DNA of 64,000 bases from contig JBNRSN020000022.1 in assembly GCA_051313645.2 (NCBI GenBank), positions 27,156,001 through 27,220,000 on the forward strand, in the 5' to 3' direction. Source of the stretch: Centroscyllium fabricii (lineage: Eukaryota). The notes under the pieces are model-generated. The model was not told where the DNA came from. It searched no databases and saw only the letters and a list, made by a program, of their open reading frames with translations. Within the stretch, counting starts at the first letter, position 1; each line of letters opens with the position of its first letter. Positions 1-64,000 of the stretch are shown piece by piece. Both the position numbers and the translations under genes were made by a program.

Positions 1-984
1 TAAAGTGACTGACTAATCTGTTTCAGGAGGTCATTTTAGATACCTATAGTGCTGGACGCAGGCCTGTCGAATAATTATGCTCCATGAGCGATATCTCAGC
101 ATGCTTCACGTACAGAGCTAGATCTGGTGTTACGCAATGTAGGGTCATCACTGATAATCTAGAATTCTCCAGTAATCAATTGCAGGTTATTACTCAATAA
201 ACCTACAGCAATTATACTGCAGTTGTTTATCCTGTTACATAATTTTCATTGTGCTTCTGAAATTAAAACAGACCAAAAACAGAACAAGACTCCCACGCAT
301 ATTAAATTGAAATATTGTAACCAATAACTGACTTCAGGAATGCATTTCATTACGCTGTGATGAACTGTTAGCAGGATCCAGTAATTGCATCGTGTCTACC
401 TAATAAGCATCGTCCCAAACTACACATTCCTTTTCTGATGTTTCCACTTCAGCTTCAGCAATATCCTTAAGCTTGCACAACCAGTGCTCACAAGCTCCAA
501 CTCGCTCTCATTACTGAACGGCTACATTACAATCTCAGTTCTCTGAGCTCTCAGTTCTTTGCTTATATATAATTAATTAAAATGCTAAGATATTTTGTTT
601 CAGATATACTATACAGTGCCCTCAGTGAATAAAAATGACACCCAGTGTAAGATTGAGCCGAAAATAGCAGACAGTCCCGCATTCAAATCCCGGTTTGTAC
701 TGAGTTACCCGATCACAGCCAGGTTGCCCCGGCCTTATTGCTATTCCGTGAGGCCTGCCTGAAGTAGACAGGTTTGACCGATGGGTGATGCCCCTGTGGT
801 AAACTAGCCTGCCGGCACTCGCTGTCCTGGGTCACACAGGAGGGATGGCTGCATGATGTATACGCATCAAGAATGTACAAGAAATGGAGATAAAAGCACC
901 GCAAGGCCCTAGGCCATGCAACCCGTGAGGGCCGCTGAACCATGGCACTGTGAGCCCAAATCTTTGTTATGTTATTAAAATAAT

Positions 985-1606
985 AACCTCCTATCATTTT
1001 TTTCCAGCCCTCTAAGAAATCTGCATTCCTCCAACTCAGGCCTGTTGTACATTGCCTACTTCTGGGCGGCACGGTGGCATAGTGGTTAGCACTGTTGCCT
1101 TACAGCACTAGAGACCCGGGTTCAAATCCAGCCTCGGGTACTATCTGTGTGGAGTTTGCACATTCTCCCCGTGTCTGCGTGGGTTTCCTCCGGGTGCTCC
1201 GGTTTCCTCCCACAGTCCAAAGATGTGCGGGTTAGGTTGATTGGCCATGATAAATTGATCCTTAGTGTTAGGGGGATTGAATATGTGGGGTTACGGGGAT
1301 AGGGTGGGATATGTGTCGGTGCAGGCTCGATAGGGATCGAGGGATATGGGGACAAGGCAGGGACAGGGTACTGGGTTTGGATGATCAGCCATGATCTCAT
1401 TGAATGGCGGAGCAGGCTTGAAGGGCTGAATGGCCTACTCCTGCTCCTATCTTCTATGGTTCTATGTTTCCAAACCTCTCCGCCTCTCTCGTCCTTTAAG
1501 ATGCTCCTTAAAACAAACCTGTTTAACCAAGCTTTTGGTCACCTGTCCTCAAGTCTCCTTTTTTGGCTCAGTGTCAATTTTTATCATCTGATAACACTCC
1601 TGTGAA
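985..1606 (+). mobile_element. L2-type LINE 3' fragment, split by a SINE
   Basis: ccagccc...ctccaactcaggcc and aaacctctccgcctctct...accaagcttttggtcacctgtcc...ataacactcctgtgaag resemble fish/shark L2 3' ends; boundaries approximate. Confidence 0.6.
1064..1470 (+). mobile_element. tRNA-derived V-SINE (HE1-like)
   Basis: tRNA-like head with A/B boxes (tggcatagtgg, ggttcaaatcc), V-domain (gtctgcgtgggtttcctccgggtgctccggtttcctccc), CR1-type tail (ttctatg)n; near-identical to the copy at 47672. Confidence 0.9.
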
Positions 1607-1918
1607 GGGAGGAGTTTGACAAAAGTGTGTTAAGCTATCGTACGGTAACAGCAGTTTCTACCTAATGGAGTCATACAGAACAGACGGTCCCCAATTCAAA
1701 TCCCAAACAGCAATTGGGACTTCATAAAAATGTGGAAGGTTTGGGATATTGAGACAGACAGAACACGCCCTCTCCCCCGGAAGTAGCAGTCAGGAGCGTG
1801 GCTGATTCCCCACTACCCACTAGCTGAGGTTACCTTTATCATTCCCAATGCAGTCCTTGCTAACCAGTGCCCCAGCCCACCTAACCGACCCTAATTCCAT
1901 CAGTAGAGATTCTCTTAC

Positions 1919-2079
1919 TTTTTGTACAGTAGGATGGCTATTACAATGCAGATGATGAAGACCACTGCCAGCACTGGGCCTACCACCCAGATCAGACCCT
2001 CTTCTCCATCGATAATGGGCTGTGGGTCAGGGTCCGCTGAAAGGATTGGGTCAGAGTATGGACTTGCTGCAAACATTTT
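1919..2079 (-). CDS. PTPRS: PTPRS transmembrane exon ([53 protein letters not shown])
   Basis: cag acceptor and gtaag donor; 161 nt, phase 0-2; [13 protein letters not shown] and the YK-AA(N) ending favour PTPRS over PTPRD or PTPRF. Confidence 0.95.
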
Positions 2080-2359
2080 CTGTAATGACAATTATAGAAC
2101 ATGGCAGTCAAAGAATTCATGCACGCACTCTCTCATTGACTGCTTTATGAAAAAAAAATGATTGAAAGATTTTCATAGAAGTCAAAATAAATCAAAGCAG
2201 TGAGAAATAGAACAGGACACCTCAGGAATAATTCCCAAATACTGACAACAGCCGCAATTCTAAAACATTCAGCCATGGCAACAAGAGAACGTAATTGACA
2301 GGCGGAATTGCAGTCGGTGATGTTCCTGCATGATTGTTTAACACACTCTCATTAAACTC

Positions 2360-2543
2360 CTCTGCTTATCTGATCATTATCACATTGCTGTGTGTGGGAG
2401 CTTGCTGTGCGCAAATTGGCTGCTGCGTTTCCTACATTACAACAGTGACCCCACTTCAAAAGTACTTCACTGGCTATAAAGCGGTTTGAGATGCCCGGTG
2501 GTCGTGAAAGGCGCTATATAAATGCAAGTCCTTCTTTTCTTTT
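2360..2543 (+). mobile_element. DeuSINE (SacSINE1-like) 3' half
   Basis: cattgctgtgtgtgggagcttgctgtgcgcaaattggctgc core and aaggcgctatataaatgcaagtc tail; same family as 52240-52625. Confidence 0.8.
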
Positions 2544-2719
2544 GCTACTGTAATAGTGCTTGTAACACTTTTAAGGGAGGAGTTTGACAAAAGTGTGTTA
2601 AGCTATCGTACGGTAACAGCAGTTTCTACCTAATGGAGTCTAATAGACGGGACAGGTGGGAAACGACTTATTGATCTTTCACAGGGATCCAGCACAAAGA
2701 GATATCATAATCATAGAAT

Positions 2720-5700
2720 TGTTGGGTTTTGTTGGCGGGCGAAAGAACTCCTGAGACAGGTAACGGTAAAACGACTTTCTTTATTGAGTTGAGCTACAGA
2801 GTGTGCGCTTTCGCGCCCTTTTGCTTGAATATGTAGCGCTGGCTACGTCATTACGTATTAAGGCAATGACGTATGCACGTCTGCGCGTCGGGCGCGTTGT
2901 GCGCATGCGCGGGGCGTCTTTGCGTCGGCACTGGCCTCGCGAGAGTAGCGTGCCTCGGGCCAGTGCCTTCAGGGTCCATGAGTCCGGACGATTCGTCCGT
3001 AAGTCCGTGGCAAACCGCCACATAGCTCCCCCCAGAATCCGTTTAGGAGGAATGGACGAGTCGTTGCGGCGGTCTGATAAGTCGGCCGGATCGGCTCTTG
3101 ATTGGAGACAGCTGGCGAGTTGTGGTCGGGCGAGCTGGCTGGCCGGCAGGTCGACCGCGTGGCGGTGGGTGGGCAACTAGTGTGGTTTCGCCGGGCTCAG
3201 TGTGCGCCGGCTTGAGTCTGTCAATCGACACAGTTTCGGTTCTGTTGCCCACCTGCAGTTTGAAAAATTTGTCACCCGCTTGAAGCACCTTGTAGGGCCC
3301 GTCGTATGGCGGCTGCAGAGGCCCGCGGTGTGCGTCGTGACGGACGAAGACGAACTGCGCCTGGTGTAGTTTAGGTGGAATCTGTGCAGTTGTTTCACCA
3401 TGCCGGGCCACGGGTACCGGTGTGAACTGTTGCGCCGAAGTGGTGAAGTCGAGGCGTTGCTGGTTGGCTGACCAGGGTGTCGTAGCGGCGGCCAGGAACT
3501 CGCCGGGTATGCGCAGTGGTTGTCCGTAGACTAACTCCGCTGCCGATGCGTGGAGGTCTTCTTTGACCGCAGATCGGAGGCCGAGTAAAACCCATGGGAG
3601 GCGGTCAGTCCAGGAGTTGTCTGTGAGGCTGGCCCGTAGAGAAGCTTTCATGGATCTGTGGAAGCGTTCACACAGACCGTTGGCTTGTGGGTGGTACGCC
3701 GTTGTGTGGTGCAAGTTCACCCCCAGGCTCTTAGCGACGGCAGTCCATAATGCTGAGGTGAACTGGGGCCCTCTGTCGGACGTGATGTCGGAAGGCACGC
3801 CGAACCGGGCGACCCATGTGGCGATGAAGGCTCTAGCGACGTCCGCAGTGGTGGTGGAAGACAGCGGTATTGCTTCGGGCCATCGAGTGGTGCGGTCCAC
3901 GATAGTGAGCAAGTGGGTGTTGCCTTGTGAAGGTGGCAGGGGTCCCACGATATCCACGTGGATGTGGTCAAACCTTCGTGCGGGGACGTCGATCTGTCCG
4001 AGGGGTGCTTTCGTGTGTTGGTGCACCTTTGCTCGTTGGCAAGCCACGCAGGAGTTGGCCCAAGTACGCACATCTTTACTAAGGCCGCGCCAGATAAAGC
4101 GGCTGGTTACCAATTTGATGGATGCGCGGGCGCCGGGGTGGGAGAGGTTGTGGAGCGTGTCGAATATGCGCCTGCGCCACGATGCTGGGACGACTGGCCG
4201 GGGTTGCGGCAGGGTAATGTCGCACGTGACGTTAGTGTCGGCGGGGCCGCAGGCGACGGTGGCCAAGCGCAGGCTGGGTAGGGTGGTGGGCGCGGAGAGC
4301 AGGTCCGGGTCTGTGACCTGGTCCGCTGCGAGTTTGACGTAGTCAACTGCCAGGTGAGTGGCGTTGATAGTTGCGTGGGAGAGACAGTCGGCAACCACGT
4401 TGTCGCGTCCGGCGATGTGGCGGATGTCAGTGGTGAATTCGGACATGGCCGCGAGCTGGCGCTGCTGTCTGGCGGACCAGGGCTCGGTTGGCTTTGCCAT
4501 CACGAATGTCAGGGGTTTATGGTCAACAAACGCGGTGAAGACGCGACCCTCCAGCAGAAACCGAAAATGACGGACCGCTAGGTACAGGGCGAGGAGCTCG
4601 CGGTCGAAGGCGCTGTACTTCACCTCCGGGGGACGCAGCTGGCGGCTGAAGAAGGCGAGGGGTTGCCAGGCGCCGTCGACCCACTGCTCGTACACGGCAC
4701 CTACCGCGTAGTCGGAGGCGTCAGTGGTGAGTGCCACCTTGGCGTTGGGCCGTGGGTGTGCGAGCATGGTGGCGCCGGCGAGTGCCGACTTGGTGGAGTC
4801 GAAGGCGGCGGAGGTTTGCGCCGTCCATTCGACCGCGTCTTTACCGCTCTTCCCGCGGAGGGCTTGGTAGAGGGGGCCCATGAGGGATGCCGCTTTAGGG
4901 ATAAAGCGGTTGTAAAAATTCACCATCCCGAGGAACTCTTGGAGGCCCCGGACGGTGGTGGGCCGGGGGAATTGCTGGACGGCCTGCACCTTGTTGGGCA
5001 GGGGAATGGCCCCGGCCTGTGTTATGCGGTGGCCGAGGAAATCGATCTGGTCGAGACCGAACTGGCACTTGGCGGGGCTGAGGATGAGGCCGTGTTCGCT
5101 GAGACGCGTGAACAGGGCCCTGAGGTGTTCGAGGTGTTCCCGCTTGGAGGAACTGGCTACCAGGATGTCGTCTAGATAGACGAACAGGAACTTCAGGTCC
5201 CGTAGGACCGAGTCCATGAGCCGCTGGAACGCCTGCGCGGCATTTTTGAGGCCGAAGGGCATCCGCAAGAACTTGAACAGCCCAAAGGGAGTGATGACTG
5301 CGGTCTTGGGGATGTCGTCGGCGCGGACGGGGACTTGGTGGTAGCCGCGCACCAGGTCGACTTTGGAGAAGACTGAGCACTTGGCCAGTCTAGCCGAAAA
5401 GTCCTGGATGTGCGGTACTGGGTACCGATCAGGCGTGGTGGCATCATTGAGGCGACGGTAATCCCCGCAGGGGCGCCAGCCCCCGTCGGGCTTGGGGGCG
5501 ATGTGGAGCGGTGAGGCCCACGGGCTGTTGGAGCGGCGGATGATGCCGAGCTGCTCCATGGTGGCAAACTCGTTCCGCGCGATCTCCAACTTGGCCGGGT
5601 CTAACCTGCGGGCGTGGGCGTGCACCGGTGGGCCGGTGGTGGGGATAAAGTGATCTACCCCGTGCTTGGCTACCCTAGCGGTGAAGGTCGGGTTGGTGAG

Positions 5701-7189
5701 GGCTGGGAATGCGGCCAGGAGCGTCGAGTAAGCGTCTGTTGGACGGGCGTGGCACTGTATGGTCAAATTGGCGGGCTGGGCTGGGGTCGTGGCGCCTGGA
5801 ATGGTTGTCATGGAGTTGATGTCCACGAGGTGGCGCCGGGGCATGTCGACCAGCAGGCCGTGGGCGCAAAGGAAGTCTGCGCCGATGATTGGCGAGAGTA
5901 TCTTGGCGGTGAGAAACTCCCACGTGTAACAGCGCCCTGCGAGATGGAGTTGGACCGTGCGGTTGCCGTACGTCGGGATGTCGGACCCGTTGGCCGCGGC
6001 GAGCGCCGGGCCCCGCGTGCCTGCTTTGATTTCGAGGGTGGAGGCGGGCACAATGCTATGCTGGGCCCCGGTGTCGCAGAGAAAACGGTGTCCGGTTTTG
6101 TCATCCGTGACATACAGGAGGCAACCAGCATGTCCTACGGACATGGTGGGGGCTGGTGTAAGTGCAGGCTTAAAGGTGCAAGGTTGTGCGCACCGTTGTG
6201 CCCTGGCGCCGAACCGGGCGTGGTAGTAGCAGTACCCTGGCTTAGGCGGGTCTGGGGGACGTGGCGGTCGTGTGGGCCTGGGGGCTGGTCCTGGCGGCCG
6301 CGTGGTGGGAGCGGCTGGACGCGCCATGGCGGCGGCTGCCAAATCCGCGGTGTCGTGGCCCTGTTGCCCGGCCATCAGCCTGTCGGCCAGGCTGGCTAGG
6401 TCTGCCAGGCTCCGGAGGTCGGACGCGACGATGGTGGGGCGGATGCTGGAAGGAAGCTGGTGAATGAAGAGCGTGCGGAAGAGGGATCCCGGGGGATTCT
6501 CGTCCGTGAGCGAGAGCATGTGGGAGAGGAGGCGCGATGGTGAAGCGTCACCGAGGCCCTGGAGGGCAAGGAGCTGGCTGCAGCGCTGGTACTGGGAATC
6601 GGTGAACCGTTTAAGAAGCGCGGCCTTCAGATGTGCGTACTTGCCCTGTTGAGGTGGATTCTGCAGCTCTGCCCAGACTTCCGTCACCGTGGAGCTCCCC
6701 AGCGAAGTGACGAGGTAGTCGTACCGCACTTCTTCTTTGTTGACCCGGTGTAGTCTGAACCGGGATTCTGCTTGAGCAAACCAGGCTTCGGGCTGATTTA
6801 TCCAGAACTCAGGTAGCCGGACCGCGGCTATGCTTGCGTCCGCCATCGTTGAGTTCGAAATACGTTTCGAACGTCGAGGTCACCAATGTTGGGTTTTGTT
6901 GGCGGGCGAAAGAACTCCTGAGACAGGTAATGGTAAAACGACTTTCTTTATTGAGTTGAGCTACAGAGTGTGCGCTTTCGCGCCCTTTTGCTTGAATATG
7001 TAGCGCTGGCTACGTCATTACGTATTAAGGCAATGACGTATGCACGTCTGCGCGTCGGGCGCGTTGTGCGCATGCGCGGGGCATCTTTGCGTCGGCACTG
7101 GCCTCGCGAGAGTAGCGCGCCTTGGGCCAGTGCCTTCAGGGTCCATGAGTCCGGACGATTCGTCCGTAAGCCCGTGGCAAACCGCCACA
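2720..7189 (-). mobile_element. Full-length Ty3/Gypsy LTR retrotransposon, CsRN1-like clade
   Basis: 303-bp TG...CA LTRs at 2720-3022 and 6887-7189 (5 mismatches); 4-bp TSD GAAT; tRNA-Trp PBS TGGTGACCTCGACGT at 6871-6885; PPT at 3023-3037. Confidence 0.97.
3043..6846 (-). CDS. Gypsy gag-pol polyprotein, 1267 aa, uninterrupted
   Basis: CHCC gag knuckle CYYHARFG..C...C, protease LCDTGA, RT YLDD, RNase H TDAS, integrase HHCC/DDE and GPY/F (YDGPY). Confidence 0.97.
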   Translation of the reverse strand: MADASIAAVRLPEFWINQPEAWFAQAESRFRLHRVNKEEVRYDYLVTSLGSSTVTEVWAELQNPPQQGKYAHLKAALLKRFTDSQYQRCSQLLALQGLGDASPSRLLSHMLSLTDENPPGSLFRTLFIHQLPSSIRPTIVASDLRSLADLASLADRLMAGQQGHDTADLAAAAMARPAAPTTRPPGPAPRPTRPPRPPDPPKPGYCYYHARFGARAQRCAQPCTFKPALTPAPTMSVGHAGCLLYVTDDKTGHRFLCDTGAQHSIVPASTLEIKAGTRGPALAAANGSDIPTYGNRTVQLHLAGRCYTWEFLTAKILSPIIGADFLCAHGLLVDMPRRHLVDINSMTTIPGATTPAQPANLTIQCHARPTDAYSTLLAAFPALTNPTFTARVAKHGVDHFIPTTGPPVHAHARRLDPAKLEIARNEFATMEQLGIIRRSNSPWASPLHIAPKPDGGWRPCGDYRRLNDATTPDRYPVPHIQDFSARLAKCSVFSKVDLVRGYHQVPVRADDIPKTAVITPFGLFKFLRMPFGLKNAAQAFQRLMDSVLRDLKFLFVYLDDILVASSSKREHLEHLRALFTRLSEHGLILSPAKCQFGLDQIDFLGHRITQAGAIPLPNKVQAVQQFPRPTTVRGLQEFLGMVNFYNRFIPKAASLMGPLYQALRGKSGKDAVEWTAQTSAAFDSTKSALAGATMLAHPRPNAKVALTTDASDYAVGAVYEQWVDGAWQPLAFFSRQLRPPEVKYSAFDRELLALYLAVRHFRFLLEGRVFTAFVDHKPLTFVMAKPTEPWSARQQRQLAAMSEFTTDIRHIAGRDNVVADCLSHATINATHLAVDYVKLAADQVTDPDLLSAPTTLPSLRLATVACGPADTNVTCDITLPQPRPVVPASWRRRIFDTLHNLSHPGARASIKLVTSRFIWRGLSKDVRTWANSCVACQRAKVHQHTKAPLGQIDVPARRFDHIHVDIVGPLPPSQGNTHLLTIVDRTTRWPEAIPLSSTTTADVARAFIATWVARFGVPSDITSDRGPQFTSALWTAVAKSLGVNLHHTTAYHPQANGLCERFHRSMKASLRASLTDNSWTDRLPWVLLGLRSAVKEDLHASAAELVYGQPLRIPGEFLAAATTPWSANQQRLDFTTSAQQFTPVPVARHGETTAQIPPKLHQAQFVFVRHDAHRGPLQPPYDGPYKVLQAGDKFFKLQVGNRTETVSIDRLKPAHTEPGETTLVAHPPPRGRPAGQPARPTTTRQLSPIKSRSGRLIRPPQRLVHSS

Positions 7190-7193
7190 GAAT

Positions 7194-7600
7194 CATAGAA
7201 TCATAGACATTTACAGCACAGAAGGAGGCCATTCGGCCCATCATATCTGCACCGGCCGACAAAGAGCTATCCACCCTAATCCCATGTCCCAGCTCTTGGT
7301 CCATACCCCTGTAGGTTACGGCACTTCAAGTGCACATCCAAGCACATTTCAAAATGTGGTGAGGGTCTCTGCCTCTACCACCCTTACAGGCAGTGAGTTC
7401 CAGACCCCCACCGCCCTCTGGGTGAAGACATTTCCCCTCAAATCCCCTCTAAACCTTCCCCCAATCACTTTAAATCTATGTCCCCTTGTTGTTGACCCCC
7501 TTCTTGTAAGCTGCTGAAAAGTGAATTCTGGAGAAACTGCTTCACACAAAAAAGGTGGAGAGAGTGTGGAGCATAGATGCAGAATCAAGATGGATAATTA
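7194..7600 (-). mobile_element. CR1 LINE 3' end; the Gypsy inserted in its tail
   Basis: TRGHRFKV...VFTQRAVGVWNSLP ORF2 terminus; (CATAGAAT)n tail continues left of the Gypsy at 2705-2719. Confidence 0.85.
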
Positions 7601-7814
7601 ACTGGGAAGTAAGCCTATTAAGAGATATGGAGAAAAAGCAGCGAATTGAGATTACAAAGATGAAGAGCTACCAAAAGAGCATTGCAGGCCTGTTCCTATA
7701 ATAAGAGACACCAAAAGTAATTCGTAGATCCCTCTGCACCTAAGGCACAGGAAGAAATGTAGAATCCAATTAGGTTGGGTTTGGCCAAAATATATCTGGC
7801 TGCTCCTTAGATCA

Positions 7815-8905
7815 GACAAAGCTAGGGGCCATAAATATGAGATGGTCACTAATAAATCCAATAGGGAATTCAGGAGAAACTTCTTTACCCAGAGAGTGAT
7901 AATGTGGAACTTGCTATCACAAGAGGTAGTTGAGGTGAATAGCATAGATACATTTAAGGGGAAGCTGCATAAACACATGAGGGAGAAAGGAATAGACGGT
8001 TGTGCTGATAGTGTGTAGACTGCCCCAGCTATGTGAGGGTGTGGTCGACAATGCAAACCCAAAACCAAGCAGCCGGAGTCCGAAATTCAACAAGAAAAAG
8101 ATTTATTTTTGAGAAGGTGCGGGAAAGAGGTTGGGGAGAAAAGGCAACTCCGGTTCTTCCTGTCGGTGAGAGCTGTCGCCCTCTAGTTGGGGGGTGACGG
8201 AGACTTTAACAACCTCCCACTCTACATGCGCTTCACAGGTTTCAGTCTTTTATGCATTTCACAGATTCCAATCTTCTATGCATTTCACAGATTCCAGTCT
8301 TCTATAATATTCACAAGCTTCACTTCAAGAATTCCCTTTAAATCCTAGGTTTCTGGGCCAATGGCCGCTTACCGCCCAAGGAGTAGGAAAGGAGGCTCTG
8401 GTCCGGGGAGTGGTTCGGCACCCTCTCTGTAGCGAGGTCCAACGCACTCGCCCTTTTAGTCCTTGTGCTCTGTATATAACGGCTGCCAGAGTGATTAGTG
8501 TCAACTAGGGAGTGCGGCCCACCTGTGCTCGCATTCCCCATGCTGCCGCTGGCTGTTTGGTAATCAGGTCAACGCCATTCAGGTGTGCTGCCTGAGAATG
8601 GAAAATCCCCACTCTGCCTCTGTGCCACGGCCACCCCCATGGTGCTGAACCTGTCGAGGAGATGGCTTGGAAGGTATTGGTCTTCAATTACCTGTCCCAG
8701 GGGTCTGCGTCGCCGATATGGTCAGCCGCCGTGAAGGTTGTGGTGGGTTTCTAACTCGGTGGAGCACCGAGAGGGGATCGGGGCGCCACAAGTGATAGAT
8801 GAAGAGAGGTGGGAGGAGACTCGTGTGGAGCATAAACACCGGCACCGACCTGTTGGGCCGAATGGCCTGCTTCTGTGCTGTACATTCTATGTAATTCTAT
8901 GTAAC
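7815..8905 (+). mobile_element. CR1 3' fragment interrupted by a solo LTR
   Basis: RGHKY...FRRNFFTQRV..W-like sequence and (attctatgta)n tail, continuous across 8014-8790. Confidence 0.8.
8014..8790 (-). mobile_element. Solo LTR, 777 bp
   Basis: TGTAG...CCACA ends; 4-bp TSD AGTG; AATAAA (~8102) and TATA-like site (~8473) on the minus strand. Confidence 0.85.
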
Positions 8906-9237
8906 ACAGAATCTACCAGGTCAGACCAGAACCTGCCCTCGGTCATTACCGAGTTATCAATAATCAGCACGGATTATATTTTATCTGAAACCCTAGGGCA
9001 AGACTTTGCACAACAATCTCAAATGCCTGCATCATAGACTCTTTTTAAGACAAGCTCCTCAAACATTTGGCCACTTAAATAGGGACAAGAGACACAGCTT
9101 TCCTTGGATTCGGTCCTGTTGAACGCTATCCAACTGCGGTTAACTGGATAGGAGGGGCAGGTAGAGGATGACATCATTGAAGGTAGGAGATAATGGGAGA
9201 TGTTTGCTATAATCTGCATCAGAAGACTTTCACTCAC

Positions 9238-9453
9238 CGCTTCTGGGATGTCCAGGACGCCCAGGATGAAGAAGACATATTTGTTACCCTCCTCTAGCGG
9301 TTTATTTTCAAACCCTCCATAAAACTCCCGGTCACCAAGAATGAACTCTTGCGGGAGAACGTCAAAGCGGCCTGCTATATAGGGCTTGGAGTGGCCCAGT
9401 TGCCGGCGGGGACGGAGGCTTCTGCGCCGGCGCCGCGTCAGATCCTGCAGGAG
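9238..9453 (-). CDS. PTPRS: PTPRS exon with the furin-type cleavage site (LLQDLTRRRRRSLRPRRQLGHSKPYIAGRF...LDIPEA)
   Basis: ttccag acceptor and gtgagt donor; 216 nt, phase 0-0; RRSLR, PYIA and YGGF.N motifs as in PTPRS. Confidence 0.95.
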
Positions 9454-9664
9454 CTGGAATAGAAAAGAAAGAATTTATTTGGACCAGCAGTCTTTTTCCA
9501 GCAACATGCACTCAGCTCTCTTACCATACACGTTCAGGAGATGGTGGAGGAGGGAACGATTATGGAGGGTCAGGAGAGCGTGGAAATCTCAGTGGTGGAG
9601 AAGATTGTACAAACAGCAGCCAGTGCAACACAACAGGCTGGGAATCACAGGACAGTGAATGGCA

Positions 9665-11985
9665 GAGGGACAGACCAGACTGGGAAATAGGACAGACAAG
9701 ACTAGGAAATAGGACAGACCAGACTGGGCAATAGGGAGCAGACTAGACTGGGCAATAGGACAGACCAGACTGGGCAATAGGACAGACCAGACTGGGCAAT
9801 AGGACAGACCAGACTGGGCAATAGGACAGACCAGACTGGGCAATAGGGGACAGACCAAACTGGGCAATAGTGGACAGACCAGACTGGGCAATAGGGGACA
9901 GATCAGACTGGGCAATAGGGGACAGATCAGACTGGGCAATAGGACAGATCAGACTGGGCAATAGGGGACAGACCAGACTGGGCAACAGGACAGACCAGAC
10001 TGGGCAATAGTGGACAGACCAGACTGGGCAATAGTGGACAGACCAGACTGGGCAATAGTGGACAGACCAGACTGGGCAATAGGGGCCAGACCAGACTGGG
10101 CAATAGGGGACAAACTAGACTGGGCAATAGGACAGACCAGACTGGGCAATAGGACAGACCAGACTGGGCAATAGGACAGACCAGACTGGGCAATAGGGAA
10201 CAGACTAGACTGGCCAATAGGACAGACCAGATTGGGCAATAGGACAGACCAGACTGGGCAATAGGACAGACCAGACTGGGCAATAGTGGACAGACCAGAC
10301 TGGGCAATAGGGGCCAGACCAGACTGGGCAATAGGGGACAGACCAGACTGGGCAATAGGGGACAGACCAGACTGGGCAATAGTGGACAGACCACACTGGG
10401 CAATAGTGGACAGACCAGACTGGGCAATAGTGGACAGACCAGACTGGGCAATAGTGGACAGACCAGACTGGGCAATAGGGGCCAGACCAGACTGGGCAAT
10501 AGGGGACAAACTAGACTGGGCAATAGGACAGACCAGTCTGGGCAATAGGACAGACCAGACTGGGCAATAGGACAGACCAGACTGGGCAATAGGGAACAGA
10601 CTAGACTGGCCAATAGGACAGACCAGATTGGGCAATAGGACAGACCAGACTGGGCAATAGGACAGACCAAACTGGGCAATAGTGGACAGACCAGACTGGG
10701 CAATAGGGGCCAGACCAGACTGGGCAATAGGGGACAGACCAGACTGGGCAATAGGGGACAGACCAGACTGGGCAATAGGGAACAAACTAGACTGGGCAAT
10801 AGGACAGACCAGACTGGGCAATAGGACAGACCAGACTGGGCAATAGGACAGACCAGACTGGGCAATAGGACAGACCAGACTGGGCAATAGGGGACAGACC
10901 AGACTGGGCAATAGGGGACAGACCAGACTGGGCAATAGGGGACAGATCAGACTGGGCAATAGGGGACAGATCAGACTGGGCAATAGGACAGACCAGACTG
11001 GGCAATAGGGGCCAGACCAGACTGGGCAATAGGGGCCAGACCAGACTGGGCAATAGGGGACAGACCAGACTGGGCAATAGGGGTCAGACCAGACTAGGCA
11101 ATAGGAGACAGACCAGACTGGGCAATAGGACAAACCAGACTGGGCAATAGGACAGACCAGACTGGGCAATAGGGGACAGACCAGAATGGGCAATAGGGGA
11201 CAGACCAGACTGGGCAATAGGGGTCAGACCAGACTGGGCAATAGGGGACAGACCAGACTGGGCAATAGGGGACAGACCAGACTGGGCAATAGGGGACAGA
11301 CCAGACTGGGCAATAGGACAAACCAGACTGGACAATAGGGGACAGACCAGACTGGGCAATAGGACAGACCAGACTAGGCAATAGGACAGATCAGACTGGG
11401 CAATAGGACAGACCAGACTAGGCAATAGGACAGACCAGACTGGGCAATAGGGGACAGACCAGACTGGGCAATAGGGGACAGACCAGACTGGGCAATAGGG
11501 GTCAGACCAGACTGGGCAATAGGGCACAGACCAGACTGGGCAATAGGGGACAGACCAGACTGGGCAATAGGACAAACCAGACTGGACAATAGGGGACAGA
11601 CCAGACTGGGCAACAGGACAGACTAGACTGGGCAATAGGACAGACCAGACTGGGCAATAGGACAGACCAGACTAGGCAATAGGACAGATCAGACTGGGCA
11701 ATAGGACAGACCAGACTAGGCAATAGGACAGATCAGACTGGGCAATAGGACAGACCAGACTGGGCAATAGGGGCCAGACCAGACTGGGCAATAGGGGCCA
11801 GACCAGACTGGGCAATAGGGGACAGACCAGACTGGGCAATAGGGGACAGACCAGACTGGGCAATAAGGGACAGACCAGACTGGGCAATAGGGGCCAGACC
11901 AGACTAGGCAATAGGACAGACCAGACTGGGCAATAGGACAGACCAGACTGGGCAATAGGGGACAGTGAGACAGACCAGACTGGGT
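9665..11985. repeat. Minisatellite of mixed 22/24-bp units (AGG[GG]ACAGACCAGACTGGGCAAT)
   Basis: About 100 visible tandem units; includes a 396-bp higher-order block duplication. Confidence 0.97.
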
Positions 11986-12664
11986 AGTAAACAATGTACA
12001 GCCGTGGGACAGACAGGGCAGTAGAGGGCAGTGGATCGAGGTGGAGAGATTAGGCCAGGCTGATACAGATTGTGAGGAGCAGGCAACCAATTTTGTGTAT
12101 GAGAATTTGAATATTTTTCCTTTGCAGTGAGTAGGTGCATCCCCCAGTGCTGCATTAAGTCTTTGATGCAATCTGCTTTCAGATGGTGCCCCTGTTCCCC
12201 TTTGAGGAGAAGAGGCAGCCAAGCTACATTCTTTGGTTTCTGTGCCATTCGCAAGATCGGATATTTTTTGATACGAGTCAGTAAGGAACCACACACACTG
12301 TTGTCCATACTCAAGTCATGTGATCTTTGGAAATATTTTGTTTAAATATTTGCGAGTCACACGCAAAATGTAAAACACAGGGTTCACACGCGGCACACTC
12401 ACTGGTTGTGTGACGTGGATCTGCTCCCCTGCTCCAAAAGGTTGGGTGCCCCTGTTATAGGGTGAGGTTGACCTGAGCAGATCAGGCTGGTTCCAGGCCA
12501 GCAGCGTTTGAGCAGCAGGGTGCAGAGAGTCACCTTTGGAGTTATGCAGCCTCTCACACACCAATTATGTGTTGGAACAAATGAAGAAACCGGTTTCACT
12601 CTCAGCCAAATGTGCCCTGGCACTGCTGGAAGCTCTTTCTTTGATCTGGCTCCCCGGCCCCACC

Positions 12665-12980
12665 TCCCCTTGTGGCTCAGTGGGTAAATGTACCACCCAC
12701 TGTGGTACTAAGCCATACAGGCCAGGAGAGCCCGAGATGTCATCTGCGGCCTGTGCTGAGTTAGCTGGGGGGTTGCAGTAGGGCGCGACAATTGGCTTCA
12801 AATCTGCTGGGGTCAGGGAGGAGAAAATCAGCCCGGCCTCAGGAGAGTGCTGGGAAGAGCGTGAGTGCGCATGTGGATACTGGGCGGGAGGACTGGACTG
12901 GGTCAGCTGCGATGGGCTCCATGGGTGAGTTGACGGGCTCACACACACGTAGAACACCCACTTTGGTAACGGCACGTTAG
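12665..12980 (+). mobile_element. LF-SINE-like element
   Basis: gtggctcagtgggtaaatg...gccatacag...gtgctgagttagctg...acaattggc...aaaatcagcc; related degenerate copies near 13520, 19390, 20250(-), 31640, 36130(-), 57400 and 63830(-). Confidence 0.65.
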
Positions 12981-13114
12981 GGGAACCTTCCGGCTAGGAG
13001 AGAGAACTGTTGCGGAGGGGAAAGGAGAGGAGGCCGCCTGGCCTCTGGAGGCACAGGGCCGCTCGCTGCGCTAAACACACGAGGGACGGGAGAAGGAAGA
13101 GTTTGCCTACGTAC

Positions 13115-13205
13115 CTCTTCTAGATCCATTTCGTCAGGGCTGTGCCAGATGTTGATAAACTTGTTGCGTGATTTCTTCAGTGGAACCACAACGATGTAAT
13201 AGGCT
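13115..13205 (-). CDS. PTPRS: PTPRS exon ([30 protein letters not shown])
   Basis: tttcag acceptor and gtacgt donor; 91 nt, phase 2-0; LAR-family YYIVVVPL and SPDEMDLEE motifs. Confidence 0.94.
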
Positions 13206-13868
13206 CTGAAACACAAGGCGGAAAGCATGCACACCTTCTCACAACTCACAAGCCAAGATGACAAATCGCACAGAACGCAGGAAGGCAGCTTGCAATGAGA
13301 TTTACTCTGTTGTGAAAGACAATAAAACACTACATAATGGATATCGGTGTGTGAATGCCTCAAGAGTGTGAGAAGCTGTCTCCCCCCCCCCCCACCCCCC
13401 ATGCTCTATGGATGTACAGCCGTGGGTCGCAATCCGTGTGTACGTATCACCCTGTGGAAAGAAAAGCGTTCGGCTTTCACGAGAAGATCAGAAATAGATC
13501 ATTTATGGAAGACAGTTAGTTGATCTAAATTCGGGTAGCAATTGGGCCACTACAATGGGCCTCAGTTCCCTTGTGCGAGGTGGTAGGCAGGGTGGGGGTA
13601 ACCAGCAGGAGTTGCTGCTCCTGATTGCTGTCCAGTGGTTCCTATTGCTGGAACTTGTTGGATGAGGACAGGATTGGGATAGGCTGTGATGCGCCAAAGC
13701 AGAAAGAGAGTGAGAGCAAATAAAAATACATAAAGGCCTTATAAAAATTAAAACTCTTTAGTTAAAGACTTGCGAGAAAGCCTAATCCATACCCTGTGAT
13801 CCGAGCCCCGGGGCAAAATAGGTAAATGTGAACACTATTGGGACATTTTATGTTCGGGCCTTTCTTAC

Positions 13869-14128
13869 ATGACTGGGGTCACCGTCTCCACCTCAGGCAT
13901 CCGGACCATCAGGGTCCCGTCGGGCTCCAACTTCTTGATCAGATACGGTTTGCCACCCAGGACGGCAGGGGCGGTGCGAGCCGACACCGTCTGCTGAAGT
14001 CCTCCCACTGTGTTGCCGCGGTTCGTCAGCACGAAGGAGTACTCCTTGTCCGGCTCCAGGTTGGTGATCAGCTTCTTGGTGGCTCGTCCGTCCACCTCGA
14101 CAACGGACTGACCGTTTTTGTACTGGAT
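13869..14128 (-). CDS. PTPRS: PTPRS exon ([26 protein letters not shown]...VETVTPV)
   Basis: Lies within ORF 13865..14320; cag acceptor and gtaag donor; 260 nt, phase 0-2. Confidence 0.95.
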
Positions 14129-14399
14129 CTGGACACAAACAGAGACGGGAACAAGGAGGAAAAACAAGGGCTGAGAAGGTGGTGCTTTTAAACTGAAAAT
14201 ACCGAACAGGGATTGTGGTATGGAACAGTACCCACACCAAGGCCTTGCAAAAAGAGTCAAATTGCAAGAAATAATTAATAAAGAGCAAATGCTGTAGCTT
14301 TTAAACTCACTCCCAAACATCTGATTTTACATACTTTATAGTTTTATTACAGCTTTTTTAAAAGTGTGTTTGCAGTGGTGCCACTTTTGGGATTATGCT

Positions 14400-14960
14400 A
14401 CAGTTGGTAGCACTCTTGCCCGAGTCAGAAGGTCATAGGTTCAAGCCCCACTCCAGAGACTTGAGTATACAATCCAGGCTGACACTCCAGTGCAGTGCTG
14501 AGGGAGTGCTGCACTGTCGGAGGTGCCAGATTTTATGAGATGCTGAAAGTCCCAGTGGCTCAGATAGATATTAACGGGATGATGTTCTGACTTTGCTCTC
14601 TGCACAGGGAGCCTCACCCACAGGGTGTGTACATCAGAGCTTCGCAACGTGCGCTGCCCGGTCAGGAAACCGCAGGCAGGGTGCTGGGTAAGGCCGCAAG
14701 TGCGAAGTTGAAAATTTGCACCCAATGGATCCCGCGGCAACATTCAAAGAAGAACATTGAGTTTCTCCCAAGTGCCCTAGCCGACACTTCTCCCTCAAAT
14801 CAACACCATTAAAAACAGATTAACTGGTCGCTCAGCTTATTAGTAGTCATGTGCAAAATGGCCGCCGCCTTTTCCCTACATAACAGTCACCACGTTTCAC
14901 TGTGTGCAGTATCTCCGAGACATGCTGAGGTGCTATATAAATCCAAGTTATTTCTTTTTT
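14400..14960 (+). mobile_element. DeuSINE (SacSINE1-like) with an internal MITE-like fragment
   Basis: gagtcagaaggtcataggttcaagccccactccagagacttgag head and gtgctatataaatccaagtt tail; unrelated insert at about 14545-14725. Confidence 0.7.
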
Positions 14961-15072
14961 TGGGACACAAGACACTATCCCAAACTGCGCCTTTGCTACT
15001 AGGGATAAACAGGTCATTTTCAAGTTAGCTGGTTGTAATTAGTGGGAGTGCCGCAAGGATCAGTGTTGGGGC

Positions 15073-15338
15073 TGTGATAAACCTTTTGTTGTGGTTCACA
15101 CTGTACGGTTATTGTATATAGTTTTGTTTAATGTGTTTGTTATATATCTGTTAATATCTGTACCTTTCTGTAAGGACCTGTACCGGCTGACCCCGCCTCT
15201 GGGTACTAGTATAAAGGAGAATGCTCCGCCCACTTATCTCTCATTCCAGGCAGGCTCATCGGGGACACGGTTCAGTTCCTTGTGAATAAAAGCCACTTAT
15301 TTAAGAACTCGCTGCCGTCTTTGATTTGAGGCATCTCA
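15073..15338 (+). mobile_element. Solo LTR, 266 bp
   Basis: TGTGA...TCTCA ends; 5-bp TSD GGGGC; TATAAA and AATAAA present. Confidence 0.9.
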
Positions 15339-15856
15339 GGGGCCTCAGCTATTTACAATCTGTATTAATGACTTAGATGAAGGGACCGAGCGTAATGTAT
15401 CCAAGTCTGCTGCTGAAAGAAAGCTGGGTGGGAAAGTAAGCTGTGAGGAGGACATAAAGAGGCTGCAAAGGGATATAGACAGGTTAAGTGAGTGGTCAAG
15501 AAGGTGGCAGATTCAGTATAATGTAGGGAAATGTGAAATTATCCACTTTGGATAGGAAGAATAGAAAAGCAGAATATTTTGTAAAAGGTGAGAAACTAGT
15601 AAATGTTGGTATGCAGAGGGATTTGGGTGCCCTTGTATACGAATCACAGAAAGTTAACATGCAGATACAGCAAGCAATTAGGAAGGCAAATGGTATGTTA
15701 GTCTTTATTTCAAGAGGGTTAGAGTACAAGAGTAAGGACGCCTTGCTGCAATTATATAGGGCTTTGGTGAGACCACACCTGGAGTGCTGTGTACAGTTTT
15801 GGTCTGTTTTCCTAAGGAAGGATATACAGTACTTTCCTTACAGGGGGTGGAACTAA

Positions 15857-16635
15857 GGGGGGGACTTTGCCGGAAGGGAGGGAGCCTGGCGGGGATTGGT
15901 CGGGGCGGTTCCCTGGCCCGCCTGCCCAAACAGCTGGGAAGGCCACGCAATTTTAATTGAATTGGATTGTTAAATCCCCGCCGGCGGCAGCGGGTGGTAA
16001 TGAACTCAATCCAGTTGGGCTCCAGTGGGGCTGCAAGGAGTTTGATTGACAGTTCCAGCACTGGTTGTTGACAGTTCCCATGGAAACACTCCACTGTGGC
16101 ATCACAGTCGAGTGGAACCAATGGGAAAGATCAAGTGCTGGTGACAGACAGGTGGGCGGGCGGGCTCCAAATCCTTGACAGCTCCCACCGGCTGCGAGCA
16201 AATGTGCAGAGGTGAGATTTATCAGTTTTTGCTCACAGCTGGTGCAGACAGCACAGAGTAACTTACTCCTCTAAGGTGCTGGAGGCATGCCACGCATATG
16301 GCAGCATGTCCTTCACACCTTGAAGGAGAAAGTTATAACCAGCGCTGTGCTCCCGCTGGGTTTCACCCAGTGGGGTTTAAGGTGACGGGGTTAGGGCGGG
16401 AAACAGCTCAAACTGGCTGAGGGCCCTTAAAATGGCATTAAACATGCCAATTAAGGGCCCTTAACGAGGTGACAACCCATCCCCGCCGGCCAGCGGAGGG
16501 AAGGTTTTGGGGCGGGGGAAAATGTAAAAGCAGCGGGGATACAGCGGGGGAGGGGGGTCGCGAACCGCTGGTTCCGCTATTTTGCCGGCCGAGCCACCGA
16601 AAACCCCGCCTCACGGGAACATGAAAATCCCCCCC
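15857..16635. mobile_element. PIF/Harbinger-type MITE, family A
   Basis: GGGGGGGACTTT...AAAATCCCCCCC TIRs and TAA TSD; homologous to the copies at 21119 and 34593. Confidence 0.88.
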
Positions 16636-17864
16636 TAAGGTTCAGTAAATTGATTCTTGGGATGAGAGGGATGGTCCTATGAGGAGAGATTGAGTAGAAC
16701 GGGCCTATATTTGGAGTTTAGAAGAATGAGAGGTGATCTCATTGAAACATATAAAATTCTTAGAGGGCTTGACAGGGTAGATGCTGAGAAGCTGTTTATA
16801 TTGTAACATATCTAATAATAGGGACAAAGCCACATTCCTCAGCCATGGCAAGAACAGTGTTGTGAAATTTTGCAAAGGGGGCAAGGAATAGGTCAGGAAA
16901 TGCCTCACTGTAATCATCCTTTTAAATCATCCCGGGGACGCGAGAACCAGGGGTCATAGTCTCTGTCTAAGGGGTCGGCCATTTAGGACTGAGATGAGGA
17001 GAAATTTCTTCACTCAGAGGGTGGTGAATCTTTGGAATTATTTACCCCAAAGGGCTGTGGATGTTCAGACGATGAGTATAATCAGAGATCAATAGATTTC
17101 TGGACACTAAGGGAATCAAGAGATATGGGGATAGGGTGGGAAAGTGGAGCTGAGGTAGAAGATCAGCCATAATACGACTGAGCGGCGGAGCAGGCTCGCG
17201 GTGCAGTAAGGTGAACTCCTGCTCATATTTCTTATGTTATGTTCAACATCACGTGACTGACAGAAGGACATTACAAGGTTGAATTTGAAAGCAGATGACA
17301 GTTACTCATTGTACATTATGTATAAGGGTTCCATTCAGTCAGATAAAGCAGCAGGCAGATGGATTCTCCTCATGCAGCAGTGACTGTTTCTCATCTGATT
17401 GTGAGTTTTTACAACTGGAAGGAGATCAAATTAAGATATACAGATCCTTGCAGTCAGCTTCATACATTTTAGACGGACTTTCTGTAACAAGATATGCTGG
17501 AGGGGTGCCTGCCCTGGCAAGAATACCTTCACTTTTAACTCAAAAATTATTGCTCAGTTTCCTTCCATGCTCCCAGTTCACCCAGAGTGTACTTCCATAA
17601 ACACCAACATCCCTACAATACATCACTATACTATCCATTCACAAGTGAGTACAGACAGCGAGTGACAGTGGCATCGCCATCGAGCCCATTCCGTCTTCGC
17701 TCACCGTCCATAGGTGTGTATATTGCAGCAGAGGTGCCAGCACCATCAGGAACAGGAGCCGCAATCATTATTAGAGACTTCTGATTTGAACTTTGAGGCT
17801 ATTTGCAGCTGTTGTCCTGACTGAAATCAGCTAGCCCTGAACAGTCCAAGGATTGAAAGCAAGA

Positions 17865-18165
17865 CATGCTGGGATTGAAACTAGCCCTGGATCTGGAACC
17901 TGCTGGGATTGAACCGCAGAACCTGCTGGGATTGAACCTTAGAAACTGCTGGGATTGAACCGTAGAACCTGCTGGGATTGAACCTTAGAAACTGCTGGGA
18001 TTGAACCGTAGAACCTGCTGGGATTGAACCTTAGAAACTGCTGGGATTGAACCGCAGAACCTGCTGGGATTGAACCGTAGAACATGCTGGGATTGAACCG
18101 TAGAACCTGCTGGGATTGAACCGTAGAACCTGCTGGGATTGAACCTTAGAACCTGCTGGAACTGA
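17865..18165. repeat. 23-bp minisatellite (GAACCTGCTGGGATTGAACCGTA)
   Basis: About 12 tandem units. Confidence 0.93.
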
Positions 18166-18384
18166 CCCTGGAGCCAGCTGCTTAATTCTTTTGGCCAATA
18201 TTTTAGACACATATCAAACAGCCTTCAGATTTAAGGATGGGCTAACCTGCAAAATACCCCACCCTTTATGAGAAAGTTGTGAAAATGATTCAAAAGGCAT
18301 GCAAATCGTCATAAGAAGTACAATGATGGGGCTGCACAGCAATAGGGGCTCGATTTAAGAAACAGCAGCTCAGTCAAGTGTAAG

Positions 18385-19280
18385 CTCACCTGAGTCAGAA
18401 GGTTGTGTGTTCAAGCCCCTCCCCAGGACTTGAGCACATAATCTAAGCTGAGACTTTAGTGCTGCACTGTCAGAGGTGCCGCACTGTCAGAGGTGCCGCA
18501 CTGTCAGAGGTGTTGCACTGTCAGAGGCGCCGCACTGTCAGAGGTGCCACTCTGTCAGAGGTACCGCACTGTCAGAGGTGCTGATCTGTCAGAGGTGCCG
18601 CACTGTCAGAGGTGCCGCACTGTCAGAGGTGCTGCTGTGTCAGTGGTGCCCCACTGTCAGAGCTGCCGCATTGTCAGAGGTGCTGCTCTGTCAGTGGTGC
18701 CCCACTGTCAGAGGTGCCGCATTGTCAGAGGTGTTGCACTGTCAGAGGTGTTGCACTGTCAGAGGTGCCGCACTGTCAGAGGTGCCGCACTGTCAGAGGT
18801 GCTGCTCTCAGTTGAAACGTTTGCCTATTGCAGTGGACGTTAAAGATCCTATGGCTGCTTTTCAAAGAAGAACACGGAGTTCTCCCGTCGTCCTGGCCGG
18901 CAATCCAGCCTCAACCAACACCACCAAAAACAGTTTAACTAGCCATTCATCTTGCTGTTGTTTGTGGCTACTGTGCAACATAGGAGCAGGAGTAGGCCGC
19001 TCAGCCCCTCGAGCCTATCCCGCCATTCAATTGGATCATGGCTGATCTGCAGCGCAACTCCATTTACTTGCCCTTGATCCATAGCCACCGATAGACTTAC
19101 TGAACAAAAATTTATCGATCTCAGCCGTGAAAATTTTAATTGACCCAGCATCCACGGCCTTTTGGGGTTTATCCATATTACAATCGGTACTTCAAAGTAA
19201 CTCACTGTATGTGAATTGCTTTGAGTTGTTTCTGAGGGATGTGATACCGTGCAGTATAAATGTAAGTCTGTCTTTTCCAA
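18385..19280 (+). mobile_element. DeuSINE with an internal 17-bp array (18465-18810) and an inserted CR1 tail (18977-19170, minus strand)
   Basis: SINE head and tail intact; unit GCACTGTCAGAGGTGCC equals the single-copy SINE motif at 14510 and 52283. Confidence 0.82.
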
Positions 19281-21118
19281 CTTGAATATTATTTTTCACA
19301 ATTTTGTGTCACTGTTACCTGGGAAAGCAAGTTGTCTTTTTGGCATTCTGCTCTTTACAGGAGCTGACAGTAAACTAATGTTAAAAACTACCTCCACTGA
19401 CCGATTGATTATTTCACTGTGTAGCTAAGCCACACCAGCCAGGATGGTCCTGAGCTCAATCTGGCCTGTGCTGAATTAGCTGGTCTCAGCCAGAGTGGAA
19501 GTTGGGACGCTACAACTGACTTCAGTGGGCATGAGCTAGGAAGGAAAAAATAATCGGCCAGGGTTCCCACTCCTGAGCACTAACCAGCGGTCCCAGATGG
19601 AAAGTACAACACTGTACGTGGGTGAGGACAGGTTTGGGCTTGGTGGCGATGCCCCTGTAGTTGAACAGCCTGATGATGCTCAATTTCTAGGTTCACACAT
19701 GAAGAATGGAAAATGGGATAGGTACTGGAGGAGGCTGCTGCCCTCGGAGTTAAGCTGGAACCCAGCAGGAGTCAGCGCCTTCAGTGAGGTAGGTGCCAAC
19801 GCTCAAAGTTTTGAAATGTTTCATTGGCATTTCTTTAAGACATGACTTGAAAGCACTTATATTTCCCCAAATTTGGAGATGACAAAAACTGTTTGGAAAC
19901 AGGCTGCTCAAGGCTCGGAGTAGATCCCCAGGCATGTTACATTTTTCAAATTTGACATGTCTGCGTAACCGCAAGTCAGGCCAAAACAAGTGCTGATTTT
20001 ACCAGTGTCCCTAAAGCAGACGGCAACGTCAGAGGTTTATGATAATCGCAGACTGTGATGGTTCCCATCTGCAGTGTTAATGGAATATTACTTACGTTGC
20101 CCTTGATGTTTTGACCGAGTCTGCTAATATCCCTCCCACTGTCTCCACAGACTGTCGTCTATCAGGACATCTATTTTCTGACTTTTATAGTCACTTTCTA
20201 ATGCGTTCTGGCAGTTGTCTTAACTCATGGCTAATTACTCAAAATTAATTTGGTGTCACTTGTTCGCTGCTCTTCTCTCAAGTCAGATGGGTCCTCGTCC
20301 TGGGACATTTCACATACAGGTTCAGCCACCGACCTCCTCGGTCTTCTCTCCGCTCCTGTTGGTTCCAACTCCCTGCTGGGGTGCGGTTCTAGGTACAGTC
20401 ATCAGTCACCCACTGGTACCTCACCCGGGTAGCTGCTGTTCATGTGTGAGCCCTTACGGTGAGTGTTGTCAGGCTATTTAACTGTGGGGCACAGCTGACT
20501 CCAATCCCTCAACACTACAGAGGGCTGATATCAGGAACTCACCAGCTGAGGAATCGTGGGTATGATCCTGCATGCCAGCACTGCACTCAACCCACAATAC
20601 TGCCCGCTCCACATACTCCTAAAAATGCCAGCATTGATAACTGGATCCCTCAATTAGTTTTTGCATTTTGCCAAGTCTGGTGATTCCCTCCCCTCACAGC
20701 CAACCCCAGCCTCGTCTCTGTTGAAACGTCCATTGTGTTGGATAGTACCCATCCTTTCCCCGACTGAAAATTCTGTCAGTTTTTCTGTATTAACAAAATA
20801 TTTGAGATGCAGTTCCAGTTCAAAACAGGAGGGAAAGTCTGGAAATTTCAACCAGCCCCCAAGTCCACCTCAGTGTAGCTGCTGAAAGGATTCACATGAA
20901 AATTAAACCAACAGTTTAAAAGAGGTACATGGAAAGTTTTACCAATTAAACTAGGACTGGTAAGAGTCAGGGCCAATGGAACTGTACCCATTAAGAGTCA
21001 GGGCCTATGGAACTGTACCCATTAAGAGTCAGGGCCTTTGGAACCATGCCCATTAAGTGTCAGGGACTATGGAACTCTACCCATTAAGAGTCAGGGCCAA
21101 AGGAACTGTACACATTAA

Positions 21119-21906
21119 GGTCGCGATTTTCTTGGAAGTGCAGGAACCTGGCGGGGATTGGTCAGGGCGGGTTCCTGTCCCACCTGCCCAAGGTCCTGGG
21201 AAGCCCACGTAATTTTCATTTAATTGAGCAATTAAATCCCCACGTGCGGGGAGCCGCTGGTAATTGAATCAATCGAGTCGGAGTTACAGCGGGCTGCGAG
21301 CACCTTGACAGACAGTTCCAGCACTGGTTGTTGACAGTTCCCATGGAAACACTCCACTGTGACATCACAGTCAAGTGGAGCCAATGGGAAAGGTCAGGTG
21401 CTGGTGACTGACAGGTGGGCTCCGAATCTTTGACAGCTAGCAAGCGGCTGTCAGTAAATCTGCAAAGCTAAGATTTCAGAGTTTTTGGCCACAGCTGGTG
21501 TTCAGACAATGGAGTGACTTACTCCTCCAGGGTGTTGAAGGCCTGCGAAGCATTTTGCTGCAGGTCCTTCAGCACCTTGAAGGAGAAAGTTATGAATATC
21601 ACTGCTCCCACTGGGTTTCACCCAGCGGGGTTTTAGGATGGCGGGGTTAGGGTGGGAATGAGGTGAAAATTCCTAAGGGCCTTTAAAATTGCATTACACA
21701 TGCCAATTAAGGGCCCTTAATGATCTGACAAACCATCCCCGCCGGCCGCCAGTGGGAAAGAGTCGGAGCGGGGAGACAGGGCGGGGGAAAATGTAAAAGT
21801 GGCGGGGATCCGGCGGGGGTGGGGGGGGGTCGCAACCCGCCGGTTCCGCTATTTTGCCAGCCGACCCGCCGAAAACCCCGCCTCACAGGGAGATGAAAAT
21901 CTCCCC
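21119..21906. mobile_element. Harbinger-type MITE, family A
   Basis: Imperfect TIRs; TAA TSD taken from the minisatellite unit. Confidence 0.88.
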
Positions 21907-22436
21907 TAAGAGTCAGGGCCTATGGAACCGTACCCATTAAGAGTCAGGGACTATGGAACTGTACCCATTAAGAGTCAGGGACTATGGAACTGTACCCACA
22001 AAGCGTCAGGGCCTATGGAACCATGCCCATTAAGAGTCAGGGTCTATGGAACCGTGCCCATTAAGAGTCAGGGTCTATGGAACCGTGCCCATTAAGAGTC
22101 AGGGCCTATGGAACCGTACCCATTAAGAGTCAGGGCCTATGGAACCGTACCCATTAAGAGTCAGGGCCTATGGAACTGTACCCATTAAGAGTCAGGGCCT
22201 ATGGAACTGTACCCATTAAGAGTCAGGGCCTATGGAACTGTACCCACAAAGCATCAGGGACTGTGGAACTGTACCCATTAAGAGCCAGTGCCTAGGGAAC
22301 CGTACCCATTAAGAGTCAGGGCCTATGGTACCGTACGCACTAAGAGTCAGGGCCTATGGAAGTGTACCCATTCAGAGTCAGGAATTGTGGAACCGTACCC
22401 ATTAAGAGTCAGGGCCTATGGAACTGTACGCATAAA

Positions 22437-23105
22437 GGGTGCGAAATTCGGGCTCTAGCGCCGGCCCATTATCGGGTGCTACACAATTAATGCTAGGGAT
22501 CACGCCCAGCGCTAAATTCGGGGCTAACTGGTAGCGCCCCAATGAATTTAGCGCCCGGCTGGACGTCGTGACTGGTGTGATCAGGCCGTGCAGCACCTGG
22601 GAGGTGCCATCGGATAAAATTGGGCAGCGCCCGCCGTTTTATTGCTGGCCGCTGCCCGCGCCAGCTTTCTGCGGCTGTAGCAGCAGCGCTGGAGCGCTGC
22701 TTAAAGGGGAGTACGGTGGTTGGCCATTTTTATTGCTGGCAGACTGCCAGCACCTTCCCCCTCGGCCTCCCCTGCTGCTCCCTGGCGGGGTGAGGTCTCC
22801 AGCAACTGAGCCCGGCACTTCCCTCCAGTGCCGGGCTCCTTCTCCCGCTCCCACGGATCTCCGGCCGCGGCCGCGCTAGGCCCCTCCCCTTTAATCGGGG
22901 AGGAAGACATGCTGTACCATGGGCCGCCGCTACATGCTCGTTCGCGCAGCACTGCGCCCACGCCTCGCTATTTGGCCACCTCATTTAGCACCCACCAATC
23001 CATAATGGGTGATGCTGGCCATTTGCAGCCCTATTACGCTGGCGCTAAAAGTAGCGCATCGCCCGGGTCAGCGCCTCAAAACGTGGGCTGACCAATTTAG
23101 CTCCC
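22437..23105. mobile_element. Harbinger-type MITE, family B (CpG-rich)
   Basis: GGGTGCGAAATTCGG...CCAATTTAGCTCCC TIRs; inserted at the unit's TAA (TSD degenerate). Confidence 0.78.
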
Positions 23106-23810
23106 TGAGAGTCAGGGACTATGGAACCGTGCCCATTAAGAGTCAGTGCCTATGGAACTGTACCCATTAAGAGTCAGGGCCTATGGAACTGTACCCATTA
23201 AGAGTCAGGGCCTATGGTACTGTACCCATTAAGAGTCAGGGCCTATGGTACTGTACCCATTAAGAATTAGAGCCTATGGAACTGTACCCATTAAGAGTCA
23301 GGGCCTATGGAACTGTACCCATTAAGAGTCAGGGCCTATGGAACTGTGCCCATTAAGCGTCAGGGCCAATGGAACTGTACCCATTAAGAGTCAAGGCCTA
23401 TGGAACTGTACCCATTAAGAGTCAGGGCCTATGGAACTGTACCCATTAAGAGTCAGGGCCTATGGAACTGTACCCATTAAGAGTCAGGGCCTATGGAACC
23501 GTGCCCATTAAGCATCAGGGCCTATGGTATTGTACCCATTAAGAGTCATGGCCTATGGAACTGTACCCATTAAGAGTCAGGGCCTATGGAACTGTACCCA
23601 TTAAGAGTCAGGGCCTATGGTATTGTGCCTATTAAAAGTCAGGGCCTATGGAACTGTGCCCATTAAGAGTCAGGGCCAATGGAACTGTACCTATTAAGAG
23701 TCAGGGCCTATGAAACTGTTCCAATTAAAAGTCAGGGCCTCTGGTACTGTTCCCATTAAGAGTCAGTGACTGTGGAACTTTACCCATTAAGAGTCAGAGC
23801 CTATGGTATT

Positions 23811-24125
23811 CATAGAATCATAGAATCCCTACAGTGCAGATAGAGGCCATTTCGGCCCATCATGCCTGCACCGACACATATCTCACCCTATCCCGTAACC
23901 CCACATATTCAATCCCCCTAACACTAAGGGTCAATTTATCATGGCCAATCAACCTAACCCGCACATCTTTGGACTGTGGGAGGAAACCGGAGCACCCGGA
24001 GGAAACCCACGCAGACACGGGGAGAAGTGCAAACTCCACACAGACAGTCACCCAAGGCCGGATTTGAACCCGGGCCCCTGGCGCTGTAAGGCAACAGTGC
24101 TAACCACTATGCCACCGTGCCACCC
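23811..24125 (-). mobile_element. V-SINE with an alternative CR1 tail
   Basis: Same head and V-domain as the 1064 copy but a different 3' tail ending (ATTCTATG)n. Confidence 0.9.
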
Positions 24126-24886
24126 ATTACATTCCCATTAAGAGTCGGGGCTCATGGAACTGTATGCATTAAGAGTCAGGAACTATGGTACCGTAACCAT
24201 TAAGAGTCATGTCCTATTGAATTGTACCCATTAAGAGTCAGGGCCTATGGAACTGTTCCCATTAAGAGTCGGGGCTCATGGAGCTGTACTTCAGCAAGAT
24301 TCTGCTTCCACCAGTTTTTGGCAGTGCATTCCATTTCTCAACAAAGCTCTACATGAAGATATTTCTCTTAACCTCTCCCTTCATTCTTTTGGCGATGAGT
24401 TATGTACGTCATTCAGTGCTACTCATCATGTAGCTCAGATGTCGTCTTCACACCACTTTATGTCTCCTGTTACCCTTGGCAGGCTTTCTGCTCCGTGTGC
24501 CTTTATGCCTTCAGTCTGTTCCATTGTGGGATGCTAACTGAACTGGGAATTGGTTCTGTTCCATCTCCTTTTCTTGCTCTCTTGCAAAATGAGGCAAGGG
24601 AATGCCATTAGGAGGCAACCTTATCCCAGCTTCCACACAACAAGTGAAAAGGCCTCATTCAAATAGAGCTATTGGTCTGGCTTATTCCTCTTCCCGTTGG
24701 AAAGTGTCTGGGCCTCCAGGTGGCAGCTATCCACAGGAGCATTCAGGCACAGGCCCACCTCCCATCATGCTGCAGTGCAACGTTCCTGGGAGTGATCCTT
24801 GAGCAAGGCATTCGTTGGGACTGTGTTGCTGAACAAAAAGTTGATGTCAATGGAACACAGATAACTTGTTATAAATACAGATTTAC

Positions 24887-24984
24887 CTTATATGGAATGG
24901 GAGAGTTGTAATGTTCTGGAATCTCCCAACTAAGCAACACTGAGGTCTTCATTGCAAGTTTTACTCGGAAATTTTTAGGGAAAA
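24887..24984 (-). CDS. PTPRS: PTPRS exon, start of FNIII-8 ([33 protein letters not shown])
   Basis: 98 nt, phase 1-0; CAGCAG tandem acceptor and gtaaat donor; absent from the ORF track, translated by hand. Confidence 0.93.
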
Positions 24985-25722
24985 CTGCTGAAAAAGAAGG
25001 CAAATTAAAAGAAAATGTCCTACGACAATGTAAATAGACATTAGCTTTTTGTAAGGGTGCCCTTATACATGGTATACTGGGTACACATCAGGACTGAAAT
25101 AGGGCACTTTAAAGGAATTTCTCAATCTCTCAGAATGTTGTCATTTTTTTTGTACCTATTCAATTTAATATTCAATTTGTTATGTTGTGCCTCATTTCAT
25201 GACACCTTAACATGAGCTACAGAAGTACCACCATATACCCACCAACATCCAACAGGTTGCAATTTGGCAGCCACCAAATGTTTCCTGCCCCAACCAACAG
25301 TGTATTACTAGTCTGCTTTATCTGGCAAGTTAGGCACAGAAGCAACACTAGATGTCCACATGACCACCAGGCCTCCTTGACCAGTGGCCTATCTGTCTTC
25401 TAGAATATCTGGACTAATTGCTTCTTGCTACAAGTCAGAAGTACATAACAGCAGTCGTTCCTACCTGTGTGTTTATGCTTGTAGCATGGAGCGTACAGCC
25501 CATTGAGGACCTTCTCTACTGGGTATGACCTGCAGTCCCCAAAAGATGACCTTACCTGCACGAGCAATGAAGCATTCTGAAGCTACCAATAGCTTGCTCT
25601 CAGCAGACCTGACCCATTTTACCTTGGGATTTGACGCAGTTGACTGCAAGTGGAAGAGAGAGTACCAAGCCCAAAACTGCCCCACCGCCACCCGGGATGA
25701 CAAGGTAATAGATAACCCCTAC

Positions 25723-26310
25723 CTTGATCCAATGGCATGGTCCGATACTGAACAGCGGGACTGTAAGGACCAGGGCCTTTACTGGTTTGTGCCCTGACTT
25801 TAATGTCATAACTGGTGTCCGGTTTAAGGCTGTTCAATGTGAGGCTAGTCTGGGAGGATGTGATGGACACTTCAATGGGGTTGCTCTGAGCACCTGCCTG
25901 TCTACAGGAGACAGTGTACGTAGTGATGATGCCATTCCTTTCTGCCAAGACAGGGGGCAGCCAGCCAAACTGAACAGATGAGGTAGTGATATTCGCCAAG
26001 TCAAGGATCTGCGGGTAGCCTCTGGGCACATCTTCAGGTAGAGTAAGCTGCTTGACATCCTCTTCCCCGATGCCAGCGCTGTTTCGGGCTGCCAGCCTGA
26101 ACACGTATGTGGCACCTTTGTGCATGCTGTGGGCCACATACTGATACTCGTGGTCAGAGAACTCCAGCGTCGTCAGGGGCTGGACATCCATACGCCCAAA
26201 CTGAAGCCGATAGCCTAGGAGTTGTCCAAAAGTTGCAGAGGGAGGCTGCCATTGCAACACGACCGTTCTCTCCTGAGTCAGACGGACCGACAGAGTGGGT
26301 CTGTCTGGAA
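25723..26310 (-). CDS. PTPRS: PTPRS exon, FNIII-6 and FNIII-7 (VPDRPTLSV...YRTMPLDQ)
   Basis: Lies within ORF 25619..26326; ttcag acceptor and gtaggg donor; 588 nt, phase 1-1; WLPPVLAERNG and KGPGPYSP motifs. Confidence 0.95.
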
Positions 26311-26408
26311 CTGAAATACAAAACACACGGAGTATCCATGAGTGATTTATCCAAATACCATGAGATTAATAAAGCAATTATCATTTCATTTCTATCAAAT
26401 AAGAACAT

Positions 26409-27409
26409 GGGGGAAAAATTCGGTATCGCCCCGATTGGGGCGCTATAATCAGCGCAGCGCTAAATTTAGCGCCTGGCGCAAATTAGCACCACCAACAGCA
26501 AACTTGGGTTTTCTCGCCCCTGGAGGTGATTGGAGCACTAAATCAGGTGCTACACACCTCTGTTAAGGCGCAAAGGCCGAGGAGTGAGGCGTTCCCTCGG
26601 AGCGCTGGCAAAGCTTATGTGATGTTAGTCAACAATAGAACACAGACACACCGGCACCGTCCAATTCTTAAAAGGGAGTTCTGACGCATGGTCATCGACC
26701 TGAAACTTTAAATCTGTTTCTCTCTTCACAGATGCTGCTTGACCTGCTGAGTTTCTCCTGCATTTTCTGTTTTTATCCTAAAGGGGAGGGTTGATCGTGC
26801 CCTCCATCCACATCCTGCTCATTGCAGCCTTGAATCTCGGCCTGGAGAGACAGGTACATCAAATCTGCTGGGAAGAACAATGGAGAGACCCAGGGAAAGA
26901 GCTGAGAGTGCAGCCCCCACATTCTCTTCTAAATCAATACAAGGAAGGGCAAATCAAAATGAACCTGCAAATTACTGCACAGTACCCAAAACTCCTTCAC
27001 ACGGTGTTGAATCTCTCCAGAAGTCTCTTTCTCTCTCTCTCTCAGAATGCGTGGTGCAAAAATGTCCCCAACAAAAAAAGGCAGGAAGCAGTCACATTTA
27101 AATAGCACTCCCCCAGTCCCTTTCTGACTGCAAAACGCTCCCCTCAACCTATCGTTGTTAGCGGCAGGCGGTAAGGCAGGGAGCGCCACTCAATATCTGA
27201 TCCAGGGTGCTACTGGGGCGTTGCGCACTCCAACAACGTCACCATCTGCCAGCGCAGGAGATCGTGGTGGTAGTGTTTAGCGCTACCACAAAATGCCTAG
27301 TCACTGAGCAGCGCTAAACTCGCTACTCCCGGGCGCCAGTTGCTTTGCGCCCCCATTAGCGCCCTCCTAAGGCGCTAACGGGAGGGGCAACCAACCGAAT
27401 TTTTCCCCC
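26409..27409. mobile_element. Harbinger-type MITE related to family B
   Basis: Perfect inverted repeat GGGGGAAAAATTCGGT...ACCGAATTTTTCCCCC; shares agcgctaaatt motifs with 22437; TSD unclear. Confidence 0.75.
26679..26776 (+). mobile_element. Penelope-like terminal fragment with a degenerate hammerhead core
   Basis: ctgacgc-atggtcatcgacct-gaaac...acagatgctgcttgacctgctgag; flanked by an imperfect repeat ttaaaagggag/ctaaaggggag. Confidence 0.6.
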
Positions 27410-27724
27410 ACAGATTCTAGACAAACATTTTATCCTTTTTGAATGCTATTTTATTGCCCTGAAGGTAGTGACTCAGGTTGGGGTTCTACAGGAGATGGGA
27501 GTTATACCGCCACATCTGCAAAGTGATTGGGGCTGTGCATAAACATAAAAGTGACAAGGCTACTGAGCACATAAAGGCTCCAAGGCTTGAGATTCACCTC
27601 CTCACCAAAAGGCCATCTCACGTCAGTTTAAGCTGATAAAGAGCGTGGCATTAATGCAACCCAAGGAGGAAAGATTAACAAAACAAACTGGAACAGCATT
27701 GGCAAATCCCACAGCCATGGAGGG

Positions 27725-30205
27725 AGGGAGAGGGGAGAGGAGGAACAGAGAGACTGGGGAGAGTGAGAGGCAGAGAGACTGGGGAGAGGAGGAACAGAGA
27801 GACTGGGGAGAGTGAGAGGCAGAGAGACTGGGGAGAGTGAGAGGCAGAGAGACTGGGGAGAGTGAGAGGCAGAGAGACTGGGGAGAGTGAGAGGCAGAGA
27901 GACTGGGGAGAGTGAGAGGCAGAAAGACTGGGGAGAGGAGGGACAGAGAGACTGGGGAGAGGAGGGACAGAGAGACTGGGGAGAGTGAGAGGCAGAGAGA
28001 CTGGGGAGAGTGAGAGGCAGAGAGACTGGGGAGAGTGAGAGGCAGAGAGACTGGGGAGAGTGAGAGGCAGAGAGACTGGGGAGAGGAGGGACAGAGAGAC
28101 TGGGGAGAGTGAGAGGCAGAGAGACTGGGGAGAGTGAGAGACAGAGAGACTGGGGAGAGGAGGGACAGAGAGACTGGGGAGAGTGAGAGGCAGAGAGACT
28201 GGGGAGAGTGAGAGGCAGAGAGACTGGGGAGAGGAGGGACAGAGAGACTGGGGAGAGTGAGAGGCAGAGAGACTGGGGAGAGGAGGGACAGAGAGACTGG
28301 GGATAGTGAGAGGCAGAGAGACTGGGGAGAGTGAGAGGCAGAGAGACTGGGGAGAGTGAGAGGCAGAGAGACTGGGGAGAGTGAGAGGCAGAGAGACTGG
28401 GGAGAGTGAGAGGCAGAGAGACTGGGGAGAGTGAGAGGCAGAGAGACTGGGGAGAGTGAGAGGCAGAGAGACTGGGGAGAGGAGGGACAGAGAGACTGGG
28501 GAGAGTGAGTGCAGCGAGACCGGGGAGAGTGAGAGGCAGAGAGACCGGGGAGAGTGAGAGGCAGAGAGACTGGGGAGAGTGAGAGGCAGAGAGACTGGGG
28601 AGATCATTTTCCAACATTCCTTAGACTCTGAATCAGTTCCGATGGAGTGGAGGGTGGCTAATGTAACCCCTCTTTTTAAAAAAGGAGGGAGGGAGAAAAC
28701 AGGGAATTACAGACCGGTCAGCCTGACATCGGTGGTGGGTAAAATGATGGAATCAATTATTAAGGATGTCATAGCAGACCATTTGGAAAGTGGCGACATG
28801 ATAGGTCCAAGTCAGCATGGATTTCTGAAAGGGAAATTATGCTTGACAAATCTTCTGGAATTTTTTGAGGATGTTTCCAATAGGGTGGACGGGGGGGAAC
28901 CAGTAGATGTGGTGTATTTGGACTTTCAGAAGGCTTTTGACAAGGTCCCACACAAGAGATTGGTGTGCAAAGTTAAAGCACATGGGATTGGGGGTAATGT
29001 GTTGAAGTGGATTGAGAACTGGTTGGCACACAGGAAACAAAGAGTAGGAGTAAATGGGTACTTTTCAGAATGGCAGGCAGTGACCAGCGGGGTACCGCAG
29101 GGTTCGGTGCTGGGGCCCCAGCTGTTTACATTATATATTAATGATTTGGACGAAGGGATTAATTGTAGTATCTCCAAATTTGCAGATGACACTAAATTGG
29201 GAGGCAGTGTGAACAATGAGGAGGATGCTAGGAGGCTACAGAGTGACTTGGACAGGTTAGGTGAATGGGCAAATGTATGGCAGATGAAGTACAATGTAGA
29301 TAAATGTGAGGTTATCCACTTTGGTGGTAAAAATAGAGAGGCAGACTATTATCTGAATGGTGGCAGATTAGGGAAAGGGGAGGTACAACGAGACCTGGGC
29401 GTCATGGTACATCAGTCACTGAAGGTGGGAATGCAAGTGCAGCAGGCGGTCAAGAAAGCAAATGGCATGATGGCCTTCATAGCAAGGGGATTTGAGTACA
29501 GGAGTAGGGAGGTGATGCTACAGTTGTACAGGGCCTTGGTGAGGCCACACCTGGAGTATTGTGTGCAGTTTTGGTCTCCTAACTTGAGGAAGGACATTCT
29601 TGCTATTGAGGGACTGCAGCGAAGGTTCACTAGATTGATTCCTGGGATGGCCGGACTGACATATCAAGAAAGACTGGATCAACTGAACTTGTATCCTCTG
29701 GAGTTCAGAAGAATGAGGGGGGATCTTATAGAGACATATAAAATCCTGACTGGTTTAGACAAGTTAGATGCGGGCAGAATGTTTCCAATGTTAGGGAAGA
29801 GTAGAACCAGGGGTCACAGTCTAAGGATAAAGGGGAGGCCATTTAAGACTGAGATGAGGAGGAACTTCTTCACCCAGAGAGTGGTGAATCTGTGGAATTC
29901 TCTGCCACAGAAGGTTGTTGAGGCCAATTCGCTAAATATATTCAAAAGGGAGTTAGATATAATACTCACAACTAGGGGGATCAAGGGGTATGGTGAGAAA
30001 GCAGGAGTGGGGTACTGAGGTAGCATGTTCAGCCATGAACGCATTAAATGGCGGTGCAGGCTCGAAGGACCGAATGGTCTACTCCTGCACCTATTTTCTA
30101 TGTTTCTATGTTTCTGAGTGAGAGGCAGAGAGACTGGGGAGTGTGAGAGGCAGAGAGACTGGGGAGAGGAGGAACAGAGAGACTGGGGAGAGTGAGAGGC
30201 AGAGA
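27725..30205. repeat. GA-rich 24/25-bp minisatellite split by a CR1 insertion
   Basis: AGAGAGACTGGGGAGAGTGAGAGGC units at 27725-28602 and 30115-30205. Confidence 0.95.
28603..30114 (+). mobile_element. Young 5'-truncated CR1 LINE with an open RT/ORF2 C-terminus
   Basis: About 470 codons without stops (NYRPVSLTS, GVPQGSVLGP, FADD), stop at 30018, 3' UTR and (TTTCTATG)n tail. Confidence 0.96.
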
Positions 30206-30268
30206 TCTACACAAATAGAAGAGATATTAGGAGAGAGACTGGGAAGGGACAGAGACACACAAACACAG

Positions 30269-30839
30269 TGTCATGGGTGGACTGTCGCTTTAAATCTCTA
30301 GGCTTCTTTCAGTTATTGGATTATTACCTGTTGTTATGTATTCACATCTGATTGGTCAACTCCTAGCATACTGTTTAACTTGAGCTAGATATAAACCACC
30401 TGCTGGCCTTTTGGCCTTGTCGGATTGTTATTTCTCATGTCACTTGTTGAAGTGTTCAGTGTTTCTGTATCCTGTTATTTGGTATATTATATTGAGTTCT
30501 TTTCCAGTCGTTTTTGGATTACCAGTTTTCTGTCAAGTTGGATTACTTGCTGTACTCGGAACAAGGAGTCATCTCCTCTGGACTGTGGATTACTGGGAGT
30601 ACTTCTGCACCAGGCTTTGGGCCTTGTTACTACAACCACCTGAACTTGGGTTTGGACTTTTGAACTGCTGTTTACCGGCACTCGGGATATTTGACTATTT
30701 CATTCATTGTTATTGCACTGTGATTTATGCTCTCTGTATATTGAGATATTTGCATGTTTTGATACTTAGGAATAAAGCACTTTATTTCTAATAGACAGAC
30801 TCTGGTGTTCTGCAATTGGGTTCAAACCGAACCCTTACA
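30269..30839 (+). mobile_element. Solo LTR, 571 bp
   Basis: TGTCA...TTACA ends; 5-bp TSD CACAG; TATAAA (~30390) and AATAAA (~30771). Confidence 0.9.
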
Positions 30840-31802
30840 CACAGAGGACACGGGAAAGAGAAACACACACAGAGAATGGGGACATGCATGCCAGAGGGCT
30901 GCAATATTGCCTTTATCTTCACAGAGCTGTAAGCAGAAGCCATGCTTGCTCACAGCTGGTGCAGTTGAGCTGTAAAGATGGATTCCACCAGAGCCATGGG
31001 TCTACCAGACTTATGCTGCTATTGTAAGTTGTAATGAGTCAAGAGCAGAGGAGACAGTCAACTCGTTTATCATCTGGAATGCACTCGCTGAAAAGGTGAT
31101 GCAATAAGTTTCAAAAAGGAATTGGATAGAATGTATACTTGGAAAGGAAACGTTTTCAGGTCTATGGGGAAAGAGCAGAGGGCGTGGGACTATTTGGACA
31201 GCTCACTCAAAGACTGGCGAAAGAATATTTTCGGTTATCTAGCATTCGCATACTGTCTAACCTAAATGAATACTGTGCTTATCACTGTCCCTTCACAGGC
31301 ATGATAGGTGGAATGGCCATCTTCTGCGTTGTGTGATTCTGTGGATTTTTTAAGTGGAGCTTTACACTCACTATTTTTGCACTGTAACTGGTCGGCATTC
31401 TCGCTGAGCTGCATGGTCACACCTTTCATGTGGCTTCTTACTGATGGGTGTACAGCATTCCCAGAGATGGCCCACTTAAAGGGGTTCAGTTGGCGTAAGC
31501 AGTATCAGGTGTCACTAATTTTGGTCCACTCCCCCCAGTTTCTTGTCATCATGCTCCTGCTAGCCTTGAGGTAAAACCAGCACTCTCTGTCTCGGCTCAG
31601 AAATGAAACTGGACACAGCCCCAATTATTCAATTGCTAAATACAAAGCTGGTGTCAACCAGGTCATATAGATCAGTGAGGCCCAGGATAAATCTCTGGTT
31701 TGTGTTGGGTTAACAGATCTCAATGGGGCCGTTGAAAAGGGTACTACAGTTGGCTTTGGTGCTTTAGGGGCACCAGGCAGGCCATAGAATCACCTGGGGT
31801 TC

Positions 31803-32115
31803 TGTGATGAAATAACTGTGTTCTGGCCTTTGTATTGCTTATTTGTACTTGTTGAAATAACTGTGTGTTCTGGCCTTTGTATTGCTTGTTTGTACTTGTT
31901 AATGTTCTGGAATAGTCTGCAGGTGTAACAACTGATGCTCCGCCCTAGCCCCGCCCTTCTGGATTCCCCGGATGGGTGTGAGTCTTGCTCATAGGGGCTG
32001 GGTCGGTGACGAATGAAGGTTGCTCTGTGTTAACTCGATGCCATGTTCTAACTTAATAAAAGCCTTTAGTTTTAAGTTTAAACCTCTCGAATCCGGGTAG
32101 TCATTTGGCACATCA
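31803..32115 (+). mobile_element. Solo LTR, 313 bp
   Basis: TGTGA...CATCA ends; 5-bp TSD GGTTC; AATAAA; internal duplication of about 45 bp. Confidence 0.9.
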
Positions 32116-32147
32116 GGTTCCTGCTCCTTTTCACAATCCAGTAGCCT

Positions 32148-32298
32148 GGAGTAGGTTTTAACTTGCAGCGGTGGTGTGAAACGGGTGGGGCGGCCATTCT
32201 GCACCCCACTCAGTTTTCCCTTCCAGTGGCTTCAATCGGGCGGGTTGTATAACGGGTGTTCATTCCGCCGCCACTGCCGAAAAGTTAACATCTACCGC
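32148..32298. mobile_element. Short fold-back MITE
   Basis: gtaggttttaacttgcagcggtgg pairs imperfectly with ccactgccgaaaagttaacatctac. Confidence 0.55.
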
Positions 32299-32727
32299 AT
32301 TGAGTCAGCACCGGATGGAGGAGGTGTGACACTGAGATCTCACAGGTTTCTTTGTAATAGCTTTTCCCAGTTAAGCAAATTGAGTTCTGAGGTAATGACA
32401 GTTGCCGGCAGACTGCTGTCCTGATTAACGATGCAGTTCTGTATGTAAATGAACAGCAAGGGTTTTTCATTCAATTTAATGTAGCACTAGGCTCAATTTG
32501 CCTGGCGCAATTCTCGCAGCTCCCTTCCCATCGCTTTCCTTAATCACAATGGACCAACTAAACAAAGATTTATCAAAATGGCAAAAGCAAAATTAAGTTG
32601 CCAGTGGGCGAGAGTCATTAGACTGAGAAGCGAATGGTTTTCTCCAGCTTTGTAATTTAATATCCTTCCCAATCAATTTAACCCATAGGAGGCAGCGAAT
32701 CTGAATACAGCTTCAGTCCATCACTCC

Positions 32728-32741
32728 GTTGCCATGGTAAC
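32728..32741. promoter_or_regulatory. RFX X-box motif GTTGCCATGGTAAC in a repeat-poor intronic stretch
   Basis: 13/14 match to the palindromic RFX consensus GTTGCCATGGCAAC. Confidence 0.5.
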
Positions 32742-33369
32742 CCAACATGGAGACAGTGTTATTGAACAGTGTGCGTTTGGGTGAGTTATACCTGTTGCTT
32801 AAAGTTCCACAAGGAACTCTTTCCCCACTGCTGTGTTTTTTTCCAAATCGAAGAATATCTCAGTGAATGGCTAAGGCCCATAATGCAGGACACCGCCAGG
32901 GTTGAGAAGACGAGATAAAGCATGCAGTGATTAGATGACGCTAAAATTGGGTTTTAAAAGCCTGCAGATTGAAGGACGACGGACGGACTGAGGAAGGTAA
33001 GATGTTCTGCAGTTTTCAGGTTCTGGGAAGAATTAATTAAAGAATGTCCTCTAAATGTCAGTCCCAGTTGATCTGTAGCCCAGGAGATCCCTCGACCTGT
33101 ACACAGTATCAGACACTTTCTGCGTGATTTAGCCCTTTGGGAATCTACACTTGGATCAGTTAAGTGTTGCTCAGTTGACCTCTTAACTGACAGAGACGCA
33201 TGAGGTGGAAAGAACCATAACTGAGAAGTGAAGGAAATACTTCAAAGAGAGCCTCACCCACAAATACAGAAAATATTCATGAGAGGGGCTTGTGATCTGT
33301 AAGACTTTCCACTGCTATGGTTACTGATATCATTTGAAACTGTCATTGAGATTTACCACCTTGTAATGT

Positions 33370-33870
33370 AATGGAACATTTACTATATATAAACAACTGG
33401 AAGCTCCAGATTAGATTCCATCCTGTAACTCACCCGCGGGTATTATCCATTATTCTACATATAAACCATCTGAATTGCTAAATTAGATTCCAGTCTGTAC
33501 GTAATATACTCTCAGTTATCCATTCTTCTATATATAAACCAGTTGATCCCCTCATTTCGACTCCAGTCTACAGCTCACTCCTGGGCATCCACTATTTTAT
33601 GTGTAAAGCATCTGAACCCCTCAATTCGATTATAGTCTGTCACTTGCTCCCCAATAGCCATTGTTTTATACATAAATCATGCAAATCGCTCAAATGGATT
33701 CCAATCTGTAACTTGCTCCTGGGTTTTCCATTCTATATAGAAACCATTCAAACCTCTCAATTAGATCCCAGCCTGTAACTCACTCCTGCGTATCCATTAC
33801 TCGCTGTACAAGCCTTCCGATCCCTTCAATTGAGATTGCAGCCTGCAACACCACCCAGATATATCAATTA
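33370..33870. repeat. Degenerate tandem repeat, unit about 67 bp
   Basis: Recurring ttagattccagtctgtaactcactcc...tatccattattctatatataaacc units. Confidence 0.8.
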
Positions 33871-34592
33871 TTCTCAGTTTATTTCATCCCACCAGAAAAA
33901 ATACGTTAAGTAAAATGAAATGTTAGATTCTGTGCAAAGCAAAAAGTGGTGGCTTTGGGCATCTTTGCAACGTGCCCTTGCCTCAGCTTGTCCGCAGCAT
34001 TCAAAGGAGGTGGGTGGCTCATTGTGGCCAAGTACACTGGTTGTTTATTCTGCTGAAATCCGTACGCAGGCATCATCCAGAACCACGCAGAACATGTCTT
34101 AATAAAGCCGGATGTGTCTGTGTGAGTTGACTGGTGCCAGGATCAGTCAGTCAGTCATTCGGACTGAATCCAGCAGCCCTGCCTTGGTGTAAGAGGAGCT
34201 GCATGGTGTCTGTCAGTTATCTCCTGGCTTTGGACTCTTCTGTCATAGAATTTCCACTTCTATCTGAAATCAATTAACTGCACCAAGGAACATAGTTACA
34301 GTTGTCATTTTAGTTAAACACACAGAAAAGCCAGCTTAAATCAACATTGATCTCTCAAGGTGCTGCTGCACCCAGAGCTGGCCTCACATCCTTAATGCCG
34401 CAGTGTTTAGAATCCCCATTCTTCTCTGCGCTCTCTATCACAAGCTTCTGACTGGCGTGCTGCCCTTTCCTCTGGTACTCTATTACGGCTCTGGCCTTGG
34501 TTGGTTGTTGACCTGGAGGTCACTTCCGAAATAACAACACAAAATGCTGGAAAAACTCAGCAGGCCCGGCAACATCCGTGGAGCGAAATATA

Positions 34593-35370
34593 GGAGGGGA
34601 TTTTCATGTCCCCGTGAGGCGGGGTTTTCGGCGGGTCACGACACCCCCCCGCCCCCCCCCACCCCCACCGGATCCCTGCCGCTTTGACATTTTCCCCCGC
34701 CCTGACTCCCCGCCCCGAAGCCTTCCCGCCGGCAGCCGGCGGGGATGGATTGTCACCTCGTTAAGGGCCCTTAATTGGCATGTGTAATGCCATTTTATGG
34801 GCCCTTCCGAATTTTCATGCCATTCCCAACCTAACCCTGCCAGCCTAAAACCCCGCTGGTGAAACCCAGCGGGAGCACAGCGCTGTTCATTACTTTCTCC
34901 TTCAAGGTGTTGAAGGACATGCTGCAAAATGCTTCACAGGCCTTCAGCACCTTAGAGGAGTAAGTCACTCTGTGGTGGATACATTAGCTATGGGCAAAAA
35001 CTGAGAAATCTCAGCTTTGCACATTTCCTGACAGCCGGTGCCGAGCTGTCAAGGATTCGGAGCCCGCCCGCCCACCTGTCAGTCACCAGCACTTGACCTT
35101 TCCCATTGGTTCCACTCGACTGTGATGTCACAGTGGAGTGTTTCCATAGGAACTGTCAACAACCAGTGCTGGAACTGTAAATCAAGCTCCTCGCAGCCGG
35201 CTACAGCTCCGACTCGATTGAGTCAATTACCATCGGCTGCCGCACGCGGGGATTTAATTACTCAATTAAATTAAAATTGCGTGGGGTTCCCAGGTCTTTG
35301 GGCAGGCGGGACAGGAACCCGGCCCGACCAATCCCAGCCAGGTTCCCGCACCTCCGGCAAAATCTCCCCC
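34593..35370. mobile_element. Harbinger-type MITE, family A (inverted), inside a Penelope-like end
   Basis: TIRs and 3-bp TSD ATA; flanks 34540-34592 and 35371-35410 join into the reverse complement of a sequence like the 26679 element. Confidence 0.88.
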
Positions 35371-36322
35371 ATAGAGTCGACGTTTCGAGTTCGGACCCTT
35401 TGTCAAGACTAAAGCCAGGAAATGAAAGAGGTAGGAAGGCCGGGGGAGCTGGGAGGGAACAGAAAACAAAAGAGAAGAGAGAGCAAAGAGAAAAGACGTT
35501 AAGAGGTATTCAATGCTGATGTCGCTGTGGACAGGAGACAGCTGTAGATTAGGTGTGAAAAGCACTGGCAGAATGGGAGGCGGCTGCTATCGTGGCGGTC
35601 ACGTCCCATCTCTTGACCCCGTGGTGCCTCGCAACACTTTACCACTTGCTGCCTCCACGAGTTCAATCGGAACAGTTGGTGCTGAATTAGACTCTGAGCC
35701 TCTTTGTTGGGCTAATTACAGAATTCTGGTCGGTAAACGTTGCTAGCTCAGGAATGCCCACTCTTTTACTCCAAATCGAAATGGGCTTATTTTCTGACTT
35801 TATTTTTTGTTGTTCCTTCCCCCACCCACCCTCCTTTCTAATTATTTGTCGTCCTCATCTGCTCTGGCTAGGGCAGCAGGGAGGGGAGTCCCACAGGTAT
35901 AAGTCACCCTCCAGCACCACACCACTGAATGGGTGAGCACGGACAGTAATCAACAGGCTACGGTCAATTGCAATTTTCAAAACTGACATCGACAAATCTG
36001 GGGCAAAAAATGGAAGAAAGGGAAATGAAGCAAAGGCGGGTAATTGGAGTTGAGGTGCAGATCAGCCATAATCTAACTGAATGCGGAACTGGCTCGAGGG
36101 GTTGAATGGTCTACTCCTGTTCCTGTTCGACCATGCGGTGGCACTGCAGTAAAGCCTGACATCCTCTCACAGGCACGCGCAAGAATACGTCACTGGACAG
36201 CAATCGGGAGTGGTGAGCCTGGCTAATTTCTCCCTCCCTTTCCCTGACTCAGGGGGCTGAGGCCTAACCTAGCCTCCCTCTCGCAACCCTGGCTGAGATG
36301 AGCTAATGCAGCATGAATTGGG

Positions 36323-36570
36323 TGCTATAGTTAATGACATGAACCTTGTCGTTCATGTGGAAATGACTTATGAAATGATACTGGGCGGCCTGCTGGTGGC
36401 GCTGTCCAGGGAGAGTATAAATACTCGGGCACGGGCCCAGCTTGCTCAGGACATTCTTTAACAGGAACTAGTGAAGGACACAACTAGATCTCCATGTTGT
36501 AAAACAGTTGATTAAAGCCTTGTTTAATACTCAGACCAAGTGCCTAGTAGTTTTCTTATGTCAGTTAGCA
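36323..36570 (+). mobile_element. Probable solo LTR inside an LF-SINE-like copy
   Basis: TGCTA...TAGCA inverted ends, TATAAA and ATTAAA; no TSD found. Confidence 0.55.
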
Positions 36571-37204
36571 CCTTTCTGCTCTGCATGGCTGATGCCCATA
36601 CGTAACACTGAATTTGTCAACTGGGCCTTTGGGTCATTCTTCACCTTGCTGAAGCCCATTGCGCTGGAGGACATTTGATTGCACAGAATGACGTCAGGCT
36701 GTGATATTGAGGGAATGTGCAGCAAACGACCACAAGAGCTCGGTTTTATTAAGTTCCTTGGTTTAACTGCAGCTCCAATCTGTTCCTGTCACAATCATTT
36801 GTTGGCAAAGCACCAACACGCCAACAGCCAGCCAAGCATCTGACTGTAGCCGTTACCTCGATGTGTTTACCACTTCCACACCATGATGTGCGAGTCAGCA
36901 GCAAACCCACAAGAGCACAACCCAGGAGGCAGCTCTGAATCAACACCTTCCAAATGCAATGTGGGTTACAGCTCCAGGCAAACAATATGCCGGCAAGATT
37001 TTAAGGCTGGCCAATTCCAATCTCACTACAGTGAACAAATCAATGACAAGGCCAATGACTTGGAGCAGGGCTGTGTGCAAGGGTTCGACATTCATCCAGA
37101 TTTTGTGAGAAGTAGGTTAGAAAGCGGTAAAGAAAATGGCTATTTTGCATCGTTCGTTTTCTTCCTTATTTTTTGCCATCCAATTTTCTCTTCACCTCTC
37201 CTGA

Positions 37205-38795
37205 GTGCACTGACTGGGGGGGGGCCCACTGACCAGGGGATGGAGGGGAGGGGCCCACTGACCGGGGGATGGAGGGGAGGGGCCCACTGACCGAGGGACG
37301 GAGGGGAGGGGCCCACTGACCGGGGGATGGAGGGGAGGGGGCCCACTGACTGGGGAATGAAGGGGAGGGGCCCACTGACCGGGGGATGGAGGGGAGGGGC
37401 CCACTGACCGGGGGATGGAGGGGAGGGGCCCAGTGACCGGTGGATGGAGGGGAGGGGCCCACTGACCGGGGGATGGAGTGGAGGGGCCCACTGACTGGGG
37501 GACAGAGGGGAGGCCCACATAACGGGGGATGGAGGGGAGGGGGCCCACTGACCGGGGGATGGAGGGGAGGGACCCACTGACCGGGGGATGGGGGGGGAGG
37601 GGCCCACTGACCGGGGATGGGGGTGGGGTCCACTGACTGGGGGATGGAGGGGAGGGGCCCACTGACTGGGGAACGGAGGGGAGGGGCCCACTGACCGGGG
37701 GATGTAGGGGAGGGGCCCACTGACGGGGGGATGGAGGGGTGGGGCCCACTGACCAGGGGATGGGGGGGAGGGGCCCACTGACTGGGGGATGGAGGGGAGG
37801 GGGCCACTGACCGGGGGATGGTGGGGGAGGGATCCACTGACCGGGGGATGGGGGCGAGGGGGCCACTGACCGGGGGATGGGGCCCACTGACCGGGGGATG
37901 GGGGGAGGGGCCCACTGACTGAGGGACGGAGGGGAGGGGCCCACTGACCGGGGGATGGAGGGGAGGGGAGGGGGCCCACTGACTGGGGGATGGAGGGGAG
38001 GGAGCCCACTGACCGGGGGATGGAGGGGAGGGGCCCACTGACCGGGGGATGGGAGGGAGGGGCCACTGAGTGGGGGATGGGGGGAGGGGCCCACTGACCG
38101 AGGGATGGAGGGGAGGGGGCCCACTGACCGGGGGATGGCGGGGAGGGGGCCCACTGACCGGGGGATGAAGGGGAGGGGTCCACTGACCAGGGGATGGAGG
38201 GAGGGGCCCACTGACCAGGGGATGGAGGGAGGGGTCCACTGACCAGGGGATGGAGGGGAGGGGCCCACTGACTGGGGGACGGAGGGGAGGCCCACAGAAC
38301 GAGGGATGGAGGGGAGGGGGCCCACTGACCGGGGGATGGAGGGGAGGGGCCCACTGACCGGGGGATGGAGGGGAGGGGCCCAGTGACTGGGGGATGGAGG
38401 GGAGGGGCCCAGTGACCGGGGGATGGAGGGGTGGGGCCCACTGACTGGGGGATGGGGGTGGGGTCCACTGACCGGGCGATGTAGGGGAGGTGCCCACTGA
38501 CCGGGGGATGGAGGGGAGGGGCCCACTGACCGGGGAACGGAGGGGAGGGGCCCACTGACCGGGGGACGGAGGGGAGGGGCCCATTGACTGGGGGACGGAG
38601 GGGAGGGGCCCACTGACCGGGGGATGGAGGGGTGGGGCCCAGTGACTGGGGGACGGAGGGGAGGGTCCCACTGACCGGGGGATGGAGGGGAGGGGCCCAT
38701 TGACTGGGGGACGGAGGGGAGGGGCCCATTGACTGGGGGACGGAGGGGAGGGCCCCATTGACCGGGCGATGGGGGGGAGGGGCCCACTGACTGGG
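37205..38795. repeat. G-rich ~29-bp minisatellite (CCCACTGACCGGGGGATGGAGGGGAGGGG)
   Basis: About 55 tandem units with strong G/C strand skew. Confidence 0.97.
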
Positions 38796-39989
38796 TACAT
38801 AGGGGCCCACAGTCCTTTAGTGGGGGCCTGGCCGATGGATGTCGACAGGATGTTGAACCCAGTCCTGTTCTTGCCTACTGGCCACCCAAGTGCAATCGAC
38901 AGCAGGGGACACCGGATGCCAGACCAGAGGATGGAAGAATCAGCCACAGCTCCCGCCCCAGTTCATTATAAACCACCCCTGCAGGAGGGTTTGCTGTGCC
39001 AGGTCAATTATGATTCCTGCGATGGTTCAATATCCCACCTACACTCACACAAGTGTGGCAAAATCAGGTGAGGTACCTGAGGGTTCCCCACATTTGTGGT
39101 TCGCCTACAAGAGCCAGCAGATTCAGGGAAGGACAGGAGTAAAAAGAAAGTGTGGGCTGAATAGAGAGATGGCTGTCGGACCACATTGACTGAGCTCACA
39201 CTGAATGAGGTGTGAAAAAGTGAAAGCACTGAAGATTGTGCTTTCAAGAAGGAAATGTATTCATCAGTACAGACCAAGTGCCAATATTTTACTGGAGGGC
39301 CGAGTGAAGTGACAGCATCTGCTATGTAAACTAACATTGCATTCACAGGGCTTAAATAATTGTTAGTATACAGAGAATTTGTTATAGCATGGCAAATTAC
39401 CAGAGATTAATGGGCAACTGGAATGGAATGTTCCTCTCCCAGCTGTTCCTGTTACTGGGCCTCTTTATAATGAGATGGCTTAATTTAAACCAAACAGGAT
39501 TGCATCTTTAAAAATATTGCAAGGACTTTAATTATTATTGTGTGCACAGATATTTAAAAAACCAGCACACTCACAGTTGCACATGGGGAATCAAGACCAA
39601 GATTAGTCTTCAAGGTAAAACGGGGTCAGAAGGCGGCGGATAATTGGACCAGGCCGTGAGAACTTAATTGGTTCTCATTTTAAAGTCATACATTCTGTCC
39701 TTATTCATGCATTTCAGTATAAATTCCTGTGTCAATAGTAATAATAGAAACTGCCAAAGTAAGCCTGTCATGCTGCAATTTCCCACGTTACAACAGTGAC
39801 TCCACTTCAAAAGTACAGGGTACTTTGTTGGCTGTAAAGCACCTTGAGACGTCAGGTGGTCGTGAAAGGCGCTATACAAATGCAAGTCTTTCTTTCTTTT
39901 AATTACACCCTCCTACCAGTCGAGGCACTGTCCTGTCACCAGGGTGTAATTACAGTGTGACCACTTAAACAAAGGCAGCTTCCATTATA

Positions 39990-40121
39990 AATTGTAAGAA
40001 GTCACACAACATCAGGTTATAGTCCAACAGTTTTATTTGAATAATAAAACTGTTGGACTATAACCTGGTGTTGTGTGACTTCTTACAATTGTCCACCCCA
40101 GTCCAACACCGGCACCTCCAC
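39990..40121. mobile_element. Penelope-like end with an inverted duplication (hairpin with ~45-bp arms)
   Basis: aattgtaagaagtcacacaac...gttttatt pairs with aataaaac...cttcttacaatt, followed by a non-paired tail. Confidence 0.72.
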
Positions 40122-40717
40122 TATAAATGTTATTACAGAAACTTATAATGGAAAATGTTGACAGGAAGTGCATGCAGATGCAAAAATATACATTATATTT
40201 GAATGAGGCTTTTTATTGACAGTCAACTAGCCATATTGTAACTTCACAGTCTGTGTTTCTGTGTATTTAGTGTCGCAAATTGCCCGCTACCTTCAGTTTC
40301 TGCTTTCTTTATCTCCCCAGGACACACTGCCTGTACCTTGCTCAAATAACAGTACCATCACCCATTTACACTGTGGAACCGCTAGCAGTAGCCAGCGATC
40401 AGAACCTGTCCCGTTTATACGGTGGGGCGGGTAAGGGGACTTGCAGCAACCCAGGAAACACTGCACTACCTGCGAATTTACTAGTGTGCCCTCGAATTGT
40501 GGCTGATGTCAGGGGGTGGAGCAGGTTCTACAGGGTTTGTCTGTAGTCTGAAAATTACTGTTGGTAATGTTATCCTACGACCGGTTAGCAGGTGTATATT
40601 ACTTCCTCTCTCCACCATTTAAATTGAGGTATGTAACCCGTTTAAAACCAACAGGTGTGCTTCTCCACTGAAATGGCAGACAGGTGAGTTTAATACAAGC
40701 CCCATTAAGTGTTTATA

Positions 40718-40860
40718 CAGGTTCAGCACTGGTAATCCGTTACCCGAAACGCCGGCAACTTCAGTGGTCCGGTATAAATCACCCCAACTGCCCTGCGCAT
40801 GCGCAAAATGGCAGCCGCGATCGAGGCTTCGGTGAATGATCTGCGCATGCGCCGCCGAAT
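40718..40860. mobile_element. Truncated Tigger/pogo-like MITE end
   Basis: TA-CAGGTTCAGCAC terminus; similar to the reverse complement of 46080-46221. Confidence 0.75.
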
Positions 40861-41131
40861 GACCTGTTGTGAATTGTTCCTCCGTGTGGGCTCCCTCATT
40901 TTGTTAGGAAACCTCGCTCTCCCACATTGGTGACCCCGATGTGATCCAATTTAGGAGAGCGAGGTTTCCTAACAAAATGAGGGAGCCGACACGGAGGAAC
41001 AATTCATAACAGGTCTTTTACTTCCAAACTCCAAAACAACTCTGAACAAAAAAGCCCGCGAGTCACGTGATGACGTCACCGCGTTGTATCACGTGGGTCC
41101 GTTTTCCCGCGCTCTTAAAGAGAAGGTAACA
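40861..41131 (-). mobile_element. ~181-bp Gypsy LTR (40951-41131) plus an inverted copy of its U5 and a tRNA-Trp PBS
   Basis: TGTTACC start on the minus strand; 70-bp arms at 40861-40930 and 40946-41015; TGGTGACCCCGATGTGAT at 40928-40945. Confidence 0.75.
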
Positions 41132-42371
41132 TACAATTGTTAAAGGGAATTATACATGGGTATTTTATATACAGGTATGTACAATGGGATGTGGACCTGC
41201 TACAACACTGTAATTTGTACTTGTATTCCTGCTCTACTCTGATGCTTGGTGGCCAGTTTCTGCATGGCTGGATTCTACCAGCCACTAATGTTCCACCTGC
41301 CCATTCCTTCACATCCAGCCATTTTCTTCAGTTGTCTTCCTCTTGATCTGTTCTTGAGAATACAAAGGTCAGTGAACAAGAAACAAAACTGTAAATGCGC
41401 AAAGAAGAAACTAATCGGATCTCTAGTGGCTAAAATAGCTGGCGCCCACGATGTTGCCCCATGCTGATAAGGAACAATATAGGGTGGCGTGCAGCAATTA
41501 TGCAGAATCTTAACCGCATCACATGATCTTTACTTAGCTGTAACTCAATCATAGTATGCAGCCTGCCCAGCTTGAAATGCCATAACTGCCAGACAAGGAA
41601 ACAGCTCGAAATGCCATAACTGCCAGACAAGGAAATCAAGTTAAAAGTATACATGCACAGCTCATGATTGCTGCAGAATGTATGCTGTGTTAATGCTTTC
41701 GCAATGCATGTATAAATATGTAGCACGCTGTATGTCAAACTGCTTACTCTGTTGGACTCGCCTGACTCTTGCAGGAGTCAGTGCCGATATACCAGAGTAA
41801 AGCCCTGCGGACAATAAATCTGTTGAACTTTCCAGTTGTATTCGACTCAGTGATTGCTGAACCAGACTGAGGGTAAAAGAATCCGTATTATCATTTGGCG
41901 TCAGAAGTGGGATCTCAAACGGACAGTCACCGAGAGTTCGCGAATGAAGAGCTGAATCGTCTCGGACGTGGAAGGAGGAAATGGGCCCCCGCTGTAAGTA
42001 GTTTTCTCTTACTACCTCGGTTTTCCTCTGATCCGCCAGTCTGACGACGAGTCGGCCAATCGCTAGCTCCCGTGTGGTGTCCCAACGAGATCCAGGTCAG
42101 TCTGGCGAATATTGGAAAAGATAGGTGATTAGGTCAGTGATCGGATATCACTGAGGGTCAGTATACGTACTGAGGAAATAACTAGGTGATTAGGTCAGTG
42201 ATCGGATATCACTGAGGGTCAGTATACGTACTGAGGAAATAACTAGGAAATGTGTAAACTTAGAAATAAGCACTTGTGTCAGGTAAAGCGTCGACCTTGT
42301 ATCTCACTTGTCCCGCCTAGGCTCTGAACAAGTTTAAAACGCGACTGTGTAAAGTTCACAAGGGGAGTAAG

Positions 42372-44454
42372 ATGGGCAATTGTTTAGATATCACGACTGA
42401 ATCGGGTAGCGCCTTACAGACCTTTTGTGAACAACATCCTGACAAAGCAAAGCAACTTAGACAGTTGTCAGGAGGATTAAATAAGAAATTAGGAAGTGAT
42501 CAATGGGCACTCGGAGGAACTAAGAATCTAGATGCCGCTAAAAAGGCTCAAGAACTAATTTGGAGAAGTAACAGGGGTACCACAGCCAAATAACTAATTG
42601 CCCTATGGAGACAGTACTGCCAGGAACTAAAAGAAACTTCCTTGTTAGCAAGTTGGCAGGATAATGCCTTAAAATTAGGAATAGGACTAACCAAAGGAGG
42701 GGTAGTCAAACCAGCAGAGGTACTGAAAAAAGAATGCGCTCATGAGAAACGCTCGAAACAGGAGTCTGAAAAGACCATGGGCGAGTCTGGAAAGACTGAT
42801 AAGAGTGGATTACATAATCCAATGGCTGGCCTTGCCTTAACAGAGGGAGATGATGATAATTTGGATGAATGGAATCACAGGGCTCATGTTGTTCCCCAAG
42901 CCCCTATTGCTCCCCCCCCCCCCCCCTGTACGTTAACATTTATCCCCCGGCGGCACCCGTACCAACTGTACAAACCCCCACGCCGACACCTCAAGTATCT
43001 GCCAGTGCCGTTTCCCTGCCAACGTCAGTCGCGGTTCAAGTGAATAATCCCCAGTCGCCGGTCCAGACGGGAAACCAACCACCGGGTCCCCAGTATACCA
43101 ACCCTGTCGCTTTTCGTACTCGACTCAGAACCAAGATTAATCGGCCCCCGACGACACCTTCCCCACCCCAACCCAGTCCATCAAGGTCAAGAAAACGGAG
43201 AAATCAAAGGCAGATGATTCAAAGTCAGAGACTAGAGAGTCAAAGCCAGAGTACCCTCAAGGCTTTACGGTCCTTCTTAGAATGCCAGAACCATAGTGAC
43301 ATTGACAGTGGAGATTCAGGAGACGACTTGTCATCCCTGGAATCAGAATCCGATACCGAGAAACCCGCCAGATATAAACCGACACCCTGGCAGTTGGCGG
43401 TGAGGCAAATGCCTAACCCTGCCTATATCATGGCTAATCCAGTGGCCGCCGGTAACCCCCAGACCATAGGTATCTACTACCCCTGGAAACCTAACGAGAT
43501 AATGGCTATCTTAACTGGGATGCCAGATAGGAAGAAATCCCCCACCTCGTTTGTAGACGTCCTCCGGACTACTATACTCATCTATAATGCTGAATCAAGA
43601 GACTTATGGGTGTTGGTACAGCAGGTCTTGACTCCCGCCGAACATGCAAGGTTTTTGGCTAACCTAGGCCTTGCGAACCATGCCGCATTAATGAATCGAC
43701 ATGCACAGAGTGCTGCTCGTGAAAATGCCATACTCACTGCTTTAACCACCGCCCTACAGAAGCCGATTGACATATCCAAGGTGTTGGATACTAAACCACG
43801 AAAGGGCGAGGGAGCAGAGGAATTTCTAGAGAGATTCTCTGAGGTATATGGGAGTCAGTCAGGAGATGCTAATTACCAGAATGGAGCAGACTCGCCGCAA
43901 TACTGTGCTATTCTGATAAATTGTCTACCAACCCGAGCGTCTGAAGCAATTAAGACTAACAATATGGACTGGTCAGAGAATAGTCCCAGCCAGATTTAGC
44001 CAGGGCAGTGAAATATTATTGGAAAGAGAGTAAGAATCAGGAGAGTCAGCCCCAGGTCAAAGTCAAGACTGAGTATGTGATGAAAAAGGAAGAGCCAAAG
44101 CCCACCCAAGATGTGATAGGATATCAGATGGAGCCCCAGTACTGTGTCCCAGGGTGGGTTGATGGACAAGGGTATGAATATGTCAGCCATCCTAACGGAC
44201 TGACCGCCCCATATCATGGCCCACCCTACGCTCCCCCGAGACAAAATTTCGGCGGTAGAGGAAGAGGAGGGAGGCAAGCAGGGTCAGATGCCTGTTTCAA
44301 CTGTGGTCAGCAAGGCCACTGGAGCAAGGAATGTCCCTCCCGAAGATAAGGAAGAGGGGGCCATATGCAAGGACAACGGGGAGGTTGGCAGGGAAATCGG
44401 GGACGAGGAAGATATACAGACTTCTCCCAGAATAATCCGTTTCCCCAGTACTGA
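42372..44454 (+). pseudogene. gag: ERV gag with stops and a frameshift
   Basis: MGN myristoylation start, Pro-rich region, capsid-like YYPW and EEFLER, single CCHC knuckle CFNCGQQGHWSKEC. Confidence 0.9.
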
Positions 44455-45350
44455 CTAGCCAACCTCGTGGTGAACGGGTTCCAGTCGGACAAGGAGCCCG
44501 TTCTATCCTACTAATTGGAGGAAACTGGCATATGTTTCTGGTAGACACCGGAGCATCTATGTCATCCATCCAATCGGAGCTCAATCTCTGTAAGTCCAGG
44601 GAGACACAAAGCCTGTCCAGATTCCAAGGACAAGTGTGCCAGTACCCGATATCAGAACCAGTTGAAGTAGTATTTTGAAATGAGTCCGTAAAACACCAAT
44701 TCATAATCACAAATGGGCTGGATTGCAATCTCATGGCCAGAGACCTGTTATGTGCCTTTCAATTAAGACCTGAGTGTGGGAACGAAGGAATAACTGTGAA
44801 ACCATGGGCCCCTAAAAGACAATGTTACGCCTCTATCACCCCGCAATGGTGAACTCTGGACTTAAAGGATGAACCCCCATCTCATGTAGCCCTAGCTTAT
44901 GATCAAAGTGGAAAAGATAAGAAGTTGGAGAATTTTTACCAAGCTTATGGAAGGACTGAGTGGAATGTTGTTCTCCGAGCCATAGTTACGGTACCGGAGG
45001 GGAAAGCAGAATATGTTGAGGTTCCCTCGGAATTGTGGAAGCAACCCGTAACTGTAGCCCCACACGTCACCCGGGAAGTGAACTTCTCCTACCATGCGAA
45101 AGATCTGGGACCCATGATAAAACAAGCAGTTGAACAAGCTAACCCAGATGACCGGCAGGAGCAGGCCCTGTCAGGCGGTCGAACTATCCTGTTCTACCAA
45201 GAACCGAATGTAGCCCTGACACAGTTGCACCACCACGTTGGGAATGAGGTACCGGAATACGTCAATCCGCAAGTGTGGGCAGAAGACCCCATACAGGTAG
45301 GATGCGTTAAAATAACTCCCATCCAAATCGCCCTACAGGAAAATGTTGTA

Positions 45351-46221
45351 CAGGTTGAGCACCGTTAATCCGGCACGGGCGGGACCAGGCCCGTGCCGGG
45401 AAATGGAAAAAACCGGGAGAACGAGTTTGGACACTGCGCATGCGCACCAGTCACAATGGCAGCGCGCATGCGCGCAACATTGGTATTGGCTGGCGCGCGC
45501 ATGCGCAGATCGTCCAATATTGGCCGCCGCGAAGTTTTTTGATGGGCTCAGGCTTTTGTGGCGTTCCGTTTAGGTTTTAGGGCTGTCGGGCAGCAGTGAA
45601 AGGCCGGTCTTGCGGGGGGAGGCAGGAGGGTGGCGTGGCGTGGCGCGGCGCGGGGGGGGGGGGAGGAAGGCGCGGGTCCGGGGGGGGGGGAAAAGAGGGT
45701 GGCGCGGGTCGGCGGGGGGGCAATTTATCCAATCCCGTTTTGCTCTGTAAGAGGTCACACGGCGCCAGGCTGTGGTCCAACGGTTTTAGTTGGGGTCACG
45801 GGCTTTCGGAGCGCCGCTTCCCCGTCAGGTGATGGGGGAGCGGCGCTCCGAAGGCCCGTGATTTCGAGTGGGACTTTTGGACAACAGCCTGGTGCTGTGT
45901 GGCTTCTTACAATTGTCCATCCCAGTCCAACACCAGCACCTCCACATCATGGCTTCAATTACAGTTATCGATAAAATAACCGGCGGCCGTATTGAATTAT
46001 CTGCGCATGCGCTAACCTTCCGGCGACGCATGCGCAGATCATTCAAAACACCCGCAGCTGTTTTGAATGATCTGCGCATGCGCTCGGCACATGCGCAGAT
46101 CATTCGTTGAAGCCACGATGGCGGCTGCCATTTTGCGCATGCGCAGTGCAGTCGGGGCAATTTGTGCCGGCAGACTGAAGCTGCCGGCTATTCGGTTACC
46201 AGATTAACGGTGCTCAACCTG
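45351..46221. mobile_element. Tigger/pogo-like MITE inserted in ERV pol
   Basis: CAGGTTGAGCACCGTTAATC TIRs and TA TSD; removal restores ENVV-LPSIRQY. Confidence 0.9.
45746..45952. mobile_element. Penelope-like palindromic end nested in the MITE, A>G hypermutated
   Basis: Homologous to 39990-40121; 166-bp palindrome at 45746-45911. Confidence 0.8.
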
Positions 46222-47671
46222 TACTACCCTCTATACGACAGTATCTGCTGAAACAACAAGCGATACCAAGCATTGATAAATTGATCACAGGACTACTGAA
46301 ACAAGGAATCCTGATTAAATGCCAGTCCCCGTGCAACACGCCCATACTTGCAGTTCCAAAACCAGGAAAGCCAAACCAGTACAGACTAGTACAGGACTTA
46401 CGATCTATCAATGCTATTGTACAACCGCTTCATGCACTGGTACCTAATCCAGCTCACATTCTGGCCCAGGTCCCTGCACAAGCGAAAATCTTTGCAGTAG
46501 TCAATCTCCAACACGCCTTCTTCGCCTTGCCACTGGAACCGGCAAGCCAGTACCTCTTTGCCTTTAGTTATAATGGACAACAGTATACGTGGACCTGACT
46601 GCCGCAAGGTTTCGTAAACTCTCCAACATTATTCTCTAGGTGCCTACAAGGACAGTTGCAGACTTTGACCTTAAAACATGGTTCCGCTCTGGTACAATAC
46701 GTGGACGATTTGCTAATAGGTAGCCCTGATGAACAAAGTAACCAGGAAGACACTGCCCAGTTGCTTAATCACCTATCCTCACTAGGTACATAGTATCTCA
46801 CTCAAAGGTACTAGTGGCTCAACATAAAGTTAAGTTCCTCGGCTTTATGCTCTCAGCAACCGAGCGGAGTCTGGAGAGAAGCAGGATTGAGCCAATCTGT
46901 CAGTTCCCGGTACCCCGTAATGCGAAACAAGTGAGGCAATGGATGGGGATGGTAAACTACTGTAGACAATGGATACCCAACATCGCTCTGGAAACCAAAC
47001 GACTGACACCATACACCAGTATGGAGGGCAAGTTTTAGCTAGATCCTGTCGCCCTGTGAGCGTTTGAAAACCTAAAGGGAGCATGTCACAAGCACCAGCG
47101 TTAGGGAGACCCCTGTATGACAGGCCCTTCCAGCTATACTGCACTATCCTCACTGATTGTTCGACTGCTGTCCTAACTCAAAAACATGGGGACAAGCATA
47201 GGCCGGTGGCTTACTACTCCTCGAAGTTAGATCCGGTAGCGCGAGGACATCCTGTATGCACCCAGATTCTGACCGCCATCTATAATAGCCTACAGTCAGC
47301 TGCCAATCTAACTTTGCAACAAGATATTACAGTATACAGTTCGCACTCGGTAACTGCACTATTAGGCCAATTACAAACTCAGCACCTCACTATGGCCCGA
47401 CAAAATAAGTACGAGATATACCTGTTCAATAATCCTAAACTACAATTTAAGCATTGTACTACTATCAACCCAGCATGTTTTCTCACAGAACCACAACTCG
47501 AACAAACGGACCCAGGACATGATTTTCTATTTTTAATCAAGGAAGATACCTTCGTCAGGGATGATCTATCTGATGCCCCAATGCAGAGTCCTAACACAAC
47601 CATGTATGCAGATGGAAGTGCATCCGTCAGTCCCCTTGGGAAAAGACATTCTGGATATGCAATCGTAGATC

Positions 47672-48079
47672 GGGCGGCACGGTGGCATAGTGGTTAGCAT
47701 TGTTGCCTCACAGCTCTGGAGACCCGGGTTCAAATCCGGCCTCGGGTACTATCTGTGTGGAGTTTGCACATTCTCCCCGTGTCTGCGTGGGTTTCCTCCG
47801 GGTGCTCCGGTTTCCTCCCACAGTCCAAAGATGTGCGGGTTAGGTTGATTGGCCAGGATAAATTGACCCTAAGTGTTAGGGGGATTGAATATGTGGAATT
47901 ACGGGGATAGGGTGGGATGTGTGTCAGTGCAGGCTTGATAGGGATCGAGGGATATGGGGAGAGGGTAGGGGCGGGGTACTGGGTTTGGATGATCAGCCAT
48001 GATCTCATTGAATGGCGGAGCAGGCTCGAAGGGCCGAATGGCCTACTCCTGCTCCTAGTTTCTATGTTTCTATGTTTCT
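47672..48079 (+). mobile_element. V-SINE inserted in ERV RNase H
   Basis: Near-identical to the 1064 copy; ATC duplicated; removal restores IVD-QDGK. Confidence 0.93.
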
Positions 48080-49741
48080 ATCAGGACGGTAAAACTTTGG
48101 AGTCTGCCGCTTTTGAGTTTCCGTATTCCGCCCAACAAGCAGAACTGTTCGCATTAATACGAGCTTGTATTTTAGGGAAGGACTTAAAGGTTAACGTTTA
48201 TACAGACTCGAGATATGCCTTCGGAGTGGTTCATGATTTCGGACAATTATGGAAGAACAGAGGGTTCCTAACCTCTGCAGGAACACAGATATCCCATCAG
48301 AAATTAGTATCTGACTTGCTACAAGCCCTCATGCTACCAAAACAGATCTCCGTTATAAAGTGCTCTGCACACACGGCAGGACAAACCCCAGTAGATATAG
48401 GGAATAGATGCGCTGACCAGGAAGCTAAGGAAGCGTCCCAGGAACAATGAGTGGTTGTGCCTAGAATGATGAGCCAGACTAAAAGCTCAAATAAAAGCAA
48501 ATCTCCCTTGGAAAAGCCAATGCCAACCATCCAAGACGTCATTAAGTTACAGGAGGACGCTCCTGACTGTGATAAAGGACTGTGGAAACAGCTCGGTTGT
48601 ACATATGATTGTATGTCTAAACTATGGGTCACCCCTTCCGAGCAAACTTGTATGTCAGATGAGCTAGCATTATGGGTTATTGAATGTATACACTTTGCAA
48701 CTCATTGTGGTGCCAGAGCAACTAGTGACACGCTATTAGCTACAGGGTGGCATCCTAGATTACAATCTCTGGCTCAAGGTATTAGTAGTCACTGCCTCAT
48801 TTGTCAGCAGCATAACCCGGGAAAAGGCATACCTTGTGAAATGGGTAAGACGCCGTTACCCACGGGTCCTTTTGAGACCCTCCAGATGGACTACATTGAG
48901 TTGGAAAGGTGTCAGTGTTATAAATATGTACTGGTTATTGTTGATGTATTTAGTAAATGGATTGAGGCCTACCCGACTACGGATAACAAAGCCTCCAGTG
49001 TTGTAAAAGTTTTAATGAGAGAAATTATTCCCAGGTACGGAATTCCAAAGCGAATAAGTTCAGACAACAGCCCTCACTTCGTGGGTCAGGTAAACAAGGA
49101 ATTCTGCACCCAGATGGGCATCCAACAGCAGCTACATTGTGCCTACAGGCCGCAGGCTGCCGGACTGGTCGAACGTGCTAGCCAGAACTTGAAAAATAAA
49201 CTTGCCAAATTACAGGCCGAGACGGGAACTACCTGGCTCAAACTACACCCCGTGGCCTTGTTCTAAATACGTACTACCCCGGCTGGTGCAGCAAGGTTGA
49301 GCCCTGCTGAAATCATATATGGCAGACCTCTCAAAACCCCGTGGAACCAGGAAGTCCCAAAGACTGTCCACTTTCACCACATGACAGCAGAAATGACTAA
49401 CTATATTTTGTCGTTAACCAGGGCATTGAGAGGTCTGCGCTCCCGGGTACGCGCTGCCTACGTCAACCTCCCTCCTATAGCCAGTCCGTCCAAAATCGAG
49501 CCCGGAGCTTATGTATTGATCAAGAACTGGACAAGAAAAGGATTGGAACCTCGTTGGGAAGGACCCTTTCAAGTCCTACTCACCACCCCAACTGCTGCCA
49601 AAGTAGAGGGAAAGAGTGCTTGGGTTCACCTCCACCACTGTAAAATTGGCAGTAATGGTATGCCTAAAACTTAAAGAATGCTAACCTCTCTCTTTCTTCC
49701 AAGAAATTTCTCCTTAAACAGACGTGCCGTGCCGACCGGCC

Positions 49742-51649
49742 ATGCAGACGCCACTATGGATCCTCTCCATCGGTGTCTTGCTCACTCCTGGAATAACTCA
49801 ACATGCCGGCGGGACCAACCCAAGCGGGTACACCATCTATGCCAAGGAGACGTGCTTCAGTGCAATGATGGTAACCCAAGAGGGTTCGGGAAATGGAACG
49901 TGATCAACTTGGACACCTACATTGGGCTTTTCAGACAGCCCCACTGCTCGCTAGTGCTGAGAAACAATCACAGAGGGACATTGCCATGCTATCGGACTGA
50001 GTGTAAATTTGATTATGTTTGCCGACGTCAAGCGGCCGAGTCTGTTACTGCAGGACCAGGCCTTAGAACTACAGATACCGAAAAACAAAATCGTTATCTA
50101 AAGTTCAATCAGGAAAGGAAGACAAATGGGCTGCCCCCTATGAGCAGCTTCGACTATTTTAGGTTAGAAGGTGCCCTCGCAAAAAGACGTAAATGAGATC
50201 ACCAACACACTTTCCCTGAAGAAACCCCGACGGGTAACCTATTCCTCCAGACTCACGCAGCCCTATACTCAAAGTCAATTGTTTGTTATCCGCCCCTGAA
50301 ATCTGTTGAGGGGTTGTTTGCCCCAACCCCGGTTATTGTTCCCCCAGACTTTCTTTTAGATACTCACCTTCCCCCTCCCACAATTACCCTATACCTTAAC
50401 CTCGCCCGCCAATTGCCTGAGACTAAGCAGGAACCCTGGTGGCTATGAGAATTGTTGGAATGGGACGGGCTATGGTTGTAGGTCGCTATGGGTTAAACAG
50501 AACTACACCTGCTTGGTGACACGCTGCCTCCACCATCAATGTGCGGTAGGACCGGACACCGGTAGCTGCACATGTGAGCAATCCGTATGTGTGCCGATAA
50601 CCGAAGGAGTACAAGTTCTATGTGGAGAAAGGAATGGGACAGCTCTGAAGGTAGAGGGGGAAACCTTTATTATAGTACAAATAGCTAATACCCAGCCTGC
50701 TGATACGTCAGATACTCTTGAGATCCGAAGTTTAGACTATTTCCTTCCCCTGAGCCATTTAAGCACAAGGCGGAAAAACATACCCGGGATATATACCAAA
50801 CCCGGCTATTTTTTCTTGAGCCAAGGAAAAGCTACTAATTACATGGTAGTAGATATCACCCCCCCCACCCCCCCGGGACTGTAGCCATCGCTACCTTAAC
50901 CCCATACCACAGTACCTTGCCCCTACCAATGGACACCCCACCGAAAAATAGTAGCCAGGGCAGCCTCGGAAGAGTTTTGCTCCAAGTGGAAAGATCCTGA
51001 ATCCCTAGGAGGACACGGAACATCTATAGGATATGGATTTGCTGGCCTGTTCTCTATAGGCTATACTGGAGCCTATCTGGCCACCAATAACCGGATCTAC
51101 CTTATCTGTGGCCTCACCATACTGGGTAATGCTACCATGGGGGCCCTCGACGCAGTCACTGAAGAATTGTCGGAACTCAAGTTGTACACTATGCAGAATA
51201 GATATGCCCTAGACTACCTGCTGGCCCGAGAAGGTGGTGCCTGTGCAATAGTAAAAGGTAAATGCATTATGGGAGTCCGAGACCAGATAAAGAACATCAC
51301 CCACTTTATCACTAAGATAAGGGAACAAATGGATAATATGAAGGAAGCAAGTAACTGGGGAGACTGGGGATTTGGAGGATGGTCTGACTGGTTGGTAAAT
51401 ATGGCTATGTACTTAGTAGTTGCAATCGTCTGTATCTTTGTTGGACTAGCAATCATGAAATGTGTGTTAGGAAGAATGCAGCTAGCTTTGGAAAAAATAG
51501 GTGCCCCAAAGATGTTAATAGTAAGACAGACCAATGAATGTGAAGTGAAGAAAGTGGAAGATGAAGTAAAGTACAATGATGAAGAGTTTAAACGACTGAA
51601 TAGGTTAGACGTAACCGAATATGAGCCCCATAACGGTTGGTTATCATAG
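49742..51649 (+). pseudogene. env: ERV env, frameshifted
   Basis: Upstream CTAAC, pyrimidine tract and AG acceptor; signal peptide MQTPLWILSIGVLL; ISD MQNRYALDYLLAREGG; CX6C; TM helix. Confidence 0.9.
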
Positions 51650-52239
51650 AATGATAAAAGGAGGGAATGAGAATACAAAGGTCAGTGAAGAAACAAAACT
51701 GTAAATGCGCAAAGAAGTAAGAAACTAATCGGATCTCTAGTGGCTAAAATAGCTGGCGCCCACGATGTTGCCCCATGCTGATAAGGAACAATGTAGGGCG
51801 GTGTGCAGCAATTATGCAGAATCTTAACCGCATCACGTGATCATTACTTAGCTGTAACTCAATCATAGTATGCAGCCTGCCCAGCTCGAAATGTCATAAC
51901 TGCCAGACAAGGAAACAGCTCGAAATGCCATAACTGCCAGACAAGGAAATCAAGTTAAAAGTATACGTGCACAGCTCATGATTGGCGCAGAATGTATGCT
52001 GTGTTAATGCTTTCACAATGTATGTATAAATATGCAACACGCTGTATGTCAAACTGCTCACTCTGTTGGACTCGTCTGACTCTTGCAGGAGTCAGTGCCG
52101 ATATACCAGAGTAAAGCCCCGCGGACAATAAATCTGTTGAACTTTCCAGTTGTATTCGACTCAGTGATTGCTGAACCAGACTGAGGGTAAAAGAATCCGT
52201 ATTATCCTTCTCAGCAATTTTCCAGATAGAAACAATTCC

Positions 52240-52625
52240 CAACAGCATTCCATGACACTCCAGTTCAGTGCTGAGGGAGTGCTGCACTGTCGGAGGTGCC
52301 GTTTTTCGGATGAGACGTTAAACCGAGGCCCCATCTGCTCTCCCAGGTGGATGTAAAAGATCCCAGGGCACTATTTCGAAGGAGAGCAGGGGAGTTCTCC
52401 CTGGTGTCCTGGGCCAATATTTATCCCTCAATCAACATCTAAAACAGATTGTCTGGTCATTATCACATTGCCGTTTGTGGGAGCTTGCTGTGCGCAAATT
52501 GGCTGCCGCGTTTCCTACATTACAACAGTGAAAGCACTTCAAAAAGTACTTCATTGGCTGTAGAGCATTTTGAGACGGCCGGTGGTTGTGAAAGGTGCTA
52601 TATAAATGCAAGGCTTTCTTTTTAT
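52240..52625 (+). mobile_element. DeuSINE (SacSINE1-like)
   Basis: Well-preserved core and tail; another 3' fragment lies at about 39770-39900. Confidence 0.85.
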
Positions 52626-54381
52626 GTGACTCATGAATAAGGTACCTAGGGTTTGCCTTCTTCCTCGTCATTTTTAGTCTCATCGCTTCACTCGTGTTTC
52701 TTGTGGACCAGCTGAAGTAGGGTGGGGGGCAAGGCTCGTGTGGAGCATAAACCCCGGTGTAGAGCAGTTGGGCCGAATGGCCGGTTTCTGTGCTCTGAGT
52801 TCTATGTAATTCTATGCTGGAAGTGCTTTGGCCCTGGAGGAAGGGAACAATCCCATTAGCGCCACACAAGGTGCCACAATACAAATGAACCGGACATTAA
52901 AGGTCCCCCCCCTTTAAAACTGGCTGCACGCTGTAAATAACAACAGGTGCCCTGCCAATATTTACACAGCAGGTTGTCAAGCTTTGCTCTGATAGTTTGT
53001 TATTGGACCTGCTCGATCTCACCTGCCGCCTTGTGTCTCCCTGCGATTATTATTTAGAGATACTGTCGCACGTGTGAAATCCACACGTCAGTATTTGGCA
53101 AACGCTGCAGAAAATTAGTTTTTTGTTAAATCAGTTTGTAGTGTGCAGAAATAGTGACAATTCCACCCAGTTAATCTACTGCCCTACCTGGGATCTCACC
53201 ATCTCACAGGGGTAATATGCACGCATCCGGGGAGGGCGGGGGGGGGGAGGGGGAAGAAGCTTATGGATGAAAACATCAGCAAATTGTGATGAAAAGTATT
53301 TCTGCTACTTGCTGGAGGGCTGATTGCTTGAAGTGATCCCAGTTATTTGGCTCCATGCCAGTTAGTAGCCAACACTGTTCTCACAGCAGGTGGGATAAGG
53401 TCCGTCAGCAAGAAATTACTGTTGACAGTACTAACTGATGACTGCTTAACGCGTTGGTATGAAATTCTTCTGTCTGCTATTTTAATGCAGGCATTAATCT
53501 GTTTATTTTAACTGGGTTAGCACCTCCATTAAAATAACGAACAGATGAACGTCATACGAACGCATTCAGCATCTGTCAGCTGCTATCCCCGACCGTAATT
53601 TCTAGGGTAATGTTCCTTCAATTAACACCCAAAGATCCCCAATGGATCAAGCCCACACTCGCTGACTGCAGCCTCCCAGGTCTGCTCCTGTCCACTGCAC
53701 TGAGGAGAGAAGTCTGCTGTACAGGGAGTGGGACAGATGGTCTCTGTGGAATATTCGCAGGCTGTGTTGTGGTCCTTCTTTTATAGCTCCATAAAACATG
53801 AGGATTTGTTTCTCACTTGCATCCTGCACATGTGCAGCAGCTGCCCAGCTGTCAGTCCTGAGGTACGGCTGATTCCAGCGGCGGCAAACAAATTATAAAC
53901 CTATCTAAATATTTCCCCTCCGAACTAAAAACAGAGTACCCACCCTTCGCCCGCCCCCTCGACACCTTCATAGTTTAACTACTGTGGATCGATCAATACA
54001 ATAACAACCTGCCCCGACATTAATAGTAACAAGGCAGTAGCCTCCCTTCCAGTAACAGGGACATGGCAATAGTTCCCCATCCGAATCCAGAAACAGAGGA
54101 CTAACACCCCCCTGCCCCCCAGCAAAAACAGTGACAGGGCAACACATTCCCCCGAGAAATATTAACAGGAATATATCCCTTCTCCAGAATCAGTAACAGG
54201 GCAATTGTTCCCTCTCCCCAGCTCACCCCCCACCCCCCCCCCGAGAAATGGTAACAAGGAAATAGCCCCTGCCATGACACAGTAATAAGGCACTTTCTTA
54301 TTAGCAACAGCACTGTAACCAAATACAGAAATTGATCTAAAGTAGAGTGAGGTCGAATGATATTCACCACTTGGACACAGA

Positions 54382-55212
54382 GGGGTACATTTTCATTGAG
54401 CCGTGATGCAGGCTTTTCAACGGGGAGGGCCGCAAAATTGCAAAACCGGGGGCTCCCGACAACCCCCACCCCGCTGGATCTCCGCCGCTTTGTGATTTCC
54501 CGCCACCGTGTCTACCCGCCCCGAATCATTCCCACCGGCGGCCGGCGGGGATGGTCGTTCGGCTCATTAGGGACCCTTAATTGGCATGTATAATGCCATT
54601 TTAACAGCCCCCCGCAATTTTGAAGCATTTCCCACCCATAACCCACCAGCCTGAAACCCCGCTGGTGAAACCTAGTGGGGACACATTCGGTTTGGTGACT
54701 TCACCTTCAAGGCATTCAAACAGCTGTAGCAGAATGCCTTCCTGGGCTCCAGCATGCTGGAGGTCTAACTGTCTCCCTAGGGTGAACAAGATCAGTGGGA
54801 AAAAACCTTTCAAAACCTCACCTTCCAGCTGATTTCTACTGATTGACAGATAGGTCTTCCCTAGCTGTCAAGAGGTTGCCAGTGAAACAAACTACTTACA
54901 GTTGTCAATCATCGACTAGTGGTGAGCTTATGTTTACAGGGCTTTATGATGTCATAATCCACTGAATCAACAGAAACAACCAAAACAAACGACTTAGAGT
55001 TGTCAATCATGGGCTCTGGTGGTTACACAGCGGGAACCCCGCCCGCTTTCTGTCTTAAATCAATCAATTGGCCGGGGGTTCCCACACGCGGGGAATCAAT
55101 TGGCCAATTGAGCCGAAATTGTGTGGGGCTCCCAGGCCCTTTAACATTCGGGTCAGAAACCTGACCCGCCCGAAACCCACCAATTCCCCGCAGCTTCGGG
55201 AAAATTTACCCC
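54382..55212. mobile_element. Diverged Harbinger-type MITE related to family A
   Basis: GGGGTACATTTTC...GAAAATTTACCCC; shares cccttaattggcatg and ccccgctggtgaaacc blocks with family A. Confidence 0.78.
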
Positions 55213-55215
55213 GAA

Positions 55216-57002
55216 GGACTCGATTTTAATAGCCGAGGAGGCGGGTAGGCAGCGAAAATCAGAAAAAATGGCTTCAGACTGCCAACCCGCCTCCATCCCG
55301 CCCCCACCTGATTTTCATGAGTATCGGGTGACCCGACTAGAACCGATGGGACAGGTAGTTAAGGCAGTTAAGAGCCTGTTAACTGCCTTGCTAATCCTAT
55401 TTTTATAGTAGATTTCCATTTTCGTGCTTCTGGCTCCTGTTTCCCATCTTAGAAACATAGAAACATAGAAGATAGGAGCAGGAGTAGGCCATTCGGCCCT
55501 TCGAGCCTGCTCCGCCATTCAACAAGATCATGGCTGATCATCCAAACCCAGCACCCCGCCCCTGCCCTCTCCCCACATCCCTCGATCCCTATCGAGCCTG
55601 CATCCCACCCTATCCCTGTAACCCCACCTATTCAATCCCCCTAACACTAAGGGTCAATTTATCCTGGCCAATCAACCTAACCCGCACATCTTTGTCAGAA
55701 ACACACCAGCTGCAGGGAGATGAGTTTCTCGAGGCCATCATTTTTAGTCATTATTGGTGCAGCACTTTAAAAGCACTCCTGGAACATAACTGACATTCAA
55801 ATGCAACAAATTTGTTGTTGGAGGTTTGGGCTAATATTTTGCAAATCTAATGACCTTGTGACTGTACAAGCTGATACCCATCTGCAGTGTGATCTGATTG
55901 GAATAATTTCAGGCCACTTTGAGTGTGCGCTTGCAAGCTTCTTGCCTCAACTGAAATCTATAACAACAGGATGGGAACCATTTATATCATCTCATCCTGG
56001 TCATCACATCTGGAGGAAGAGCAGCCGTGGCAGCAACAGCAGCTGAACCAACCACAACAGCAACACCAGCATCAAGAGCGCCAGGCTCCTCCTCACCCAC
56101 CTGATGTTGCACAGAACACAGAGCATCAGCCCCTGATTAAAATTGCTGGCTGGGAGACCAGCGATGGTGTCACCATGGCCAGATTTTCTTTACTTGATGC
56201 GGTTAACCCTGGCTGCCACATGATGTGCCAGGTTGACACCATCCTACACCAGCACCATGAAGCATCCCTCTGATGTCCAAGCCATTCCATGCACACACCT
56301 CACTATAGCGAGGGGGGGCGGGGGAGTTATGACTGAACAAACACTGGAAATCAGTAAGACACTTCTCAATGTGCGCTCAGATCTGTTCAATAAGGGGCAC
56401 TTTTGGAAAAAGAGATCTCACTGTATGACAACACATTATCAGAAACTTCACATGGACATTGGGTAAACCTCTCACGTGCCTACCCCTGTGTGTTGTTAGT
56501 TGGTATGCTTACAGTAGGATGAGGGTGAGAGTGAGGGGTGGCTAGTGAGACGGGGAAGTGATAAAGTAGATAGAGGGGGTCGGGTGGAGGTTCGAGGTAT
56601 GTTGGAGTCCTGGGGAGGTCTCTTCTGCCCTTGGAAGGGAAGAGAACCTCCCTGTGTGCTGTGACTCCCTCCATAAGCATATGGAGGGAGTCACTGGAGA
56701 GTCTGGGTGAAAGTGTTCACCTTTGTGCAGTGATTGTCAGTGTTTGCAGTACCTCAATGCTGTTAAACACTGACAGAACAACTGTCGAAATAAAATTATG
56801 CATGGTCCCTTTAAGGAAACCGGCAGATGACGCGTCATCAAATTACATCATCAGACCCGCTTCCCGTTAATTGGCCGTTTAGCTCGCAGGGCAGGCTTAA
56901 CAGGGCCACTCAAGAGAAAATCACGTCTGCAGAACGGAGGCAGCTGGGGAGGGACTGGATCCCAGAAATCAGCTGACCCGCCCCCAGAATTAAAATGCGT
57001 CC
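55216..57002. mobile_element. Internally deleted Harbinger transposon with a Myb/SANT-like remnant; contains a truncated V-SINE (55451-55693, minus strand)
   Basis: GGACTCGATTTTAA...TTAAAATGCGTCC TIRs; the minus strand at 56620-56708 reads PRLSSDSLHMLMEGVTAHREVLFPSKGRR. Confidence 0.65.
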
Positions 57003-57817
57003 AAATCCCTCCCTCCCTCCCCCTTGGACATGAGGCCTCAGTGTTTTCCATCCCTCCCCTGGAATCAAAGCCTCAGTGACATGCCAATTAATGGTCCTTA
57101 ATGAGCCTAACGACCATCCCCGCCGGTGGTGGGCGGGACTGAAGCGGGCCGATCGGACCCTCCAGGCTGAAATTCACAAGCTGGCGGGAAACCGGCAGGA
57201 GGGGTCGCAACCACCCGTTTCCGTGATTTTACCTCCCCGGCCGCCGAAAAAGCCGCCTGTCGACTCATTGACAATTGACTACAATGCCTTGACTTCAATT
57301 TTCCTTTCAGGCATTTAACAATCCTGTTTAACAACAACTATTGAGACAATTGTAGAAATGCCTGTTCATTGTAAAGATTTACGATGTAAGTTAGTGAATA
57401 GAATACGTTAAGGCAGTGAGTGGCTGGAGCATGCAGAGCACGAACCCAGGCTCAAATGTAGTCAGTGTTGAGTTAGCTGCTGTCACCTGGGATGATGACA
57501 GGAACACTACAATCGGGTGCAAAGCCCCTGGGATAGGGAGGGTAAAATCAGTTCCTGCTCCTGAATGCTGTCCAGTGACCCCTGGCAGAAGTGTGCACGT
57601 ACAGACATCTGGTGAGGACAAGATTTCCCTCCGTGGGAGAATAGCTTGATGACACTAGCAGACAAGGCTCACACCTCGTCACTTGGGCAATGAAAGCAGG
57701 AGAAGGGTAAAAGGATGGGAAAGAAGGCGTTAAATGCAAGAGCAACTAAGCTGTACTGTCCTCTACTGCTTCAAATGCACCGGGTCGAAGAGGCAATTAC
57801 TCTGGCAGGAGACTGAC

Positions 57818-57935
57818 CTGAACCTTTGGTGACCACGAGCTTCGCCTTGCTGCGTACACCATCGCCCTTTGTTGTGTAGGCTGCCACGGTGATGGAATAC
57901 ATCGTGTCTGGCTGCAGCCCAGAGATGACCATCTC
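57818..57935 (-). CDS. PTPRS: PTPRS exon, second half of FNIII-5 (EMVISGLQPDTMYSITVAAYTTKGDGVRSKAKLVVTKGS)
   Basis: tag acceptor and gtcagt donor; 118 nt, phase 0-1; LAR-family VAAYTTKGDG motif. Confidence 0.95.
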
Positions 57936-58542
57936 CTACCATTGGAAACACATTGTTTTGAAATGAGAAGATAATTAGGAATCTAAATTGGCGAAATTCA
58001 AAAAATGTAAACAGCCCCGCGTACAAAATGGACACCTTCAAACTAAGAAACATAAAACATGCAAATGAAAACTTGGAGCAGAATCCTTTTAGCACAGACA
58101 CCATCCCAGAAGTCCCAAATATTGATTCTCGGATTCTGCTGAAATTACTTCATGCTTCAAGCGCTAGCTTTGGCCGGCGTTCAGACTTCAGCTCCTTTCC
58201 CCAGAGACGCCAGGCCACTGGGCACAGTGCCAGTTGGAGACGTGGTACCAGGCCTACATGGTTAGGTGATCATTCCCCCACAGCTGACACATCTGTACAT
58301 GAACTACAGAGTGACAATGGTGGGAGGTAGGGGAGCGATCGCTCGACCAGAACCTTTGGGAATGCCGTGATCAAACACTATTCACGAAATGCGAAAAGAA
58401 AACAAAACACGGCAAACAAAAGGGTATCATGCCATGCAGATTCAGCACACCAATATTTGTAGCGTTTCTGAACATCAAAAGATGGCATTTTGCAGGAACA
58501 GAAAAACACAAGAGACTGCAGAAAATCAGGCACTTTACTCAC

Positions 58543-58569
58543 ATATTCTGCAGTGTTGTCAGTCTCCCA
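58543..58569 (-). CDS. PTPRS: PTPRS mini-exon C (27 nt, WETDNTAEY) within FNIII-5
   Basis: Minus strand reads ...ttgctcag|TGG GAG ACT GAC AAC ACT GCA GAA TAT|gtgagt; phase 0-0; resembles PTPRS meC (WETDDTAEY). Confidence 0.92.
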
Positions 58570-58873
58570 CTGAGCAACAGGAGGAAGGCAAGAGAGAGAG
58601 AGACAAAAAACAAAAAGAATAGAGGATGAAGCAAGAGTTTCAAGGCATCTATGGTGGCTTTGCTTGGAACAGGCACAAAGGACACAAGGCTGTTCAAGAT
58701 GCACAACAGAAAACAGGCACCACGATGAGAAAGCTGAATACCAACATTCACAGTCAAAAGGAGGAGTAGTAAAACAGTGCGGCAGAACACTGTGTGGTCA
58801 TGTCTGGGGCCCGGGCTGGAATTTAGCACCGACAGGCAAAAGGATGGAAGGTCGTCCTTCTCCAAGACCTTTG

Positions 58874-61800
58874 GGGTGAAATTGGTCTTCAGTAACAGCA
58901 CAAAACGGGGAACAGCGAATCGGCTGCCTAATTTACATCCCACCCAATTATCGGCCTGTTTTACACACTGCCTAATTATTGGCCTGTTTTACACAACGCC
59001 CAATTATCGGCCTGTTTACACCCCGTCCAATTATTGGCTTGTTATACACCCCACCCAATTATCGGCCTGTTTCATACCCCGCCCAATTATCAGCCTGATT
59101 AATACCCCGCCCAATTATTGGCTTGTTATACTATACACCCCACCCAATTATTGACTTGTTATACACCCCACCAATTATCAGGCTGTTTGACACCTCGCCC
59201 AATTATCAGCCTATTTTACGTCCGCCAAATATCGGCCTCTTTTACACTTTGCCCAATTTTCGGTCTGTTTTACACCCCGCCCAATTATCAGCCTGATTAA
59301 TACCTCGCCCAATTATCAGCCTGATTAATACCTCGCCCAATTATCAGCCTATTTTACGTCCACCCAATTATCGGCCTGTTTAACACCCCACCCAATTATC
59401 GGCCTGTTTTACGTCCACCCAATTATCAGCCTGATTAATACCTCGCCCAATTAGCGGCCTGTTTCATACCCCGCCCAATTATCGGCCTGTTTCATACCCC
59501 GCCCAATTATCAGCCGGTTTAACACCTCGCCCAATTATTGGCCGGTTTAACACCTTGCCCAATTATCAGCCTATTTTACACCTCGCCCAAATTTCGGTCT
59601 GTTTTACACCTTGCCCAATTATGAGCCAGATTGATACCTCGCCGAATTATCGGCCTGTTTTACACCCCGGCCAATTATCAGCCTGTTTTACGTCCACCCA
59701 ATTATTGGCTTGTTTTATACCCTGCCCAATTTTCGGCCTGTTTCATACATCGCCCAAATTTCGGTCTGTTTTACACCTTGCCCAATTATCAGCCTGATTA
59801 ACACCCCGTCCAATTATCGCTCTGCTATACGCCCTGCCCAATTATCGGACTGTTATACACTCCGCCCAATTATCAGCCTGATTAACACATCACCCAATTA
59901 TTAGCCTTCTATACACACCACCCAATTATCGGCCAGATTTACACCCTGCCCAATTATCGGCTTGTTATACACCCCGCCTTATTATTGGCGGGCTTTACAC
60001 ACATCCAATTATTGGCCTGTTATACAACTGCCCAATTATCGGTCTGTTTTATACCCTGCCCAATTATCAGCCTGATTAATACCTTGCCCAATTATCAGCC
60101 TGTTTGACACCCCGCCCAATTATCAGCCTGTTTTTCAAACCCGCCCAATTATCGGCCTGTTTAACGCCTCACGCAATTATCAGCCTATTTTACGTCCACC
60201 CAATTATCAGCCTGTTTTACACTTCGCCCAATTTTCGGTCTGTTTTACACCCGCCCAATTATCGGCCTGTTTTACACCCACCCAAATATCAGCCTGATTA
60301 ATACTTCACCCAATTATCAGCCTGTTTAACACCTCGCCCAATTATCAGCCTGTTTTACGTCCACCCAATTATCGGCCTCTTTAACACCTCGCCCAATTAT
60401 CAGCCTGATTAACACCCTGCCCAATTATCGGCCTGTTTTATACCTCACCCAATTATCGGCCTGTTTTACACCCTGCCCAATTATCAGCCGGTTTAACACC
60501 TCGCCCAAATTTCGGTCTGTTTTACACCTTGCCCAATTATCAGACTGTTTTACACACACCCAATTATGAGCCAGATTGATACCTCGCCCAATTATCAGCC
60601 TGTTTGACACCCTGGCCAATTATCAGCCTGTTTTTCAAACCCGCCCAATTATCGGCCTGTTTAACACCTCGCCCAATTATCAGCCTGTTTTGCACCCCGG
60701 CCAATTATCGGCCTGTTTAACACCTCGCCCAATTATCAGCCTGTTTGACACCCCGCCCAATTATCGGCCTGTTTCATACCTCGCCCAATTAGCAGCCTGT
60801 TTAACACCTCGCCCAATTATCGGCCTGTTTCATACCTCGCCCAATTATCGGCCTGTTTAACACCTCGCCCAATTATCAGCCTGTTTTGCACCCCGGCCAA
60901 TTATCGGCCTGTTTAACACCTCGCCCAATTATCAGCCTGATTTACGTCCACCCAATTATCGGCCTGTTTCATACCTCGCCCAATTATCAGCCTGTTTGAC
61001 ACCCTGTCCAATTATCGGCCTGTTTTTCAAACCCGCCCAATTATCAGCCTGATTAACACCCCGCCCAATTATCGGCCTGTTTTACACCCCGCCCAATTAT
61101 CGGCCGGTTTAACACCTCGCCCAATTATCAGCCTGTTTTATGTCCACCCAATTATCGGCTTGTTTTATACCCTGACCAATTATCGGCCTGTTTCATACCC
61201 GGCCCAATTATCGGCCTGATTAACACCCCGCCCAATTGTCGACCTGTTCTACACCCGCCCAATTATCGGCCTGTTTCATACCCCGCCCAATTATTTGCCT
61301 GTTTTACACCCCGCCCAATTATCGGCCTGTTTTACAGCCCACCCAATTATCGGCCTGTTTAAGGCCTCGCCCAATTATCAGCCTATTTTACGTCTGCCCA
61401 AATATCGGCCTCTTTTAGACTTCGCCCAATTTTCGGTCTGTTTTACACCTTGCCCAATTATCGGCCTGTTTTACACCCACCCAATTATCGGTCTGTTTTA
61501 CACCCACCCAATTATCAGCCTGATTAATAGCTCGCCCAGTTATCAGCCTGTTTGACACCCCGGCCAATCACCAGCCTGTTTTGCACCCCAGCCAATTATC
61601 GGCCTGTTTAACACCTCGCCCAATTATCAGCCTGTTTTACGTCCACCCAATTTTCGGCCTGTTTCATACCTCGCCCAATTATCAGCCTGATTAACACCCC
61701 GCCCAATTATCGGCCTGTTTCATACCTCACCCAATTATCAGCCTGTTTTACGTCCACCCAATTTTCGGCCTGTTTCATACCCTGACCAATTTTCGGCCTG

Positions 61801-62986
61801 TTTCATACCTCGCCCAATTATCAGCCTGATTAACACACCGCCCAATTATCGGCCTGTTTAACACCCGCCCAATTATCAGCCTATTTTACATCCGCCCAAT
61901 TATCGGCCTGTTTTACACCCACCCAATTATCAGCCTATTTTACATCTGCCCAATTATCAGCCTGATTGATACCTCGTCCAATTATCGGCCTGTTTTACAT
62001 CCACCCAATTCTCGGCTTGTTTTATACCCTGCCCAATTTTTGGCCTGTTTCATACCTCGCCCAATTATCAGCCTGATTAACACCCCACCCAATTATCGCC
62101 CTGCTATACGCCCTGCCCAATTATCGCACTCTTATACACTCCGCCCAATTATCGGCCTGATTAACACATCACCCAATTATTGGCCTTCTATACACCCGCC
62201 CAATTATCGGCCTGTTTTATACCTCACCCAATTATCGGCCTGTTTTTCAAACCCGCCCAATTATCAGCCTATTTTACGTCCGCCCAATTATCAGCCTGAT
62301 TAATACCTTGCCCAATTATCGGCCTGTTTGACACCCCGCCCAATTATCGGCCTGTTTAACGCCTCATGCAATTATCAGCCTATTTTACATCCACCCAATT
62401 ATCAGCTTGTTTCACACCCACCCAATTATCAGCCTGATTAATACTTCGCCCAATTATCAGCATGTTTTGCATCGTGGCCAATTATCGGCCTGTTTAACAC
62501 CTCGCCCAATTATCAGCCTGTTTTACGTCCACCCAATTATCGGCTTGTTTTATACCCTGCCCAATTTTCGGCCTGTTTCATACATCGCCCAATTATCAGC
62601 CTGATTAACACCCCGCCCAATTATCAGCCTGATTAACACCCCGCCCAATTATCGGCCTGTTATACACCCGCCCAATTATCGGCCTGTTGTACACCCGCCC
62701 AATTATCGGCCTGTTATACACCCGCCCAATTATCGGCCTGTTATACACCCTGCCCAATTATCAGCCTGATTAACACCGCTCAATTATCGGCCTGATTAAC
62801 ACCCCGCCCAATTATCGGCCTGTTTTACACCCGCCCAATTATTGAACTGTTTTATACGTCACCCAATTATTGGCCTGTTTTATACCCTGCCCAATTATCT
62901 TTTCAAAAGAAAATTGTGAGGGGAATAAACGGGCTACCAATTCACTATTACCCGCTTTGTACTATCGCCAAAGATCAATTTCACCC
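58874..62986. mobile_element. Fold-back MITE whose interior is expanded into a 4-kb array
   Basis: Imperfect TIRs of about 60 bp: gggtgaaattggtcttcagtaacagcacaaaacggg versus the reverse complement of the right end, gggtgaaattgatctttggcgatagtacaaagcggg. Confidence 0.8.
58935..62900. repeat. 28-bp minisatellite (CCCAATTATCRGCCTGTTTTACACCCCG), about 140 units
   Basis: Visible tandem array with higher-order block copies (59822 versus 62101). Confidence 0.97.
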
Positions 62987-63349
62987 ACTATTTCTAAAAA
63001 ATCCCATGGGGAAATGTGTTTGTACAAGAGTGCCCTCCAACCTGGCAAAAACATATCAATAGCTTTTCAGATTTCCCCATTTTATCCCCTGGTCTCCAGG
63101 CAGTACAGACTTGATGAGGTACAGTTTCATGGGTTCTAGCCGTGCCCCCAATAGCCAGTTTTTAGGCATCTGCCTAGATAGTGTTGGCAGGTTATATGTT
63201 CAGGTGGAGGGGTCAGGGGGCAAAGTTGAATCTGATTCTGTTCTTATCTGGCATCCGTGAACACGCACACACACTCGCACACAGACATACACCCAGACAC
63301 AAACATTCAGACATATTCACGCACTCAGACATACTCACACACATGCAGT

Positions 63350-63726
63350 GGTGGGGGTGGTTTACTGGGTAGCTTGTTGGGCCTGGAGGAAGCATTCCTG
63401 CTCCTCCTGGCCCACAAACAGTACTTACCTCATGGATTCAACCCTTCTTGCCTCCTGGCACCTGCTGGGTTTCCGAGGTCGGGGAAAGCAGGCCAAAATA
63501 AATTGAAACTAAACTCAATATTAAAATTAAGGCAAGCAGCCTCATTATATTTAAATGACTAACCCGCTTCCAGCAAGCGGTTTGGTTGTCCGTTCCTTGA
63601 CCAGTGTCCGTTTGAACCGGTAGTGGGCGGGTTCGAGGCATGTTCGGTTCCTGTTTCAGATTTTCTGCATTTTAACCTCTGACACGATCCTAACCCATCC
63701 ATTTTTGGGTGTTAAGAGTTAGCCCA
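63350..63726. mobile_element. Partial MITE between CA-rich microsatellites
   Basis: GC-rich cccgc/gcggg motifs and a gttaagagttagccc terminus; only one end recognisable. Confidence 0.4.
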
Positions 63727-64000
63727 CACACTCACACTCAGACACACGCACTCGCACTCCAACATACGCACTCACTCACATTCCCAGCAGAAGCCACTGC
63801 ATATTGATACTGTGTAGACCTGATTTTTTAAACACTCCTCCCAAGAGAAGGCCGCTGAGGCCAAATGTAGTATCTACCCCTATCATCGCTGGAGCGGAGA
63901 CCAGTCAAGTCCACATGGACTGGGGATCGAAGCAGGTTCTTCCTGGTCTGTATGGTTCAGTTCCACATCTAATGATGTCTGCCACTGAGCTATCAGGGGT

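What the first reader, a model, noticed from the sequence alone, without database searches (positions are those of the whole stretch)
45746..45911. Candidate ADAR hyper-editing fixed in germline DNA: A>G-rich hairpin inside MITE inside ERV
Seen: against the sister copy at 39990-40121, the 94 alignable arm positions show 15 A>G, 3 T>C and 3 other changes. A>G occurs in both arms on the same (+) strand, and each T>C lies opposite an A>G and restores pairing. The adjacent unpaired 34 nt show no A>G, only one C>T and one G>A. Known: same-strand A>G clusters limited to dsRNA are the ADAR signature. Inference: an edited RNA was reverse-transcribed into the genome, either as + strand ERV genomic RNA carrying the MITE cargo or as a self-mobile hairpin retroelement. 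The compensatory T>C changes could come from arm-to-arm G:T repair or from editing of A:C mismatches in an antisense RNA. Caveat: 45590-45720 is also G-rich and A-poor and has no in-window reference.
Basis: partly seen in the sequence, partly recalled or inferred. Interest (0 to 1): 0.85.

Follow-up and report, generated by a model that had tools for sequence, protein, structure and literature searches.

The report
RNA editing scars fixed in genome
This hairpin is the end of a Penelope-type retrotransposon in which about half of the A's on one strand read G, most likely because the RNA-editing enzyme ADAR edited its RNA before it was copied back into germline DNA; a small DNA transposon then spread it to over 1,500 sites, and dozens of unrelated copies in the same genome carry the same kind of scar.

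Summary
The A>G cluster is real and almost certainly ADAR-type, but the provirus had no part in it. The hairpin is the inverted end of a Penelope-like element (over 107,000 arms genome-wide). Against the family it has 22/42 A>G and 7/42 T>C. The same edits sit in at least 1,596 copies of a TA-duplicating MITE, and the fetched copies lie at unrelated sites; one copy jumped into this ERV as DNA. A sister MITE lineage has 18/42 A>G and no shared T>C, so the compensating T>C came later. The effect is family-wide: 63 other independent loci or clusters are hypermutated. In arms not used for selection, A>G is 325/991 against T>C 12/1016. The 5' neighbour order is T>A>C>G, and unpaired tails are spared. 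A 15-copy retrocopy family found by flank alone gives a parent-daughter test: the inferred source is unedited, and 11 of 12 daughters are edited in different patterns, inside the hairpin (163/469 A) and not in flanks (3/1168). Ten literature searches found no report of this for non-LTR retrocopies. No RNA data were obtained.

The parts
45746..45827 (+). Left (antisense) arm of the Penelope-like inverted end, A>G-hypermutated on the + strand
45830..45911 (+). Right (sense) arm: 3' end of the Penelope-like pseudo-LTR, A>G-hypermutated on the + strand. It holds the remains of a minimal hammerhead motif at about 45830-45862 whose core A's now read G (matched by eye).
45912..45950 (+). Unpaired Penelope-type tail, no A>G
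45951..45960 (+). 3' copy of the 10-bp target duplication of the hairpin inside the MITE. The 5' copy is partly deleted in this copy; both copies are perfect in the sister MITE lineage.
45351..46221 (.). 871-bp MITE with about 29-bp terminal inverted repeats and TA duplication. At least 1,596 copies carry the hairpin junction.
45612..45722 (+). G-rich variable tandem repeat of the MITE (unit about 28 nt); not editing
41355..52209 (+). Decayed endogenous retrovirus (gag zinc knuckle, RT, RNase H, integrase, env; many stops; MITE and SINE insertions in pol). A bystander host of the MITE. LTRs 41355-41895 and 51668-52209 differ at 18 of 538 aligned positions.
39993..40121 (+). Unedited short-loop sister copy of the same Penelope-like hairpin family

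Best explanation
The hairpin is the inverted 3' end of a Penelope-like retroelement with about half of its A's on one strand changed to G, most likely because ADAR edited it as double-stranded RNA and the edited RNA was then reverse-transcribed into germline DNA. Shown: the strand-specific A>G excess, its restriction to paired arms, the ADAR-like 5' context across the family, the spread by a MITE, and the later origin of the T>C changes. Inferred order: (1) a + strand RNA holding both arms was hyper-edited (about 18 sites); (2) it was reverse-transcribed and came to lie inside a MITE, either as a passenger in a LINE-mobilised transcript that already held MITE plus hairpin (about 0.5) or by direct Penelope insertion into a MITE (about 0.4); (3) DNA transposition multiplied it; (4) one lineage gained 4 more A>G and 7-8 T>C opposite earlier edits, by a further RNA passage or by arm-to-arm G:T repair (unresolved); (5) a copy of that lineage inserted into the ERV as DNA.
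For: Window copy: A>G 22/42, T>C 7/42; sister lineage L324-L331: 16-18/42 A>G and no shared T>C in 8 of 8 copies. Of 120 loci fetched from 131 pattern hits, 90 have at least 4 unforced A>G and form 64 clusters. In 60 non-MITE representatives: A>G 821/1825, T>C 17/1982; arms not touched by the pattern 325/991 against 12/1016; tails 8/230; 5' neighbour T 0.71, A 0.57, C 0.38, G 0.22, p about 1e-40. C>T control pattern: 20 hits, 0 of 20 with an extra change at the free positions. Edit-blind retrocopy family: shared SINE/CR1-type 3' end with different downstream flanks and nested 5' truncations. Inferred source L313 unedited; 11 of 12 distinct daughters edited with different site sets (Jaccard 0.06-0.67); hairpin 163/469 against flanks 3/1168, T>C 1/454. 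L316 shares an extra SINE with L313 and has 10 edits that L313 lacks. 19 of 63 edited loci have no partner arm within the fetched 1.4-3 kb. Adenosine-deaminase-domain genes are present at five places. 5' G depletion is the published ADAR mark (PMC8586724 and PMC5625713, passages).
Against: No RNA was examined, so editing in this organism is inferred from DNA only. The window copy's own 5' context is weak (G 3/9 against 19/33). There is no 3' G preference (G 0.49, T 0.49, A 0.46, C 0.37), though PMC5625713 reports that amphibians and invertebrates lack it too. No unedited MITE-plus-hairpin parent was seen (0 of 100 listed of 1,596), so step 2 for this founder is not shown. The MITE's own short stems look unedited by eye. 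The non-MITE edited copies were not checked against independent reads; two segmental duplicate pairs share their edits. The source call for L313 rests on nested 5' ends, not on a traced transcript.
Confidence: 0.88

Rival explanations
1. Editing in place: ADAR deaminated dA in DNA:RNA hybrids, or edited RNA templated repair of its own locus, without a new insertion.
For: It would also give one-strand A>G in either orientation (13:13) with intact target duplications. Such routes are proposed in PMC10209271 (passages).
Against: 11 of 12 retrocopies are edited while their inferred source is not. 0 of 20 unselected arms are edited, and roughly 0.3% of arms genome-wide. 19 loci lack a partner arm nearby.
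Confidence: 0.06
2. GC-biased gene conversion, or slow compensatory evolution of a structured RNA through G:U intermediates.
For: In the main MITE lineage 7-8 pairs did go from G:T to G:C, so a GC-favouring step may explain the T>C part.
Against: A>G 325/991 against T>C 12/1016 is strand-asymmetric; tails and flanks are spared; the 5' context is strong; daughters of one source differ from one another. The edits destroy the hammerhead core (by eye).
Confidence: 0.03
3. One reading: the ERV's genomic RNA carried the MITE and was edited before integration.
For: The edits are on the ERV's sense strand, and ADAR marks in proviruses are known (PMC8025556).
Against: Identical edits occur in MITE copies at unrelated sites with their own TA duplications. 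A less-edited sister lineage exists. The LTR differences are unbiased. Other copies of this ERV were not searched.
Confidence: 0.01
4. Assembly or sequencing artefact.
For: Systematic mismatch-cluster errors are known in trace data (PMC2873906).
Against: The same letters occur in 27 of 29 MITE copies and in short-read contigs of two samples. The changes follow secondary structure and ADAR context.
Confidence: 0.01

Closest known systems
ADAR hypermutation recorded in proviral DNA: BLV 3' LTR (PMC8025556, passages read); RAV-1 and avian leukosis virus (cited in PMC8586724, originals not read)
   Same: Clustered A>G from an edited RNA, fixed in DNA by reverse transcription
   Different: Those are exogenous viruses in somatic or cultured cells, and rare. 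Here they are germline-fixed non-LTR and passenger sequences, at dozens of independent loci, with a parent-daughter series and later spread by a DNA transposon.
APOBEC 'DNA editing' of LTR retroelements (PMC4866542, passages read)
   Same: Strand-biased deaminase footprints inherited in vertebrate retroelement copies
   Different: That is G>A on cDNA, not tied to duplex structure, and reported absent from DNA transposons. Here it is A>G tied to dsRNA, and it is found inside a DNA transposon as cargo.
RNA-level hyper-editing of repeats, including lizard Penelope and palindromic frog Harbinger (PMC5625713, passages read)
   Same: Same substrate type (palindromic repeat) and same 5' G depletion
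   Different: Seen in RNA against an unedited genome; here the changes are in the genome.
Penelope-like elements with pseudo-LTR, inverted 5'-truncated copy, 30-40-bp tail and minimal hammerhead (PMC8557442, PMC4209133, PMC11167929)
   Same: Inverted arm, tail on one side, hammerhead-like core, and a GIY-YIG-like coding remnant upstream in longer copies
   Different: The clade was not determined and no RT was traced. The window copy is a 205-bp end with a mutated ribozyme core.

Membership tests
ADAR hyper-editing footprint | A>G far above T>C on one strand | tested here: met
   325/991 against 12/1016 in unconstrained arms; 163/469 against 1/454 in the edit-blind family; 18/42 against none shared in the sister MITE lineage
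ADAR hyper-editing footprint | Confined to double-stranded regions | tested here: met
   Flanks 3/1168 and tails 4/88; tails 8/230
ADAR hyper-editing footprint | 5' neighbour preference with G depleted | tested here: met
   T 0.71, A 0.57, C 0.38, G 0.22; 0.59, 0.49, 0.20, 0.10; weak in the window copy alone
ADAR hyper-editing footprint | 3' G preference (mammal and reptile motif) | tested here: not met
   G 0.49, T 0.49, A 0.46, C 0.37. PMC5625713 reports that this preference is not shared by all animal groups.
ADAR hyper-editing footprint | Inosine or A>G seen in RNA of unedited loci | not testable with these tools
   No RNA holder listed for this stretch
Penelope-like element | Inverted truncated copy plus 30-40-bp tail at one end, with target duplication | tested here: met
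   compared with PMC8557442
Penelope-like element | Minimal hammerhead motif in the pseudo-LTR | tested here: inconclusive
   Unedited copies fit the description in PMC4209133 by eye. Rfam gave no hammerhead hit on the edited copy; unedited copies were not scanned.
Penelope-like element | C-terminal GIY-YIG endonuclease upstream of the pseudo-LTR | tested here: met
   Motif about 558 nt upstream in one amplified long copy. Atlas top hits are GIY-YIG at 0.95. Pfam hit is weak, E 0.063, below the cut-off.
Penelope-like element | Telomerase-related RT in the same ORF | not tested
   No full-length copy was fetched
MITE (non-autonomous DNA transposon) | Terminal inverted repeats, fixed target duplication, many dispersed copies | tested here: met
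   TA duplication in 32 of 34 loci examined; in 2 the left repeat was not found. 1,548 first-look candidates.
Tigger/pogo superfamily (name recalled) | Matching autonomous transposase | not tested
   Assignment rests only on the TA duplication and a recalled terminal motif
ERV-borne edited cargo | Edits restricted to proviral copies | tested here: not met

The most novel reading that the evidence does not exclude
In this genome reverse transcription routinely writes ADAR hyper-edits into the germline. Most retrocopies of a duplex-containing transcript arrive edited (11 of 12), hundreds of Penelope arms and some SINEs carry the scars, and repeats therefore hold a fossil record of germline ADAR activity; in one lineage the scar was multiplied over 1,500-fold by a DNA transposon and possibly edited again.
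Probability: 0.75. Interest if true: 0.82.

Novelty: new variant of a known kind. Interest (0 to 1): 0.74.

Why it matters
[quoted passage not shown] A cell-culture study found no editing of L1 RNA (PMC5224506, passages read). This genome offers a countable test set: a source locus with differently edited daughters, a rough rate (about 0.3% of arms overall, 11 of 12 in one retrocopy family), and an ADAR sequence preference read from DNA alone. It shows RNA editing acting as a heritable mutagen that created a repeat variant now in more than 1,500 copies. It also warns that such copies can hide or mimic RNA editing when reads are mapped.

Tried and rejected
ERV-RNA route: rejected. G-rich 45612-45722 as editing: rejected, it is a tandem repeat. 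Rfam scan of the edited region gave only generic miRNA-like hairpin hits below gathering scores. The first DNA search returned only 6 candidates because common words are skipped; the true count is at least 1,596. A random 200-kb sample held 5 family copies, none edited, too few for a rate. No RNA holder was listed for the stretch; this is no evidence either way. Independent read support for the retrocopy family was not obtained. The idea that L128-type MITE copies with one T were ancestral was dropped, since they occur on both junction types. An empty MITE site or an unedited MITE parent was not found in held loci (all 43 junction matches carry the edited hairpin). Target duplications at the outer ends of the retrocopy family were not found convincingly. 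Pfam found nothing in 8 ORFs near those copies. Three loci (L178, L181, L248) were wrongly flagged as MITE by a loose match and left out of the spectrum; they are counted. Nine hits were not fetched (three with the MITE-type 25-mer, six repeating 25-mers of amplified clusters). Literature: 10 searches found no report of germline-fixed ADAR hyper-edits in non-LTR retrocopies; most subscription papers are not in the library, and no supplements were read.

Full report
Setting. The window lies in a 7.2-Gb genome; its repeats look like those of a cartilaginous fish (recalled, not tested). The finding sits in an 871-bp element with terminal inverted repeats and a TA duplication. That element interrupts the pol region of a decayed endogenous retrovirus (Pfam hits) whose LTRs differ at 18 of 538 positions without A>G bias.

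Observation. The hairpin 45746-45911 is real.

What the hairpin is. It belongs to a family with 107,387 exact matches to one unedited 25-mer. Copies have an antisense arm, a sense arm, a tail of about 34-40 nt on one side and target duplications. This is the arrangement described for Penelope-like elements (PMC8557442, passages; tail mechanism in PMC11167929, first two of four parts read). Unedited arms fit the minimal hammerhead description by eye (PMC4209133, passages). One amplified long copy has a GIY-YIG-like coding remnant about 558 nt upstream (Atlas 0.95; Pfam weak). The RT was not traced.

The ERV is a bystander. The same G-rich hairpin is in four MITE copies outside the ERV, in 27 of 29 copies fetched by the MITE's right end, and in a longer MITE subfamily. 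The junction pattern has 1,596 matches, and none of the 100 listed is unedited.

The T>C are secondary. Eight copies of a sister MITE lineage have 16-18/42 A>G, no shared T>C, a perfect 10-bp duplication on both sides and the family's tail letter. The main lineage adds 4 A>G and 7-8 T>C. Eight of 19 earlier G:T pairs and 0 of 23 A:T pairs took T>C (Fisher p 0.0006, counts entered by hand). An antisense RNA passage with editing at A:C mismatches fits, and so does G:T to G:C repair between arms. Other edited hairpins show no such compensation (17/1982), and some MITE copies are mosaics of the two lineages. I could not separate the two.

The effect is family-wide. Two patterns forcing two A>G gave 70 and 61 hits; 49 of the 70 have further G at free positions (my count of the listing). 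A matched C>T pattern gave 20 hits, none with an extra change. I fetched 120 loci; 90 have at least four unforced A>G in the focal arm and fall into 64 clusters, one being the MITE. In 60 representatives A>G is 821/1825 and T>C 17/1982; in arms untouched by the pattern 325/991 against 12/1016; in tails 8/230. Editing by 5' base is T 0.71, A 0.57, C 0.38, G 0.22, matching the published ADAR preference. There is no 3' G preference. 34 of 60 have both arms edited on the same strand. A rough correction for the forced sites gives about 300 edited arms, near 0.3%; 0 of 20 unselected arms were edited. Genes with the adenosine-deaminase domain lie at five places.

A parent-daughter test. One cluster shared long flanks, so I searched with the flank alone and got 15 copies. 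Thirteen end at the same SINE/CR1-type tail with different downstream flanks; two are interrupted before it. They have nested 5' truncations, the pattern of retrocopies. L313 extends upstream of all the others and is unedited, so it is the inferred source. After merging two duplicate pairs, 11 of 12 daughters are edited, each in its own pattern: hairpin 163/469 A, flanks 3/1168, T>C 1/454. The twelfth has lost its right arm. L316 shares a later SINE insertion with L313 and carries 10 edits that L313 lacks. In several daughters the SINE is edited too, up to 35/66.

Routes. Both-arm copies lie 13:13 sense and antisense to the tail, as expected for passengers in longer transcripts. Single-arm copies without a nearby partner (19 of 63), one with a duplication right at its ends (L181), fit direct Penelope insertion of edited RNA. 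Which route made the MITE founder is open.

Rivals. Editing in place is disfavoured by the unedited source, the low genome-wide rate and the partnerless arms, but it was not tested with orthologues. GC-biased conversion cannot give the strand asymmetry. Artefact is unlikely.

Comparison. ADAR marks in proviral DNA (passages) and APOBEC marks in endogenous retroelements (passages) are known. A review called a role for ADAR in retroelement evolution undetermined, and L1 RNA was found unedited in cells. Ten searches found no report of the present case, but the library is incomplete. Three unchecked notes from this scan describe like cases in other genomes; they are not evidence here but suggest that the process is not confined to this genome.

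Verdict. Observation confirmed; mechanism ADAR plus reverse transcription 0.88; ERV route rejected; new variant of a known kind; interest 0.74. No RNA evidence was obtained.

Noticed in passing
L306:1991-2377, L311, L315, L224:828-1208: SINE copies next to edited hairpins are themselves A>G-hypermutated on the same strand (17-36 sites), so the footprint is not limited to Penelope ends.
   Followed up: partly
L138-L140, L148, L149, L210, L213, L222, L223, L228; L130, L229, L261: Two more edited copies were multiplied within larger duplicated or tandem-rich regions (10 and 3 fetched copies).
   Followed up: partly
L283, L284, L278, L262: MITE copies that are mosaics of the less-edited and more-edited hairpin lineages, suggesting conversion between copies or arms.
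   Followed up: partly
window 40716-40854 and 40858-41018: A related MITE end (83% alike) and a 73-nt-arm inverted repeat just upstream of the 5' LTR.
   Followed up: no
window 47672-48083 and 1064-1469: SINE with a CR1-type tail inside the ERV pol region, and a second copy; neither looks edited.
   Followed up: partly
window 2720-7186: Gypsy-like LTR retrotransposon with a 1278-aa open frame on the - strand (RT, RNase H, integrase) and 98% identical LTRs.
   Followed up: no
window 28558-30018: 486-aa non-LTR RT frame followed by a CR1-type tail.
   Followed up: no
L073-L101: Unedited full hairpins turn round at a fixed short centre, and subfamily variants appear in both arms, which suggests the two arms are made from one template at insertion.
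   Followed up: no
window 9500-12000, 17850-18870, 20800-23600, 27600-28650, 37150-38900, 58900-63000: Several minisatellite arrays (units 17-31 nt).
   Followed up: no
L189:183-1163: DDE_Tnp_4 (Harbinger-type, name recalled) transposase fragment.
   Followed up: no
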